NCBI GenBank assembly: GCA_036844485.1
Contig: DAIUFS010000004.1
Location: forward strand, 4,925-68,924
DNA length: 64,000 bases
Direction: 5' to 3'
Source of the DNA: Candidatus Dormiibacterota bacterium
Lineage (GTDB): Bacteria > Chloroflexota > Dormibacteria > Aeolococcales > Aeolococcaceae
Each line of letters begins with the position of its first letter. Positions within the stretch are counted from its first letter, which is position 1. The notes below the pieces were generated by a model. That model worked only from the letters and a program-made list of their open reading frames with translations. It searched no databases and was not told the DNA's origin. Shown in pieces: positions 1 to 64,000 of this stretch. The position numbers and the translations under genes were made by a program.

Positions 1-828
1 CTCGAGCGCCCGCATCGACCCGATACCGAGCAGCGCGTATTGAGCCAGTCGGATGGCCCGGTCGCTCTCGTAGAGCCGTGCCGTGATCCAGCGATCGGTT
101 CGGGAGTTCTCGCGCCGGTCCGCATCGAGCAGGAAGAGCGGGACGCGCCCCACCTGCACGCGCCAGACCTGCACGGTCAGCTGCCGCCCGCGCAGGGGGA
201 CGCTGACCGTCACCGGTTCACCATCCGTGTTGCGGACAAGGGCGGCAGGAACGCGCTCAGGATCGAGGGGAATCCAGTACTCGTGCTGGTATCCGGTCCG
301 GTCCATGCGTTGCAGGAAGTAGCCCTGTCGGTAGAGGAGCCCGACGGCGACCATGGGCACCGCCATGTCGCTCGCCTCCTTGAGGATGTCGCCGGCCAGA
401 ACGCCCAGGCCGCCCGCGTAGATGGGCAGCGATGTGTGCACCGCGAACTCCGCGCAGAGGAAGGCGACGGGCCGCTGCGCTGACGCGTGTCCGGGCATGG
501 GCGGTCGGGCTCTATCGGACTCGACGGTGGCGAGGATGGCCTTCGCCTGCTCCATGAGGCGCTCATCCGACGCCACCCGCTCCAGCGTCGCGGAGGATGC
601 GTCCAGCAGCAGCCGCACGGGATTGCGGTTGCTGCGATCCCAGCTCAGCGGGTCGATGGCCGCGAACACCTCGTTGCCTCCTGGGGTCCACGACCAGCGG
701 TAGTTGTAGGCGAGGCGCGCGAACGCCGCCATCGGCCCGGGGAGCCTCGCCGCCAGATCATCCGCGGCGCGGGTCATCTCGGTGCTGCCGTCCACGAGCA
801 GGGTGGCCTGAGCAGCCGTCTCCGTCAT
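1..828 (-). CDS. glgP: alpha-glucan (glycogen/maltodextrin) phosphorylase, N-terminal ~276 codons; the rest lies beyond the window start
   Basis: Own translation of the minus strand from the ATG at 826-828: MTETAAQATLLVDG...FARLAYNYRWSWTPGGNEVFAAIDP...RPVAFLCAEFAVHTSLPIYAGGLGVLAGDILKEASDMAVPMVAVGLLYRQGYF. This is a typical N-terminus of actinobacterial-type GT35 alpha-glucan phosphorylases. It is absent from the ORF track because there is no stop in the window. ATGA start/stop overlap with rpe. Confidence 0.8.
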   Translation of the reverse strand, partial: MTETAAQATLLVDGSTEMTRAADDLAARLPGPMAAFARLAYNYRWSWTPGGNEVFAAIDPLSWDRSNRNPVRLLLDASSATLERVASDERLMEQAKAILATVESDRARPPMPGHASAQRPVAFLCAEFAVHTSLPIYAGGLGVLAGDILKEASDMAVPMVAVGLLYRQGYFLQRMDRTGYQHEYWIPLDPERVPAALVRNTDGEPVTVSVPLRGRQLTVQVWRVQVGRVPLFLLDADRRENSRTDRWITARLYESDRAIRLAQYALLGIGSMRALE

Positions 829-1544
829 TGCGGCGCGATCGTAGGTCGCGGAGTCGGCGGCAGGGCCGCGACCAGGGCCCGAACGCCCGCTGCGGGGCCC
901 TCGCGGTGGCCGAACACGGCGGTTCCGGCCACCAGGACCGTCGCTCCCGCCGCGGCGCAGGCCGATGCGGTCTCGGCGTCGACGCCGCCGTCCACCTCGA
1001 GCTCCGTGGCCAGCCCTCGACTGTCGATCTCGGCGCGCAACACGGACACCTTCTCCAGGGTATGGAGGATCAGTCGCTGTCCCCCAAACCCCGGGTTGAT
1101 GGTCATCACCAGGGCAAGGTCACAGATCTCGAGGACGTCGTGCAGCGCGGCGACCGGGGTGCTGGGGTTGATCGCCGCTCCCGCCCGGCAATCGAGCGCG
1201 CGGATCGCCGAAAGAGTGCGATGGAGGTGGGGAGACACCTCCTGGTGCACCGTGATGCCGTCGGCGCCGGCCGAGGCGAAGGTCTCCAGGTGTCGCTCCG
1301 GCTCGCGGATCATGAGGTGAAGCTCGAGCGGCAGAGCCGTCTCGCGGCGCAGCGCCCGTACGGTGTCGATCCCGAAGGTGAAGTTGGGCACGAAGCTCCC
1401 ATCCATGACGTCAACGTGGAGACGCTCTGCCCCACTCCCGTCAAGCGCGTGAACCGCGTCAGCAAGGTAGGCAAAGTTGGCGCCCAACAGGCTGGGAGCG
1501 ATGCAGACAGCGTCGGGACAACCCGGCCAGGTCGAGCGGGGCAC
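825..1544 (-). CDS. rpe: ribulose-phosphate 3-epimerase
   Basis: 239-aa ORF with IAPSLLGANFAYL, HVDVMDGSFVPNFTFG, MTINPGFGGQ and EVDGG motifs characteristic of Rpe. GTG start. Confidence 0.9.
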   Translation of the reverse strand: MPRSTWPGCPDAVCIAPSLLGANFAYLADAVHALDGSGAERLHVDVMDGSFVPNFTFGIDTVRALRRETALPLELHLMIREPERHLETFASAGADGITVHQEVSPHLHRTLSAIRALDCRAGAAINPSTPVAALHDVLEICDLALVMTINPGFGGQRLILHTLEKVSVLRAEIDSRGLATELEVDGGVDAETASACAAAGATVLVAGTAVFGHREGPAAGVRALVAALPPTPRPTIAPQ

Positions 1545-1668
1545 CGTCCGAGCCTACTCGATGCACAGTGCGAGGACCCACCTCCGAGCGTCGGACGACG
1601 GTTGATGTCTCCGGGCAAAGATGGGTATCGGTCCAGTAGCCTAAAGTTAGTGTCTTCATGGTAGGAAG

Positions 1669-2265
1669 ATGAGCTCCCGCCTCAGTGCGGGGATTGACGC
1701 CGACACGGCGCTCGACCGCGCCCTCCTCGACCTGCTCGCAGCTCTGCGCGATGAGAGGGGGGCCCCGGAGGCCCGCGATTCCCTGGCGGCGATGCTCGCC
1801 CGCCACGCCCTCATCGAATCGGTACGTGGTTGCGCGCTCTGCCTCATCGATGGGGACCACGCGCTGCGCGTTGCCGGGGTGGCCGGTGATACCGGCACGG
1901 TGGCTGCGGGCTCGCTGTGGCAGTTGGCCCACTCACCCCTGGCTGAGGCCCTCGCTGGGATCGACATCGCCCGGCCGGTCGGGGACGACCTCAGCAATCT
2001 GGCACGAGCGCTGGGTGTGAGGCAGAGTGACCAGCTGCTTGCGGCCCCGCTGCGCATCGGAGAGCGAGGCGGCGGGGAGCCGACCTCGCTCGGCGCTCTC
2101 CTGCTGATCCGCGATCGGCCGGATGCTCTCTCTGACGAAGAGTGCGCCTTCCTCCAGAACTACACGTCGCTGGTGGCCCTGGCGCTGCTCGGAGCGGCGC
2201 CCGCACAGGACTGGGCAGGGCGCGCGCGCCGCCTGCATCGGACGGTGAACGCCGCGGTGACCTGA
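1669..2265 (+). CDS. stand-alone GAF-domain protein
   Basis: 198-aa ORF with GAF-like layout (LIDGDHALRVAGVAG...LAAPLRIGERG...GALLLIRDRPDALSDEECAFLQNYTSLVALAL). The ATG is preceded by the purine-rich stretch ggtaggaag. Its stop overlaps the ATG of the next gene (TGATG). Confidence 0.6.
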   Translation: MSSRLSAGIDADTALDRALLDLLAALRDERGAPEARDSLAAMLARHALIESVRGCALCLIDGDHALRVAGVAGDTGTVAAGSLWQLAHSPLAEALAGIDIARPVGDDLSNLARALGVRQSDQLLAAPLRIGERGGGEPTSLGALLLIRDRPDALSDEECAFLQNYTSLVALALLGAAPAQDWAGRARRLHRTVNAAVT

Positions 2266-3431
2266 TGGGCTCGCTCGACGCCGAGGAGATCGTCCCGCGC
2301 GTCCTGCAGAGCACCTGCCGGTCGCTTGAGGCCAACCGCGCTGTCCTGCTGCGCCTCGAGGCAACGGAGCTCGTCATGGAGGGGGTCCACGACGTCGACC
2401 GACCGGTGCTGGCCGACTGGCGGGGTCCCATCGCCCGCCTGCCGCTGTTTCTGGAGGCGATGGCCTCCGGAGAGGTGGTGGCGGGCGACAGCGAGGCGTG
2501 TGAACGTCTGCCGGATGGCGCTAGGGAGGCGTTCGGCGACGTCTGTCATGCGCTGATCCTGCCCATGCGCCTGCATGAGAACGGGACCGGCTTCATGGCG
2601 GTGTTCCGGCGCCAGCCGCGCCCCTTCGTCCACGACGACTCCATAACTCTGCAACTGCTCGGGCACGTTGCTCGTGTGGCACTGCGCAACTCGCGCATGT
2701 ACGCGGACGCGCAGGCCGCGTCACAGGCGATGGCGTCGTTCCTCAACCTCATCGTGCACGACCTCCGCGCGCCACTCACGGTGCTGTCGGGCTACGTCGA
2801 CCTGCTTCGAGGCGGCACGTTCGGCGAGGGCCCCGAGGCCTGGCAGAAGCCCATGGACCTGATCGCCGGCAAGCTCCACGAGACCCATCGACTGGTTGAC
2901 GACATCCTGCTCGCCGCCCGCTTGGAGAGCGGCGCCATCCCGGCGACCATCGAAACACTCGATCTCAACGAGGTCATCTCCAGGGCGGCGCTGCGCAGTG
3001 AGGCACGCGCAGGACTGGCGGGGGCGATCATCGAAACGGCGCCCGACGCCGAGCCGGTGCCGGTTTCGGGCGACGGCTTCCATGTCGATCGCATCGTCGA
3101 CAACCTCGTCAACAACGCGATCAGCTACGGCGGTCCCTCGCCGTGGGTGCGCCTGTCTGTCGATCGATCGCAACCTCCCGCGATCCGCGTCGAGGACCAC
3201 GGCGTCGGCATCAGAGCGGAGCTGCAGTCGCGCATCTTCGACCGTTTCTTCCGCATCGACCACAAAATCCCCGGCACCGGCTTCGGCCTCCACGTCGGCC
3301 GCGTTCTCGCCGAGGCCTGTGGTGGCTCGCTGCGCATCGAGAGCAGCGTCCCTGGCCGGGGCAGTGTCTTTCGCCTCGAGCTGCCCGCGGCTCCCGCCGC
3401 CGGTCGACCCGCTCTGGTACACCCCGCCTAA
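2265..3431 (+). CDS. soluble GAF-domain sensor histidine kinase (HisKA + HATPase_c)
   Basis: H-box FLNLIVHDLRAPLTVLSGY, N-box DRIVDNLVNNAISY, and G-boxes RVEDHGVGI and GTGFGLHV. An N-terminal GAF-like region is present and no TM segment. The start is taken at the in-frame ATG at 2265; the ORF track begins at 2142 but that upstream part looks non-coding. Confidence 0.85.
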   Translation: MGSLDAEEIVPRVLQSTCRSLEANRAVLLRLEATELVMEGVHDVDRPVLADWRGPIARLPLFLEAMASGEVVAGDSEACERLPDGAREAFGDVCHALILPMRLHENGTGFMAVFRRQPRPFVHDDSITLQLLGHVARVALRNSRMYADAQAASQAMASFLNLIVHDLRAPLTVLSGYVDLLRGGTFGEGPEAWQKPMDLIAGKLHETHRLVDDILLAARLESGAIPATIETLDLNEVISRAALRSEARAGLAGAIIETAPDAEPVPVSGDGFHVDRIVDNLVNNAISYGGPSPWVRLSVDRSQPPAIRVEDHGVGIRAELQSRIFDRFFRIDHKIPGTGFGLHVGRVLAEACGGSLRIESSVPGRGSVFRLELPAAPAAGRPALVHPA

Positions 3432-3445
3432 CACCCCCGCGCGCG

Positions 3446-4162
3446 TCAGCCAGCTGCGCGAGCTGCCGAGGCGTCGAGAAACCAGAGGAGCTGGCCGTCC
3501 GACGGCCGCACCCGCGCCGCCGGAACCGTGCCGTTGACGACGCCACGCAGGGCGTCTGCTTTGGCGGCACCCGTGACCAGGAAGGCGACGTGGGCTGCGG
3601 CGTTGAGCGTGGGCAGCGTCAGCGTGATGCGGTCGACGGGCGGTGCGGGGGCCTGGCCGCGCGTCGCCCACGCGGAGGCGACCTCGAGGGCCGCGGTGCC
3701 CGGGAAGAGCGATGCGGTGTGCCCATCGGGCCCGAGCCCGAGCAGCACCACGTCGAGCCGCGGTGGCGCCCCGCATTCGGTCTCGAGCAGCTGCGAGTAC
3801 TCGGCGGCGGCCGAGTCGAGATCAGGTCGTTCCGCCTCCATCCGGTGAACCTGCCCGGTGGGAATGGCGACCTTGGCCAGCAGGGTGTCGTGAACGAGGC
3901 GGTAGTTGCTCTGTGGGTGGTCGGGAGCAACCGCGCGCTCATCGCCGAAGAAGACGTGCCAGCTCGCCCAGTCGATGCCGTCGCGAAACGTCGAGGAGGC
4001 CAGGGCTTCATACAGGAAACGTGGAGTGCTCCCCCCGGCAGCTGCGATCCGGAACGCGTCGCCGTGGCGGCAGCGCTCCGAGATCCACCCGGCCACCTCG
4101 GCCGCCGTGGCGATCGGATCGGTGAGGACGCGGGCCTCACCCGGCAGCTCGGCGACGTTCAT
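3446..4162 (-). CDS. pgl: 6-phosphogluconolactonase
   Basis: 238 aa with AAAGGSTP, WHVFFGDERAV, LGLGPDGHTASLFPG and TLTLP motifs. ATGA overlap with the opcA stop. Confidence 0.9.
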   Translation of the reverse strand: MNVAELPGEARVLTDPIATAAEVAGWISERCRHGDAFRIAAAGGSTPRFLYEALASSTFRDGIDWASWHVFFGDERAVAPDHPQSNYRLVHDTLLAKVAIPTGQVHRMEAERPDLDSAAAEYSQLLETECGAPPRLDVVLLGLGPDGHTASLFPGTAALEVASAWATRGQAPAPPVDRITLTLPTLNAAAHVAFLVTGAAKADALRGVVNGTVPAARVRPSDGQLLWFLDASAARAAG

Positions 4163-5223
4163 CCGGGGGCGGAGGACAGGGCGGCGGCGCTGCGCAGAGC
4201 GGCCCGGTACACCGGATCCTCGCCGCTGCTCTCCAGCAGCCTGCCGACCAGGTCTACGGTGTCGGGCTCAGGTATTGGGACGGCGCGCTCCGCGGTGATC
4301 CCACCGTCGACGTCGATGACGCTGTACAGCGCTGATCCGCGGCGCTCCACTGTCACCAGAGCCTGGTGGCCGTCGGTGTGGCAGCGCAAGGCAACGCGGA
4401 TCAGATCGTGGTCGGCGACCTCCTCCGTCTGCCCGGACACCGCCACAACCTGCGGTTCCTGCGCGGACCGCGACCAGTCGAGACGGCTGCCCAGCCAGCC
4501 AACGATCAGCCAGGCCTGCGCCGAGATGTGGTCGCCGCTGCATTCGAGGTCGACACGGGTGATGCCATGAACGAAGCCGCGCACGACCTCACCATCGAAG
4601 GACTGCGCGATCAACTCGCGCCACATGCGTATGCGCTCCCATGCGACGTCGGATAGCGCGATGGCGTCCCCGACGCGGTCAAGCTCGTTGGACAGGGTCT
4701 GGAGCGTGCGAGGGTCGTGGTACTCCCCGCTGTCGATGATCACGCGCTCCGAAATCGCCACCGCGTCCTGTCCGAACGCCTGCCGGAGCGGGGGCGACCC
4801 GATCAGCCAAAGGTAGACGGGAATGTCCGGGACCAGGAGCGGGGTGACCACGCTGGAGAGGTGGTAGGCCACCTCTCCAGCGACGTGCAGCCGAACCTGC
4901 TCCGCGCACACCTGCCCGCTGTCGGTGGCCGAGCACTGCAGCGAGAGGTCCGCCTCGATCTGCTCTTTGCCATGGGGGTTGGCGATGACGATGATGGCCC
5001 GCGCGGGGTGCTTGGCACCGAGCCTGCCCACCGCCTGGGAGGCCATGTCCCCACTCTCGACATCGACGCAGGCTGCCACCAGGTTGAGCACCGAGAGTCG
5101 CACGGCGGCGCCCTCGATGCCACCGCTGCGCAGCATCTCGCGGTGCATCTCGGCGAGGACGCGGTTGACCGCATGCAAGCCGCTGGCGTGCGACACCTGC
5201 AGCGGCGTGTTGGCCATCAGCAT
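4159..5223 (-). CDS. opcA: glucose-6-phosphate dehydrogenase assembly protein OpcA
   Basis: Lies between zwf and pgl as in actinobacterial PPP operons. OpcA-like sequence (RLSVLNLVA...HPARAIIV...PDIPVYLWLIGSPP). The start is chosen at the ATG at 5223, 1 nt after the zwf stop. The ORF track extends to 5415, which overlaps zwf. Confidence 0.8.
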   Translation of the reverse strand: MLMANTPLQVSHASGLHAVNRVLAEMHREMLRSGGIEGAAVRLSVLNLVAACVDVESGDMASQAVGRLGAKHPARAIIVIANPHGKEQIEADLSLQCSATDSGQVCAEQVRLHVAGEVAYHLSSVVTPLLVPDIPVYLWLIGSPPLRQAFGQDAVAISERVIIDSGEYHDPRTLQTLSNELDRVGDAIALSDVAWERIRMWRELIAQSFDGEVVRGFVHGITRVDLECSGDHISAQAWLIVGWLGSRLDWSRSAQEPQVVAVSGQTEEVADHDLIRVALRCHTDGHQALVTVERRGSALYSVIDVDGGITAERAVPIPEPDTVDLVGRLLESSGEDPVYRAALRSAAALSSAPG

Positions 5224-5224
5224 C

Positions 5225-6811
5225 TCAGAGTCGGCGCCAGCGACGGCCATCACGACCCATGAAATCACCAGCGCTCTGCGGACCCCAGGAGCCGGCCTCG
5301 TAATTGGGGAACTCGTTCGGGTCAGGGGGATGCGCTCGCCAGCCGTCAAGGATGGCTGTGCAGAAGCGCCATGCCTCCTCCACCTCATCCTCTCGGGCGA
5401 ACAGGGTGGGGTCACCGAGCATGCAATCGAGCAGGAGACGCTCGTACGCCTCCGGCGACTCCTTGAGGAATGCGCTCCCGTACAGGAAGTCCATGTTGAC
5501 TGTGCGAATGCGCATCGACTGTCCGGGCATCTTGGCGCTGAAGCGCAGTGTGATGCCCTCGTCCGGCTGGATGCGCAGCACCAGCAGATTGGGGTCGATG
5601 CTGTCAGCGGGCAGGCTGCCGGCCGGTGTGGGCGTGTTGCCGCCGAAGGGGGAGTGGGGCACGCGCCGGAACTGTATGGCGATCTCCGTGGCCCGCTTGG
5701 GGAGCCGTTTGCCGGTGCGCAGGTAGAACGGCGTGCCGGCCCAGCGCCAGTTGTCGATATCCACCTTCATGGCCACGAAGGTCTCGCGAAGCGAATCTGG
5801 TGCCACGCCCGGCTCATCGCGGTAGGCGGGGACCGGCTCGCCGTCGATCCACCCAGCACCGTACTGACCGCGCACCGTGTGCGACAGCGCGTCGTCGGGG
5901 TGGATGGGGCGAACCGCACGAAGCAGCTTCACCTTCTCGTCGCGGACAGTCTCGGCGCGGAAGTTGCTCGGGGCCTCCATTCCAACGATCGCCATGAGCT
6001 GCATCACGTGGTTCTGGATGATGTCGCGAAGCGCCCCGGATTCCTCGTAGTAGGCGCCCCGACCCTCGACGCCGATGTTCTCCCCCACCGTGATCTGTAC
6101 GTGATCGATGTACTGGCGACTCCACAGCGGTTCGAAGATGCCGTTGGCAAAACGGAAGACGAGGAGATTCTGCACCGTCTCCTTGCCGAGGTAGTGATCG
6201 ATTCGGTAGATCTGCTCCTCGCTGAAAGCCATGTGCAGCTGTCTGTTCAGATCTCGCGCGCTCTCGAGGTTGTGCCCGAAGGGTTTCTCCACCACCATTC
6301 GCCGGAAGCTGTCCCCCTCCGAATGCGAGAGTCCCTCCTTGCCAAGGCGCTCGGCCAGAGGTGCGAAGCCGCTGGGCGGGATCGAGAAGTAGAAGACGCG
6401 ATTGCCTGCCGTTCCCCGCTCACGGTCGAGATCAGCGAGGGTCCGGTGCAGGGCCCTCAGGCCGTCAGGGGCGTCCAGGTCGTACCAGCAGTAGCGAAGC
6501 CCATCCGCGAACACGTTCCACACGTCCTCACGCAGACGCACGCGACCATGCTTCTCGACGCCTTCGCGCATGGCCTCGCGAAATTCCTCGGTCGACTGTT
6601 CGGTGCGGCCGGCGCCGACGATGCTGAAGCCGGGTGGCAGCAGCCCGTCGGCCGCGAGCGCGTACAGCGCCGGAACCAGCTTGCGCTTGGTGAGGTCGCC
6701 GGTGGCGCCGAAGATGACCACCACGCAGGGCAGAGGGATGCGTCCCTGGCGCAGACCTTCGCTGAGAGGGTTGGACTGAACGACGACGTCGTCGACGGCC
6801 GTGTCGGTCAC
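5225..6811 (-). CDS. zwf: glucose-6-phosphate 1-dehydrogenase
   Basis: 528 aa with GATGDLTKRKL, RIDHYLGKE and DIIQNHVMQL motifs. GTGA overlap with the gnd stop. Confidence 0.95.
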   Translation of the reverse strand: MTDTAVDDVVVQSNPLSEGLRQGRIPLPCVVVIFGATGDLTKRKLVPALYALAADGLLPPGFSIVGAGRTEQSTEEFREAMREGVEKHGRVRLREDVWNVFADGLRYCWYDLDAPDGLRALHRTLADLDRERGTAGNRVFYFSIPPSGFAPLAERLGKEGLSHSEGDSFRRMVVEKPFGHNLESARDLNRQLHMAFSEEQIYRIDHYLGKETVQNLLVFRFANGIFEPLWSRQYIDHVQITVGENIGVEGRGAYYEESGALRDIIQNHVMQLMAIVGMEAPSNFRAETVRDEKVKLLRAVRPIHPDDALSHTVRGQYGAGWIDGEPVPAYRDEPGVAPDSLRETFVAMKVDIDNWRWAGTPFYLRTGKRLPKRATEIAIQFRRVPHSPFGGNTPTPAGSLPADSIDPNLLVLRIQPDEGITLRFSAKMPGQSMRIRTVNMDFLYGSAFLKESPEAYERLLLDCMLGDPTLFAREDEVEEAWRFCTAILDGWRAHPPDPNEFPNYEAGSWGPQSAGDFMGRDGRRWRRL

Positions 6812-7746
6812 GGCGACGGCGGTGCGGAGGTGGCGCTGTCCTCGCTCTTCACCGGGTGCCCACCGAACTCGTTGCGTAGGGCCGCGATCACCTTGTTGCC
6901 GAACCCATCGGGTCGCCGTGACTGGTAACGGGCCATCAGGGACAGCACCAGAACGGGCGCGGGCACCGAGAGGTTCATGGCTTCGTCGATGGTCCAGCGG
7001 CCCTCACCCGAATCCGCGACCCAGCCGCGCAGCTGGCTCAACTGCGCATCCCTCTCGAAGGCACGCTCGGCGAGCTCGAGCAACCAGGATCGCACCACGC
7101 TGCCCTGGTTCCAGAGGTGGGCGATGCCGTGCAGGTCCAGAGCCGGGAAGGCCTCCGACGAATGGAGGATGTCGAAGCCCTCCGCGTACGCCTGGAGCAT
7201 CCCGTACTCGATGCCGTTGTGCACCATCTTGACGTAGTGCCCGCTGCCTTCAGGCCCCACATGCAGGAAGCCGTCCTTGGGTGCCAGGGTCTCGAAGATG
7301 GGACGCAGCCTCTCCACCGCCGCGGTGTCGCCACCGACCATCAGGCAGTACCCCACGGTCAGGCCCCAGATGCCGCCGCTGGTGCCCGCGTCGATGAAGC
7401 TGATGCCCTGCGCCTTGCACCGCTGCGCGCGCGCCACGCTGTCGTGCCAGTTGCTGTTGCCACCGTCGACGATGCTGTCGCCCGGTTCCAGGCTGGCCAG
7501 CAGGGAGTCCAAAGTCTGCTCGGTAGCGGTCCCCGCCGGCACCATCATCCAGACCGCCCGCGGCGGCTGGAGCTTGGGGATGAGATCCGCGAGCGCGGTA
7601 ACGGTGGTGGCGCCGTGTTCCTCCGCGGCGGCCCTTGCCTGTTCGTTGGGATCGAACGCCACCACGGCATGGTCTCCGTCACGGCGCAGACGATGAACCA
7701 TGTTGGCCCCCATCTTCCCCAGGCCGACAAAGCCGATCTGCATCAC
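6808..7746 (-). CDS. gnd: 6-phosphogluconate dehydrogenase, decarboxylating, short (YqeC/Gnd-like) form
   Basis: 312 aa with the IGFVGLGKMGANMVHRL Rossmann motif, GGNSNW, and MVHNGIEYGMLQAYAEGF. An alternative ATG at 7743 gives an ATGA overlap with the tal-pgi stop. Confidence 0.9.
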   Translation of the reverse strand: MMQIGFVGLGKMGANMVHRLRRDGDHAVVAFDPNEQARAAAEEHGATTVTALADLIPKLQPPRAVWMMVPAGTATEQTLDSLLASLEPGDSIVDGGNSNWHDSVARAQRCKAQGISFIDAGTSGGIWGLTVGYCLMVGGDTAAVERLRPIFETLAPKDGFLHVGPEGSGHYVKMVHNGIEYGMLQAYAEGFDILHSSEAFPALDLHGIAHLWNQGSVVRSWLLELAERAFERDAQLSQLRGWVADSGEGRWTIDEAMNLSVPAPVLVLSLMARYQSRRPDGFGNKVIAALRNEFGGHPVKSEDSATSAPPSP

Positions 7747-10583
7747 CGTGCTCCCGTGGCCGCATGGATGACGGAGTCGGTCAACCTGCTCAGCCCCAGC
7801 GCCAGGTCGCCACGGATGTGCAGCCGGATGACTCGGCGACCGTGGTCTCGCAGTGATTGCAGGTCACCCTGCGCCTGCGCCTGCTTGAGGATCGAGAAGC
7901 TGAAGGGCTGGCCGGGTATGGACACATCGACCGCATCGTCGGCCGTGACCTGAATGTACAGGCCACTGTTCGGGCCACCCTTGTGCAGCTGTCCCGTGCT
8001 GTGCAGGAAGCGCGGGCCGAATCCGAGCGTGGTGGCGACGCGGTGCTCGTCACGGATGGCCACCCGCAGGCGCTGCAGGGCCGCCTCGTTCTCGCTGCTG
8101 GGGGTGACGTACGCCATCAGTGCCACGTAGTCCCCGGGGCGAACGGCGGAGAGGAACTCCGTCAGTGTGCTGTCGATGTCCTGGCGTCCGGGGGCGCCGA
8201 AGACAGAGATGCCGTCGTCGGTCGCGGACGCTGACTCGTCGGCGAGTCGGCCCGTCTTGACGTAGTGGTCGAGGACACGCCGGGTGTTGTCTTTGGACTC
8301 CTTGACGTTGGGCTCGTCGAACGGGTCGATGCCCAGCGCCGCCCCCGCGACGGCGGTGGCGAACTCCCACCGGAAGAACTCGGCCGCCAGGTCGAGGAGG
8401 TCATCCAGCTGCATGGTCACGGCGGGAAGTCCGGCACTGCGCAGCGCCCCCACCTCGGCATCGAAGTCGGGGTCGTCGTCGCGCAGGCGGAGCACGGTGA
8501 GGATGCGGTCGTCGCCGTAGACGCTGGGCTCGCCGATGGGCTCGTCGCCGATGGGGATCAGCCCCTTGCCCTCCTTGCCCGTGCTCTCGGCGATGAGCTG
8601 TTCCGCCCACAGCGAGAATGCGGCGATCCGCGCCGGCGCCAGGATGGTGACCTTGTCGCGCCCGCTGCGCCGGAGCAGCCCCAGCACAGTTCCCAGCGCG
8701 AGACCGGGGTTGAGGTCGGCCGGAATGCCGGGGCGCGATTGCCGGCGCATCTGGTCGGCGCGGTCGAGGAACGCCTCGATATCGATTCCGATGATCGCCG
8801 CCGGCACCAGGCCAAAGAAGCTGAGCGCCGAGTAGCGACCACCGATATCGGGAGGATTCTCGAACAGGTGCCGGAAGTTCCGGTCGCGTGCGGTGTCGGC
8901 CAGCGGCGATCCAGGGTCGGTGACGCAGATGAAATGCTGCCCCGCGTCGACGATTCCGGCGGACGTCACCCACTCCCAGAAGTGGGCCAGATGGCTGAGC
9001 GTCTCCAGGGTGGTCCCCGATTTCGAGGCCACGATGAAGAGCGTCGTCCGCGGGTCGAGCCGATCTGTGAGTTGGGCGATGGCAGCCGGATCGGTGGTGT
9101 CGAGGACGTGCAGCTCGGGCTGGCCGGCGGCGCTGCCGAATGAGCTCCGCAGCACCTCCGGGCACAGGCTGCTTCCGCCCATGCCCAGCAGGACGCAGTT
9201 GCGCATGCCGGCCTGCTGCACCTCGGTGGAGAGGCCGATGAGGCGAGGCAGCGCCTCGCGCATGGTGTCGATGACGTCGAGCCATCCGAGACGGTCGCCG
9301 ATGACCTTGGCATGGGCCGGGTCACCCGGCTTCCAGAGGTCGGGGTCGCGGTCCCAGATCCGGCGCGCCACATCACGGTTGGTATCGCTGGCCACGGCCG
9401 CGGCCACCGTTTCGGTGCTCGCAGCCAGGTCGAGGTGCTGGCGGCTGCCGTAGCCGCGGTGCATGGCGTCCACCTTCTCGGCGATGCCGCGGATGAGCTG
9501 GTCATACGAGTCCGAGAATGACCTGACCCCGGCCGCGAGCAGATCGGCGGTGACCTTGTCCATGTCGATTCCGACCTCGGCGAGCTGTTCCATCACCCGG
9601 TGTGCGCCCGCATAGTCGCGGTTGACGGTGCTGCCGGTGACCTGTCCATGGTCGCGGAAGGCGGTGACCGTCGCCGGCGGCATCGTGTCGACGGTGTCCG
9701 GCCCCACCAGGGCCTCGGCGTAGACGACGTCGCGGTACTTGGGATTCTTGGCGCTGGTGCTGGCCCAGAGAGGGCGCTGCACGTGCGCGCCGGCCTGCGC
9801 CAGCGGCGCGAATTCCGGCCCGCGGAAATAGTGTTCGAACTTCTCATAGGCGAGCACGGCGTTGGCGATCGCCGCCTTCCCATACAGCTCCTCGAGGGTG
9901 GCGTTGCCGGGGTCTGCCGCCAGCTTCTCGTCGATCAGCTTGTCAACCGCGGTGTCGACTCGACTCACGAAGAACGAGGCCACGGAATGAACGTCGGGTG
10001 ACTCCCCCTTGGGCTGTCGCGCCCGCAGCGCGCTCAGGTACGCGTGGATGACCGAGTCGTACGCCTCCAGAGCGAAGATGAGCGTGATGTTGATGTTGAC
10101 GCCGGCCGTCAGGGCGCGCTCGACCGCGGGCACACCCTCGGGTGTGGCGGGGATCTTCACCATGAGGTTGGGTCGGTCGACGCGCCGTGCGAAGTCCAGG
10201 GCGAGGGTGGTGCTCCGCTCGGTGTCGTGGGCCACCTCAGGCGGCAGCTCGAGGCTCACGTAGCCGTCAGCGCCACCCGTGCGATCGTGGACGGGGCGGA
10301 GGACGTCCGCGGCCAGCTGGATGTCGGTGACCGCCAGCGCCATGAAGATGTCGTGGGGATCGTCGACGCCCGAAGCAAGCAGCTCGCGGATCTGGTCGTC
10401 GTACTGGGTTCCGTCCGCGATGGCCTTCTCGAAGATGGTGGGATTGCTGGTCATCCCGGTGACGTTGTCCTCGGCGATCATCCGCTCCAGCTCGCCGCTG
10501 GTCAGCAACTCGCGGCTGATGTAGTCGAGCCAGATGGACTGCCCCTGCTCAGCCAGCTGCTGCAGCGGGTTCGATGCAGCCAT
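7743..10583 (-). CDS. bifunctional transaldolase / glucose-6-phosphate isomerase (fusion protein)
   Basis: 946 aa. The N-terminal ~370 aa is transaldolase (QSIWLDYISRELL, VTGMTSNPTIFEKA, MVKIPAT). The C-terminal ~550 aa is PGI-like (LLGMGGSSLCPEV, ASKSGTTLETL, GRYSALS, STGKEG). Confidence 0.9.
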   Translation of the reverse strand: MAASNPLQQLAEQGQSIWLDYISRELLTSGELERMIAEDNVTGMTSNPTIFEKAIADGTQYDDQIRELLASGVDDPHDIFMALAVTDIQLAADVLRPVHDRTGGADGYVSLELPPEVAHDTERSTTLALDFARRVDRPNLMVKIPATPEGVPAVERALTAGVNINITLIFALEAYDSVIHAYLSALRARQPKGESPDVHSVASFFVSRVDTAVDKLIDEKLAADPGNATLEELYGKAAIANAVLAYEKFEHYFRGPEFAPLAQAGAHVQRPLWASTSAKNPKYRDVVYAEALVGPDTVDTMPPATVTAFRDHGQVTGSTVNRDYAGAHRVMEQLAEVGIDMDKVTADLLAAGVRSFSDSYDQLIRGIAEKVDAMHRGYGSRQHLDLAASTETVAAAVASDTNRDVARRIWDRDPDLWKPGDPAHAKVIGDRLGWLDVIDTMREALPRLIGLSTEVQQAGMRNCVLLGMGGSSLCPEVLRSSFGSAAGQPELHVLDTTDPAAIAQLTDRLDPRTTLFIVASKSGTTLETLSHLAHFWEWVTSAGIVDAGQHFICVTDPGSPLADTARDRNFRHLFENPPDIGGRYSALSFFGLVPAAIIGIDIEAFLDRADQMRRQSRPGIPADLNPGLALGTVLGLLRRSGRDKVTILAPARIAAFSLWAEQLIAESTGKEGKGLIPIGDEPIGEPSVYGDDRILTVLRLRDDDPDFDAEVGALRSAGLPAVTMQLDDLLDLAAEFFRWEFATAVAGAALGIDPFDEPNVKESKDNTRRVLDHYVKTGRLADESASATDDGISVFGAPGRQDIDSTLTEFLSAVRPGDYVALMAYVTPSSENEAALQRLRVAIRDEHRVATTLGFGPRFLHSTGQLHKGGPNSGLYIQVTADDAVDVSIPGQPFSFSILKQAQAQGDLQSLRDHGRRVIRLHIRGDLALGLSRLTDSVIHAATGAR

Positions 10584-12524
10584 TCAGCCCACCTCGGAGG
10601 GGAACGAGCGCGCCGCGGCCACGATGGCGTCAGCGTCGATGCCGGCGGCGGCCATCAGCTCGGCAGGCGTTCCCGACCCGGGCAGGTCGCGCACAGCGAG
10701 ATGCACGACGCGCGGCGGGTGATCGTCGCCGGCGAGTGCCTCGAGCACAGCCGCAGCGATGCCTCCCTCGGGATAGTGGTCCTCGACGACGACGAACCGT
10801 CCCCCGGTGCTGCGTGAGGCCTCGCGGAGAACATCGGCGTCGACCGGCTTGACGGAGTAGAGGTCGATGACCCGGCAGGACACGCCCTCGCCGGCCAGCC
10901 GGTCGGCTGCGTCCAGGCAGTGATGCAGGGTCACGCCCGCACCGACGAGGGTGATGGTGTCGGACCCGCTGCTGCGCACCACCTTGCAGCCGCCCACGGG
11001 AAATTCCGCATCGTTGTCATAGATGGTCGGGTAGGCGCCGCGCGTGGTGCGCAGATAGACGATACCGCCGGTCTCGGCCATCTCGGCGACCAGCTTGGCG
11101 GTGGACACCGGGTCGCTCGGATACAGCACCGTCGAACCGTGCACGGCGCGCAGTGATGCCAGGTCCTCCAGCGCCATCTGCGAGGGCCCGTCGGCGCCGA
11201 TCTCGCACCCGGCATGCGAACCGGACAGGCGGATATTGGCGCCGGAGACGCCCGCCATACGCACGAAGTCATAGGCGCGGCTGAAGAATGCGGCGAATGT
11301 CGAGGCGAAGGGCACGAGGCGGCGCACGCTCATGCCGACCGCCGCGGCGAGCAGTTGCTGCTCGGCGATGAACATCTCGAAGAAGCGATCGGGATGCGCC
11401 GTCTTGAACTCTTCGGAGTGCGTCGAGTTGCTCACCTCGCCGTCGAGTGCGACCACGTCCGGGCGAGCACCGAGGGCCGCCAGCGCATCGCCATATGCCT
11501 TGCGGGTGGCCACCTTGTCCTCCTTCGAGTAGGCGGGCAGCGCGATCGACAGGCCCGTGCCGCCACGGCGCACCGCCGATTCGCCGGGTTCTGGGCGGGG
11601 CGTGTCCGCGCGGAGGTTGCGCACCCCGCCGAGCTCTGCGATGGCGCGCTCCGCCATGTCCTCGGGAAGCGCCTTGCCATGCCAGCCGTCCTTGTTCTCG
11701 ATCTCACTGAAGCCCTTGCCCTTGATGGTCCGCGCCAGGACGACGGTGGGCCGCTCGCGCTCCGCCCGGCAACTGCCCAGCGCCTCGTCGATCTGCTCGA
11801 TGTCGTGGCCGTCGATGACCAGTGCTCGGCAGCCGAAGGCCTCGACACGGCGCTGGTACGTGGCCATGTCCCACTCGAATTCCGTGGGGCCGCGCTGGCC
11901 GAGCCGGTTCACGTCGACGATGGCCGTGAAGTTGGTCAGCCCGTAGTAGCCTGCCTTGTCGAGGCCCTCCCAGATCGAACCCTCGGCGATCTCGGAGTCG
12001 CCGCAGACTGTCCAGACGTGGAAGGGCAGCCTGTCCACTGCGCGACCCGCCAGAGCCACACCCACCGCGATGGGCAGGCCCTGCCCGAGCGAGCCGGTGG
12101 CCACGTCGACCCACGGCAGGATCGGCGTGGGGTGGCCCTGAAGTCGTGAGCCATGGGTGCGGTAGGTCATCAGCTCCGCGTCGTCGATCGCTCCGCAGGC
12201 TTTGAACACGGCATAGATGAGGGGGGACGCATGGCCCTTGGAGAAGATGAGGTGGTCGTTGTTGTCGAGCGTGGGGTTCTGCCAGTCGTAGTGAAGATGG
12301 CGGGCGACCAGAACTGCGAGCAGGTCACTGGCCGACATGCTCGAGGTGGGATGACCCGAGCCCGCTTTGGTGCTGGCCCGAATCCCATCCACGCGGAGCT
12401 GCTGGCCGAGGTCGCGCAGGAATGCGAGATCCTCGGCGGTCAGGCCTTTCTCGAGGCTGTCTGTCATCGCCATGGTCGCGACCTCCCGCGGAGTGGCCTT
12501 CACGATTTGCGCTCCACCCATCAT
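10584..12524 (-). CDS. tkt: transketolase
   Basis: 646-aa ORF with SGHPTSSMSASD, GSLGQGLPIAVG, CGDSEIAEGSIWE and FIAEQQ motifs. The start is uncertain; internal ATGs at 12473 and 12467 are also possible. It abuts the tal-pgi start with no gap. Confidence 0.9.
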   Translation of the reverse strand: MMGGAQIVKATPREVATMAMTDSLEKGLTAEDLAFLRDLGQQLRVDGIRASTKAGSGHPTSSMSASDLLAVLVARHLHYDWQNPTLDNNDHLIFSKGHASPLIYAVFKACGAIDDAELMTYRTHGSRLQGHPTPILPWVDVATGSLGQGLPIAVGVALAGRAVDRLPFHVWTVCGDSEIAEGSIWEGLDKAGYYGLTNFTAIVDVNRLGQRGPTEFEWDMATYQRRVEAFGCRALVIDGHDIEQIDEALGSCRAERERPTVVLARTIKGKGFSEIENKDGWHGKALPEDMAERAIAELGGVRNLRADTPRPEPGESAVRRGGTGLSIALPAYSKEDKVATRKAYGDALAALGARPDVVALDGEVSNSTHSEEFKTAHPDRFFEMFIAEQQLLAAAVGMSVRRLVPFASTFAAFFSRAYDFVRMAGVSGANIRLSGSHAGCEIGADGPSQMALEDLASLRAVHGSTVLYPSDPVSTAKLVAEMAETGGIVYLRTTRGAYPTIYDNDAEFPVGGCKVVRSSGSDTITLVGAGVTLHHCLDAADRLAGEGVSCRVIDLYSVKPVDADVLREASRSTGGRFVVVEDHYPEGGIAAAVLEALAGDDHPPRVVHLAVRDLPGSGTPAELMAAAGIDADAIVAAARSFPSEVG

Positions 12525-12614
12525 GCCGCGCAGGCCTCCGCCAGCGCAGCCGGCGCCTCCGGAGGCCGGCGAGCGCTCGTGTACACTCGGAGACCGCTCC
12601 GAACTCGGAGCCGC

Positions 12615-12693
<79 letters not shown>

Positions 12694-12777
12694 CTCCCTT
12701 CAGATGGGGGGGTTCGTATTCGAACCAGTCCCTCCACGGGGCTTCCCAACGCCGTAGCAATAGGGTACCATCTGCAT

Positions 12778-13743
12778 GTGTCAACCGCTACAGTACACAG
12801 CCTCCGACGCCAAAGGCTCTCTCCACCCGACCCGAGCCCATTCGAGCGGCTGATCGGCGACTACCTCCAGGAGCAACGCGCGGCCGGCGCCGCACCGAAG
12901 ACAATCCAGGTCTACGGGTATGCACTGGAGACGGTCATGCTCCCGGCCTTCCGCGACGCCGGGGTGAGCGAGCCCTCACAACTGACAAACCGCCACCTCA
13001 ATGACTTAGTCATCGGGCTGCTCGACGGCACCCGCTCCCGGTCCGGCCGCCCCCTGGCCAAGGCGAGCGTCCACAGCTACACCCGGGCGATCAATGCCTT
13101 CCTGGCCTGGGCCTCCGCTCAGGGCGAGGCGGTCACAGCCAAGGCACAGCGACCGAAGCCCGGCAAGCGCGTGCTGGACGTCCTCAACCGAGACGAGGTC
13201 CGAGCCATGGAGGATGCGGCCTCGGACGAGCGCGACAAGCTCATCGTCCGCGTCCTCGCCGACACTGGCATCCGGCTCGGCGAGCTGCTCAAGTTGACCG
13301 CCGGCGACCTGCTCCTCGAGGGTCGGAAGAACTACCTCAAGATCCAGGGCAAGGGTGACTCACAGCGCAAGGTACCGATCCAGCCGGCTCTCGCCGCTCG
13401 TCTCAGCCGCTACGTCCAGCGCACCCGGAAGGAATCCCGAAGCTCGCTGATCTTTCTGACCAGTCGGCGCCGGCCTTCCACGCAAGAGTACGAGCCCCTC
13501 ACAGATTCGGGCACGCAGCAGATGGTCAGGAACCTCGCACTCCAAGCCGGCCTCACCAAGCGGGTCTACCCCCACCTCTTCCGGCACAGCTTCGTCACCG
13601 AGCAACTGCGGCGGGGCATCAGTCCGATCCTCCTGGCTCAGATCGTCGGGCACACGTCATTGACGATGATCAACGAGGTCTACCAGCACCTGAACCAAGA
13701 CGATGCCCACGACGCTCTGATGAGGTCGCTGCTCGCCGACTGA
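12778..13743 (+). CDS. tyrosine recombinase / phage integrase (XerC/D-like)
   Basis: 321 aa. The N-terminal SAM-like domain is followed by a catalytic region (ADTGIRLGELL...HLFRHSFVTEQL...GHTSLTMINEVYQHL), consistent with the R..HxxR..Y signature. GTG start. Confidence 0.9.
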   Translation: MSTATVHSLRRQRLSPPDPSPFERLIGDYLQEQRAAGAAPKTIQVYGYALETVMLPAFRDAGVSEPSQLTNRHLNDLVIGLLDGTRSRSGRPLAKASVHSYTRAINAFLAWASAQGEAVTAKAQRPKPGKRVLDVLNRDEVRAMEDAASDERDKLIVRVLADTGIRLGELLKLTAGDLLLEGRKNYLKIQGKGDSQRKVPIQPALAARLSRYVQRTRKESRSSLIFLTSRRRPSTQEYEPLTDSGTQQMVRNLALQAGLTKRVYPHLFRHSFVTEQLRRGISPILLAQIVGHTSLTMINEVYQHLNQDDAHDALMRSLLAD

Positions 13744-14000
13744 CGGCAGTGAGTCGATCCAGGGCGCAGTCGAAGCACTCGCCCTCGAAGATGGCGTCGG
13801 CGGTCTGGCAGGTCACGCACAGGCCGAGGGACTGCCGGCGCGGCTCGCTGCGGAGAGTGGGTGGCGAACCGCCAGAGGGGGGCTCAGAAACGGCAGACGC
13901 ACGCCCACTCTCGCGCATGCCGGCGGACTATACGCTCCTTAGAGCGCGAGCGTATGCGGGCTAAGCGCGCCGGCCGTGCTGTGCGGTCCTGTCGCCGACC

Positions 14001-14018
14001 CGTTGCCAATTGGCAACG
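14001..14018. promoter_or_regulatory. perfect 18-bp palindrome, candidate operator upstream of the XRE gene
   Basis: CGTTGCCAATTGGCAACG is its own reverse complement. It lies 34 bp upstream of the GTG at 14053. A -10-like TAGACT at 14041-14046 sits 6 nt before the start codon, which suggests a leaderless transcript. Confidence 0.5.
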
Positions 14019-14052
14019 CTTGGACGACCGCGCCACTCCCTAGACTGCCCCT

Positions 14053-14238
14053 GTGGGAATACGCGAGCTTCGCGAGCGGGCGGGCTTGAGCCAGTCGGAC
14101 GTCGCCAAGCTGGTCGGGGTTCAGACCGCCACCGTCAGCCGTTGGGAGAACGACCACGACGTCCCCACATTGGCGAACCGACGCCGGTTGGCGCGTCTGT
14201 TCAAGGTCACGCTCGGAGAGCTTGGCCTCGGGGACTAG
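14053..14238 (+). CDS. XRE-family helix-turn-helix transcriptional regulator (Cro/CI-like)
   Basis: 61 aa: GIRELRERAGLSQSDVAKLVGVQTATVSRWENDHDVPTLANRRRLARLF, a classic HTH_3 pattern. Confidence 0.85.
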   Translation: MGIRELRERAGLSQSDVAKLVGVQTATVSRWENDHDVPTLANRRRLARLFKVTLGELGLGD

Positions 14239-14405
14239 AGTTGGCCCTAGCCAATCCGGGAGAGCCTCCGGCTGAGTGTCCCAGGTCATCGGAGGTCGGT
14301 TCCGGGCCTCCTAGGCACGCACAGCGGCACGCGATCGGTCTGTGCGGCGCCGTCGACGCGCTGAGGTACGAGTGGTGAAGGGTCACCCGCCTGGGTAGGC
14401 TGCGC

Positions 14406-14433
14406 AACCTCGTGGCAAGAATTCCACGAGGTT
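14406..14433. promoter_or_regulatory. perfect 10-bp inverted repeat (8-nt spacer) just upstream of the RBS of the next ORF
   Basis: AACCTCGTGG-caagaatt-CCACGAGGTT, followed by caGGAGGgccagccGTG. It could be a DNA operator or an RNA hairpin that affects the RBS. Confidence 0.5.
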
Positions 14434-14447
14434 CAGGAGGGCCAGCC

Positions 14448-14726
14448 GTGATCCAACTCTATGACCGTGACGCTGTTGAGGTGTCCGCGCTCCTGGCGGT
14501 CGTGGCCGACGACATCTTCAAGGGCGACACTGAGGGCACAAAGTCCGGGCCGCTGCTTGAGTCGAGGAATCGCCTGGCGAAGGCTGACTCAGCGGCGACG
14601 GCCGCTGACCATCCAAGTCAGCAAGGCCCCCTCGCAGCGGCTCGGCTGAAGTCCATCGTCGCCTCGATTGAGGAGCAGTTGCCGCCTGAGCGTCGAGCAT
14701 CTACCGCGAACGCTCAGAGGCCCTAG
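14448..14726 (+). CDS. hypothetical protein (element cargo)
   Basis: ORF track 14412..14726. I prefer the GTG at 14448 because a GGAGG lies 9 nt upstream. No recognisable domain. Confidence 0.45.
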   Translation: MIQLYDRDAVEVSALLAVVADDIFKGDTEGTKSGPLLESRNRLAKADSAATAADHPSQQGPLAAARLKSIVASIEEQLPPERRASTANAQRP

Positions 14727-15015
14727 CCAGGTTCGCTGTATCTCGGGCCGAGCGGGGCGCTGGAGACGCTTTCGCCCTTGCCTCCAGGCGTCCCGCTTCC
14801 CGTAGCGTACCCCGCCATCCGGCGACGCTGGGAAGGCGGCACGGGCGGCGACGGAGTGAGCGTCAGCCCGTGGCCGCCATCCCGGCGACCCTTTACCCCG
14901 CCTCAAGACGGGCCGCCCTCTTGGTCGTGTGGCTTCCAGGAGGGGCGGCGCCGCCATGGGACGGGAGCCCGGCTCGCCGCTTGCGCCCTTGGCGAGCCGG
15001 GGCCGTGTAGCAAGC

Positions 15016-15831
15016 CTACATGCCGATGGCGAGCAGGAACTCGTCCACCTCGCGCTGGCGCAGATGCGCGTCGACGGCAAAGCGGTCCGTCAATGAGCGC
15101 ATGCCCGCGGTGGCGCCGAGGTACGCTGGGAAGGTCACCGGGCCGAACTCCTGCATGTGGAGCTCGCGCACCGTCCGCTCCGGCAGTCCCTGCGGGTTGT
15201 AGTCGGAGCGGGTCGCCTTCTTGTTGTAGTCCTCGGCGGCCACGTTGAAGCGGAAGCTCGAGCCGTAGGCGCCGGCCCGGAGTCCGGGGGCGAGGTCGCG
15301 GTTGTAGGACGTGTCGAGCAGCGGCACCTCGTAGCGGACGCCGCGATCGTCCTCCTCGAGCAGCGACGGGATGCCGAGCACCTTGTCGCCGAGCTGGGGA
15401 TCCTTGCCGTGGTTGAACGTCACCTTCATGCGGCTGCCGTTGTCGGCGATCGTCCGTTGGAAGGCGCCCGGAGCCATGCGCTCCATGAAGTGGCCTTCGC
15501 GCTGCGACTTGATCTCCGTCCACTGGTTGAAGGTGGCCAGGTAGCCGGTGAGCGTGCCGGGGCCGGCGTCACCGTCGCCGGCGTCGCGGATCTCGCACCC
15601 GGAGATCGCTCGGATTAGCCCCTCGCGCGGGAGGCTGCGATGCTCGAGCTGCGAGAGGTCGGCCGAGTTCACCTCGGCGGCGTTCCCGACGACGTCGGTC
15701 CGGCCCGCCAGCATGGTGCCGCACTGGTCGCAGTAGATGGCGTCATCGTCGTCCATCCGTCCGCACACCGGACAGACGACGACATCGTCGCCGTCCGGGC
15801 TGTACGGCTCGGGCTGGTAACCGCCAGCCAT
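15016..15831 (-). CDS. HK97-family prohead (capsid maturation) protease with an N-terminal zinc ribbon
   Basis: Start at the ATG at 15831, 5 nt after the capsid stop. CPVCG...CDQCG zinc ribbon, followed by an HK97 protease-like core (GTLTGYLATFNQWTEI...EGHFMERMAPGAFQRTI...VTFNHGKDP...LGI...EDDRGVRYEVPL). Confidence 0.75.
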   Translation of the reverse strand: MAGGYQPEPYSPDGDDVVVCPVCGRMDDDDAIYCDQCGTMLAGRTDVVGNAAEVNSADLSQLEHRSLPREGLIRAISGCEIRDAGDGDAGPGTLTGYLATFNQWTEIKSQREGHFMERMAPGAFQRTIADNGSRMKVTFNHGKDPQLGDKVLGIPSLLEEDDRGVRYEVPLLDTSYNRDLAPGLRAGAYGSSFRFNVAAEDYNKKATRSDYNPQGLPERTVRELHMQEFGPVTFPAYLGATAGMRSLTDRFAVDAHLRQREVDEFLLAIGM

Positions 15832-15836
15832 CGCGG

Positions 15837-17318
15837 TCACTTTGTCTCGAGGTAGCGGAACGCGTTCGGCTTGGCGACTGCCGTCCCGGTGCGCCACCAG
15901 TAGTAGAACCCGCGCTGACCGGTCGGGAAGCGGCTCGCAGCGCCGAAGACGTGGGGGACGAGCTCCACCTGCGAACCGATGCGGTCGCCGATCACGAAGC
16001 CGGACCAGTCGGCCACGATGGCGGTCTTCTGACCGGTCGTGGTGGTCCCGGTCTGCATCGTCGACCATTCGACCTTGGGCGTGCCCAAAAACGGCCCGCC
16101 CCGGCCGGAGCCGAACGGCTCGGGCTCGGTGGTGTTGCCGCCACCGACGAAGCGGAAGAACGTGTCCCACACGGTGGGGTGAGCGACGAAGGTGGCCTGC
16201 GTCCAGAACCGGGTCTGTGCCAGCGCGCCCTTGACGCCGTACAAATCGCCGATCACGGTCGTGGCCGTCGTGGCGGTCTGCACACGCTGGCTCGTTGTCA
16301 GGCCACCCGATGCGGCGAAGATCCCGACCGGCTCGTTGGTGCCCGTGCCGCTCAGGAACTTGGTGGCGTCCAGGATGTCGCGACCGTCGCTGAGCAGCTT
16401 CAGCAGCTCCTGCTGGAGGCCGGCCCAGTCCTGGCCCAGCTCGATCGAGAAGGGGATGAACGATTGTCCCTTCTGGGCGGTCACGGTCGGCTGCACCAAA
16501 GTCGGCGTGCCGTCCCCCACTTCCGTCAGCTCGGCCGCGTAGGTGCTCGCCGGCGTGTCGGCCGACACCAGGCGCAAGGTGTACCCGGCCATCTGGCGCA
16601 CGTCCGCCACCGACCGGATCGGGTTGAGAGCACCGGAACTGGTGAGCAGGATCGTGGGGTCGATCTCGATCGGGATGGCGAAGCCACCCGACGCCCCGGT
16701 GCCGTCCACCATGGCCCGCTCGCTCTCGACCTGGCTGACTCGCTGCATCGCGGTCATCTCGTCAGCGGTCATGCGCATGCTGGCTGTGGTCCCGTACTGC
16801 AGGAGCTTGCCAAAGGCGCTGTTGTAGGCGGGATCACCGACTGCGGCGACGTAGCGGGCGATCATGCCCGCGGGGTCGTCGTGGCGCACCACGCGCTCCA
16901 TGCTGGTTGCCGCGCGGTTGGTCATAGTGTCGCTGCCCTGGCACCGCTCGAGGACGCGCAGGGCGCCATCCAGCGCCTGCTGGCGGTGGGGAGCCACAGC
17001 GGCGGTCCGGTCGCCGTCCTGGCGCTCAGAGGCGGAGCGCTGCAGGTCCTCGAACCCGGTCCCGGCCTCGGTTGCGAACGAGCCGGCCTCGTAGGCCCGC
17101 TGGATTCCAGCGCGGTGCTCGTCGCCGAGCTCCTTGAGGCGCTCGCTGGCCCGGTCGATGCCGCGCTGCACGTTGGCGCAGCGCTCCGTCAGGCCGTCGT
17201 TGGCGCCGTCCACCTCGAGCTTGATCTCGAGTTCGCGCTTCTGGTCGATCAGTTGCGCGACGCGAGCCCGCAGGGGCTTCTCGTCGGCGCGTATCTCGCT
17301 AAGGGTTCGTTGTGGCAT
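15837..17318 (-). CDS. HK97-fold phage major capsid protein with a long N-terminal coiled-coil (scaffold/delta-like) region
   Basis: The ATG at 17318 has GGAGGTG 5 nt upstream. The N-terminus is charged and helical (KRELEIKLEVDG...RLKELGDEHR). The C-terminal part resembles HK97 MCPs (GGFAIPIEIDPTILL...ALNPIRSVADV...FIPFSIELGQDW...ATFVAHPTVW). Confidence 0.8.
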   Translation of the reverse strand: MPQRTLSEIRADEKPLRARVAQLIDQKRELEIKLEVDGANDGLTERCANVQRGIDRASERLKELGDEHRAGIQRAYEAGSFATEAGTGFEDLQRSASERQDGDRTAAVAPHRQQALDGALRVLERCQGSDTMTNRAATSMERVVRHDDPAGMIARYVAAVGDPAYNSAFGKLLQYGTTASMRMTADEMTAMQRVSQVESERAMVDGTGASGGFAIPIEIDPTILLTSSGALNPIRSVADVRQMAGYTLRLVSADTPASTYAAELTEVGDGTPTLVQPTVTAQKGQSFIPFSIELGQDWAGLQQELLKLLSDGRDILDATKFLSGTGTNEPVGIFAASGGLTTSQRVQTATTATTVIGDLYGVKGALAQTRFWTQATFVAHPTVWDTFFRFVGGGNTTEPEPFGSGRGGPFLGTPKVEWSTMQTGTTTTGQKTAIVADWSGFVIGDRIGSQVELVPHVFGAASRFPTGQRGFYYWWRTGTAVAKPNAFRYLETK

Positions 17319-17503
17319 TTCGCCACCTCCCGTGAAGTCATGTTGAAGAGGCTGCATGGCAGCTTCCGATTGACTTCCGCGGGTGGTGTGAACCAGCCTC
17401 GGCGCTCTTCGCCTTCGGATCCCTGTCCGCAACGGCGGGTGCCCGGTGCACGGTGCAGCGGACGCGGGAGCCTATTGCCCAGTGTACCACCGGATTTCCG
17501 CTC

Positions 17504-17860
17504 TCAGACAGCGGGGGGCGGGCCGCCACCGTAGATATGGTTGAGGCGGTCGTTGTCCCAGCGTTTGGTCTGCTCCTCAAGCTCCGCCCTTGCCTTCTCG
17601 TCGCCGGCGACGACCCTGGCGCGGAGATTGGCAAGCTTGCCAGCCTCGAGCATGGCGATAGCAAATCCAAGGGCTGCTGGATAGTCGAGCGGGATATCGA
17701 AGCTTGCCAGGACACCGCCGTCCCGGTCCTCAAATCGGCATTTCATGATGACGATGGGCACGGTCAGGTCTGGCGTGGTGAGGAGGTGGGGTTCCGGCTC
17801 GATGACCCAGCGGCCACCAGGGGTGTTGGTCTGCTCCATGTCAGAGTCCTCCTCGTTCAT
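17504..17860 (-). CDS. hypothetical protein (element, upstream of capsid)
   Basis: 118-aa ORF in the same orientation as the capsid operon. An alternative ATG at 17839 avoids overlap with the upstream gene. No recognisable domain. Confidence 0.5.
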   Translation of the reverse strand: MNEEDSDMEQTNTPGGRWVIEPEPHLLTTPDLTVPIVIMKCRFEDRDGGVLASFDIPLDYPAALGFAIAMLEAGKLANLRARVVAGDEKARAELEEQTKRWDNDRLNHIYGGGPPPAV

Positions 17861-18116
17861 CGGGGGTGAAGGTGAATCGCGGGTCAGGCGGCGGGATCAC
17901 ATAGCCGCCAGGCACACGCCGCCAGCCGCCCAGATCGGGATCTTCGCCAGCGGCGGGCGCCTCGTCCACTGGTGGAGCTGCAGACGCCGTCTCGACCCGG
18001 TGTCGGTCCTCACTCGCCGCCTGCCGGCAGCGCTGCCCACAGAACCGGGCGGTTCGCCGCATGGCGAGGAACCGCTCGCCGCAGCGGACGCAGGAGATCT
18101 CGCGGCGGGTCAGCAT
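17841..18116 (-). CDS. small Cys4 (zinc-ribbon-like) protein
   Basis: 91 aa with CVRCGERF...FCGQRCRQ, the first gene downstream of the 400-bp non-coding region. Confidence 0.5.
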   Translation of the reverse strand: MLTRREISCVRCGERFLAMRRTARFCGQRCRQAASEDRHRVETASAAPPVDEAPAAGEDPDLGGWRRVPGGYVIPPPDPRFTFTPDERGGL

Positions 18117-18132
18117 CCCCCGAGCCCACCAA

Positions 18133-18176
18133 AATCCGACGCTAAGGACGTGCCGGCCGACGCTAATCCGACGCTA
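18133..18176. repeat. iteron/operator-like direct repeats: AATCCGACGCTA x2 plus one partial copy
   Basis: 12-mer AATCCGACGCTA at 18133-18144 and 18165-18176. A 9-mer CCGACGCTA also occurs at 18157-18165. The repeats begin 17 bp upstream of the minus-strand ATG at 18116. Confidence 0.6.
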
Positions 18177-18512
18177 CGGGCTGGAGTTCCCCCCTTTTGC
18201 GAGGTGCGCGCGATCGCCTCAGAACGGGAAAACTGAGGCCCTGTAAGGGATATTGTCACTTGTCTCTCCTCGGTGCGGAATTTTGGTATTTCTTGCATTG
18301 AACGGACCGTGCCAAAGAGGGTCACCGGACCGTAGCGCGAGACCCCCCCGCCCCCTTGGCATAGGCAGGTCAAGGTCCACGCGTTCAGTTCCTCAGCGGC
18401 GATGTCGGGTGGTCTCGGTCATGGCGTGGTGTCGGTGATGGGTGGTGGTGGATCGCGGACGATGAGGCCCTGCCACTGGTCCCACCCGAGCGACGCGGGA
18501 TACCCCGCTGCA

Positions 18513-18917
18513 TCAGAAAGGCAGCTCGTCTGCGGTGCCCGGACGTGGGGCATGAGGCACGTATCCAGCGGCGGCCATCTGCTCGGCCCAGTAGGCAGCC
18601 TGCTCGGCCTCCAGGCGGTCGTACTCGCCGCGATCCGCCGGCACGACACAGGAGGCGATGCTGCGATGCCAGGCCGCGTCATGGGCGCTCTCGCTCTGCT
18701 CCCTGTCGGCAGTGACAAGGATTCTCTGCCGCAGTGCATCCGGCGACAAGAAGGCACAGTCGTCGCAGACGGGGTGCTCGTCACCATCCTCGTCATTGAG
18801 GAAGGAGACGATCTCCACCTTGCTGATCATCTCGTCGCAGAGGTGGCACCAGCGCCGTGTGAGATGCGTCACCAGCTCGGGGCGGATAAGGATGCTGGTC
18901 GCTGTCGTGTCGGTCAT
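18513..18917 (-). CDS. hypothetical Cys-containing protein
   Basis: Start chosen at the ATG at 18917 (MTDTTATSILIRPELV...). Contains CHLCDE...CDDC. The upstream part of ORF 18513..19226 looks like non-coding composition. Confidence 0.5.
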   Translation of the reverse strand: MTDTTATSILIRPELVTHLTRRWCHLCDEMISKVEIVSFLNDEDGDEHPVCDDCAFLSPDALRQRILVTADREQSESAHDAAWHRSIASCVVPADRGEYDRLEAEQAAYWAEQMAAAGYVPHAPRPGTADELPF

Positions 18918-18951
18918 GGGGTTGCCTCCGTGGTGGTGGTTGTGTCGGTGG

Positions 18952-19284
18952 TCATGTCGCCTCGCCGGACGGGTTGCCGGGGCGGGATCGCCCGCTACTC
19001 GAGGGGCGGCAGCGCCCGCATCGCTCATTGGGATCGCCGGCCCGGAGCATGGCGGCGGCGGTGCTCCCACAGCCCGGGCACGGGGGATGGTGGAGCGCCT
19101 CGGAGAGCAGGATCTCGACGGGCTTGGAGAGCTCGGCGATGAGCTCGTCGCGGTGGGTGCGGATGTAGACCCGAAGGCCCGGTGTGATCCGAGCCGCAGG
19201 ACGCACCAGAAGGTGGCCGTCGTCATCCGCGGCGGCGGTAACCCTGGCGTCGATGAGGGGAGCGAGCAGGTTTGCGGTGGTCAT
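18952..19284 (-). CDS. hypothetical protein: TubC_N-like N-terminal motif plus a C-terminal zinc ribbon
   Basis: The ATG at 19284 forms an ATGA overlap with the helicase stop. N-terminus: LLAPLIDARV...DGHLLVRPAARITPGLRVYIRTHRDELIAEL. C-terminus: CPGCG...CGRC. Confidence 0.55.
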   Translation of the reverse strand: MTTANLLAPLIDARVTAAADDDGHLLVRPAARITPGLRVYIRTHRDELIAELSKPVEILLSEALHHPPCPGCGSTAAAMLRAGDPNERCGRCRPSSSGRSRPGNPSGEAT

Positions 19285-20852
19285 CAGAAGACCTCCGCCC
19301 CAGTCGCGGCAGTTGGAACAACAATGGAGTCGACCGCGGACCACTGCGGACCAGCGCCACTGTCGGCCGGTTGGTCCGCGTTGGTCCGCGGTCGCGGCCA
19401 TTGTGGGTCGGGGTGTAGATCAGCTTGCTTCGTGGCGACGCCGGCGTACCGGCGGGGCCGACGATCGCCCTCCTCTTCTCGAGGTCGGTGGATGCGCAGG
19501 TCCGGCACGACGGCTCGAAGATCTCGGCCGAACGTCTGGGTCGAGCCTGGTCGATGGCCATTGTCCTCTGCCCATCGCTTCCACTCGGAGTACAGCTGGT
19601 CGCAGGCCACCTCAAGCCCTGCTCCGCGGACGCAGCGATCCCGTACAAAGGCAGCCACCGGTGACACGAGATCCGCCAGGGCGATGACGGCATCGACCGA
19701 CGACTTCGGCTCGGTGAATCGGTCACGCTCACAAAGACGATCGAGCCCGTCCAAGGCCCAGTTGAGGATCCCTGGCAGCTCATCGGCGAGGTCAGGTTCG
19801 AGGGTGCGATCCTCCCGCCCCAGCCACGTCTCGGTCAGGGCGAGCACCACGAAACGGTTGGCGATCGCCCCCGAAGCATCACCGAACCGCGGCAGCTCAT
19901 TGGAGATGATCACGAATCGGGTGGGGAACTGGCCCGTCCATGGGTCGCGATATTTCCTGTCCACGGTGAGCATGTCGCGGCCGGAGATGGCCAGTAGCCG
20001 CTCGACAACCTGGTGGGTGTCCGCGTGGCCGAGGCGGGCATCGCTGATCACCGCCAGGGGCTTACCAATAAGATCCTGGAGCCCGAAGTTCTGGCCGAGG
20101 CTGGCGAGGGTGGGCCCGGCGACGTTGCCGGTGCCGATCAGCCGCCCGAGCATCCGCGTGATGACTCCCTTGCCAGCTCGGGTGGGACCGATCAGCAGGA
20201 GGATCTTGTCTAGATCCGTGCGACCGGAGAGCACATAGCCCATGAACTGCTGGAGCGCGCTGATGGCATCGGAGTCGTCCGGCCAGAGCTGCTCGAGGAA
20301 TCTCAACCAGCGGCCCGGGACGGATGCGTGGGCGTCGAAGTCGAAGGGCACCGAGACCTGCGTGAAGTAGCGCGGGTCATGCGCGTGCAACTCCCGGCTG
20401 GCCACGTCGAGCATGCCATTCTTGCAGACCACGATCTGCTCAGGGCCGCTCGCGCCATCAATCCAGACGGGCGGGTGCACAGTGTTCGTGAGGTGCGCGA
20501 CCGCTCCCATGGCCTCGAGCAGGTCGGTGCACTTGTGTCGATTCGGCGCCCAGTCGCGGAGCTCCTCACCGTCCTTTGTCGCGTGGACGTAGACGGCGTG
20601 CTCGGCTTGACGGTAGGCCCGAGCGCGGACGGTGCGCTCCTCGATCTCCGCCCAGACGCCACGCTCCCACTGCATCCACGAGCCGCGCCAGTGCCGCAGC
20701 ATGAGCGCACCGTTCTCGTGATGCTGTTCGGCGATCAGCTCGCGCGCCGTCGCCATCGGATTCGAGGGGGGCGGCAGGGTGCGAGGCTCACACTTCGCCT
20801 CGCCGGCGTCGCCGAGCAGGAGCATGGCCTCCTGTCGATTCGTCGCGCTCAT
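19284..20852 (-). CDS. phage/plasmid primase P4-family C-terminal domain protein (D5_N + SF3 helicase / NTPase)
   Basis: 522 aa with Walker A LLIGPTRAGKGV, Walker B-like LAVISDARL, and motif C FVIISNELP. The upstream D5_N-like region reads YFTQVSVPFDFD...LRFLEQLWPDD...LQQFMGYVLSG. Confidence 0.85.
   Translation of the reverse strand: MSATNRQEAMLLLGDAGEAKCEPRTLPPPSNPMATARELIAEQHHENGALMLRHWRGSWMQWERGVWAEIEERTVRARAYRQAEHAVYVHATKDGEELRDWAPNRHKCTDLLEAMGAVAHLTNTVHPPVWIDGASGPEQIVVCKNGMLDVASRELHAHDPRYFTQVSVPFDFDAHASVPGRWLRFLEQLWPDDSDAISALQQFMGYVLSGRTDLDKILLLIGPTRAGKGVITRMLGRLIGTGNVAGPTLASLGQNFGLQDLIGKPLAVISDARLGHADTHQVVERLLAISGRDMLTVDRKYRDPWTGQFPTRFVIISNELPRFGDASGAIANRFVVLALTETWLGREDRTLEPDLADELPGILNWALDGLDRLCERDRFTEPKSSVDAVIALADLVSPVAAFVRDRCVRGAGLEVACDQLYSEWKRWAEDNGHRPGSTQTFGRDLRAVVPDLRIHRPREEEGDRRPRRYAGVATKQADLHPDPQWPRPRTNADQPADSGAGPQWSAVDSIVVPTAATGAEVF
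19336..19389. repeat. four copies of an 8-bp motif (GCGGACCA / TGGTCCGC) arranged as an inverted pair of 10-bp-phased doublets; candidate replication origin or binding site
   Basis: GCGGACCA at 19336-19343 and 19346-19353. The inverted copy TGGTCCGC is at 19372-19379 and 19382-19389, where TTGGTCCGCG is an exact tandem. The site lies in the extreme 3' tail of the helicase ORF. Confidence 0.55.
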
Positions 20853-21361
20853 GCCGGCTCGTCCGTGGCGATGGCGGCGTCCACCGCCAGCGCGAGCCCG
20901 ACGTGGTCGACGCCGCAGGCCGCACTCACGACCCGCAGCGCAGCCGTGATCCGTTTGTCGAGGGTGCCGCGGACGAAGGCCAGCCTCGCCACCTCGCCGA
21001 GCAGCGCCGCCACCTGGTCATCGCCGAACGACGCCAGCGCAGGGCGGCCGTTCGGGTTCATGGTGATGGTGCCTTTCCAGGCCCGCGGCTTGAAGCGCTC
21101 GCGGCTTCGGGGTGGGAACAGGTCGGGGAACGACAACCCCGCGCTCATCACGATGTCGGCATTCGCACAGGACGCGAAGCAGTGCAGCAGCACGCGCCCG
21201 TCGTCGCCCTCCTTGACGCTGAGGGAGGCTTGGCGGTCATCGTGGTTCGGACACCGCGCCGTCCATCCGGCGCCGCTGCGACGCGTCCCCTCGAGGTGGC
21301 TCAGGACGCGGTCGACTGGCGTGGTAAAGTTAGGGTTGGAGCGCGGTGGCTGCAACACCAT
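20849..21361 (-). CDS. primase-type zinc-finger protein (no recognisable catalytic primase domain)
   Basis: WTARCPNHDDRQASLSVKEGDDGRVLLHCFASC is the CHC2-like pattern seen at the N-terminus of phage/plasmid primases. The start is taken at the ATG at 21361. ATGA-type overlap with the helicase start. Confidence 0.6.
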   Translation of the reverse strand: MVLQPPRSNPNFTTPVDRVLSHLEGTRRSGAGWTARCPNHDDRQASLSVKEGDDGRVLLHCFASCANADIVMSAGLSFPDLFPPRSRERFKPRAWKGTITMNPNGRPALASFGDDQVAALLGEVARLAFVRGTLDKRITAALRVVSAACGVDHVGLALAVDAAIATDEPA

Positions 21362-21674
21362 CCTCCGCAAACGCCCTGGTCCTGGTCGGGACTGGGGCGT
21401 TTCTTGTCTCGGCGTCGGCAAGCAGTTCACCGGCTCCGTGCAGCACGGGCATTGCCACTAGGACGCGGACGATCTCTCGCAGGGTGCGCTCAGAGATGGG
21501 TGCTCCATTCCGGCATCTCGTGAGGGTGTTCGGGCTGACGCGGGCAGCTCTGGCGACCGCGCCGGCGGTGGCGCCGCGGATGCGAAGCTCTCGCCGAAAG
21601 CGAGCGGGATCGAGGCGCAGTCCAGCATCACGTCGCTCCGATGCGAGCAGGGTGGTTGACGGTTGCTGCTCCAT
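21330..21674 (-). CDS. XRE-family HTH regulator (head of the replication operon)
   Basis: 114 aa with RIRGATAGAVARAARVSPNTLTRCRNGAPISERTLREIVRVL, an HTH_3-like pattern. Confidence 0.7.
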   Translation of the reverse strand: MEQQPSTTLLASERRDAGLRLDPARFRRELRIRGATAGAVARAARVSPNTLTRCRNGAPISERTLREIVRVLVAMPVLHGAGELLADAETRNAPVPTRTRAFAEDGVAATALQP

Positions 21675-21716
21675 GCGTAGACCATACGGAAACCACCTCG
21701 CTTAATCCATCACGAT

Positions 21717-22220
21717 ATGGATTGGCCAAGGCAGTCCGCGATAGTTGGAGAGCTGATGGAAGGTTGGATGAAGGCAGAGCCGATCGGCGACGCCCTCGAC
21801 TTCAGAATGGAGGTGTTTCGTGGGGACGGGCTGCACATCACGGCCACGGTGCACGTAGCCGACAACGGCCGGCGACTCGTGTGTCGCGCCCTCGAGTTGA
21901 GCACCGAGGATGGCCAGATCGACAGCCATCTACTCCGCGCGTTGAGCCTGGCAACACTGTGCCGGCGAGCCGCCGACCACATGGTAGGGCGGATCCCCCT
22001 GCCCAAACCGCGGTCGCTGACCGATGAGTTTCTCGCGCAGGTTGCTGTCGTCTACCGCCAGGCGATCCACAGAACGACGTGGACGGCTGTCGCCGAACTG
22101 CAGCAGTCCTGGTTCGGGGAGAAGAGGCCTGCAACGGAGACCACCGCTCGGCGCTGGATAGCCCTAGCTCGCGAGGCTGGGCACCTGAGGGAGACCATCA
22201 AGGGGCGCAAGGGAGGATGA
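21717..22220 (+). CDS. hypothetical protein with a possible C-terminal HTH, divergent from the XRE gene
   Basis: 167-aa ORF. A -10-like CTTAAT at 21701-21706 lies 10 nt before the ATG. The C-terminus TTARRWIALAREAGHL looks HTH-like. Confidence 0.55.
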   Translation: MDWPRQSAIVGELMEGWMKAEPIGDALDFRMEVFRGDGLHITATVHVADNGRRLVCRALELSTEDGQIDSHLLRALSLATLCRRAADHMVGRIPLPKPRSLTDEFLAQVAVVYRQAIHRTTWTAVAELQQSWFGEKRPATETTARRWIALAREAGHLRETIKGRKGG

Positions 22221-22326
22221 GGTCGCCGCCCTCACTCAGCGGAGCAGGCAGCCGTTGCAGGACAGAGCAACTGATCTGTCAACCGCTGTATCTGTATTCA
22301 AAAACCGGGGTCTAGCCGAGCGAATC

Positions 22327-22384
22327 TAGAGCGTCTGACTACGGATCAGAAGGTCGCGGGTTCAAATCCTGCTGGGCGCGCCAC
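22327..22384 (+). repeat. attR: duplicated 58-bp 3' fragment of tRNA-Arg (not a functional tRNA)
   Basis: Identical to 12636-12693. It lacks the acceptor 5' strand and the D-arm. Confidence 0.9.
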
Positions 22385-22451
22385 ACCCCGCTGGGACAGT
22401 GCCCGTCCGCAACGGTGCGGCGCAGGGCATTCGCCTACACTCCGTGGCTCC

Positions 22452-22868
22452 ATGAAGGGTCTGGGACGCATCTCCGCCGCCATCGGTGCCGCACTTGCCG
22501 GGCTGGGCGCGGCCGTCTTCCTGCACCCCCGGTCGGGGGCGCGCAACCGGAGCGCGGCCGCCGGCGTGGCCCGGCGCCAGTCCGCCAACGTGGCCACCAT
22601 GGTCGGGGCGTCCGTCGCTCGCGCCCCTGGGCGTGCCTCGCGCAGCGCAGCGGAGGTGGCGGATCGCGTGCGCGCCGCCCTCGCGGAGCAGCATCCCGGG
22701 GCGGTCGCGCTCCAGCTGACCGTCCAGAAGGGGACGGTGACCCTGCGGGGCGAGGTGGACCAACTCGACGATATCGACGCCCTCGAGGAGACGGCTCGGT
22801 CCGTGGCCGGGGTGACCGACGTCAACAACCTGCTCCGGCTTCCCACCCCCGCCGCCATCGGGGGATGA
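22452..22868 (+). CDS. BON-domain protein with an N-terminal membrane anchor
   Basis: 138 aa. The hydrophobic N-terminus is followed by VADRVRAAL...VALQLTVQKGTVTLRGEVDQLDDIDALEETARSVAGVTDVNNLL, a BON pattern. Confidence 0.7.
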   Translation: MKGLGRISAAIGAALAGLGAAVFLHPRSGARNRSAAAGVARRQSANVATMVGASVARAPGRASRSAAEVADRVRAALAEQHPGAVALQLTVQKGTVTLRGEVDQLDDIDALEETARSVAGVTDVNNLLRLPTPAAIGG

Positions 22869-22902
22869 GGCTCGCCGGACCCGGGTCCGGGTCGCGCCGG
22901 CC

Positions 22903-23943
22903 GTGACGCTGCCCGTCCTGCCCCCCCTGGAGCCGATGCTCGCGCGCGCCGCCGAGCAGATCCCGGCGGGGCCGGGCTGGCGGTACGAGCCCAAGTGGGA
23001 TGGCTTTCGCACCCTTGTCTTCCGCGACGGCTCCGATGTTCTTCTGGCCAGCCGCAACGGTCAGCCGCTGCAGCGGTTCTTCCCGGAGATCCTCGAGCCA
23101 CTGCGGGCGGCGCTGCCCGACCCGGCGGTCGTCGACGGCGAGATCATCATCGCCACCCCGCGCGGCCTCGACTTCGACGCGCTGCAGATGCGCCTCCATC
23201 CCGCCGCGTCACGGGTCGCCCGCCTGGCCGGCGAGACCCCTGCCACGGTGATCCTCTTCGACCTGCTCGGCGAGGGGACCGACGATGTGCGCGACCGGCC
23301 TCTGGCGACCAGGCGTGAGCTCCTCCTCGGCGCCGTCACCCCCAACGCGCGCGTGGCGCTGACTCCGCATACCGTAGACGTCGACGAGGCCGGCGACTGG
23401 TTCACGCGCTACGAGGGCGCCGGGCTGGACGGGATCATCGCCAAGCCTGAGAACAGCCGGTACCGCGCCGGCGAGCGCGGCTGGACCAAGGTGAAGCACC
23501 TCCGCACGGTCGATTGCGTGGTCGGCGGCTTCCGCATGGGGGTGAAGGGCGACGGAGTCGGGTCGTTGCTGCTCGGCCTCTTCGACAGCGATGGCGTGCT
23601 CCATCTCGCCGGGCACACGTCCTCCTTCTCCGCTCAGGAGCGCCGCGACCTGGTGCAGCTGCTGACGCCGCTGACGGGAGGGCAGAGCTTCGGCCACGGC
23701 CGCACCCCCGGAGCGCCGAGCCGGTGGTCGCGAGAGAAGGACGCCGCCTGGACGGCGGTGACCCCCTCGCTGGTGTGCGAGGTGTCGTTCGATCATCTCC
23801 AGGGGCAGCGGTTCCGCCACGCCGCGCGCTTCCGGCGCTGGCGGCCGGATCGGGATCCCTCGACCTGCACCTACGATCAGCTCACTCCCGCGGACGCCTT
23901 CCGCCTCGGCGACATCGTCGACCTTCCCGACGCCGGCGGGTGA
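22903..23943 (+). CDS. ATP-dependent DNA ligase (LigC-like, adenylation + OB domains only)
   Basis: 346 aa with YEPKWDGFR (motif I, KxDG), DGEII, LFDLL, GLDGIIAK and WTKVKH motifs. GTG start. Confidence 0.9.
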   Translation: MTLPVLPPLEPMLARAAEQIPAGPGWRYEPKWDGFRTLVFRDGSDVLLASRNGQPLQRFFPEILEPLRAALPDPAVVDGEIIIATPRGLDFDALQMRLHPAASRVARLAGETPATVILFDLLGEGTDDVRDRPLATRRELLLGAVTPNARVALTPHTVDVDEAGDWFTRYEGAGLDGIIAKPENSRYRAGERGWTKVKHLRTVDCVVGGFRMGVKGDGVGSLLLGLFDSDGVLHLAGHTSSFSAQERRDLVQLLTPLTGGQSFGHGRTPGAPSRWSREKDAAWTAVTPSLVCEVSFDHLQGQRFRHAARFRRWRPDRDPSTCTYDQLTPADAFRLGDIVDLPDAGG

Positions 23944-23985
23944 GGCTCACGCAGCCCGCAGGTACGCGCCGCCTAGCATCACCTG

Positions 23986-25065
23986 GTGCCCCGCCGCGCC
24001 CAGCGCATCAACACGGATCCCGTCGTCAGCGCACGGGCCGCCGGACTCCGCTATGTCAACGACGGCTCACCGGGGATCCGTCGCGAGCCCACGCCGGGCG
24101 CGGGATTCCGCTATGTCGGCCCCGACGGCCGGACCGTGCGGCGAGCGGCGGAGCTCCAGCGCATCGCCCATCTTGCGGTGCCGCCGGCTTGGACTGACGT
24201 CTGGATCTGTCCGGTGGCCAACGGTCACCTCCAGGCCACCGGACGGGATGCCCGCGGCCGCAAGCAATACCGCTACCACGAGGGGTGGCGCGAGGCCCGT
24301 GACGCCATCAAGTACGAGCGCATTCTTGCGTTCGGTGCGGCGCTCCCGCGCATCCGTGCCCGCGTGGACGGCGATCTGCGCGGGCCCGACCTCAGTCGCG
24401 AACGTGTTCTCGCTACCATCGTTCGCCTGCTCGACACCACCTACATCCGGGTCGGCAATGAGGAGTACGCGCGCGAGAACCGATCGTTCGGCCTGACCAC
24501 CATGCGGGGGCGGCACGTTGCGGTGGAGGGCTCAAAGCTGCGATTCCAGTTCCGCGGCAAGGGCGGCAAGCAACACACCGTGGGCATCACCGATCGCAGG
24601 GTGGCGCGAGTCATCACCCGACTGCAGGAGCTGCCCGGCCAGCCGCTCTTCCAGTGGCAGGACGATGACGATGCCGTCCACGGCGTCGAGTCCGACGACG
24701 TCAACGGATACATCCGCGACGCTGCCGGCGAGGACTTCACCGCCAAGGACTTTCGCACCTGGGCAGGGACGGTTCTGGCCGCGTGGGCCCTCCACGAGCT
24801 CGGCGAGTACGCCTCCGAGATGCAGGCCAAGCGCCAGGTCGTCGCGGCCGTGGAGTCCGTGGCCCGCGATCTGGGTAACACCCCGGCGGTGTGCCGTCGC
24901 TGCTACGTGCACCCGGAGGTGATCAACGCGCACCTCGACGGTGCGCTCGTCGCCAACCTGGGGCGCCGGGCCGAGGAGACGCTGGCGGAGTCGCTCGACG
25001 ACCTGTCCGCGCGAGAGGCCGCCGTCCTCGCGTTCCTGCGGCGGCGGCTCGCCGACGCGGCGTGA
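23986..25065 (+). CDS. DNA topoisomerase IB (poxvirus-like bacterial TopIB)
   Basis: 359 aa with GRKQYRYH, IRVGNEEYARENRSFGLTT, FRGKGGKQH, FTAKDFRTWAGT and GNTPAVCRRCYVHP (catalytic Tyr region). Confidence 0.85.
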   Translation: MPRRAQRINTDPVVSARAAGLRYVNDGSPGIRREPTPGAGFRYVGPDGRTVRRAAELQRIAHLAVPPAWTDVWICPVANGHLQATGRDARGRKQYRYHEGWREARDAIKYERILAFGAALPRIRARVDGDLRGPDLSRERVLATIVRLLDTTYIRVGNEEYARENRSFGLTTMRGRHVAVEGSKLRFQFRGKGGKQHTVGITDRRVARVITRLQELPGQPLFQWQDDDDAVHGVESDDVNGYIRDAAGEDFTAKDFRTWAGTVLAAWALHELGEYASEMQAKRQVVAAVESVARDLGNTPAVCRRCYVHPEVINAHLDGALVANLGRRAEETLAESLDDLSAREAAVLAFLRRRLADAA

Positions 25066-25096
25066 CGGCTGACGCGCTCCACTACAGTGGCACGCC

Positions 25097-25876
25097 ATGA
25101 GTGTGGAGACCGACTACGCCACCTACCTGCGCATCGACGAGCTCCTCGGCCTCCAGCAGCCGCTCAGCGACGGCGCCCACGACGAGATGCTCTTCATCGT
25201 CGTGCACCAGGTGTACGAGCTGTGGTTCAAGCTCATCCTTCACGAGCTCGACGCCGCAGCGGCCGCCCTCGACAGGGGTGCGCCCCACGCCGCCCTGGCG
25301 CCGACGCGTCGCGCCGTCGCGGTCGAGCAACTGCTCATCGAACACCTGCGCGTGCTCGAGAGCATGAGCCCGGACGGTTTCATGCGCTTTCGCGACCCGC
25401 TTGCACCCGCGTCGGGCTTCCAGTCCACTCAATTCCGGGAGATCGAGGCACTCTCCGGCGGCGGCGATCCCCGTCATCTCGACGACGCCGGGCGCACCGA
25501 GTCGCAGCGCGCCCAGCTGGGCGAGCGACTCGGCGCTCGCACCCTGTATGCAGCGCTGGCCACGGCGATGCGCGATGCCGAGCTGGACTTTCCCGACGGC
25601 GACGACGAGGGCGCGCGTGAGCGACGGATGGCCACGCTGGCGTCGCTGTACCGCGATCACTCCGACCCCGGGCGGACGGTCCTCCACCAACTCTGCGAGG
25701 CATTCGTCGATCACGATGAGACGATTGCGCGGTGGCGCCATCACCACGTCCTCATGGCGGCGCGTGAGATCGGCAGCCGGACGGGGACCGGCGGGAGCCT
25801 CGGGGTCGCCTACCTGAAGACCACAGTTGACCGCCGATTCTTTGCCGAGCTGTGGGAGGTGCGCAACCGGCTGTGA
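25097..25876 (+). CDS. kynA: tryptophan 2,3-dioxygenase
   Basis: 259 aa with DYATYLRIDELLGLQ, HDEMLFIVVHQVYELWFKL, FRDPL..ASGFQSTQFREIE, and WRHHHVLMAAREIG..TGTGGS. Confidence 0.9.
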   Translation: MSVETDYATYLRIDELLGLQQPLSDGAHDEMLFIVVHQVYELWFKLILHELDAAAAALDRGAPHAALAPTRRAVAVEQLLIEHLRVLESMSPDGFMRFRDPLAPASGFQSTQFREIEALSGGGDPRHLDDAGRTESQRAQLGERLGARTLYAALATAMRDAELDFPDGDDEGARERRMATLASLYRDHSDPGRTVLHQLCEAFVDHDETIARWRHHHVLMAAREIGSRTGTGGSLGVAYLKTTVDRRFFAELWEVRNRL

Positions 25877-27111
25877 CCGTCATCAACGACCGCGCTGCCT
25901 GCGCCGCACGGGACGCCGCCGACGCCCTGGCCGGTGTCCGTGACCGCTTCACCATCCCGGAGGGGCTGGTGTACCTGGATGGCAACTCGCTGGGGGCGCT
26001 GCCCGCGCAGACGCCGGGGCGAGTGGCCGCCGTCGTGGAACGGGAGTGGGGCCAGGGGCTGGTGCGCAGCTGGCTGGATGCTCACTGGATGGAGGCGCCC
26101 CGACGCGTCGGGGGCAAGCTGGCTCAGATGATCGGCGCCGGCGCCGATGAGGTGGTGGTGGCGGAGAGCACGTCGGTGTGCCTCTTCAAGCTGGTCTGCG
26201 CAGCGCTCGCCATGAGCACCGATCGCCCGGTGGTGCTCACCGAGGAGGAGAACTTTCACACCGACCTCTACGTCGCTGCGGGGGCTGCGCGGCTGTGCGG
26301 CGCCACTCTGAGGGTGGTGCCGCGCTCCCGGCTCCTCGAGGAGCTCACCGAGGAGGTCGCCGTGCTGCTGGTGACCCACGTCGACTACCGCACCGGGTTC
26401 ATGCACGAGATGCGCGCGGTGAGCGCGGCAGCTCACGGGGCGGGCGCGTTGGTGATCTGGGATCTCTGCCACAGCGTCGGCGCTGTGCCCCTCCAGGTCA
26501 ACGCAGATGGCGCGGACATGGCGGTCGGCTGCGGATACAAATACCTCAACGGAGGTCCCGGGGCGCCGGCGCTCCTGCATGTGCGCGCGGGTCTCCACCC
26601 GTTGCTCAGCAACCCCATTCCCGGCTGGCTGGGCCACGCCGAGCCGTTTGCGTTCGAGCCGGCCTTCCGCCCCGCACCGGGGCTGCGCTCGATGGTCACC
26701 GGGTCGCCCCACATCCTCCAGCTGGCGGCTCTCGAGTCCGGCGTGGATCTGTGGCTCGAGGTCGACATGGCCATGGCCCGCGCCAAATCGATTGCGCTGA
26801 CCGAGCTGTTCATCGCGCTCGTCGAGGACCGGTGCGCGGGCATGGGGTTCACCCTGGCCTCGCCGCGGGAAGCCTGGCGGCGCGGATCGCAGGTGTCGTT
26901 CCACCATCCCCATGGCTACGGGATCGTGCGCGGATTGATCGAGCGCGGAGTCATCGGCGACTTCCGGGCTCCGGATGTCTGCCGCTTTGGATTCGCGCCG
27001 CTCTACCTGAGGTACGTCGACGTGTGGGATGCCGTCGATCGGCTGGTCGAGCTCCTGTCCGCCGGTGACCATCTCGATGAGCGCTTCGCGGCGCAAGCGG
27101 CGATCACCTGA
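25873..27111 (+). CDS. kynU: kynureninase
   Basis: The ORF track starts at 25852. I prefer the GTG at 25873, which gives a GTGA overlap with the kynA stop. Motifs: YLDGNSLGALP, WDLCHSVGAVP, GCGYKYLNGGPGAPA. Confidence 0.9.
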   Translation: MTVINDRAACAARDAADALAGVRDRFTIPEGLVYLDGNSLGALPAQTPGRVAAVVEREWGQGLVRSWLDAHWMEAPRRVGGKLAQMIGAGADEVVVAESTSVCLFKLVCAALAMSTDRPVVLTEEENFHTDLYVAAGAARLCGATLRVVPRSRLLEELTEEVAVLLVTHVDYRTGFMHEMRAVSAAAHGAGALVIWDLCHSVGAVPLQVNADGADMAVGCGYKYLNGGPGAPALLHVRAGLHPLLSNPIPGWLGHAEPFAFEPAFRPAPGLRSMVTGSPHILQLAALESGVDLWLEVDMAMARAKSIALTELFIALVEDRCAGMGFTLASPREAWRRGSQVSFHHPHGYGIVRGLIERGVIGDFRAPDVCRFGFAPLYLRYVDVWDAVDRLVELLSAGDHLDERFAAQAAIT

Positions 27112-27123
27112 GTCGGGCGGCGA

Positions 27124-27915
27124 TCAGCCGGCGTCCCGGCGCCGCGCACCGCGCCATGCGGACAGGGTGCTGAAGGCGACGATCACCACCACCAGGGCGA
27201 TGGTGATGCGCCCGCTGTACTGTCCCACCGCGTCGGCGACGTTCTCCGCGGGCTTGCCGATGATGTATCCCAGCGATACCCAGAGTCCCACGAAGAGCAG
27301 CGTGCCCGCGAAGTCCACGCTGAGGAAGCGCCAGAGGCTGATGCGCGCGTCGCCGGCGCCGAAGTAGAGAAGGTCGTTGGGCACCGGCAGGAAGTACGCG
27401 AACAGGATCGTCCACAGCCCCCACCGTGCGAAGAAGGACTCGGCTCGGCGAGCCCGGCGATGCCAGCGGCGATCGTGGGTCTCGAGGTAGGCGACCAGGG
27501 GGCGTCCGTAGCGACGACCCGCCCAGTAGTAGAAGGGGTCGGTGAGCATGGTGTACGGGATCGGTGCCAGGAGCACGGCCCACAATGGCAGACGGCCTCC
27601 GGAGGCGAAGGCTCCCGCGATGATCAGCGAGATGGTGCTGCCGCGCAGCAGCTCCGCGTACAGCGGCTTGGTGAATTGCAGCGCGGTCCCGAGCGGGATT
27701 CCGGCGTAGTAGTAGACCGACTTGGCGAGGATCGGGCCCAGGCAGAGGAGATCGCGCGCCCCGAGGTTCTGGAGAAGCTGCTGGCGTGCGTCCTGGTCGA
27801 CGTCAGCGGCCGCCGGGGTGCCCCCGTCCTCTCCGTCGGGCTTGGCGGCGGTCACACTCCGTCCGCCCTGGCAACGATGATCCGGCCGCCCGCCCGCTGC
27901 AGAGCGGGAGACCAC
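27124..27915 (-). CDS. DedA/VTT-family membrane protein
   Basis: Polytopic, with YYWAGRRYGRPLV, FFARWGLWTILFAYFLPVPNDLLYFGAGD and LGYIIG motifs. The start is uncertain. Confidence 0.7.
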   Translation of the reverse strand: MVSRSAAGGRPDHRCQGGRSVTAAKPDGEDGGTPAAADVDQDARQQLLQNLGARDLLCLGPILAKSVYYYAGIPLGTALQFTKPLYAELLRGSTISLIIAGAFASGGRLPLWAVLLAPIPYTMLTDPFYYWAGRRYGRPLVAYLETHDRRWHRRARRAESFFARWGLWTILFAYFLPVPNDLLYFGAGDARISLWRFLSVDFAGTLLFVGLWVSLGYIIGKPAENVADAVGQYSGRITIALVVVIVAFSTLSAWRGARRRDAG

Positions 27916-28006
27916 GCCGGAAGGGTCATCGTGAGCACCCTACGGCATCGGCTCGCGCCCACGGGGCGGCGCGCCCGTCCGTACCATGGTCGCAGGAGGA
28001 TCACAC

Positions 28007-29422
28007 ATGGCCATCGAGCTGCAGCTGATGCGCTCCGTCAACCCTGCGACGGAGGAGGAGATCGCGTCCTACCCGGTGCACTCCGAGCGTGAGGTCGGCG
28101 CCGTCCTCGACGCCGCCGTGGCGCGCTGGCCGGGGTGGAGGGCCACCGCCATTGAGGAGCGCTGCGCGCTCATGGCCCGGCTCGGTGAGCTGCTGCGCGA
28201 GCGCCGCGACGCCCTCGCCGCGCTCATCACTGCGGAGATGGGCAAGACCATCGCGGAGGCGCGCGCCGAGGTCGAGAAATGCGCCTTCACCTGCCAGTGG
28301 TTCGCCGACCACGCCGCCGGCTTCCTGGCCGACGAACCCTCTCCGAGCGACAGTCCGCGCAGCTTCGTCGCCTTCGAGCCGCTCGGCGTCGTTCTTGCGG
28401 GCATGCCGTGGAATTTTCCGCTCTGGCAGGTGGTGCGCTTCGCCGCCCCCGGCCTGTGCGCCGGCAACTGCGCAGTTCTCAAACACGCCAGCAACGTCAG
28501 CGGATGCTCCCTGGCCCTCGCCGAGCTGTTCTCGGACGCGGGCTTTCCCCCGGGCGTCTTCGCCGTGCTGCTGATCCCCAACGATCGCGTCGCCGCCGTC
28601 ATCGAGGACCGCCGAGTGGCTGCCGTGACGCTCACGGGGAGCACTGCTGCGGGCCGGAGCGTTGCCACCGCCGCGGGCCGGAGCATCAAGCCGGCCGTTC
28701 TCGAGCTGGGCGGCTCGGATGCCTTCGTGGTTCTCGAGGATGCTGACCTGGAGGCGGCGGCGGCGACCGCCGCCAAGGCGCGCTTCCAGAACGCGGGTCA
28801 GAGTTGCATCGCCGCCAAACGGTTCATCGTGGTCGACGCTGTTGCCGACCAGTTCGAGGAGCTGCTCGTCGCCGAGGCGAGAAAGATCGTGGTCGGCGAT
28901 CCGCTGGCCGACTCCGTGACCATGGGGCCGCTGGCACGAGGCGATCTCCGCGACACGCTCGAGCGCCAGGTGCGCGAGTCGCGTGCCGCGGGAGCCACGC
29001 TGCGCTGCGGCGGACGGCCCGAGGGCCGCGGGTACTTCGTCAGCCCCACGGTGCTGACCGGCTGCACGCCGGAGATGGCCGCCTTCCGCGAGGAGACCTT
29101 CGGTCCGCTGGCGGCGGTGATGCGCGTCGCTTCCGCTGCGGAGGCGATCTCGGCGGCCAACGACTCCGACTTCGGCCTGGGAGGCAACATCTGGACGCGC
29201 GACGAGGAACGTGGAGTCGCCCTGGCGCGGCAGATGCAGAGCGGGGGCGTGTTCGTGAACGGTATGACCCACTCCGATCCGCGCATTCCGTTCGGAGGCA
29301 TCAAGGAGAGCGGATACGGGCGCGAGCTCTCCAGCTTCGGCATCCGCGAGTTCGTCAACATCAAGACGATCTGGCGTCCCGCGGAGCAGCAAGCCGACGT
29401 AGCGGGCACGCCAGCAGAATGA
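28007..29422 (+). CDS. NAD(P)-dependent aldehyde dehydrogenase (succinate-semialdehyde dehydrogenase-like)
   Basis: The ATG at 28007 has AGGAGGA 6 nt upstream. Motifs: FPLWQ, LKHASNV, LELGGSD, GQSCIAAKRF and EETFGP. Confidence 0.9.
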   Translation: MAIELQLMRSVNPATEEEIASYPVHSEREVGAVLDAAVARWPGWRATAIEERCALMARLGELLRERRDALAALITAEMGKTIAEARAEVEKCAFTCQWFADHAAGFLADEPSPSDSPRSFVAFEPLGVVLAGMPWNFPLWQVVRFAAPGLCAGNCAVLKHASNVSGCSLALAELFSDAGFPPGVFAVLLIPNDRVAAVIEDRRVAAVTLTGSTAAGRSVATAAGRSIKPAVLELGGSDAFVVLEDADLEAAAATAAKARFQNAGQSCIAAKRFIVVDAVADQFEELLVAEARKIVVGDPLADSVTMGPLARGDLRDTLERQVRESRAAGATLRCGGRPEGRGYFVSPTVLTGCTPEMAAFREETFGPLAAVMRVASAAEAISAANDSDFGLGGNIWTRDEERGVALARQMQSGGVFVNGMTHSDPRIPFGGIKESGYGRELSSFGIREFVNIKTIWRPAEQQADVAGTPAE

Positions 29423-29480
29423 TCCGTACGGGCAGAGGAAATTCCCGGCACAACGGGGTCCAGCACGTATCCTGATCGAG

Positions 29481-30521
29481 GTGTCACCACCGCCGGGTGC
29501 GCCGGTTTCACACTGGACACGCATGACAAGCAACGCCCCTCCTCGTCGCCAAGGGCGCACACGGGGCCGCCTCGCGATCGCGGCCGGCGTGCTGGTGCTT
29601 GCCGTGCTGGCGGCGACCGCCACCACCCTGCTGCCCACCGCCAAGGGGGTGGCGGTCGGCGGACAGCTGGCGATGCACCCCGGCAACGTGGCGCCCGCAC
29701 TCGGCAACGAGCCTCCTGACGGCCCGCCGCCCCCCAACGCGCCTGCGCCGATCACCATCGCCGTGCCGGGCGCCCACCTCACCGTGCCCATCCTCTACTA
29801 CCACTACATCCGGGTCATCGTTCCCTCGCCGCAGAACCTGCTGAGCTTTGACCTCTCGATCTCGCCGATGCTCTTTGCGGAGCAGATGGCCCTTCTCCAC
29901 GTGGAAGGTGCGCATCCGATCACGCTGGCCACGCTCATGTCGGCGCTCGCCGGCAAGGTCTCGCTGCCCTCTCACCCGGTTGTCCTGACCTTCGACGACG
30001 GCTACGCAGACTTCGCCACCGCCGTGCAACCGGTGATGGCTCGCTACGGCTTCGTGGCCACCGACTACGTCGTCAGCGGCTTTCTCAACCGGCCTCGCTA
30101 CATGACAGCTGCGCAGGTGCGGCAGATGGATGCGGACGGCATGGTGATCGGGTCACACACAGTGCGTCATGTCGATGTGGCGGCGATCCCACTGGCGGCG
30201 GCGCGCACGGAGATCGACGGCGGCAAGGCAACCCTCGAGAAGCTGCTCGGACACCCGGTGGTCGATTTCGCCTACCCGTACGGCGGCTTCAACGCCGCGG
30301 TTGTGCAACTGGTGCAGCAGGCTGGGTTCAGGGACGCCGTGACCACGCACTACGGCAGCGTGCAGAGCCTGAGCGAGCCGCTCGTGTTCCGCCGCATCGA
30401 GATCGGCGGCGCCCCCAGCCTGGTGACATTCGCCCGCGACGCCGGCCTGCCCCCACCGATGCCGACGCAGCTGCCCCTGATCACCCGCGCGGCCCAGTCT
30501 GCACCGGCCCGTCTCGCCTGA
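29481..30521 (+). CDS. polysaccharide deacetylase family protein with an N-terminal signal anchor
   Basis: LTFDDGYADF, GSHTVRHVD and FAYPYGGFN (NodB-type motifs). An alternative ATG start at 29523. Confidence 0.8.
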   Translation: MSPPPGAPVSHWTRMTSNAPPRRQGRTRGRLAIAAGVLVLAVLAATATTLLPTAKGVAVGGQLAMHPGNVAPALGNEPPDGPPPPNAPAPITIAVPGAHLTVPILYYHYIRVIVPSPQNLLSFDLSISPMLFAEQMALLHVEGAHPITLATLMSALAGKVSLPSHPVVLTFDDGYADFATAVQPVMARYGFVATDYVVSGFLNRPRYMTAAQVRQMDADGMVIGSHTVRHVDVAAIPLAAARTEIDGGKATLEKLLGHPVVDFAYPYGGFNAAVVQLVQQAGFRDAVTTHYGSVQSLSEPLVFRRIEIGGAPSLVTFARDAGLPPPMPTQLPLITRAAQSAPARLA

Positions 30522-30533
30522 TCGTCGGCCGCA

Positions 30534-30722
30534 TCACGCAGGGCGAGAGCGTTCGGGCTTGCCCGGTGCATACCCGCTGCACCTGATGACGGGGAGGGCC
30601 GGATAGCGGGGAAAGCGAGGATCCGACTCGGCCAGGCGGCACATCCAGAACTGCGAGCGGGCCCCGCGAATGACGCGGGCATGCTCACAGCTCGCGCAGA
30701 GCCCGGGCTGTTCTGCGGACAT
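30534..30722 (-). CDS. small conserved Cys4 protein
   Basis: 62 aa: MSAEQPGLCASCEHARVIRGARSQFWMCRLAESDPRFPRYPALPVIRCSGY. Good GC3 codon bias. Overlaps the 3' end of the HAD gene by 38 nt. Confidence 0.55.
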   Translation of the reverse strand: MSAEQPGLCASCEHARVIRGARSQFWMCRLAESDPRFPRYPALPVIRCSGYAPGKPERSRPA

Positions 30723-31503
30723 GGCCGCGGGCGCGCTGCACGGCGGGGCGGGAGCCGGTGACCACGCGGCGTGGCAGGCGGCGGAAGGACGTGGCGCTGG
30801 GTCGCGACGAGACTCGCTGGAACCGCTCCACAGGCCACCCCATGCGCCCCGCGTGGGCGGTGAGCGGCCGGTCGGCGTTGACGCACACTGGATTGCCCAC
30901 CGCCTCCAACATGGCCAGGTCGCTGGCGAAACTGTCCCCGTAGGCGAAGGAGATGTCGAGGCTGACGCTGTGCGCCGCGGCCAGCTCGCGGACGGCGTCC
31001 GCCTTTCCCTCGCCATGGCAGAGGCGAAGGATGCGGCCCGTGTAACGACCATCGCGCAGCTCGGCGTCGGTGGCGGCTACTCCGTCGACGCCGAGCACCG
31101 ATCCCAGGACGGTGATGAACTCGCGGGGCGACGAGGACACCAGGAACACCAGGTCACCCCGCTGGTGATGCCAGTCGATGCGTGTCCTGGCTTCGCCGTA
31201 CACCCGCGGCACAACATGAATCGGGACCACCCGCTCGGCGAAGCTCAGCAGACGGCCGGAGTCGATACCGGCAACCATCTCGCCCGCCCCTCGCACAGCG
31301 TCGCGAATCTGCACCTCGTCGAAACCGATAAGGCTGAAGCGCGCCTGCACAAGCAACGAATGCAGCATGGCCCGTGTGGGTAGCAGTCCCTCGCGTCGCA
31401 TGGGAGGAGCCACATGGAGCAGGGAGGAGCCGCGCAGCAGGGTGCGGTCGACATCGAAGAACGCGGCGGCGTGACGGGTGGGTCGGTCCTGCTCGGCTAC
31501 CAT
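30685..31503 (-). CDS. HAD-IB family hydrolase (SerB-like)
   Basis: Start at the ATG at 31503. Motifs: AAFFDVDRTLL (DxD motif I), VSSSP, KADAV and YGDSFASDLAML. Confidence 0.8.
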   Translation of the reverse strand: MVAEQDRPTRHAAAFFDVDRTLLRGSSLLHVAPPMRREGLLPTRAMLHSLLVQARFSLIGFDEVQIRDAVRGAGEMVAGIDSGRLLSFAERVVPIHVVPRVYGEARTRIDWHHQRGDLVFLVSSSPREFITVLGSVLGVDGVAATDAELRDGRYTGRILRLCHGEGKADAVRELAAAHSVSLDISFAYGDSFASDLAMLEAVGNPVCVNADRPLTAHAGRMGWPVERFQRVSSRPSATSFRRLPRRVVTGSRPAVQRARGHVRRTARALREL

Positions 31504-31510
31504 TCGCGGG

Positions 31511-32434
31511 ATGTCCAGGGTTGCGAGCCGCGGCGCGGTCTCTGCGCGGTCCAGTGTACGAGTCACCGGCGGAGATCTGCTGTCTGCTGCAGCCAATCGC
31601 ATCTCCACGTCGCGCAACATCGAGCACTGGCAACCCGGTCTGGCGCGATGGGATGCCGAGGTTCTGCTCGCGCACGTCCTCGATGTCGACGTCGACAGCG
31701 ATGGGGATCTGGCCCTCAATGCTGTTTCCGCATCGCAGCGGCGCCGCTTCGAATCGCTGGTCGAGCGGCGTCTCACCGGTGAGCCCGTCAACTACATCAC
31801 AGGGCGTTTCCGCTTCTGCGGTCTGGACCTCCTGGTCCGCCCGGGGGTGTTCTCACCGCGCTCGTCGAGTGAGTTCATGGTCGAGCTGGCGGTGTCGCGA
31901 CTGCGGCGCCGCCGCGGCCGTCGCGTCGCCGTCGACCTCGCCACCGGCGCGGGTGCGGTGGCTTTGGCAGTGGCGTCCCAAACCCGCGGGAGTGAGGTAT
32001 GGGGTGCCGACATCTCGCCGGAGGCGGCGCGGCTGGGGCGCGCCAATGCGCGGCGGCTGGACCTCGACAACGTGCGCTTCGTCACCGGGGACATGCTCGC
32101 CGCGCTGCCCCGTGCCCTGCGCGGCGCGGTGGACGTGATCACCATCCACCCCCCGTACGTCGCCCGCGGAGAGGTGCGCATCCTTCCCGTGGAGATCCGC
32201 CGCTTCGAGCCACGGCATACGCTCACCGACGGCTCGGAGGACGGGCTCGGGCTGGTGCGCCGGCTCGCCGATGATGCCGGGACATGGCTGCGGACTGGCG
32301 GCTTCGTGCTCGTGGAGATCGCTCCCTATCTTGCCCGCGCCGGTGCCGCCGTGCTCCGCCGCCGCGGGCTTCGGGAGGTGCGGTCGCACCGCGACACCCT
32401 GGGGGTGACCCGCGTGGTGGTGGGCCGGCTGTGA
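31511..32434 (+). CDS. HemK/PrmC-like class I SAM-dependent methyltransferase with an HPPY motif instead of NPPY
   Basis: AEVLLAHVL, GEPVNYITG, VDLATGAGAVAL (SAM motif I), DVITIHPPYV and FEPRHTLTDGSEDGL. The start is uncertain (GTG at 31478 or ATG at 31511). Confidence 0.75.
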   Translation: MSRVASRGAVSARSSVRVTGGDLLSAAANRISTSRNIEHWQPGLARWDAEVLLAHVLDVDVDSDGDLALNAVSASQRRRFESLVERRLTGEPVNYITGRFRFCGLDLLVRPGVFSPRSSSEFMVELAVSRLRRRRGRRVAVDLATGAGAVALAVASQTRGSEVWGADISPEAARLGRANARRLDLDNVRFVTGDMLAALPRALRGAVDVITIHPPYVARGEVRILPVEIRRFEPRHTLTDGSEDGLGLVRRLADDAGTWLRTGGFVLVEIAPYLARAGAAVLRRRGLREVRSHRDTLGVTRVVVGRL

Positions 32435-33486
32435 GCGGCGGCGCGCTGACCCACGTCGGCCGGCCCTGGCGGCATCCACTGCGCGGGCGCCTCGATGAGC
32501 TCGTCGTCGAGAGCATGGCCCTGCGCGGCAACCCGCTCGGCGATCCCAGCACGCGGCCGCTGCTGGTGTACACACCCCCTGAGTTCGACGACGACGGCCC
32601 GCTACTGCCCGTCATCTACCTGATCCAGGGATTCACCGGCCAGGTCGACATGTGGCACAACCGCACGCCGTTCCGGCCCAACGTCATCGAGCTCATCGAC
32701 GAGCTGTTCAGCGATGCGACGGTCCCGCCCTGTCGTGTTGCCATGGTCGACTGCTGGACGTCGCTGGGGGGCAGCCAGTTCATCGACTCACCGGCGACGG
32801 GTCGCTACCACACCTACCTGTGCGAGGAGGTGGTGCCCTTCATCGACGCCCACTACGCCAGTCTGACCGACCCCCGGCACCGGGCCATCACCGGCAAATC
32901 GAGCGGCGGCTACGGCGCCATGATCACGCCCATGCTCCGTCCCGATCTGTTCGGGGGCCTGGCAACCCATGCCGGCGACGCGCTGTTCGAGCTGACTTTC
33001 TGGCGAGACGTGCCCGAGGTGACGCGCGCTCTCCGCGACCACTACGACGGCTCCTACGAGCGCTTCTTCGCCGACGTCCGCAGCCGCCCGGTGATGAGCA
33101 GGCCCAGCGATGCTGTGATTCTCAACATGTGGGCCATGGCAGCCGCTTACTCGGCCGATGCCGACGGCACCGTCAACCTCCCGTTCGAGGTGTCCACCGG
33201 TCGGATGATCCCCGAGGTGTGGGAACGGTGGCTGGCGTGGGACCCGGTGCGGATGGTGCCCGGGCATGCCGATGCGCTGCGCTCGCTCACGGCGATCTAC
33301 ATCGACGCGGGCACCCGCGATGAGTACTTTCTTGACCTGGGCGCCACCGCGTTCCGCGATGCCCTGCGCGGAGTTGGTGCCACCGACGTTCACTTCGAGC
33401 TGTTCGACGCCGGTCACGGTGGCATCGAGTACCGCTACCCGGTGGCGATGCGGTACCTCGCCGAGCGCATCGCCGCGCCCCGCTGA
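32431..33486 (+). CDS. putative esterase (esterase D / enterochelin esterase-like alpha/beta hydrolase)
   Basis: The GTG at 32431 forms a GTGA overlap with the upstream stop. Motifs: PVIYLIQGFTG, and ITGKSSGGYGA (GxSxG nucleophile elbow). Confidence 0.7.
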   Translation: MSGGALTHVGRPWRHPLRGRLDELVVESMALRGNPLGDPSTRPLLVYTPPEFDDDGPLLPVIYLIQGFTGQVDMWHNRTPFRPNVIELIDELFSDATVPPCRVAMVDCWTSLGGSQFIDSPATGRYHTYLCEEVVPFIDAHYASLTDPRHRAITGKSSGGYGAMITPMLRPDLFGGLATHAGDALFELTFWRDVPEVTRALRDHYDGSYERFFADVRSRPVMSRPSDAVILNMWAMAAAYSADADGTVNLPFEVSTGRMIPEVWERWLAWDPVRMVPGHADALRSLTAIYIDAGTRDEYFLDLGATAFRDALRGVGATDVHFELFDAGHGGIEYRYPVAMRYLAERIAAPR

Positions 33487-33503
33487 ACCGCCTGCGTCCG
33501 GGG

Positions 33504-33938
33504 TCAGCGGCCCGAGGGCGAGCCCGATCCCACCGGTCTGCGCTGCTCGGCCTCAAGCGGTGGCCCGCCCGGCAGGCGGACGCCTGGGGGAGTGATCTCG
33601 CCGTCGGGTGGCGGTCCGTCGGGTGGCAAGCCGGGACCGCGGCGATCGTCCGGTGGGTCGTCCTGGTCGCGCTCGTCAGCGGCGGGGGCGGTTAGATAGA
33701 TCGCCGACAGCGAACCTAGGAAGACCGAGAGCACCAGGGCCATGGGAAGTGTCAGGCCGAGGTCGACCTGGCCCTGCACGCCGATGAAGGCGAGCACCGC
33801 GAAGGTGATGACCACGGTCGCGGCCGGCACCGCCCACACCCAGAGGGTCCTCCCCTCGCGGTCTGCTCCCAGCTTGCGCTCTAGGAGCCGCAACATCCTG
33901 GGCAGCCGGCCCTGCTCTCCACGTTGTGGTTCCACCAT
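33504..33938 (-). CDS. hypothetical membrane protein with a Pro/Asp-rich C-terminal tail
   Basis: Two predicted TM helices (LWVWAVPAATVVITFAVLAFIG and LTLPMALVLSVFLGSLSAIYL). The start is chosen at the ATG at 33938. Confidence 0.5.
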   Translation of the reverse strand: MVEPQRGEQGRLPRMLRLLERKLGADREGRTLWVWAVPAATVVITFAVLAFIGVQGQVDLGLTLPMALVLSVFLGSLSAIYLTAPAADERDQDDPPDDRRGPGLPPDGPPPDGEITPPGVRLPGGPPLEAEQRRPVGSGSPSGR

Positions 33939-33966
33939 CTGATCGTACCCGCGTGTCCCCGAGCGC

Positions 33967-34332
33967 CTACTCGGACTGAATGTGAATTGCTGCGTCCTCG
34001 GCACCCAATTCGTCGGGGTCGTCATCCCCTTCCTCGACGACGACGTCGTCTCCGCCGCGTTCGGGTGCTTGAAGCTGACCTGCCTCGGCCTCGGGCTGAC
34101 CGCGCAGGGACGCCTCGGGCTCTTCCTCTGCTAGCCGCTCGTCAAGGGTGTCGCGCTGATATATGTCCGTCGGTTCGTCGAGCCGGTGAGAAACAGGATC
34201 GCGTTCGTCTCCCTCTTCTCCGACCACCTCGGCGGGATCAGGTTCCTCCGTCCCGGGGACCACATCGCTGTCCGCGGGTACGTCTCTCCAAGGAGCATCC
34301 GATGTCTCTCGGTCTCGCATGTCGTCCCTCAC
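33967..34332 (-). CDS. highly acidic hypothetical protein (DUF5709-like)
   Basis: Asp/Glu-rich sequence with DTLDERLAEEEPE. The start is uncertain: the GTG at 34332 is preceded by GGAGGG, and the ORF track extends to 34389. Confidence 0.45.
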   Translation of the reverse strand: MRDDMRDRETSDAPWRDVPADSDVVPGTEEPDPAEVVGEEGDERDPVSHRLDEPTDIYQRDTLDERLAEEEPEASLRGQPEAEAGQLQAPERGGDDVVVEEGDDDPDELGAEDAAIHIQSE

Positions 34333-34424
34333 GCTCCGTCCCTCCGTGTCCTTGACCACCAGCGTCGCGAGGGGGCGCCTCCATGTCAACTGACCCGCTG
34401 GATTGCCGAGGCCATGAGCGACGG

Positions 34425-34496
34425 AGCCGACGGTCAGGATTGAACTGACGACCTACCGCTTACGAGGCGGTTGCTCTACCACTGAGCTACGTCGGC
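34425..34496 (-). tRNA. tRNA-Thr (anticodon CGT), no encoded CCA
   Basis: The reverse complement folds as GCCGACG-TA-GCTCAGTGGTAGAGC-A-ACCGC-CTCGTAA-GCGGT-AGGTC-GTCAG-TTCAATC-CTGAC-CGTCGGC-T. Confidence 0.9.
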
Positions 34497-34520
34497 GCGG
34501 CGCCTATGGTACCCGCGGTT

Positions 34521-35423
34521 CTAGGGCAGGCCCGCATGGGGCACGGCCACCTCGGTGGTGAGCAGCACCCCCTCGCGGGCCTCGCGGCGATTGTTCTCGA
34601 AGTAGTCTGGTGCGCAGCAGAGCAGAAGGGTGCGGCCGCCGGCACCACCGAGGGCGCAGGCGAAGACACCCAGCCCTCCCGGCGGCCTCACGTCGTCGAG
34701 GATCTCGCCTCCCTGAGCCACTCGGATGCAACGACCGCCGATGGCGTCCGCAGCCCACAGGTGGTTGTCGGCGTCCAGGGTGCAGCCGTCGACCGCCACC
34801 CGCAGCAGCTGCATCGTGTCCATGGCGTCGCCGAGGGTGACCTCGGGACCGAGCTGGGCCCACACCCGCCGGTCGCGCAGTGAGCCGTCGGCGGTGATGG
34901 TGAAGCACGAGCAGCGGTTGCCCAGGGTCTCGCCGACGATCAGGGTGGCGCCGTCATCGGTGATCACCGCTCCGTTGGGGAAGATCAGCCCGTCCGCAGC
35001 CACGGTGACGGTGCCGTCGGGGTCCACGCGCTTCAGCGACGTGGTCACGGGATCGTCGAAGTCCATGAGGTTGAAGCCGAAGTCGCCGACCCAGGCACGC
35101 CCGGCTCTATCGACGACGAGGTCGTTGAGCATTCCGGTGCACACGGCGGAGAGGTCCGCGTGCAGGCTGACCGTGCCGTCCGCGCCCCGGCGAAGCAGCC
35201 GATGGTCGCGCATGGACACCACAAGCAGCGACCCGTCGGGCATCCATCCCAGGCCCGACGGCTGGCCGTCAACCGCCATGACCTCGTCCTCCTCGCCGTC
35301 GGGGGTCACGGTGAAGACGGCACGGCGGTACATGTCGGACACCCACCAGCGATCCCCCCGCCAGCGCGGACTCTCGAAGAAGGCGCCTCCCTCGAGAAGG
35401 GTGGCGAAGTCGCGGTCGGACAC
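34521..35423 (-). CDS. SMP-30/gluconolactonase/LRE-family beta-propeller protein
   Basis: 300 aa with FFESPRWRGDRWWVSD, PSGLGWMPDG and NDLVVD..GRAWVGDFGF, patterns typical of SGL-family proteins. Confidence 0.75.
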   Translation of the reverse strand: MSDRDFATLLEGGAFFESPRWRGDRWWVSDMYRRAVFTVTPDGEEDEVMAVDGQPSGLGWMPDGSLLVVSMRDHRLLRRGADGTVSLHADLSAVCTGMLNDLVVDRAGRAWVGDFGFNLMDFDDPVTTSLKRVDPDGTVTVAADGLIFPNGAVITDDGATLIVGETLGNRCSCFTITADGSLRDRRVWAQLGPEVTLGDAMDTMQLLRVAVDGCTLDADNHLWAADAIGGRCIRVAQGGEILDDVRPPGGLGVFACALGGAGGRTLLLCCAPDYFENNRREAREGVLLTTEVAVPHAGLP

Positions 35424-35467
35424 CTTCGAACTGTATCGTGCCGGCCCTCGCTACCCTTGTTGGTGCG

Positions 35468-37909
35468 ATGACCGAGACCACGTCCCTGCCCCTCCGCCCG
35501 GCTCGGCCACCCGTCGACGCCTACGACGCCGCCGCCGTGGAGTCGAAATGGCGGCGCATCTGGGAGGAGCGCGGCGACTATCGGACCGACCTGGACTCGG
35601 CAGACCGGCCCTTCTACAACCTTTCGATGTTCCCGTATCCCTCGGCCGAGGGGCTCCACGTCGGCCACATGGTGCCATACAGCGGCAGCGACATCTACGG
35701 GCGCTGGCGCCGCCTTCACGGCGACAACGTGTTCCAGCCCATGGGCTTCGACGCCTTCGGGATACACAGCGAGAACTACGCCCTTCGCATCGGCGAGCAC
35801 CCGGCCGTGGTGATGCGCCGTGCGGTGGCCAACTTCCGGGAGAACCAGCTCAAGAAGATCGGAGCCATGTTCGACTGGGAGCATCAGGTGAACACCGCCG
35901 ACCCCGCCTACTACCGATGGACGCAGTGGTTGTTCCTGCGGCTCTTCGAGGCCGGTTACGTCGAGTGGCGCGACGGGGCGGTGCTGTGGTGCCCGTCATG
36001 CCTCACCGTGCTCGCCAACGAGCAGGTGGAGCAGGGACGCTGCGAGCGCTGTGGCTCTATCGTGGAGACGCGCTGGCTGCGCCAGTGGTGGCTGAAGATC
36101 ACCCGCTTCGCGCAGGAGCTCCTCGACGCCCTTGACACGCTGGACTGGTCGGAGTCGACCAAGCTGATGCAGCGCAATTGGATCGGGCGCCGCGAGGGGG
36201 CGCGCATCGTCTTTGATCTCCAGGGATGCGAGCGCAAGGACGTGGCCGTCTTCACCACTCGGCCCGACACCCTCTTGGGCGCCACCTTCCTGGTCATCGC
36301 CGCCGACCATCCGCAGCTCGAGGAGTTTGTTCCTACTGAGCGGCGCGGCGAGGTCAATGCCTGGCGCAACCGGCTGCCCAGGCCCGCGGCGGAGCCGGAC
36401 TTCTCGGTGGGCATCGACCTCGGCTCCTCGGCCATCCATCCATTGACCGGTGAGCGCCTGCCGGTGTGGGCGGCGCCCTACGTCCTCTACGACTACGGGA
36501 CCGGCGCGATCATGGCCGTGCCGGCTCACGACGAGCGCGACCACGCTTTCGCCAGGACGCACAACCTCCCCGTCGTCGAGGTGATCAGCGGTGGCGACGG
36601 GGAGGACACCGCGTTCACTGGCGAGGGTGTGCTGGTCAACAGCGGAGAGTTCGACGGCCTGCCGTCCGATACGGCGCGTCGGCGGATCGTCGAGCGGCTC
36701 GAGAACACCATGCGCGGCGAGGCCACGATCACCTACCGCTTGCGCGACTGGTTGATCTCGCGACAGCGCTACTGGGGACCACCGATCCCGATCATCCATT
36801 GCACCAAGGACGGCCAGGTCCCCGTCCCCGAGGACCAGCTGCCGGTCCTGCTCCCCGAGGTCGACGATTTCCGGCCCACCGGCACGGGGGTGTCACCGCT
36901 GGCAAGCGTCGAGGATTGGGTGAACGTCACCTGTCCGCGCTGCGGTGGCCCGGCACGCCGCGAGACCGACGTCAGCGACACCTTCGTGGATTCGTCGTGG
37001 TACTACCTGCGCTACCCGTCCACCGACTTCGACGACGTGGCCTTCGATCCGGAACGGACCCGGCGCTGGCTGCCGGTGGACATGTACATCGGCGGCAACG
37101 AGCACGCCGTGCGCCACCTCCTCTACTCGCGCTTCGTGATGCGGGCACTCTGTGAGATGGGCCTCGTTGAGGTGCCCGAGCCGTTCGCTCGCTTTCGCGC
37201 GCACGGAATGATCGTCAAGGACGGCTTCAAGATGTCCAAGAGCCGCGGCAACGTGGTCAATCCCGACGAGTACATAGAGACGTACGGCGCCGACACCTTC
37301 CGGCTCTACCTCATGTTCCTCGGTCCGTACACTGCCGGCGGAGACTTTCGCGACGAGGGCATCGTGGGGGTCACGCGCTTCCTGCATCGCGTCTGGCGCG
37401 CGACCCAGACCGCGAGCACGGACGATGCCGACGATGATGTGCGCGAGCGCCGCCGCCACCGCCTCATCGGCGGCGTCGACGAGGACATCGCCGGGCTGCA
37501 CTTCAACACCGCCATTGCGCAGCTCATGGAATTTGCCCGCGACCTCGCCCAGGAGGCGGACGAGGGCCGCGGCCGGCGCCTCGATGCGGAGGCGCTGCTT
37601 CTCTGTCTGGCACCGTTCGCGCCGCACATCACCGAGGAGCTGTGGCAGCGCACCGGGCACGAAGGGTCTGTGCACCAGCGCGGGGGCTGGCCCGAGCACG
37701 ATCCGGCCCTGGCGGCGCGATTGGAGGTGGAGGTGGCGGTGCAGATCAATGGAAAGCTCCGCGGAACCCTGACCGTTCCTGCGGGCACCGGCGAGGACGA
37801 CCTGCGCCAGCGGGCGTTGGAGTTGCCCCGGATCGCAGCGTCCCTGGGCGGCGCCGAGCCGCGCAAGGTGGTCGTCGTCGTCGACCGCGTGGTCAACGTC
37901 GTCGTCTGA
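35468..37909 (+). CDS. leuS: leucine--tRNA ligase
   Basis: The ATG at 35468 gives MTETTSL...VESKWRRIWEE. Motifs: FPYPSAEGLHVGH (HIGH), and KMSKSRGN (KMSKS). Confidence 0.95.
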   Translation: MTETTSLPLRPARPPVDAYDAAAVESKWRRIWEERGDYRTDLDSADRPFYNLSMFPYPSAEGLHVGHMVPYSGSDIYGRWRRLHGDNVFQPMGFDAFGIHSENYALRIGEHPAVVMRRAVANFRENQLKKIGAMFDWEHQVNTADPAYYRWTQWLFLRLFEAGYVEWRDGAVLWCPSCLTVLANEQVEQGRCERCGSIVETRWLRQWWLKITRFAQELLDALDTLDWSESTKLMQRNWIGRREGARIVFDLQGCERKDVAVFTTRPDTLLGATFLVIAADHPQLEEFVPTERRGEVNAWRNRLPRPAAEPDFSVGIDLGSSAIHPLTGERLPVWAAPYVLYDYGTGAIMAVPAHDERDHAFARTHNLPVVEVISGGDGEDTAFTGEGVLVNSGEFDGLPSDTARRRIVERLENTMRGEATITYRLRDWLISRQRYWGPPIPIIHCTKDGQVPVPEDQLPVLLPEVDDFRPTGTGVSPLASVEDWVNVTCPRCGGPARRETDVSDTFVDSSWYYLRYPSTDFDDVAFDPERTRRWLPVDMYIGGNEHAVRHLLYSRFVMRALCEMGLVEVPEPFARFRAHGMIVKDGFKMSKSRGNVVNPDEYIETYGADTFRLYLMFLGPYTAGGDFRDEGIVGVTRFLHRVWRATQTASTDDADDDVRERRRHRLIGGVDEDIAGLHFNTAIAQLMEFARDLAQEADEGRGRRLDAEALLLCLAPFAPHITEELWQRTGHEGSVHQRGGWPEHDPALAARLEVEVAVQINGKLRGTLTVPAGTGEDDLRQRALELPRIAASLGGAEPRKVVVVVDRVVNVVV

Positions 37910-37979
37910 GCGCAAGCCCTCGGTCCCTTCGCAGGGCGATGCAGGCCGCCGCGCCGATCCTCGATTCGCCCGCTACCGA

Positions 37980-37991
37980 CATAATCCGACG
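37980..37991 (+). promoter_or_regulatory. CATAATCCGACG motif: -10-like element plus a conserved downstream block, upstream of pntAA
   Basis: The same block recurs in reverse orientation at 47579-47592 (upstream of treY), with a one-base insertion at 54771-54787, and as TAATCCGACG / AAATCCGACG in the island at 18131-18176. Confidence 0.4.
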
Positions 37992-38031
37992 TCCTCATGA
38001 GCAATCACACCATGCCTCGGCCGGTTTCACC

Positions 38032-39210
38032 GTGGGGCTGACCATCGGCGTTGTCGATGAGGCTCGCGACGGCGAGCGCCGCGTCGCGGCCAGCCCGGCG
38101 AGCACGCGTATGCTGGTGGCGGCAGGGCACGAGGTGATGCTGCAGAGCAGCGCTGGAGCTGCCGCGGGCTGGCCCGACGACGAGTACGCCGCGGCAGGGG
38201 CGACCATCGCCGGATCGGCCGATGAGGTGCTGAAGAAGGCGTCGGCGCTGCTCTGCGTTCGCGGCAGTGGGCCTGGGGCCGCCACCTGGGCGGATGTCGG
38301 CGACGGGCACACCCTGGCGGGCCTTTTCGACCCGCTCGGCGAGCCGGCCGCGATCCAGGAGCTGGCCGGGCGGGGCGCCACCGTCTTCTGCATCGACCTG
38401 CTGCCGCGCGTCACCCGAGCGCAACCGATGGATGTGCTCTCGTCACAGGCAACCGTCGCGGGCTACAAGGCGGTCATCGTGGCGGCCTCCCTGGCCCCGC
38501 GCCTGTTCCCCATGCTCACCTACGCGGCAGGGACGATCCCCCCGGCGAAGGTGCTCATCCTCGGCGCGGGGGTGGCCGGGCTGCAGGCGATCGCCACGGC
38601 GCGGCGCCTCGGGGCCAACGTCAGCGCGTATGACGTGCGCGCCGCTGTTCGTGAGCAGATCGAGAGCCTGGGCGCGCGCTTTGTGGACCTCGCCGACGTT
38701 GCAGCCGGCGGTGAGGACGCGTCCGGATACGCAACCGGGGCTGACGAGGCGGAACTGGCGCGCCAGCGCGAGGCCCTCGCCGCTGAGGTCGCCGCCAGCG
38801 ATGTGGTCGTGACCACCGCCCTGGTCCCCGGCCAGCGCTCTCCGATCCTGGTCACGGCCGCGGCGATCGGGGCGATGAAGCCGGGATCGGTGATCGTGGA
38901 CCTCGCTGCGGAGCGGGGCGGCAACTGCGAGGGCACCGTCGCGGGCAAGACGGTCGAGATCGGCGGCGTGGCTCTGGTCGGAGCAGAGAACCTCGCGGCC
39001 ACCCTGCCGCAGGACGCCAGCCAGATGCTGGGTCGCAACCTCGCCAACTTCGTGATCCACATCGCCCAATCCGGTGAGATCGACCTCGACAGCGACGATC
39101 CGATCGTGCAGGGCACGCTCGTGGCTCGCGGGGGACGGGTCGTGCACGAGCGGGTCACCGCCCTCCTCGGCGCACCGGCCGCGGCTGCCGCCCCCGAGGC
39201 GGCGTCGTGA
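38032..39210 (+). CDS. pntAA: NAD(P) transhydrogenase subunit alpha part 1
   Basis: The GTG at 38032 gives VGLTIGVVDEARDGERRVAASP. Motifs: VLILGAGVAGLQAIATARRLGA (Rossmann), and SQATVAGYKAV. Confidence 0.9.
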   Translation: MGLTIGVVDEARDGERRVAASPASTRMLVAAGHEVMLQSSAGAAAGWPDDEYAAAGATIAGSADEVLKKASALLCVRGSGPGAATWADVGDGHTLAGLFDPLGEPAAIQELAGRGATVFCIDLLPRVTRAQPMDVLSSQATVAGYKAVIVAASLAPRLFPMLTYAAGTIPPAKVLILGAGVAGLQAIATARRLGANVSAYDVRAAVREQIESLGARFVDLADVAAGGEDASGYATGADEAELARQREALAAEVAASDVVVTTALVPGQRSPILVTAAAIGAMKPGSVIVDLAAERGGNCEGTVAGKTVEIGGVALVGAENLAATLPQDASQMLGRNLANFVIHIAQSGEIDLDSDDPIVQGTLVARGGRVVHERVTALLGAPAAAAAPEAAS

Positions 39211-39485
39211 ACATCGAGACCGGGCTCTACGTCTTCCTGCTGGCGTCATTCCTGGGCTTCGAGCTGATCCGTCGCGTGCCCCAGCTGCTCCACACCCCGC
39301 TGATGTCCCTGACCAACGCCATCTCGGGCATCGCTCTGGTCGGATCCATATTCATCGTCGGCAGCGCCCAGTCGGTGACCACCACGGTGCTCGGCACCAT
39401 CGCCATCGCCGCCTCGTCATCCAACGTCATCGGCGGTTTCCTGCTGACCGACCGGATGCTGCGCATGTTCCGGAAGCGACGCTGA
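39207..39485 (+). CDS. pntAB: NAD(P) transhydrogenase subunit alpha part 2 (membrane)
   Basis: 92 aa, three TM helices, HTPLMSLTNAISGI. GTGA overlap with the pntAA stop. Confidence 0.9.
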   Translation: MNIETGLYVFLLASFLGFELIRRVPQLLHTPLMSLTNAISGIALVGSIFIVGSAQSVTTTVLGTIAIAASSSNVIGGFLLTDRMLRMFRKRR

Positions 39486-40867
39486 TGCGCGAGAACATCG
39501 TTCAGTACCTCTACATCGCCGCCGGGCTGTCCTTCATCTTCTCGATCAAGTGGATGACGGCGCCGACGACAGCCCGCCGCGGCGTCGTCGCCGGCGAGAT
39601 CGGCATGGTGCTGGCGGTGGTGGGCACCTTCGTGCGGCCCGAGGTCACCCAGTTCACCTGGATCATCGTCGGCCTCATGGCGGGCGCCGCCATCGGCGTC
39701 CCCCTGGCGGCGTTTGTGCCCATGACAGCCATGCCCCAGCGAACGGCGCTCTCGCATGCGTTCGGCGCCACTGCCGCCACGCTTGTCGGCGTCGCGGAAT
39801 ACCTGCTTCGGCAGCCCCATCTCGACCGTTTCACGATGGTGGTGCTCGGCATCGAGGTGCTCCTCGGCGGCCTCACGGTCACCGGCAGCCTGATGGCCTT
39901 CGCCAAGCTGCAGGAGCTGATCCGGGGGCGGCCCATCGTCTACCGCGGGCAGAACGTGGTCAATCTGTCGATTCTCGCAATCGCCCTGGGCGGGATCGTC
40001 TGGTTGGCGATCGATCCCAGCATGGGCATCGTCTTCGCGGTGGTGGTGGCGGCCGCGGTGACCTTCGGGGTGCTGCTGATCGTCCCCATCGGCGGTGCCG
40101 ACATGCCCACCGTCATCGCGCTGCTCAACTCGTACGCCGGCCTCTCCGCGGTGGCCATGGGATTCGCGCTGGACAACAAGGTGCTGGAGATCGCGGGTGC
40201 TCTCGACGGTTCCTCTGGCTTCGTCCTCGCGGTGGTCATGAGCAGAGCCATGAACCGCAACTTCCGCAACATTCTCTTCGGAGCCTTCGGGCAGGTGACC
40301 ATGTCGACGCGTGACTCCGAGGCGGACGACCGTCCCGTGCGCAGCGGCAACAGCGTCGACGGCGCCGCCATCCTCGACGGCGCCCGCCTGGTCGTCATCG
40401 TCCCCGGCTACGGGATGGCGGTGGCACAGGCGCAGCACAAGGTTCGCGAGCTCTCCGACGCGCTGGAGCGCAATGGGACGCAGGTGCGCTTCGCCATCCA
40501 TCCGGTGGCGGGGAGGATGCCCGGTCACATGAACGTGCTCCTCGCCGAGGCCGACGTGCCGTATGACCACATGGTGGAGCTCGAGGAGGCCAACGAGCTG
40601 CTCTCTCGAGCCGACGTCGCGATAGTGATCGGCGCCAACGACGTGACCAACCCGGCCGCCAAGAATGAGCCGGGCAGCCCCGTCTACGGTATGCCCATCC
40701 TCGATGTCGACCGTGCCGGCAGCGTGCTCGTGGTCAAGCGGAGCATGGGGCCCGGGTTCGCGGGCATCGGCAACGAGCTGTACTACCTGACCAACACCAC
40801 CATGCTCTTCGGCGACGCCAAGCAGGTGGTGGGGTCGCTGGTCAATGACCTCGGCGACTCGCGGTAG
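39485..40867 (+). CDS. pntB: NAD(P) transhydrogenase subunit beta
   Basis: The ATG at 39485 forms a TGATG overlap. Motifs: IVPGYGMAVAQAQH, AIHPVAGRMPGHMNVLLAEA, and IGANDVTNPAA. Confidence 0.95.
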   Translation: MRENIVQYLYIAAGLSFIFSIKWMTAPTTARRGVVAGEIGMVLAVVGTFVRPEVTQFTWIIVGLMAGAAIGVPLAAFVPMTAMPQRTALSHAFGATAATLVGVAEYLLRQPHLDRFTMVVLGIEVLLGGLTVTGSLMAFAKLQELIRGRPIVYRGQNVVNLSILAIALGGIVWLAIDPSMGIVFAVVVAAAVTFGVLLIVPIGGADMPTVIALLNSYAGLSAVAMGFALDNKVLEIAGALDGSSGFVLAVVMSRAMNRNFRNILFGAFGQVTMSTRDSEADDRPVRSGNSVDGAAILDGARLVVIVPGYGMAVAQAQHKVRELSDALERNGTQVRFAIHPVAGRMPGHMNVLLAEADVPYDHMVELEEANELLSRADVAIVIGANDVTNPAAKNEPGSPVYGMPILDVDRAGSVLVVKRSMGPGFAGIGNELYYLTNTTMLFGDAKQVVGSLVNDLGDSR

Positions 40868-40873
40868 CGACAG

Positions 40874-41311
40874 TCACCGGCTGAGGAGCATGGGGGTGTG
40901 TGGCATGCCGTCCTCCAGGAAGTCCGGCCCGCAACGCTGAAAGCCGAACCCGCCGTACCACGGAGCCAGCCGCGATTGCGCCGAGATGCGCACCGGGCCC
41001 CGCGCCCGGCCCAACGCGTGGCGCATCAGCAGGCTGCCGAGACCCCGTCCCCGGTGGTTCGGGGCGGTGACCACCCGGCCGATCCACGTCGCCCCCTCCT
41101 CTCCGGGGTACATGCGCAGGTACGAGGCCAGCTCGCCGTTCAACTCCACCCAGAGGTGTTCAGTGGTGGGCAGGACGTCCCGCCCGTCCAGCTCCGGGTA
41201 CCAACACTGCTGCTCGACGACGAAGGTGTCCACGCGCAGCCGCGCCATGTCGTGGAAGGTGCGCGCGCTGAGCATCTCGAATCTGGCCACGTGGACAGGT
41301 GGGGCGCTCAC
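40874..41311 (-). CDS. GNAT-family N-acetyltransferase (ElaA-like)
   Basis: The C-terminal part of the long ORF 40874..42655 has LRVDTFVVEQQCWYPELDG and VVTAPNHRGRGLGSLLMRHAL. The rest of that ORF is antisense to the kinase and was rejected. Start is uncertain (41311, 41290 or 41275). Confidence 0.7.
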   Translation of the reverse strand: MSAPPVHVARFEMLSARTFHDMARLRVDTFVVEQQCWYPELDGRDVLPTTEHLWVELNGELASYLRMYPGEEGATWIGRVVTAPNHRGRGLGSLLMRHALGRARGPVRISAQSRLAPWYGGFGFQRCGPDFLEDGMPHTPMLLSR

Positions 41312-41455
41312 GGCAGGGAGACTAGGGGGTTGGGCACCCACGGCGGACCGTCCCATGGCGCAAGCCGCAACCGCCTGCAACAAGCGGCCCCAGGGGGATG
41401 GCCCGGGCCGGGCGGACCCGCTACGATCCACGTCGCCATCGACATTCAGGACGAC

Positions 41456-42730
41456 GTGGGAGAGCGCACAGCGCCCGAACGCCGCACCGGCAGCGATCCG
41501 GCGTCGGCGGCGCTCGCCGAGATGGTCGATGAGTTCAACTCGGCCTCGGACAGCGACGCGCTGGTTGGCATGGTGCTGCACCGCGCGGTCCTGGAGACGC
41601 GGTCCGACCGCGGCGTGTTGTCCTGGATCGACGGCAACGAGATGATCGTCGCCGGCTGCCACGACCCGTTTGGGGAGCTGGTGCCGATCGGCAGCCGCTG
41701 GCCGCTGGCGGGCGAGCAGGTGAGCGCCGTGGCTCTCGCCGCGGGACGTCCGGAGGCCGGCAGCTATGGAGACATCGACATCGACCGGCTGAGTCCCGCT
41801 CTCCACGAGACCTACACGGGCCTGAAGTACCTCCTGGTGGTCCCGGTGGCGGTGGCGGGCGAGGAGATCGCCATCCTCTGCGTCAGCAGGCGCCGCTCTG
41901 AGGAGTTCACGGCCGAGGACAGCGAGATCCTCGACGCGATCGCCCGAGCATGCGCCCACCCGCTCCGCGCGGCCCGGCTCGGCGACATGCTCGGCGCCGC
42001 GCTGACCCAGCTGGCCGAACGACTCGCCGACGCGGAGTCCGTCGAGCGGGTCAAGACCGACATCCTGCGACTGGCGTCCCACGAGCTGCGCACCCCGCTC
42101 ACCGTTCTCCATGGCTACCTCTCGCTGGTGCGCGACGGCTTCTACGGCGAGATTCCCGACCCACTTGGCGCGGTCATCAAGATCCTCGAACGGCGCACCG
42201 CGGAGATGAACGGGCTTGTCAACGACATGCTCGTCGCCGCCCGCGTCGAGGACGCCCCTGCCGGGGCCGAGCCCGAAACCGTCGACCTCCGCGCACTTCT
42301 CCGTGAGGCCGCCGATTCTGTATCCCTGAGCGCCTCTGCGACGCACCGGGTCCGTGTTGACCTGCCCGTGGATCCGTTGCCGGCTCGCGTCGACGCCGAG
42401 CGCGTGGTGCTGGCCCTGCGCAACATCATCGACAATGCCGTGAAGTACTCTCCGGGCGGGGGAGAGGTGGTCTGCTGCGCCTCTGTCAGCGGCGGCATGG
42501 TGAGGATCCAGGTGACCGATCGCGGCCTGGGCATCGCTCCCGAGGATCGCGACAAGCTGTTCACCCGTTTCGGCCGAGTGCTGACCACCGCCAACTCGCA
42601 CATTCCCGGCATCGGGCTCGGCCTCTACTTCAGCCGTGAGGTGGCCCGTCGCCATGGCGGCGAGGTGAGGCTGGTCGATCGTGACGCCCCGGGCAGCACG
42701 TTCGAGCTCAGCCTCCCGCTGGCTGCGTAG
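41456..42730 (+). CDS. soluble GAF-domain sensor histidine kinase, paralogue of 2265..3431
   Basis: H-box LRLASHELRTPLTVLHGY, N-box LALRNIIDNAVKY, and G-boxes VTDRGLGI and GIGLGLYF. Start is uncertain (GTG at 41456 or ATG at 41522). The upstream part of the ORF track entry (from 40898) overlaps the GNAT gene in antisense. Confidence 0.85.
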   Translation: MGERTAPERRTGSDPASAALAEMVDEFNSASDSDALVGMVLHRAVLETRSDRGVLSWIDGNEMIVAGCHDPFGELVPIGSRWPLAGEQVSAVALAAGRPEAGSYGDIDIDRLSPALHETYTGLKYLLVVPVAVAGEEIAILCVSRRRSEEFTAEDSEILDAIARACAHPLRAARLGDMLGAALTQLAERLADAESVERVKTDILRLASHELRTPLTVLHGYLSLVRDGFYGEIPDPLGAVIKILERRTAEMNGLVNDMLVAARVEDAPAGAEPETVDLRALLREAADSVSLSASATHRVRVDLPVDPLPARVDAERVVLALRNIIDNAVKYSPGGGEVVCCASVSGGMVRIQVTDRGLGIAPEDRDKLFTRFGRVLTTANSHIPGIGLGLYFSREVARRHGGEVRLVDRDAPGSTFELSLPLAA

Positions 42731-42736
42731 CGGTCC

Positions 42737-44850
<2,114 letters not shown>

Positions 44851-44854
<4 letters not shown>

Positions 44855-47541
44855 GCCGCCCTCTCGAGCAGGGCCACCGGGCAGTGGCGGAGCAGGTCGT
44901 CAAGAGCGGTGGAGCCACCCGGCACGGGGCTGCCGTCACAGAGGTTGTGCCAGTCGCCATCGGGCAGCGAGATCATTGTGTCCCCCCAGCGGCCCCTCCT
45001 GGTGAGGGCGCGGCGTTGTGCGATCGCGATCACCGCTGCGGGAGTACCCCGGATGAAGGCGACGACATCATCGGCAAACTCCCCATGCGCGCGCACTGCC
45101 AGGTAGGCGCCGAGCTCGCCGAAGGCCTCCGGGGTGCGCGCCCGCAGGGCCAGCGCGTCGCGGATGAGCAGCAGCTTGGGAGCGCCGCTGTCCTGGTCCG
45201 ACGCCCACGCGGAAGCCGCCGTCCGTCCGGTGTTGGCGCGCAGCATCGCACCGCGCAGCGAGTAGTCCACCGGCCGGCGGTCGTCGGGATCGACAAGGCT
45301 CAGATCCCAGAGCTCGCACCCCTGGTAGACGTCCGGAACGCCGGGCGAGGCCAGCTTGAGGAGGGACATGCTCAGTGAGTTGACCCGGCCCCATTCCACC
45401 AGCGGAGCCACGAAACCCTCCAGGTCGGCAACAAAGTGGGGGTCGGCGAGAACTCTGGTGACGAAGTCGCAGAGCGCCGCGTCGTAGGAGTCGTCGGGCG
45501 CAAGCCAGCTGGTCTGACGCTTGGCTTCGTGGGCCGCCTTCTCCATGTAGGCGCGCGCCCGCTCGACGCCGAGCGGCCACGCGCCAACCAGGGTCTGGTA
45601 GAGCAGGTACTCCATGCTGCCGTCGGGCCGGCCGTCCGGCCACCGTCGCGCATTCATGGCCTGCCATCGGCGCACCGCCGCGGCCCACTCACCTGGGATC
45701 TCGCTGAGCAGGTCGATCCGGCAGCGCACATCCTCGCTGCGCTTGGTGTCGTGTGTGGACGTGGCCAGCAGGGTGCGGGGACGCGTCGCCTGCGCCCGTG
45801 CGTTGCGCTCGTGGAAGGTGGCGGTGTCCATGCCGAAGAGCTCGGGCGAATCGCCGACCTCGTTGAGGGAGACGAGGACGAGGTGACGGTAGAAGGCGGT
45901 GTCCTCGACGCCCTTGGCCGCGGTTGCCGCGCAGAGCTGCTGCAGGCGCAGCACCAGATCGCTCTCGGCCAGGTGGGTGTCCAGCTCTGCGGTGGCGACA
46001 TCAGCCGGCCGGCCGAGGACGAAGAGATCGGCGATGAAGTCGAGAAGGCGCTTGTCGACGTCGGGGGCATTGGCATGCGCTGTCGCCACCGCGGTGCGCA
46101 CGACTGCGGCGTCGGCCTGGGTGGGCGGGGGGACGCGGGGGTCGATGAACGTGCGGTACACGGGAACGGCCGCGACCAGCTCGATGACGGCGTCACGGAT
46201 CTCGCTGTGGGTGTGGTCGCGCTGAGCCGGATAGGCCTCACAGATGCGGGCGAGCAGCCCCGTCAGCCGTTCGACGTCGCTGACCAGGATGGCGCGCAGG
46301 ATGTCGCGCTTGCCCTCGAGAGCCACCCTCGCGAAGTCGGATGGCTGACCGGTCACGTGGTCGTGGAGCTCCACCAGCTGCTGTCTCCCGGCGGGATCGA
46401 CGAACAGGCCGTTGACCCCGGCAAGGAACTCGTAGCCCGTGGTGCCATCGAGCGCCCAGGATGGCGGCTCCTCGTTGCGCTCGAGGATCTTCTCGGCGAT
46501 CAACCACGTATCCGGCCCGGTCGCGTCGCGCAGCCTCTGCGCGTATTGGAGTGGGCGCCGCAGCCCATCGATGTGGTCGATGCGCAGTCCGTCGACGTCA
46601 CCGCCGCGGACCAGCTCAGTTATCAAGGTGCTGAACTCGGCGAAGACCGCCGGGTCCTCCATTTGCACGCCCACCAGCGTGTTGATGTCGAAGAAGCGCC
46701 GGTAATTGACCTCCTCCACCGCCATCGTCCAGCGCGCCAGACGGTGGTGCTGCTCGTTGAGGATGTGATCCAGGGCGGCGACGTCACTGTTGAGCTCGCT
46801 GAGTACGGCGTCCATCGCAGAGGTGATGGCGCCTCCCTGGAGCAGCGCCGCGACCTCCGTGGCGACCGCGTTCCGTGCCAGCATGCGTTGTCTCCTCGAC
46901 GCCTGGTCGTTGCCGTCGGGCAGACGTGCCGCGGCGGCAACGGCACCGACGGCAAGTGGACTCCGAGTGGCGGCCAGCAGTTCGGCGACGGTCTCGACAG
47001 AGAGCGGATAGCGCTGGCCGGCGTGCGCGATCAGAAGCTCGCCGTTCTCGCGCACCAGCCGGATCAACCCGTCCTCGAGAACGCGCCCTACCTGGTCGCT
47101 CAGCACGGGAAGGAGAATGCGGTGACGCAGCCGGGGCTCATCCACCTCCCAGTCGATGTCGAAGAACTCCGCGTACGGTGACGACCGTCCGTCGCCGAGT
47201 ACGTCCCACCACCAGCGGTTGCGCCGATCGGCGATGGACATGTGGTTGGGAACGACGTCGAGCAGCTGACTCAGTCCGTGGTGTCGCAGCATGTCGCACA
47301 TGGCGCGGTGTCCGGCGACGCCGCCCAGGTCATCGCTGATGCGAGTGGGGTCGACCACATCGTACCCGTGGGTGCTGCCCGCCGCCGCCTCCATGTACGG
47401 AGAGCAGTAGACATGGCTGATGCCGAGCTCGGCAAGGTATGCGGCCTGAGCAGCCAGCGCCGCGAAGTCGAACTCGGCGCGCAGCTGCACGCGATAGGTC
47501 GCTCGACGCTGCGGGCGGGTGGCGCTCTGGTCAGCGTTCAT
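44851..47541 (-). CDS. treY: malto-oligosyltrehalose synthase
   Basis: 896 aa with TYRVQLRAEFDF, LGISHVYCSPY, GSTHGYDVVDP, DVVPNHM and GLRIDHIDGL. The glgX start overlaps its stop (GTGA). Confidence 0.95.
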
Positions 47542-47578
47542 CCGGTCACAATCACACCCGTGGCCTGTGTCTTTTGAT

Positions 47579-47592
47579 CGTCGGATTATGAG
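47579..47592 (-). promoter_or_regulatory. CTCATAATCCGACG motif (minus-strand orientation) in the 63-bp treY/treZ divergent intergenic region
   Basis: The plus strand reads cgtcggattatgag. On the minus strand the CATAAT hexamer begins 49 nt upstream of the treY ATG. The adjacent GAGGGGG serves as the SD for the treZ GTG at 47605. Confidence 0.4.
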
Positions 47593-47604
47593 GGGGTCGT
47601 CACC

Positions 47605-49323
47605 GTGAACCGTTGCGCGGTGTGGGCGCCGCGTGCGAGTCGAGTTGAGGTGGAGATGCTCGGCAGACGGCGGCTGCTGAGAGCCTTGCCAGGCGGCTGG
47701 TTCGAGCTTGAAGAAGCATTGGAGGCGGGCGACGAGTACGCGTTGGTGCTCGATGGTGGCACGCCTCGTCCGGATCCACGGTCACCGTGGCAGCCATATG
47801 GCGTACACGGCCCGTCGCGTGCCATCGACCATGCCGCCTTCGGCTGGACGGACGCGGTGTGGCGCGGACGCGCGCTTACCGACTGCGTCGTCTACGAGCT
47901 GCACATCGGAACATTCAGTGAGGCGGGCACCTTTGACGGTGCCGCTGAGCACATCGAACAGCTCGTCGAGCTCGGCGTCGGGGCGGTCGAGCTGCTCCCG
48001 GTCGCCGGCTTTCCCGGCGAACACGGGTGGGGCTATGACGGCGTCGACCTCTACGCCGTGCATCATGCGTACGGCGGACCCGATGGGCTGAAGCGCTTCG
48101 TCGACGCCTGTCACACCTCGGGTCTCGCCGTGATCATGGACGTCGTCTACAACCACCTCGGCCCGGACGGCAACCATCTCGCCGAGTTCGGACCGTATTT
48201 CACCGATCGCTACCGCACGCCCTGGGGCCCGGCCATCAACTACGACGGCGCCGACAGTGACGAGGTGCGCCGCTTTGTCGTCGACAACGCCCTGATGTGG
48301 CTGCGCGACTACCACTGCGACGGCCTGCGCCTCGACGCGGTGCACGCCATCCTCGACAGCTCAGCGGTTCACCTCGTGGAGGAGATCGCCACCGCCGCCC
48401 ACACTCTCTCCGCAGAGCTGAGGCGACCGCTCTGGGTGATCGCGGAGAGCGACCTCAACGATCCCCGGGTGGTGAGCGAGGTGGAACGCGGTGGCTACGG
48501 CTGTGACGCGCAGTGGAGTGACGACTTCCACCATGCGCTGCATGCCGCTCTCACCGGAGAGAGACGCGGCTACTACTCGGACTACGGGCACGTCGGGGAC
48601 ATCGCCAGGGCGTTGTGCGACGTCTTTGTCCACCCGGGCGCGTACTCGCGCTTTCGCCGGCGGCGCCATGGCCGCGCCGTCGGCCCCCTTGCCGCGACGC
48701 GCTTCCTCGGCTACATGCAGGACCACGACCAGGTGGGCAACCGCCCTCGGGGGGAGCGCAGCGCGGCGCTCATGAGCGTGGGGCGAGTGCAGATCGCCGC
48801 CGCGCTTGTGCTCCTGGGTGCCTGTGTGCCCATGCTCTTCGCCGGCGAGGAGTGGGCTGCCTCAACCCCCTTCCTGTACTTCACCGACCACCGGGATGCC
48901 GAGATCGCCCGGCGCGTGTCCGAGGGACGGCGGCTCGAGTTTGCCGCGTTCGGATGGGATCCCGCGACGGTGCCCGATCCCCAGGACCCGGCCACCTTCG
49001 CCCGCTCCCGGCTGCGCTGGTCCGAGCGCGAGAGTGAACCCCACGCCACCGTCCTGCGCTGGTACGCCGAGCTCATCGCGCTGCGCAATCGACTCGAGGT
49101 GCTGCGCAACGGCGATCGGTCGGCGGTCTCGGTCGAGTACGACGAGACGGATCGCTGGCTGGTCATGAGGCGTCCGGCCGTCACCGTCGCGTGCAACTGG
49201 GGCGACACTGCCGTCGAACTCCCCGTCGCCGCCGGTGCCGTGGTTCTCAGCAATCGCGAGGTGGTGCCGTCCGGCGCCGGGACGCTGGTGCCGCCTGACG
49301 GCGCTGTGGTGGCCCGAGCCTAG
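47605..49323 (+). CDS. treZ: malto-oligosyltrehalose trehalohydrolase
   Basis: 572 aa with VYELHIGTF, WGYDGV, DVVYNHLGPDGN, GLRLDAVH and ESDLNDP motifs. Confidence 0.95.
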   Translation: MNRCAVWAPRASRVEVEMLGRRRLLRALPGGWFELEEALEAGDEYALVLDGGTPRPDPRSPWQPYGVHGPSRAIDHAAFGWTDAVWRGRALTDCVVYELHIGTFSEAGTFDGAAEHIEQLVELGVGAVELLPVAGFPGEHGWGYDGVDLYAVHHAYGGPDGLKRFVDACHTSGLAVIMDVVYNHLGPDGNHLAEFGPYFTDRYRTPWGPAINYDGADSDEVRRFVVDNALMWLRDYHCDGLRLDAVHAILDSSAVHLVEEIATAAHTLSAELRRPLWVIAESDLNDPRVVSEVERGGYGCDAQWSDDFHHALHAALTGERRGYYSDYGHVGDIARALCDVFVHPGAYSRFRRRRHGRAVGPLAATRFLGYMQDHDQVGNRPRGERSAALMSVGRVQIAAALVLLGACVPMLFAGEEWAASTPFLYFTDHRDAEIARRVSEGRRLEFAAFGWDPATVPDPQDPATFARSRLRWSERESEPHATVLRWYAELIALRNRLEVLRNGDRSAVSVEYDETDRWLVMRRPAVTVACNWGDTAVELPVAAGAVVLSNREVVPSGAGTLVPPDGAVVARA

Positions 49324-49628
49324 CCCGCGTGCACAGCCGCAGCGCGTTGGGCGGCAAGCTGCACGCCGCTGATGCGGAGCTCGGCGAGGCAGTCGCATTC
49401 GACCACCGCGGTGTCACGAGAGAGGCAGGCGCGGCAGACGATGGCGTCGCAGGGGACGCAGCGGTAGAAGGTATCCGGGATGTCCCCGGCGCACACGGAG
49501 CAGGAGGGGGTGCCGATCTCCCAGACCTCGTCGACGACCTCCAGGTTGGCTGGTGACCCGTCGGGCAGGTGGACGCCGCTGGGTCGGAGGTGGAGGTGCG
49601 CGGGTGGATCGCAGGCGCAGGTTCGCAT
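49320..49628 (-). CDS. small cysteine-rich protein (10 Cys in CxC/CxxC pairs), unknown function
   Basis: 102 aa with CAC...CSVC...CVPC...CRAC...CDC. Strong GC3 bias. A TACACT hexamer lies 7 nt upstream of the ATG, which suggests a leaderless transcript. It shares a palindromic CTAG stop with treZ. Confidence 0.6.
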   Translation of the reverse strand: MRTCACDPPAHLHLRPSGVHLPDGSPANLEVVDEVWEIGTPSCSVCAGDIPDTFYRCVPCDAIVCRACLSRDTAVVECDCLAELRISGVQLAAQRAAAVHAG

Positions 49629-49712
49629 GCGAACAAGTGTACGTCACCGGCTCGCACGTGCTCGGGATTGATCGCCACCGGACCGCCCCCGCGCCGCGGC
49701 GTCCGGACCCGG

Positions 49713-49961
49713 CTACGCGGCGCTTCCCGCTCCGCTCAGCTCGCCCGCCCCCGCCTGGCGGAGCAGGGCACGGGTGGCCGTGACCCGGCAGGCGAGCATC
49801 TCGAGGATCTCGTCGAGGCGCTCACGAAGCTCCGAGTTGAGTGCTATGGGATGGTTGTCGATGTCGCGGAGAAGGGCGGAGAGGCGGACCGCCTTCTGAT
49901 CGATGTGCGCGACGATCTCATGAGGGCTCTCGACCGTCGCGGCGCTCTGACTCGGCTCCAT
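49713..49961 (-). CDS. small helical hypothetical protein
   Basis: 82 aa (MEPSQSAATVESPHEIVAHIDQKAVRLSALLRDIDNHPIALNSELRERLDEILEML...). GGAGG lies 7 nt upstream of the ATG at 49961. The remainder of ORF 49713..50603 was rejected. Confidence 0.6.
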   Translation of the reverse strand: MEPSQSAATVESPHEIVAHIDQKAVRLSALLRDIDNHPIALNSELRERLDEILEMLACRVTATRALLRQAGAGELSGAGSAA

Positions 49962-50139
49962 CCAGATACCTCCGTGGCTTGCCGGTGCGGACGTACCGCC
50001 GCGGGTGGTTGGTACCCGCCGTCCCCCAAGCCTAGGCCGCCCGGGCTCCGGTATCAAGGGCTGACGGGGCGCGCACCCGCGCGCTCTGCCCGGGCGATGG
50101 CCCTGTAGACTGGGCGGCGCCACCGGCGGAAGGCAGCCT

Positions 50140-50224
50140 GCGCGGATGGCGGAACCGGTAGACGCGCGGGACTTAGGATCCCGTGGGGCAACCCATCCGA
50201 GTTCGAGTCTCGGTCCGCGCACCA
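50140..50224 (+). tRNA. tRNA-Leu (anticodon TAG), long variable arm, CCA encoded
   Basis: Acceptor GCGCGGA/TCCGCGC, anticodon stem CGGGA/TCCCG with loop CTTAGGA, variable arm TGGGGCAACCCATC, T-arm CCGAG-TTCGAGT-CTCGG, then A-CCA. Confidence 0.9.
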
Positions 50225-50244
50225 CGCCGCTGAATAGGACACCA

Positions 50245-51543
50245 GTGAGTACAACGACCAGCCCCGTCGAGATCTCCGTGGCCGTGGAGCGACAGCCGGA
50301 CTCGCGCGTCCAGCTCCGCGTCGAGGCGCCGGCGACCGAGCTCGACGCCGCCGTCAACGCCGCCCTGCGCCGCCTCGCCGGGCGGGTGCGGCTTCCCGGC
50401 TTCCGCCCGGGCAAGGCGCCGGCGGCGATGGTGGAGCGCGCGGTGGGCTGGGAGGCGGTGCGCCAGGAGGCGGTTGATGCCTTCGTCCCCGAGTTGTATG
50501 CGCGCGCGCTCGAGCAGGCTGGAGTTGAACCGGTCGACGATCCCCAGCTCGCCCTCGAGCCGGTGGAGCGTGGCCAGTCGCTCATCTTCACCGCCACGGT
50601 CACCGTCCGACCCGATGTCGACCTCGGCGACTACAACTCCCTGCGCGTCGACGTTCCTGCCACCGAGGTGACCGACGACCAGGTCGATGAGATGGTCGAA
50701 GAGCTGCGCCGGCGACACAGCGAGTTGCGCGACGTCGAGCGCCCGGCGCAGTCCGGCGACGTGCTGCGCTGCACGCTGGTGATGCGCCGCGGTGAGGAGG
50801 TGCTCAGCGGCGAGGACGAGGAGGATCGCGACCTCGACATCGACCGCGAGCGGCTGCTTCCGGGTCTCGCCGACGCTCTCATCGGACTGGTGGCCGGCGC
50901 ACAGCGATCTTTCCAGCTCCAGCTACCCGAGGATTTCAGCCGCGAGGAGTTGCGCGGCACCACCGTCGACGTCGACGTCTCGGTGAGCGCGGTGCGTGAG
51001 CGCATCCTTCCCCCTCTCGACGACGCGCTCGCTGCTCTCGGTGAGCACGGGGCCACGCTCGACGAGCTGCGCGCCTACTACCGCGCCCGGCTCGAGGAGA
51101 TCAGTGCCGAACGGGATCGCGAGGCCCTCGAGGCCGCTGCCCTCGAGGCATTGCGCGACCACGTCTCCATCGACCTCCCCGAGTCCATGGTGGAGCGGGA
51201 GATCGACCGCCAGATCGCTGACCTCGAGGTCCGCCTGCAATCGATGGGAATGCCCCTGGAGCGCTACCTCGAGTACACCGGCACCACCACCGAGAAGCTA
51301 CGCGGCGAGCGCCGGGAGGCGGCGGTCCAGCGACTGCGGCTCGAGCTTGCCCTGGACGCGTTGGTGGCGGCCGAGGAAATCGAGGTCGACGAGGCCGCCG
51401 TGGTGCGCGAGGAGGAACGTCTCGCCAAGGGCCGCAAGCTCACCGCCCAGCAGCGCCGGCGCGTCCACCAGGGAACCCATCTCGACCTCGCCCGGCGCGC
51501 CGCCGGCGAGCGCCTGATGGAGATCGTGCGCGGCGACAGCTGA
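50245..51543 (+). CDS. tig: trigger factor
   Basis: The GTG at 50245 has AGGA 6 nt upstream; the ORF track start at 50146 lies inside the tRNA. Motif: RLPGFRPGKAP. Confidence 0.9.
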   Translation: MSTTTSPVEISVAVERQPDSRVQLRVEAPATELDAAVNAALRRLAGRVRLPGFRPGKAPAAMVERAVGWEAVRQEAVDAFVPELYARALEQAGVEPVDDPQLALEPVERGQSLIFTATVTVRPDVDLGDYNSLRVDVPATEVTDDQVDEMVEELRRRHSELRDVERPAQSGDVLRCTLVMRRGEEVLSGEDEEDRDLDIDRERLLPGLADALIGLVAGAQRSFQLQLPEDFSREELRGTTVDVDVSVSAVRERILPPLDDALAALGEHGATLDELRAYYRARLEEISAERDREALEAAALEALRDHVSIDLPESMVEREIDRQIADLEVRLQSMGMPLERYLEYTGTTTEKLRGERREAAVQRLRLELALDALVAAEEIEVDEAAVVREEERLAKGRKLTAQQRRRVHQGTHLDLARRAAGERLMEIVRGDS

Positions 51544-51576
51544 GCACGCCAGAGCTCACTCAAAACCGGGATACGC

Positions 51577-52080
51577 GTGTACGCTGCCACAGCCGTGTGG
51601 TGGAGTCCTCTCCTGCGTCCTCGTCCCACCCGCCGGCCCGACGGATCGTACACAGTCGTCGAGGCCGACGACGTGCTCCCGCCTGTGCCGCTGGCGCCTC
51701 CCGATGAGCCGACGGCGTCGGCCGCAGACGACCTGCGCGCCGCGGCCCGCCTCGCCGCCCACGTCCACAGCGAGGGCCCGCCCGTCGCCGGTGCGGCGGC
51801 CGCCGCGGCGGTCCTCCAGAGGCTCACCGCGCCCGGCGATCCCCGCCGCTTCCAAGCCTGGCTGCTCCAGGGCTTGTACCACCGCATGGCCTGCACCGAG
51901 GCGCGTCGCGGGTCCGGCACCGACGCGCTGGCCCGGGCTCACGAGGTCCGGGCTCGGAGCATTCTGCGCCTGGCCGCGACCAGTCCTGACCGTCTAACCG
52001 CCGCCCGGGCTCGGGCCGCGCTCATCCGCCTTGCGGGCACCAGCCGCTGGGTGACCGATGCGCGGCCGATGAATGACTGA
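51577..52080 (+). CDS. hypothetical Ala/Arg-rich protein inserted between tig and clpP
   Basis: 167-aa GTG-initiated ORF with GC3 bias consistent with coding. No recognisable domain. It fills an otherwise 560-bp gap. Confidence 0.35.
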
Positions 52081-52088
52081 GGCGTATC

Positions 52089-52094
52089 TATAAT
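52089..52094 (+). promoter_or_regulatory. consensus -10 hexamer TATAAT, 9 nt before the clpP ATG (leaderless or near-leaderless clpP mRNA)
   Basis: The sequence gtatcTATAATggcccgaccATG has no Shine-Dalgarno sequence between the hexamer and the start codon. Confidence 0.45.
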
Positions 52095-52103
52095 GGCCCG
52101 ACC

Positions 52104-52793
52104 ATGACACCGCAGAACCTGATCCCGATGGTCGTTGAAACAACCAACCGCGGTGAGCGCGCATTCGACATCTACTCGCGCCTGCTCAAGGATCGCATCA
52201 TCTTCATCGGCACGCCGATCGATGATCAGGTGGCCAACGTGGTCATGGCCCAGTTGCTCTTTCTCGCCGGTGAAGATCCCGAGAAGGACATCATGATCTA
52301 CATCAACAGTCCCGGCGGCTCGGTGTACGCGGGGCTGGCGATCTACGACACCATGTGTTATGTCGAACCACGGGTGGGCACCATCTGCATGGGTATCGCC
52401 GCGTCGATGGCGGCGGTGATCCTGGCCGGCGGAGAGGCGGGGATGCGCTTCTCGCTGCCCAACACACGCGTCCTCATCCACCAGCCCTCAGGCGGTTTCA
52501 GCGGCCAGGCCGCCGACATCCAGATCCACGCCCAGGAGATCCTCCGTGTCCGGCGCCGGATCGACGAGATCCTCGCCCAGCACACCGGCAAGCCGATCGA
52601 GGTGATCAACCGCGACTCCGATCGCGACTTCTTCATGAGCGCGGAGGAGGCCAAGGCTTACGGCCTCATCGACGAGATCATTCAAGGGAGGCCCAAGGCT
52701 GGCGGTCCGGTTCCCAAGATCGCCAGCAATGGCGGGGTGCCGCGCGACGGCGGCGATGGGCCCGAGGCGGGCGGAGGTGCGGCCACTCGCTGA
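52104..52793 (+). CDS. clpP: ATP-dependent Clp protease proteolytic subunit, with a ~30-aa Gly/Pro-rich C-terminal extension
   Basis: [37 protein letters not shown] (catalytic Ser) and IHQP (His). Confidence 0.95.
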
Positions 52794-52869
52794 GCGCGCA
52801 CGGCCGTGATCGGTTCGTTTCGATCCGGATAGGCGCGGCTCCGGCTGCCCCGTGGTACGGTGATCTGCG

Positions 52870-54153
52870 ATGACTGAGCGCGACGATCGGCGACGCCACA
52901 CCCGGTGCTCCTTCTGCGGCAAGGGCCAGGAGCAGGTGCGCAAGCTCGTCGCCGGTCCTGGTGTATACATCTGCGACCAGTGCATCGACCTCTGCCAGGA
53001 GGTGCTGGAGGAGGACAACCGCTCCACAACGCAGAAGCGCGGCAAGGGGGGGATGATCCCCAACCCGCAGGTCATCGCCGCCTCGCTCGATCAGTACGTC
53101 ATCGGACAGGAGCACGCCAAGAAGGTGCTCTCGGTGGCGGTCTTCAACCATTACAAGCGCATCGCCCACGCCAAGTCCAACGGTGACGTGGAGCTACAAA
53201 AGTCGAATGTCCTGCTGGTGGGACCCACCGGCTGCGGCAAGACCTTGCTGGCGCAGACTCTGGCCAAGATCATCGACGTCCCCTTCTCCATCGCCGATGC
53301 CACCTCTCTCACCGAGGCGGGCTACGTCGGCGAGGATGTCGAGAACATCCTGCTGCGCCTCATCCAGGCCGCCGACTTCGACATCTCCCGCGCGGAGCGC
53401 GGAATCATCTACATCGACGAGATCGACAAGATTGCGCGCAAGTCGGACAACCCCAGCATCACCCGCGATGTCAGCGGTGAGGGCGTGCAGCAGGCCCTGC
53501 TGAAGATCCTCGAGGGCACGGTGGCCAATGTTCCCCCGCAGGGTGGACGCAAGCATCCTCACCAGGACTTCATCCAGATCAACACCACCAACATCCTCTT
53601 CATCTGCGGCGGCGCGTTCGACGGTCTGGAGCGGATCATCGAGCAGCGGGTGGGCAACCGCACCATCGGGTTCAACAGCAAGCCGCACGGCAGCCGCACC
53701 AAGGAGACCACGCGCATCCTGCGCGAGCTCCAGGCGCAGGACCTCCTCAAGTACGGCCTCATCCCCGAGTTCATCGGCCGCCTGCCGATCAACGTCTCGC
53801 TCGACTATCTCGATGAGGAGGACATCATCCGCATCCTCACCGAGCCCAAGAATGCCTTCGTCAAGCAGTACGAGAAGTTCTTCGCGCTCGACGACGTGCA
53901 GCTCGTGTTCCACGAGGGCGCGCTCAAGGCCATCGCCCACAAGGCGCTGGCGCGCGGCACCGGCGCACGCGGGTTGAAGTCGATCATCGAGGACGTCCTT
54001 CTCAACAGCATGTTCGAGGTCCCCAGCCGCCCCGACATCAAGCGGTGCGTCATCACCGAGCAGTCGATCACCGACGGAGTCGAGCCGCTTCTGCTCACCG
54101 AGGAACCGACCAAGCGCGCGGCAGCCGGCGCCGCCGCCGAGCAGTCCGCCTAG
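52870..54153 (+). CDS. clpX: ATP-dependent Clp protease ATP-binding subunit ClpX
   Basis: CSFCGK...CDQC zinc finger, GPTGCGKT Walker [10 protein letters not shown] Walker B, and an IGF loop (TIGFNSK). Confidence 0.95.
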
Positions 54154-54160
54154 CCGGTTC

Positions 54161-54742
54161 ATGACCCTGCGGGGCCGGCTGATCGCGCTCGCCGCGACAG
54201 TGGCGGTGCTCCTGGGTGGGACGATCGTGGTGCTACTGCGCTCCCGCACAGCCGATTGCACATTGGTGGCGCCGCGACCCTCTCTGGCACCTGTCCTGAG
54301 GGCGCTGGGCGACTTCGACCAGTCCTACGACGCCGGCAACGTCGCCGCCCTCGAGGACGCGGCGACTCGGGCCGCGGCGGCATTGCACCCCGACCTGATC
54401 GGCACCACCGCCGAGGCGCCCGTCGCCATCGCGGCCGCGCGGCCCGGGTCGCCCGACGCGCTGGTCGTGCCCTTGCGCTCCCACACAGCCCTGCCGAGCG
54501 CCTCGCCGCCGCTGGCAGGACTGGTGGCATTCCTGAGGGACTGCCAGGGCAACGCCTACTTCGCCACCGTGGAGGACGACGCGTCCACCCAGCCTCCGCT
54601 GGTGCAGTTCCCGTCGATCACCGGCGAGCAGGCCGCAGCGCAACTCGGATCCGCCCCAGTGCGGCTCGCGTACCTGGACTCTCCGTTCGCCCCCGAGTGG
54701 GAAACCACCGGACCGCCTGTGCGGTCACTGGCAGCACGCTGA
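54161..54742 (+). CDS. hypothetical signal-anchored/secreted protein
   Basis: 193 aa with an N-terminal hydrophobic segment (LIALAATVAVLLGGTIVVLL). No recognisable domain. Confidence 0.5.
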   Translation: MTLRGRLIALAATVAVLLGGTIVVLLRSRTADCTLVAPRPSLAPVLRALGDFDQSYDAGNVAALEDAATRAAAALHPDLIGTTAEAPVAIAAARPGSPDALVVPLRSHTALPSASPPLAGLVAFLRDCQGNAYFATVEDDASTQPPLVQFPSITGEQAAAQLGSAPVRLAYLDSPFAPEWETTGPPVRSLAAR

Positions 54743-54770
54743 TCGTGGTCGGCGGCCGCAGTCTCGGGCG

Positions 54771-54787
54771 CTCATAATCCGCCGACG
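54771..54787 (+). promoter_or_regulatory. CTCATAATCCGCCGACG motif (-10-like) upstream of the disrupted lipoprotein gene
   Basis: The CATAAT hexamer is at 54773-54778, followed by GGAGG at 54801-54805 and an ATG at 54815 (9-nt spacing). Confidence 0.4.
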
Positions 54788-54814
54788 CCGAACGCGTGCT
54801 GGAGGGTGCAGGGC

Positions 54815-55215
54815 ATGGGCTCGGAGGCACGGGTGCACCACCATCCTGGCGGCGATGGCCGGCGCCGTTCTGGCCGGTTGCGGAGCCACCGTCGCGACGT
54901 CGCCAACGCCCGCGCACGTGGTGATCACCCCATCGACCGCCAGCGCCGGTGGGGCGCTGGCGGGCTTCCTCGCCGCCGCCGCCGATGAGGACAACACCCA
55001 GGTGCCGGTCTGGCTGGCGACCCCGACCGACAGCACCGATCTCACCGAGCTCCTGCAGCCAGGTCACCGGCGTGCCGGCACGGCAGGACACCTACGCTGC
55101 GATCAACGTGGACGGCCAGTGGAAGGCTGACATCGACGTCAACGCCAGTGGCGGCCTGGATCACAATCCGCAGGCATCGCCCACAGCCGGCGCGCCGATG
55201 CCGTCACCCACCTGA
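54815..55215 (+). pseudogene. lipoprotein-like gene read in three successive frames (two apparent +1 frame changes): pseudogene or assembly indels
   Basis: The best promoter/SD/ATG lies at 54815 (frame 2). The signal peptide with lipobox (TTILAAMAGAVLAGC) is in frame 0 and has no upstream start codon. The C-terminal part (VTGVPARQDTYAAINVDGQWKADIDVNASGG) is in frame 1 from about 55060. All three segments show coding-like GC3. Confidence 0.45.
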
Positions 55216-55290
55216 CCCACATGGATCAACAGCCATGGACGCCATGGGCGGGGCTCCGCGGTGGGGGCTGCCTATACTCGGCGTCCAGCG

Positions 55291-57909
55291 ATGGAGAAGG
55301 CCTTCGACCCGCGCACCGTCGAGCCCGTCTGGCGTGCGCGCTGGGAGGAGCTCGGGATCGGCATCGCCGACGCGTCGTCCGGCCGCCCGTCGTTCACCAT
55401 CGCTCTGCCACCGCCAAACATCACCGGCGTGCTGCACCTCGGCCACGCCATGGGCTTCTCGATCCAGGACACTCTCTGCCGGCATCGCCGGATGAGCGGC
55501 TATGAGGTGGAGTGGTGCCCGGGGACCGACCACGCCGCTATCGCCACTCAGAATGTGATCGAGCGCCAGCTGGCCGCCGAGGGAACCACCAAGGAGGAGC
55601 TCGGGCGCGCCGTGTTCCAGGCCCGCGTCGATGCCTGGTACACCGAGTACGGCGGCCGCATCTTCGATCAGATGCGCCGTCTCGGCTTCACCTGCGACTG
55701 GAGCCGGGCCCGGTTCACCCTCGACGATGACTACGTGCGCGCCGTCCGCACGGCCTTCAAGGACCTCTTCGACTCGGGACTCATCTACCGCGGCCCGCGC
55801 ATCGTCAACTGGTGTCCGAACAACCTCTCGGCGATCAGCGATGAGGAGATCGATTGGCAGGAGCACACCGACACCCTGGTCCACATCCGCTATCCCATCG
55901 AGGGGGGCGGGGAGATCGTCGTCGCCACGGTCCGACCCGAGACCATGCTCGGCGATGCGGCGGTCGCCGTCGCGCCGGAAGACCCGCGCTACCAGGCGCT
56001 GGTGGGACGCAGCGTGAGGCTGCCGCTCACCGGCCGCGTCGTGCCCATCATCGAGGACGCCGCCGTGCAACCCGACTTCGGCACCGGAGCCCTCAAGGTC
56101 ACCCCCGCGCACGACCCCACCGACTATGAGATCGGCCAGCGCCACGGCCTTCCCATGATCACCGTCATCGCCGCCGACGGCACCATGGACGTTCCCGAGC
56201 TCCCCCAATTCCACGGGCTTCCGACTGACCGGGCCCGGGTCGCGGTGACTGAGGCCCTGCGCGCAACCGGCGCCGTGCTCAAGGAGGAGGTGTACGTGCA
56301 CGAGGTGGGTCATTGCGACCGCTGCGGGTATGTGCTGGAGCCGTTGATCAGCGCCCAGTGGTGGGTCCGCATGAGCGAGTTGAGCGGACCGGCCATCGCC
56401 GCGGTCGAGGCGGACGACACCACCTTCCACCCTCGGCGATACACCGACGTGTACCTGGCGTGGATGCGCAACATCCGCGATTGGTGCATCAGCCGGCAGA
56501 TCTGGCTGGGCCACGCCATCCCCGTGTCGACGTGCGCCAACGGCCACACGTTGGCGTGGATCGAGCCGCCGTCGGTGTGCGCAACCTGCGGCGACACCGC
56601 GCTCGAGAATGATCCGGACGTTCTCGACACCTGGTTCAGCAGTGCGCTCTGGCCCTATGCCATCTTCGGATGGCCCGAGCAGACCGACGATCTCAATCGC
56701 TTCTACCCGACCGACGTGTGCGTCACCGCGCGCGACATCATCTTCCTGTGGGTGGCCCGCATGATCTTCACCGGGCTCCGCTTCACCGAGCAGACTCCGT
56801 TTGCCGACGTGATCATCACCAGCACCGTACAGGCGGTCGATGGCACGAGGATGAACAAGTCCAAGGGCAATGCCGTGGATCCGCTGCCGATGATCGACAG
56901 GCATGGTGCCGACGCGGTGCGGGCCTGGGCGGCTGCGGTGGGCACCGGCGGCCAGGACGTCCGTTTCAACGAGGACCGTATCGAGAGCTACCAGCGATTC
57001 GCCAACAAGATCTGGAATGCGACCCGATTCCTGGTCACGCGCCTCGACGATGGGACCGGGCACATGAGCGCGCCCGACCCCGAACCCGCCGTCGATGATC
57101 TGCGCCCTGAGGATCGCTGGATGTTGGCGCAGGTGGCCGAAACCGTGGAAGCCGTGGACGAGGCGGTGCGCAGCTATCGCTTCCACGAGGCGGTGGAGCG
57201 TCTCTACGACGTGACCTGGCATTCCTTCTGCGACGGGTATGTGGAGATGATCAAGCCCCGGCTCCGCGACGACGCGCCCGAGGCATCCCGCCGGGCGGCG
57301 GCGCATACCGCCATCACCACCCTCGACGTGCTCTTGCGGCTGCTTCATCCGTTCATGCCCTTCATCACCGAGGAGTGCGCGCAGCGCCTGCCCAACCCCG
57401 CTTCCACCCTGCAGCGGCGGGATTGGCCGAAGGTCGCGCCGGATTGGCGCGAAGGCCTGGCCGGACCGCATCGCGCCGCCGTTGACGAGCTGCTCCAGCT
57501 GGTGCAGAGGGTGCGCGCGCTCCGCGATGAGAGCGGCGTGCCCCGAGGAGAGCGCCACCGTCTCCAGCTCCGCGGCGGTGACCCGGCCGTGGCTGGGGAG
57601 GAGAGGATCCGGCTGCTGACAGCTCTGGTTCCGGTCGAGGTCGTCAACGGCGCGCTGGACGGCGGGGTCACACTCGTCGCCGGTGGTCTCGAGGCGCGCT
57701 ACCACCTGGTGGTGGGGGAGCGCGAGCGCGCCCGGGCCCGCCGCCGGATCGGAGAGCTGCAGGCCACCATCGCCCGCCTCGACGCGCAGCTTGCCAACCA
57801 GGCCTTCACCGGCCGCGCTCGTCCCGAGGTGGTGGATGAGGTTCGCCGCCGGCTTGACGAGGCACGGCGTGAGCACGCCGCGCTGCGCGACGAAGGAGCC
57901 GGGTCGTGA
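55291..57909 (+). CDS. valS: valine--tRNA ligase
   Basis: The ATG at 55291 gives MEKAFDPRTVEPVWRARWEE. Motifs: PPPNITGVLHLGH (HIGH), KMNKSKGN (KMSKS), and a C-terminal coiled coil. Confidence 0.95.
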   Translation: MEKAFDPRTVEPVWRARWEELGIGIADASSGRPSFTIALPPPNITGVLHLGHAMGFSIQDTLCRHRRMSGYEVEWCPGTDHAAIATQNVIERQLAAEGTTKEELGRAVFQARVDAWYTEYGGRIFDQMRRLGFTCDWSRARFTLDDDYVRAVRTAFKDLFDSGLIYRGPRIVNWCPNNLSAISDEEIDWQEHTDTLVHIRYPIEGGGEIVVATVRPETMLGDAAVAVAPEDPRYQALVGRSVRLPLTGRVVPIIEDAAVQPDFGTGALKVTPAHDPTDYEIGQRHGLPMITVIAADGTMDVPELPQFHGLPTDRARVAVTEALRATGAVLKEEVYVHEVGHCDRCGYVLEPLISAQWWVRMSELSGPAIAAVEADDTTFHPRRYTDVYLAWMRNIRDWCISRQIWLGHAIPVSTCANGHTLAWIEPPSVCATCGDTALENDPDVLDTWFSSALWPYAIFGWPEQTDDLNRFYPTDVCVTARDIIFLWVARMIFTGLRFTEQTPFADVIITSTVQAVDGTRMNKSKGNAVDPLPMIDRHGADAVRAWAAAVGTGGQDVRFNEDRIESYQRFANKIWNATRFLVTRLDDGTGHMSAPDPEPAVDDLRPEDRWMLAQVAETVEAVDEAVRSYRFHEAVERLYDVTWHSFCDGYVEMIKPRLRDDAPEASRRAAAHTAITTLDVLLRLLHPFMPFITEECAQRLPNPASTLQRRDWPKVAPDWREGLAGPHRAAVDELLQLVQRVRALRDESGVPRGERHRLQLRGGDPAVAGEERIRLLTALVPVEVVNGALDGGVTLVAGGLEARYHLVVGERERARARRRIGELQATIARLDAQLANQAFTGRARPEVVDEVRRRLDEARREHAALRDEGAGS

Positions 57910-58385
57910 GCCGGGTGCTCGGCGACACCGTCTCTCTTCTTGTTGTCGGCGTCGCCGCGCTGGTCGGGTACGGGGCGGTGCTCTGGGTGGCGACCGCGTT
58001 CTTCGTCTGGAGGGACGCTCGGCGGCGCTCCGACTCGGCGCCGTTTCAGCTCTTCTCCCTCCTGCTCGGGTTCATACCTCCCTTCCTGGGCGCGCTCGTC
58101 TACCTGATGATCCGGCCACCTCGCACCCTCGACGAGGAGCGGGCGTTCGCGCTCGAGGAGCAGACGCTGCTCGAGATCGACAACGACGCGGTGCCTCTCC
58201 GCCCCTGCCCGTCGTGCGGGCGCGAGATCGAGGTGGAGTTCATCGTCTGCCCGTACTGCCGCACCCAGTTCGCACGCCGCTGCCACGGCTGCGATCGCGT
58301 GCTCCGGCTGGGATGGGCTGTGTGTCCATATTGCGCAGAGGAGGTGGGGCACGCACCGCTGGGTCGCGTCACGCGCACCGGCTGA
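57906..58385 (+). CDS. membrane protein with a PLD-nuclease-N-like TM domain and a C-terminal double zinc ribbon
   Basis: 159 aa. Two TM helices with WRDARRR...GALVYLMIR, followed by CPSCG...CPYC...CHGC...CPYC. GTGA overlap with the valS stop. Confidence 0.7.
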   Translation: MSRVLGDTVSLLVVGVAALVGYGAVLWVATAFFVWRDARRRSDSAPFQLFSLLLGFIPPFLGALVYLMIRPPRTLDEERAFALEEQTLLEIDNDAVPLRPCPSCGREIEVEFIVCPYCRTQFARRCHGCDRVLRLGWAVCPYCAEEVGHAPLGRVTRTG

Positions 58386-58394
58386 GCGGATCCC

Positions 58395-60008
58395 ATGCTG
58401 AGCGCCGGGCTCCGGCTGGTGCTGGCCGTGGCCGCGCCCCTTGTCGGCGCGGCCGCCGTGCACGAGCTGCGCCGCCACCGCGGCCTCACGCTCCTGATCA
58501 CGGTGGTCTCGATCTGCGCCTGCGCGGCGCTGACGGCGACGGTGGTATCCGGGGTGTCGGGAGGGAGTTCTCTGGAACGCGGCTTTGGCGCCGCCATCCC
58601 TGGCGTCGACGTCACCGCGCGGGCCGACCAGGCGTCCCTGGCGACCATCCTTGTGGCCTGCGTCGCCGCCCTGCTGGCGGTGCCGCGCCACCGTCGTGAC
58701 GGTGAGCGCCTCGCCGGGCTGCTTCTCTGTCTGGGCGGCATCGCCGTGGTGGCGGCCGCCGGCAACCTGGTCCTGGTCGCCGGCGGCGTCGAGGTGATCG
58801 CTGCGGGCACCCTGCTGCTGCACGGTCAGCACGGACCGGGCTCGCGGTCCGCCGCAGTTCTGGCCGGCCTCCTCGGCGCCGCCGGGCTGGCCCTTGTGGC
58901 CGCGGCCACGCAGCTGGTGTCGGCGTCGGGGAGCAGCGACCTCGCCTCTGTGCCTCCTGGGGCGATCGGGGGGGCCCTGGCAATTCCGTGGGCGCTGGGA
59001 GGCGCCGCCCTCCTTCTCTCTCCAGCGCTCCCCGGTGAGGGTGGCTCCCCGGCTCGCGACTTTGCCGCAGTCGGCGCGCTGCCCGCGGGTTACCTGGTGC
59101 TCCTCCGTCTCCAGGAGAGCGCCGGCGGCCAGCTGCCCGGCAACGCCGCGGTGACCCTCGCCATCCTGGGTGCGGCGGTTGCCGCTGTCGCCGCCTACAC
59201 GGCACGCCGGGCAGTCACGCTGGCCGCCGCCGGCCGATCGGGAATCGCCGTCCTCGCCGGCGTGCTGGTGAGCCTGTTCGGCGGCCCGCTCGCCACTGGT
59301 GGGACGGTGCTGGCCGGGCTCTTCCTGGCCATCGAGCTGGCGTTGGTCGCGGCGCCGTCGTGGGGCAGGAGGCCGTCAGGGTGGTCCGCCGCCTCGATGG
59401 CGCTCATCGCTCTCCCGGGAGGGGCCGCCTTCGCCGTGGTCGCGGTGGGGCTGGCCACGGTGGCCCATCGCGGGGCGGCCGCCTTCCCGCAGCTGGTGGT
59501 GCTCAGCGCGGTGATGGCCGCCGCCGCCATCGCCGCGGCCCGAGCGCTCGCCGTCCCGCCCCGCCGCTGGCGGCCGGTGGTCCCGGGTGCGGTGCTCGCG
59601 GTGGCCGCCGGGCTGGCCGGCGGACTCCTTCCCGGCTTGGCGCTCCACTACATCGCCACCCCGCTGGCCGGAGGGGCGGTTGCCATCGACCTCGACGGCG
59701 GTGCCCTCGGGCTGCCCGGGGGGGGCTTCGCCGGGGGCTATTTCGCGGTGGCGGCTGCCATCGCTCTGACCGCCGCCGCGGCCGCCATCGTGGTGGCCGA
59801 GGAGGAGTACATCGCGGATATGGTGTCGCAACCGCGCCCAGCGAGCGCGCCGCCACTTCGCCTGCTCCTGCGGGTGCGACGGCGTACACGCCCGGCGGCC
59901 CGGCACGCCGGAACTGCCCTTCGCCGACTCGATCACTGGCTGGAATGTCAGCCCCAGGTTCCCCTCTTCGTCACCGGGGCGGCGCTCGCTGTGCTCTTTT
60001 TTCACTGA
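58395..60008 (+). CDS. polytopic membrane protein, remotely NuoL/M/N (MrpD/HyfB/F)-like
   Basis: 537 aa, extremely Ala/Leu/Gly/Val-rich, with many predicted TM helices and strong GC3. The segment AAGNLVLVAGGVEVIAAGTLLL resembles the conserved Glu-containing TM5 of antiporter-like subunits. Confidence 0.65.
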   Translation: MLSAGLRLVLAVAAPLVGAAAVHELRRHRGLTLLITVVSICACAALTATVVSGVSGGSSLERGFGAAIPGVDVTARADQASLATILVACVAALLAVPRHRRDGERLAGLLLCLGGIAVVAAAGNLVLVAGGVEVIAAGTLLLHGQHGPGSRSAAVLAGLLGAAGLALVAAATQLVSASGSSDLASVPPGAIGGALAIPWALGGAALLLSPALPGEGGSPARDFAAVGALPAGYLVLLRLQESAGGQLPGNAAVTLAILGAAVAAVAAYTARRAVTLAAAGRSGIAVLAGVLVSLFGGPLATGGTVLAGLFLAIELALVAAPSWGRRPSGWSAASMALIALPGGAAFAVVAVGLATVAHRGAAAFPQLVVLSAVMAAAAIAAARALAVPPRRWRPVVPGAVLAVAAGLAGGLLPGLALHYIATPLAGGAVAIDLDGGALGLPGGGFAGGYFAVAAAIALTAAAAAIVVAEEEYIADMVSQPRPASAPPLRLLLRVRRRTRPAARHAGTALRRLDHWLECQPQVPLFVTGAALAVLFFH

Positions 60009-60649
60009 TGGCGCCCAACGAGCCACTTCTCGCCGGTGCCGGCTTTCTCGCGGCGGTGGTCGTCACCCTGGTCGACGGTCGCAATGCGGTGACGTACGGC
60101 GCGGTCGCCGCGGCCTTGGGGCTGGCACCGTCGGTGGCTGGCTTCTACGGAGCCGACGCCGCCCTGGTGCTGGTCGTCGCCGCGGCGGCCGCCGCCCTCA
60201 TGGGACCGCTCAGCCGCGCCGTCGCCCGCCGCGTGAGCTGGATGGCCGGAGTGGATCCCCTGGTCCCCGTGGTCGCGGGGGCCGAGGCGCTGTTCGGGCC
60301 GCGGAGCGTCCGCGTGGCCACCGCTGTCCTGGCCCTCCCCGCCGCGTCGTGGGTGAGCTTCAACGTCCCGCTGGGCTCGGCCTCGACTGTGAGCGGAGTG
60401 CTCTTCCCCGCCGCGCTTGTCTGGGGATGTGCGGCGATGCGGCTGCTCACCGCGCGGACGTTGTTGGACATCGCCGTCGGGGTCGCGGCGCTGGGGATCG
60501 CCGCGGCCGCTGCGTGGTTCCTATGCGCGGGCGTGGACACGCTCCCGGGAGCCATGACCGCGGCGTCCCTCGCTCCGGGGGCTGCCATTACCGCCGGCTG
60601 GCTGAGAGGGCGGCATGCGGTGGCGCGGCCCGCGCGGCTCTCAGCGTGA
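60008..60649 (+). CDS. polytopic membrane protein (size and topology reminiscent of HyfE/HycP)
   Basis: 213 aa from the ATG at 60008 (TGATG overlap). About 6 hydrophobic segments. The N-terminal part of ORF-track entry 59360..60649 was rejected. Confidence 0.6.
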   Translation: MAPNEPLLAGAGFLAAVVVTLVDGRNAVTYGAVAAALGLAPSVAGFYGADAALVLVVAAAAAALMGPLSRAVARRVSWMAGVDPLVPVVAGAEALFGPRSVRVATAVLALPAASWVSFNVPLGSASTVSGVLFPAALVWGCAAMRLLTARTLLDIAVGVAALGIAAAAAWFLCAGVDTLPGAMTAASLAPGAAITAGWLRGRHAVARPARLSA

Positions 60650-61893
60650 GCGTGGCCCCGGTGGCGATCACCTGGGCGGTGGCCGGCGTGGTCGGCGCCC
60701 TCCTTCTGCCTCGTACCCGCCGCCGCCGCCTGGCGGCGATCGTCCCGCTGGCCGCGGCGGTGGCGGCGCTGGCGTCGCAAGGTGGTGGCGCCGACCTGAG
60801 CGTGGCGTCTGCCCCGGGAGGGCTGCTGCTGGGACGGCCGGCCAGCGGGCTGGTGCTGTTATGCGCTCTGGCCGCCACCCTCTGCCTGCTGCTCTCACCG
60901 CCTCCCGACAGTGGCGAGGTGCTGGTCCTGGCGGCGTGCGGCGCGCTCTCAGCGGTGGCCCTGGCCACCGGATCGCCCCTGGTCTGGGGCCTCTGCTTTG
61001 TCGGAGCTACCGCGCTGCTGGGAGTGCGCTGGGTGGCTGCCGCGCCGGCGCGGGCCACGCTTGCCGCGGCTCGCGTGGCCACCCTGGGGGCGGCTGCACT
61101 GACCGCCGCGTCGCCGTTCCTCCCTGTCGACGCCGCCGCCGTCCCTCCACGCGCTCATGTGGCCGGTGCCCTCCTCGCCGGAGGGATCGCCGCCGGATTC
61201 GGGCTGGTCCCCCTGGGAGGGTGGGTCACCGGGGGAGCGCGACTGGTGCGCGGAGCCGCGCTGGCGCCCTGGGCGCTGCTGCTGCTGCCCGCTCTCCTGC
61301 TCAGCGTTCAGCCGCTCCAGTCGGTGCTTCCCATCGCGGCGCGCGGCACGTTCGGAGGCATGCTCCTGCCCGCCGGCGCCATCAGCGCCGTCTGGGCGGC
61401 GGGGCGGGGGCTCAGCGCGGCGGATGGCGAACGCTACGCGCGCGTCCTCCTCGCCGACCTCGGACTGGTGGCGATGGGTCTGGCCACCCCGCAGCCCGGC
61501 GCCCGGCTCGGTAGCCTCCTGCTCATGCTCACCCACCTTTGCGTCGGCCCGCTGCTCGTCCAGGACCCCCCGGCCGCCGGACCCCGACCGCGCCGCGTCG
61601 CCTGGGCCGCACTCAGCGGGATACCGCCCGGCCCTGCCTTCTGGGGACGCTTCGCGTTGGTGACCGCGCTCACCTCCGGGTTCGGCGGCACTGTGCTCCT
61701 TGCTGTTCTGCCGGTGACGGGAGCCGTGCTGGTGATAGCTCTGCGCGCCACCATGGCCGCCTCGGCGGCGGCGCCCACCGCCGCCCGTCCCGGCCGCGCT
61801 GTTCGCCTGGCGGCGTGGGTTCCTCCGCTCGCCGCCCTCACCGTGGGCCTGCTCCCCAGCACGTCCTTGCACGCGCTGCTCGGGGTGGGCTGA
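60646..61893 (+). CDS. polytopic membrane protein, degenerate NuoM/N (HyfD/F)-like
   Basis: The GTG at 60646 forms a GTGA overlap. LADLGLVAMGLA...LLLMLTHLCVGPLL and GIPPGPAFWGRFALV resemble the Proton_antipo_M core motifs, but with substitutions. Confidence 0.65.
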   Translation: MSVAPVAITWAVAGVVGALLLPRTRRRRLAAIVPLAAAVAALASQGGGADLSVASAPGGLLLGRPASGLVLLCALAATLCLLLSPPPDSGEVLVLAACGALSAVALATGSPLVWGLCFVGATALLGVRWVAAAPARATLAAARVATLGAAALTAASPFLPVDAAAVPPRAHVAGALLAGGIAAGFGLVPLGGWVTGGARLVRGAALAPWALLLLPALLLSVQPLQSVLPIAARGTFGGMLLPAGAISAVWAAGRGLSAADGERYARVLLADLGLVAMGLATPQPGARLGSLLLMLTHLCVGPLLVQDPPAAGPRPRRVAWAALSGIPPGPAFWGRFALVTALTSGFGGTVLLAVLPVTGAVLVIALRATMAASAAAPTAARPGRAVRLAAWVPPLAALTVGLLPSTSLHALLGVG

Positions 61894-62603
61894 TGGACCC
61901 GACCGGGCTTCTTGAGGCCGTCCTCGCCGTGGCTGTCTATCCTGGAGCCGCGTTTCTGACGCTTGCCGCCCTGGTGCACGGGCGCATGGCAGGTCGTGCC
62001 TCCGGTCTGCGCAGCCCTCGAGCCGTCCCCGCCACCCGCCTGCTCCCGGGGCTGGCCGCGACCGTTGCCACCGCCATGCTTCCCCTGGTCGGATCGCCTG
62101 CGCTCCGCCTGCCGACGGCCACCGGCGTGGCCGGGAACGTGGTCGCAGTGGCCGTCCTGCTGGCCGTCGCCGTCGACCTGGGCGTGGGCTCGCGACGGGT
62201 CTCCTCCCTCGCCGCCGCCGCCGCTGTGCCGGTGTTGGCGCTGGCGGCGGCCGGAAGCACGGTGAGTGTGCTGGCCATCAGCACCGCGGGGGGAACGACT
62301 GGCCTCGTCGCCCGCTCCCTGGCGGCCGCCGTCCTGGTCATGGCGGCCTCGGCCACCGTGGGCGGAGGCACCGCCTCGGTGGTGGCCGCCGCGCTGGCCC
62401 TGGCGGCGGCGGCACTGGTCATTCCTGCCGCTCTGCACGATGCTGCCCCGGTCGCCGGCGCCCTGGCGTCGATCGGGGTGGTGGCTCTCAGCGGGCTGCT
62501 GTCACGCCTTTTCCGTCGCGCGCCGGCGACCGGGCTCGGCGCTGCGGCCGGGGTGGCGGCGGCGGCGGGCACCGCGCTGGCGCTGCTGTCCAGTCGCGTC
62601 TGA
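61893..62603 (+). CDS. polytopic membrane protein, N-terminus reminiscent of HycD/NuoH
   Basis: The ATG at 61893 forms a TGATG overlap. 236 aa. LLEAVLAVAVYPGAAFLTLAALVHGRMAGRASG parallels the HycD/NuoH N-terminus. The protein is shorter than the canonical subunits. Confidence 0.55.
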   Translation: MDPTGLLEAVLAVAVYPGAAFLTLAALVHGRMAGRASGLRSPRAVPATRLLPGLAATVATAMLPLVGSPALRLPTATGVAGNVVAVAVLLAVAVDLGVGSRRVSSLAAAAAVPVLALAAAGSTVSVLAISTAGGTTGLVARSLAAAVLVMAASATVGGGTASVVAAALALAAAALVIPAALHDAAPVAGALASIGVVALSGLLSRLFRRAPATGLGAAAGVAAAAGTALALLSSRV

Positions 62604-62720
62604 CGCGCCGCCTCTCGTGCAGTGGTAGGATTGAATACAGCTACCCCGTGCCCACGGCACGTCGGGGGGCTGGAGGGGAGGGGTTTCAGTGTTCACCACG
62701 CCAACGCACATGGGGAGTTG

Positions 62721-63383
62721 ATGGCCCGAATCGTCCTCGCCTCATCGAGCCCGCGTCGCCGCGAACTCCTCACTCGGGCGGGGATCCGCTTCACGGTCGT
62801 CGATCCGCCCGCTGACGGCGCCGTACCCCCTGGCATCTGCGCCGACCTCGCTGCCCAACTGCTGGCCCGCCAGAAGGCCGTGGCTGTCGCCGCCGGGCAG
62901 CCCGCTGGGAGCTTCGTCATCGGCGCCGACACCATCGTGGTCGGACCCAGTGGCCCGCTCGGCAAGCCGGGCACCCCCGAGCGCGCCCAGGCGATGCTCA
63001 ACGAGCTGCGCGGACGCCGTCACACGGTGCTGACAGGAGTCTGCGTGATCGTCGCGCAGAGCGACCGCGAGGCACTCGGCCTGGGGCGGTCGGCAGTGAC
63101 CATGCACGAGTACAGCGACGAGGCGGTGCACACGTACGTCAATTCTGGCGAGCCCCTCGATCGGGCCGGCGCCTACGCCATCCAGGGCGGTGGCGGTGAT
63201 CTGGTCGACGCCGTGTCGGGTCGGATCGACACAGTGGTCGGCCTCGACGTGCCTCTGGCGTTGCGGCTGCTCGCTGAAGCCGGGTACCCGGATCCGCTGC
63301 CGGCGGCCACGGACGTGCCCCTGGCGCCCCCGCGAGCGGCTCGCCGTCCCCTCGCCCCGCTCCGCGCCGCTCAGCGCGCCTGA
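62721..63383 (+). CDS. maf: Maf-like nucleoside triphosphate pyrophosphatase
   Basis: The ATG at 62721 gives MARIVLASSSPRRRELL. Motifs: GADTIVV, KP, and GAYAIQG. Confidence 0.9.
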   Translation: MARIVLASSSPRRRELLTRAGIRFTVVDPPADGAVPPGICADLAAQLLARQKAVAVAAGQPAGSFVIGADTIVVGPSGPLGKPGTPERAQAMLNELRGRRHTVLTGVCVIVAQSDREALGLGRSAVTMHEYSDEAVHTYVNSGEPLDRAGAYAIQGGGGDLVDAVSGRIDTVVGLDVPLALRLLAEAGYPDPLPAATDVPLAPPRAARRPLAPLRAAQRA

Positions 63384-63409
63384 GCTGGGGTCTCCGCGGC
63401 CGGGTCTCG

Positions 63410-64000
63410 GTGCTGCGATGCCGTGCCGCCGCGGCGGCGGTGGCCCTGATCCTGGCCCCGCTGCCGCTGGCGATCTCCGGCTGCGGGTCCGGCAGCGGCC
63501 AGCTCCACGTCAGTCTCAGCGGCGACGCCCAGAACTACCAGGTCAACCAGCCGGCATCGTATTCGCATTACAAACCGGGCGATGAGGCCACCTTTACAGT
63601 CGCGGTGAGCAACACCGGGCGGGGCAGCGTCACCGGCGTCACCGTGCACGTCACCTTGCCACAGGGATTCCGCTACCACGGCACCGTATCAATAGACGCG
63701 CCCGGGGCCACCCGCACTCAGCCGCTCGACGCGGCCGTCAACAGCACCACTCCGATCTTCGGTCTCTGGACCCTCCCGGCAGCCGCAGCGGCCGGCTCCG
63801 GCCAGGATGCCAAGGTGATCATCACCTTCACCGCCGACGTCAGCGGTGAGCCCGGCCCGGCCACGGTCCAGGCCTATGCCGCAGGCGACACCGACGCCGG
63901 CCAGACCAACGCCTCCGCCTACAACGTGGTCGTCGATGCCGCCGCCAAGGTGACCGCGCTGGTCAGCGCCAGCCCGGTCTCGGTGAAGATCGGCGGCACT
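63410..64000 (+). CDS. lipoprotein with DUF11-type (conserved repeat domain) fold; runs off the window end
   Basis: Own translation from the GTG at 63410: MLRCRAAAAAVALILAPLPLAISGCGSG (lipobox), followed by GDEATFTVAVSNTGRGSVTGVTVHVTLPQGFRY. There is no stop before 64000, so it is absent from the ORF track. Confidence 0.65.
   Translation, partial: MLRCRAAAAAVALILAPLPLAISGCGSGSGQLHVSLSGDAQNYQVNQPASYSHYKPGDEATFTVAVSNTGRGSVTGVTVHVTLPQGFRYHGTVSIDAPGATRTQPLDAAVNSTTPIFGLWTLPAAAAAGSGQDAKVIITFTADVSGEPGPATVQAYAAGDTDAGQTNASAYNVVVDAAAKVTALVSASPVSVKIGGT

Follow-up and report, generated by a model that had tools for sequence, protein, structure and literature searches.

The window, that is the whole 64-kb stretch of DNA that was analysed, contains a 9.7-kb island at a tRNA-Arg gene, and the features identified there are listed in Table 1. 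The distal end of the island's single leftward operon is formed by a major capsid protein gene and a prohead protease gene. The two att copies are 97% identical (61/63) with a spacing of 9691 nt, and every ORF of the island is intact and has a strong GC bias at third positions. The closest relatives are Dormibacterota MAGs, and an identical protease is encoded by 4 contigs from 3 sources.

The primase-helicase is matched by TIGR01613 (158 bits against 108.7) and by the PHROG DNA primase family (E 1.6e-69). The first gene of the leftward operon, orf114, is kept in the related loci L004 (64%) and L013 (45%), and orf167 was identified by tblastn in L004 (46% identity, E 9e-31). The products of orf111, orf91, orf134 and orf110 had no informative matches in PHROG, Pfam or NCBIfam, nor that of orf111 in a cluster search. 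For orf111 these three collections gave no match at all, an exhaustive search of 1.84 billion representatives found no more than 4 clusters and a word-index search returned the query alone; the gene is retained in the closest islands. The non-coding gap contains three TAGCGTCGG repeats beside the start of orf91, with an inverted partner, and may be an operator, a late promoter, an ori or a pac region.

Portal, terminase, tail and lysis genes were not identified in the island by ORF size or profiles, nor portal and terminase by tblastn. No ORF of portal size lies between the att copies, and tblastn of the Brujita portal and two large terminases against the whole window gave nothing better than E 0.04, in agreement with the earlier note, which had reported no portal. 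A decayed terminase or portal between 18.1 and 19.3 kb was not found by the same search (E of at least 0.04), this segment consisting of two small intact ORFs and the non-coding gap. With these portal and terminase queries no helper phage was found within the window, and the island showed no recognisable cos/pac site and no gene for packaging specificity (small terminase, Ppi/Rpp-like, HNH). The hairpin past the protease stop (RNA fold -31.5 kcal/mol, z -2.3, 5 of 200 shuffles folding equally well) is a weak to moderate candidate for the operon terminator; a terminator scan gave no excess over shuffles and a sigma-70 promoter scan gave nothing.

Table 1. Coordinates of the island and its features within the window.
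Feature	Position	Strand	Details
tRNA-Arg(ACG), integration target	12615..12692	plus	ARAGORN; Rfam tRNA 64 bits
attL	12636..12698		63-nt direct repeat over 3' part of tRNA; repeat search
Tyrosine integrase	12778..13743	plus	321 aa, adjoins attL; Phage_integrase E 1.4e-27; third-position GC 0.84
XRE/Cro-C1-type HTH regulator	14053..14238	plus	61 aa; HTH_3 E 1.8e-15; in NCBI MAG record
GC-rich hairpin, possible operon terminator	14968..15001	minus	14 nt past protease stop; 11-bp stem, no T-run
Prohead serine protease gene, S78/HK97 type	15016..15831	minus	271 aa; ATG at 15831
Protease C-terminal helix, residues 248-268	15028..15090	minus	helix in model; ends in EFLxLIG tail
Protease N-terminal zinc ribbon, residues 17-40	15712..15783	minus	C20, C23, C34, C37
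Capsid TGA to protease ATG junction	15832..15836	minus	CCGCG, 5 nt, no SD
Major capsid protein gene	17318-15837	minus	493 aa; ATG at 17318, TGA at 15839-15837
Delta/scaffolding domain, helical	17318-16707	minus	about residues 1-204; predicted
HK97-fold core of capsid protein		minus	about residues 205-493; predicted
Shine-Dalgarno of capsid gene	17323..17331	minus	GGGAGGTGG; read from sequence
orf111, directly 5' of capsid gene	17504..17839	minus	tblastn matches in L002 and L004
orf91, small CxxC...CxxxC zinc-ribbon protein	17841..18116	minus	PHROG 6975 (unknown function) E 3.4e-7; kept in L004
Non-coding gap, about 400 nt	18117..18512		no coding periodicity
orf134, hypothetical	18513..18917	minus	coding periodicity; in NCBI record
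orf110, hypothetical	18952..19284	minus	coding periodicity; in NCBI and JGI records
P4/D5-type primase-helicase	19284..20852	minus	522 aa; Pfam D5_N, DUF5906, Pox_D5
CHC2 zinc-finger primase-like protein	20849..21358	minus	Zn_ribbon_DnaG E 1.5e-4; PHROG 6088 E 1e-12; start as in NCBI call
orf114, probable HTH regulator	21330..21674	minus	HTH_31 E 2.9e-4, below cut-off
orf167, divergent hypothetical gene	21717..22220	plus	NCBI record: 21768-22220, 150 aa
attR	22327..22389		second copy of 63-nt repeat; partial tRNA match 28.6 bits

The capsid protein and the protease

The capsid protein is matched over residues 211-491 by Pfam Phage_capsid PF05065 (E 3.9e-29, 102.4 bits, cut-off 24.2), by TIGR01554 (112.8 bits, above the cut-off of 27.5) and, in a sequence search, by the Mycofy1 capsid, PDB 9lw6 (E 1.6e-49). 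In the AlphaFold model (pLDDT 82) the C-terminal 290 residues or so adopt the HK97 fold, with TMt of 0.68-0.81 to the Mycofy1, RcGTA and HK97 capsids, and Foldseek matched the model to Mycofy1, RcGTA, the cf-PICI EcCI2, SaPI1 and HK97, each with prob 1.0. No encapsulin was found among the best 50 Foldseek matches, and Phage_capsid was the sole capsid-type Pfam match. The N-terminal part, about 204 residues, is predicted to be helical throughout, long helices spanning residues 6-37 and 41-77. The earlier note had singled out this extension as a coiled coil; its helical nature stands in the model, but it is an ordinary feature of the family, being, from sequence comparison, the usual fused scaffolding (delta) domain. 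Brujita gp7 can be aligned with residues 21-493, and the Mycofy1 capsid protein has 543 aa, about 293 of which are modelled in the mature head. The capsid gene has the strong ribosome binding site previously reported, with the GGAGG core of GGGAGGTGG lying 7 nt 5' of the ATG.

The protease has one residue less than the 272 aa first given. Peptidase_S78 (PF04586) covers residues 87-243 (E 9.3e-23, 81.6 bits against a cut-off of 21) and PHROG 80 (head maturation protease) matches at E 1e-28, whereas the NCBIfam equivalog TIGR01543 (HK97 protease) scores 50.9 bits, under the cut-off of 59; by these profiles the protein is a member of the Pfam S78 family but no NCBI equivalog of the HK97 enzyme. 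The AlphaFold model (pLDDT 80) points to an assemblin-like fold: the best Foldseek match was T4 gp21, 5jbl (E 8e-5, prob 1.0), followed by herpesvirus proteases, and a head maturation protease in BFVD matched at E 4e-26 (TMq 0.69, rmsd 2.5 across 209 columns). H141 (FNHGKD) and S192 (YGSSFRF), spaced 51 residues, are invariant across 63 homologs and are the putative catalytic pair by analogy with HK97 gp4. The EFLxLIG tail is kept in close relatives, and the conserved C-terminal helix may be a capsid-targeting signal. Profiles and predicted models agree that these are a true phage-type capsid protein and its maturation protease, encoded in the order and at the coordinates originally given.

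The zinc ribbon at the protease N-terminus is present as a single copy, C20-x2-C23-x10-C34-x2-C37, or CPVCG-x9-CDQCG; the ribbon had been recognised earlier, but with a wrong spacing of x16. In the model it consists of two short strands (pLDDT about 75), after which residues 41-66 form a low-confidence region, and 25 residues match the ArnA zinc ribbon in Foldseek with an rmsd of 0.9. Pfam zinc-ribbon families match the single copy at E of about 1e-3, under the gathering score, while the homologous two-copy ribbons of relatives clear Pfam DZR (42 bits against 27). The ribbon and the protease domain lie in one uninterrupted ORF with high third-position GC throughout (0.89 in codons 1-66, 0.93 in the remainder), and so the ribbon is not a separate upstream mini-ORF, an eventuality raised in the earlier note.

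The protease gene starts 5 nt past the capsid stop, as had been stated, and no GGAGG-like motif was read in the sequence upstream of its ATG. The form stop-N2-6-ATGGCNGGC recurs in independent capsid-then-protease loci, which goes beyond chance, the junctions of relatives being 2-6 nt or overlapping. This tight junction without SD, conserved in relatives, fits the translational coupling proposed earlier as far as geometry goes, and a low protease stoichiometry would be a reasonable inference. A capsid-protease fusion by programmed frameshift or read-through was rejected, as the frame relation between the genes varies among relatives: in the island studied here they are out of frame; in L052/L053, L046 and L001 the protease frame is open from the capsid stop onwards, and in several loci it is closed farther upstream.

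Gene order and zinc ribbons among relatives

The IMG/VR viral contigs with both genes have the protease before the capsid in 72 of 72 cases and the capsid first in none, and the order in the island is indeed unusual for this capsid family. A Brujita-like portal match lies upstream in 67 of these 72 loci. The genome scan identified about 30 loci with protease then capsid, and in most of these a portal or a large terminase was matched upstream. The reversed order was found in 8 genome and 6 metagenome loci, none with a portal; where the flanks are readable these are integrase-bearing islands or remnants, and those with long scanned flanks contain integrases together with DUF3631, AAA_25 or Toprim replication genes. 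The compact portal-less layout of integrase, replication gene and capsid-protease pair is shared by differing bacterial lineages, with capsid identities down to about 40%. Capsids of the reversed loci are monophyletic in a neighbour-joining tree of 108 sequences; in the protease tree, also neighbour-joining, these loci were not recovered as one clade, monophyly being restricted to the capsid tree. On these sequence comparisons the reversed order is a lineage trait linked with portal loss.

L001 has a large terminase, unlike the studied island, and a frameshifted protease N-terminus. L049/L050 have a truncated capsid gene (213-aa fragment) and a zinc-less protease, the fragment adjoining a host universal-stress-protein gene in L050. 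Given these decayed loci, individual island copies can be dead. The 8-11 kb contigs with capsid homologs were rejected as free circular or packaged satellite genomes: all three examined (3/3) carry integrases or recombinases, one of them (L055) has host genes at one side, and no sign of a complete free genome was found in the three.

The proteases of relatives have 0 to 3 zinc-ribbon copies, or DUF6582 in place of them. No record among the matching phage-database proteases (INPHARED) spans the zinc-ribbon N-terminus, and a literature search gave no relevant paper about zinc ribbons in prohead proteases. To that extent the ribbon is as unusual as first thought, but it also occurs in portal-bearing relatives. 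In the viral contigs L106/L128 it lies between protease and capsid in a single polyprotein of about 1095 aa, after the protease and before the scaffolding part of the capsid, and in L020/L041 it belongs to zinc ribbon-protease genes. All four loci have portals and the canonical order, unlike the studied island, and share with it the unit CPxC...(N/D)xxDAxFCDQCG on an S78 protease of the same family, in 2-3 copies against one here. The survey of related loci proposed in the earlier note thus yielded a gene order shared by one capsid clade and a zinc-ribbon fusion that varies and is not linked to that order. By these comparisons the ribbon is a recurrent, swappable accessory of variable copy number, dispensable in close relatives and tied neither to this protease gene nor to the reversed order. 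It may be a small flexibly tethered module of internal head proteins in this phage group, probably mediating protein-protein contacts.

Comparison with known elements

HK97 gp4/gp5 have the same two folds as the studied pair, and there a delta-domain scaffold is removed by a co-encapsidated serine protease, as would be the case here; the studied pair differs in its reversed order, a delta domain about twice as long and the zinc ribbon. The Brujita/Mycofy1-like capsids have 30-34% identity and an N-terminal delta domain of about 200-250 residues. These phages and the related viral contigs encode an S78-type protease (50-60% domain identity for many contigs), and their head modules follow the order terminase-portal-protease-capsid, sometimes with protease and capsid fused; unlike the studied island, they contain a portal. 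The cf-PICI EcCI2 (PDB 9gyi; prob 1.0, TMt 0.71) resembles the island in that the satellite has its own HK97-fold capsid and protease. Besides these, cf-PICIs have genes for a portal, head-tail connectors and packaging and depend on a helper for tails only, and the studied element is not one of them because portal and connectors are absent.

The phiRv2 order is presumably terminase, protease, capsid, whereas in the studied island the capsid gene precedes the protease gene. Small integrase and capsid islands at tRNA genes, including phiRv1/phiRv2, are candidate PICIs in Mycobacterium (PMC10654092, PMC10085698), and the median size of the PICIs that SatelliteFinder detects is 9.5 kb (PMC10085698). 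Like the studied island, the mycobacterial candidates are small, with attL/attR, an integrase, a replication/primase gene and an HK97-type capsid, and those with tyrosine integrases are at tRNA genes; they too have too few genes for a virion, and a satellite function is what both suggest. The differences are that the studied island has a host that is no mycobacterium, lacks a large terminase and bears a zinc ribbon on its protease. The studied element is a modest variation on a known kind of element.

Lifestyle of the island

The island is probably a phiRv/PICI-like phage satellite of the "integrase + capsid" type, its host probably belonging to Dormibacterota. Features of such elements present here are the small size, the flanking att sites with an integrase beside one of them, the element's own replication module and regulators (primase-helicase, CHC2 protein, XRE, orf114) and an incomplete virion gene set of only capsid and protease. 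Without portal, terminase and tail genes, the element would most likely be a satellite whose own shell is built on components of a helper phage. The earlier note had proposed either closed shells or the use of a helper's capsid; closed shells are unsupported, while the helper-machinery option is favoured by the 9.7-kb integrase/primase island at a tRNA.

The same absence of portal, terminase, tail and lysis genes would be expected of a defective remnant, left by deletions in a Brujita-like prophage and now devoid of mobile function, the reversed order being a by-product of rearrangement, and the decayed relatives L049/L050 and L001 agree with such an origin. This is unlikely, however, given the nearly identical att copies (61/63), the intact island ORFs with strong codon-position GC bias, the conserved stop-start junction and the identical protease gene on contigs of several samples. 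Moreover, the same compact portal-less layout occurs in different lineages with capsids of one clade, and random decay is not expected to repeat one gene set. The missing portal would also suit a self-sufficient closed shell, either an encapsulin-like compartment or a portal-less particle with a cellular or defensive purpose. HK97-fold proteins are able to form closed shells, and the conserved protease tail resembles a cargo-loading peptide, by position only. It is nevertheless a very improbable explanation. The capsid matches Phage_capsid with no encapsulin in its best 50 fold matches, and the pair combines a long delta domain with a dedicated, adjacent maturation protease, which are hallmarks of phage capsids and not of family-1 encapsulins. 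No cargo-type gene adjoins, and the genes lie within an att-flanked island with integrase and primase.

A further alternative is an interference device, in which the capsid and/or the zinc-ribbon protease would act mainly against the helper, by co-assembly with its capsid, as in the case of SaPIbov5 Ccm, or by entering and miscleaving its procapsids, instead of forming full shells for the satellite. The identity of 30-34% is to capsids of prolate-headed phages, and a satellite capsid homolog, Ccm of SaPIbov5, redirects and reshapes prolate helper heads (PMC8569155); like the studied capsid, Ccm is a homolog of the capsid of a prolate-headed helper, encoded in a portal-less island (PMC8569155). 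The variable N-terminal modules of the proteases (0-3 zinc ribbons, DUF6582) also resemble swappable adaptors. This option is doubtful, and less probable than a prophage remnant: the studied capsid keeps a full delta domain for scaffolding and has a protease of its own, and this points to shells being formed autonomously. Ccm fills only pentamers of helper-protein shells and has no partner protease. The zinc-ribbon modules also occur within head proteins of portal-bearing relatives and so would not be satellite-specific weapons.

For the favoured satellite, helper induction would lead the element to excise and to replicate by its own primase-helicase. The helper would probably be a Brujita/Mycofy1-like siphophage with terminase-portal-protease-capsid. 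Capsid protein would be made from the strong RBS and, with its helical delta domain of about 200 residues as built-in scaffold, would assemble into shells on a helper-supplied portal; these are probably small, considering the 9.7 kb genome. Ribosomes finishing the capsid gene would go on to translate the protease (stop, 5 nt, ATG, no SD), a coupling that would tie the protease amount to that of the capsid and keep it below. The protease would enter the procapsid, probably via its conserved C-terminal helix, cut off the delta domain near residue ~205 via H141/S192 and then self-destruct, and the remaining steps would be done by the helper's terminase and tails.

A bolder proposal is that the reversed tight operon is the signature of a hitherto undescribed lineage of minimal satellites that form capsids, with members in Dormibacterota and in several orders of actinobacteria. 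Such satellites would have lost the portal and in most cases the terminase as well, retaining the self-scaffolding capsid and the protease, and would use a stolen portal as the base for small shells of their own. The exchangeable N-termini of the proteases (0-3 zinc ribbons, or DUF6582 instead) would adapt them to particular helpers or act as interference devices. This proposal, taken as a whole, is unlikely in our estimation. If the island were only a decaying prophage, it would be of little importance.

Small islands of the "integrase + capsid" type are common across actinobacteria, phiRv1/phiRv2 of M. tuberculosis among them, and to our knowledge nobody has shown how they work. The two-gene module studied here is small enough for direct testing of size-determined shells and of the zinc-ribbon role. 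The diagnostic arrangement, capsid-protease, stop-to-start and portal-less, distinguished the islands from all the related viral contigs and all the portal-bearing loci of the survey, and could be used for finding such elements in genomes. The locus and its relatives indicate that one lineage of these islands extends into the uncultured phylum Dormibacterota.

The island and its two head genes

The capsid and protease genes are located at the end of a leftward operon within an integrated element, the island, whose features are collected in the table. A 63-nt stretch of the 3' part of tRNA-Arg(ACG) recurs downstream with 61/63 identities, and the limits of the island were therefore set at this pair of repeats (attL and attR), 9.69 kb. 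The integrase and an XRE regulator are followed by the leftward series comprising, in order, HTH orf114, a CHC2 zinc-finger protein, a P4/D5-type primase-helicase, orf110, orf134, a non-coding gap, the zinc-ribbon protein orf91, orf111, capsid and protease. An NCBI MAG record annotates the island identically, and four contigs from three sources encode an identical protease. Chromosomal genes of an ordinary kind flank the island. They include a DNA ligase, a topoisomerase IB and a pentose-phosphate operon in which a fused gene (see table) occurs with those for transketolase, a 6PGD-like protein, G6PD and OpcA. No ORF of portal or large-terminase size was identified in the island, and the portal of Brujita, an actinophage with a related capsid protein, and two large terminases gave no tblastn match better than E 0.04 in the whole window; ORF sizes and tblastn thus both confirm the absence of a portal noticed earlier.

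Coordinates of the features discussed (window positions; related loci in their own contig coordinates)
Feature	Position	Strand	Remarks
Transaldolase + glucose-6-phosphate isomerase fusion	7743-10583	minus	946 aa, just outside attL
tRNA-Arg(ACG)	12615-12692
63-nt repeat, tRNA copy	12636-12698
Tyrosine integrase	12778-13743	plus
XRE regulator	14053-14238	plus
GC-rich hairpin	14968-15001		past protease stop; -31.5 kcal/mol, z -2.3
Protease	15831 (ATG) to 15016	minus	271 aa
Capsid	17318 (ATG) to 15839-15837 (TGA)	minus	493 aa
Capsid Shine-Dalgarno GGGAGGTGG	17331-17323	minus	GGAGG core 7 nt before ATG
orf111	17504-17839		immediately upstream of capsid
orf91	17841-18116		zinc ribbon
Non-coding gap	18117-18512		about 400 nt
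orf110	18952-19284		weak SprT-ribbon match
Primase-helicase	19284-20852
CHC2 primase-like protein	20849-21358		zinc finger
orf167			divergent, near attR
63-nt repeat, second copy	22327-22389
BON-domain protein, ATP-dependent DNA ligase, bacterial type IB topoisomerase	22452-25065		directly outside attR
L001 (related Dormibacterota island)	6160-7755
L049 (metagenome contig)	111-1414
L050 (metagenome contig)	9354-10657
L106 polyprotein (IMG/VR contig)	7913-11194		portal on contig
L128 polyprotein (IMG/VR contig)	7877-11164		portal on contig

Both proteins were correctly recognised in the earlier note. Residues 211-491 of the capsid protein match Pfam Phage_capsid (E 3.9e-29), with a TIGR01554 score of 113 bits and a match to PHROG 10, a major head protein family. 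By sequence, the only solved structure related to it is PDB 9lw6 (E 1.6e-49); Foldseek names this entry as the capsid protein of mycobacteriophage Mycofy1, whose head is prolate (Li et al. 2025, as cited in PMC13595954). The AlphaFold model (pLDDT 82) comprises about 204 all-helical N-terminal residues followed by an HK97-fold core, and matches the capsids of Mycofy1, RcGTA, cf-PICI EcCI2, SaPI1 and HK97 with Foldseek probability 1.0. The helical extension reported earlier is thus real but ordinary: it is the predicted fused scaffolding (delta) domain, normal for the family, since Brujita gp7 and the capsid proteins of many phages of Gordonia and Rhodococcus align with about 30% identity over 86-99% of the query, and only about 293 residues of the 543-aa Mycofy1 protein are modelled in the mature head.

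The protease, one residue shorter than the 272 aa first given, matches Pfam Peptidase_S78 at residues 87-243 (E 9.3e-23) and PHROG 80, a head maturation protease family; the NCBIfam equivalog TIGR01543 scored 50.9 bits, under its cut-off of 59. Its model (pLDDT 80 overall, core above 90) retrieved T4 gp21 (probability 1.0), then herpesvirus proteases, and a BFVD head maturation protease (E 4e-26, rmsd 2.5 Å). H141 and S192 are unchanged across 63 homologs, residues 248-268 form a predicted C-terminal helix, and the closing tail EFLxLIG is kept in close relatives. The ORF starts 5 nt (CCGCG) past the capsid stop, and its sequence has no Shine-Dalgarno-like motif ahead of the ATG. The hairpin past its stop may mark the operon end.

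Upstream, orf111 is shared with the most closely related islands. It matches no family, and a set of 1.84 billion proteins contains just 4 cluster representatives of it. The gap lacks coding periodicity and separates orf134 from the late genes orf91, orf111, capsid and protease. On the sense strand, a segment of about 50 nt immediately before the start of orf91 contains TAGCGTCGG three times, and a partial copy in inverted orientation lies some 120 nt away. Candidate roles for the gap are operator, late promoter, origin and packaging site.

Gene order in related loci

The genome-collection scan with the protease alignment comprises 48 loci. About 30 have the canonical order, protease then capsid (fused ORFs in four of them), mostly with a Brujita-like portal and/or large-terminase match directly upstream; these look like full prophages. 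The reversed order of the window was identified in eight (L001, L002, L004, L007, L021, L026, L044 and L046). Their MAGs belong to Dormibacterota, Solirubrobacterales and other actinomycetes, and a portal match is missing in every case. Where flanks were long enough and scanned, the neighbours were integrases, DUF3631/AAA_25/Toprim replication proteins and host genes; a large terminase was found only in L001, directly before the capsid gene. Six metagenome loci with the closest homologs are also reversed (L049, L050, L051, L052, L053 and L055). The IMG/VR scan with the capsid alignment comprises 80 loci, 72 with both genes: all 72 are canonical, with a portal upstream in 67, and none is reversed. 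The gene order was thus rightly called unusual.

A neighbour-joining tree built from 108 capsid cores unites the eight reversed-order capsids in a single clade that includes no canonical member; the protease tree, built on a shorter domain, did not resolve this clade. The junction in Dormibacterota-type loci is a stop, 2-6 nt and ATGGCNGGC, with the genes overlapping in two other loci, a geometry compatible with translational coupling. Given the distribution across loci, the capsid clade and the kept junction, the reversed order is a trait that a lineage of portal-less islands has conserved.

Some relatives deserve description. L049 and L050 contain a 213-aa capsid fragment, the same 5-nt junction and a 218-aa protease 90% identical to that of the window with the zinc ribbon cleanly deleted; the L050 fragment directly adjoins a host universal-stress-protein gene. 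They look like a decaying copy of the window's element. In L001 the capsid is 63% identical, the terminase has TerL ATPase and nuclease domains, and the protease N-terminus, DUF6582-type, is apparently frameshifted. The metagenome contigs L056 and L057 encode more distant capsids (47-51% identity) in small islands. In one of the islands DUF3631 occurs together with a tyrosine integrase, and in the other a serine recombinase occurs together with an HNH protein and with WhiB. No protease gene is recognisable beside either capsid, hence some islands of the wider family may do without the protease.

Zinc ribbons of the protease

The N-terminal ribbon described earlier is present, with a different spacing: C20-x2-C23-x10-C34-x2-C37, that is CPVCG-x9-CDQCG and not x16. 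In the model, residues 17-40 make up a small unit of two strands, of which 25 residues fit the ArnA zinc ribbon with rmsd 0.9; the stretch after it (41-66) has low confidence. Third-position GC is 0.88-0.93 throughout both ORFs, protease codons 1-66 included; therefore the ribbon belongs to the protease and a separate upstream mini-ORF is excluded.

Among the closest homologs the N-terminus is a variable slot: empty in 218-aa proteases (domain 81-90% identical), with one ribbon as in the protease studied here, two tandem ribbons in P0002, P0005, P0007, P0012, P0035, P0052 and P0083, and a DUF6582 domain in P0008, P0009, P0016 and others. The portal-bearing canonical loci L020 and L041 have three copies ahead of the protease and two copies, respectively. 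Two copies follow the protease in L106 and L128, both viral contigs, within polyproteins of about 1095 aa: S78 (37-197), DZR (236-303), a His-rich stretch (HSHPHP...HSHEHTHDGD...), a scaffolding region and Phage_capsid (811-1091), so that metal-binding modules are placed between protease and capsid parts. Because copy number and position vary, canonical portal-bearing loci have ribbons and close relatives lack them, the ribbon is a recurrent, movable accessory of internal head proteins in this phage group. Judged by these sequences, its occurrence is independent of the reversed order and of satellites. Our best guess, a tentative one, is that it acts as a tethered module for contacts between proteins within the procapsid. 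The protease N-terminus was covered by no record of the phage collection searched, and the literature search returned no paper that deals with prohead proteases bearing such ribbons. Three further small island proteins contain CxxC-type ribbon motifs (orf91, orf110 and the CHC2 protein), a high density for a 9.7-kb element.

A probable satellite of the integrase and capsid kind

The element appears to belong with the 'integrase + capsid' phage satellites, a kind proposed for mycobacteria with phiRv1 and phiRv2 among them (PMC10654092, PMC10085698). This analysis shows what the two genes encode, how their products are predicted to fold, how the island is built and how related loci compare; for the life cycle we infer the following. 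A Brujita/Mycofy1-like helper would induce the element, which would excise and replicate. The self-scaffolding capsid protein would be made in large amounts and the coupled protease in a smaller amount, and shells sized for about 10 kb would assemble on the helper portal. The protease would enter via its C-terminal helix, remove the delta domain and digest itself, and the helper's terminase and tails would complete the particle.

A relevant precedent for a satellite-encoded capsid is Ccm of SaPIbov5, a capsid homolog that converts prolate helper heads to small isometric ones (PMC8569155). That the island's capsid protein acts as Ccm does, in co-assembly or interference, is a rival reading. The island is possibly a dead prophage remnant, decayed copies being known (L049/L050, L001), although its att sites and ORFs are intact and the same minimal layout recurs across lineages, which disfavours this. 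The closed shell suggested in the earlier note, taken as encapsulin-like, is unsupported: the profile match is to Phage_capsid, the top 50 fold matches include no encapsulin, and the genes are within an att-bounded island.

The two folds and the delta-domain logic are textbook matter, and the satellite kind is already known as a candidate class. What is new is modest: the stop-to-start capsid-then-protease operon is the signature of a portal-less lineage extending to Dormibacterota, and zinc ribbons and DUF6582 are documented as interchangeable add-ons of the S78 proteases of this group.
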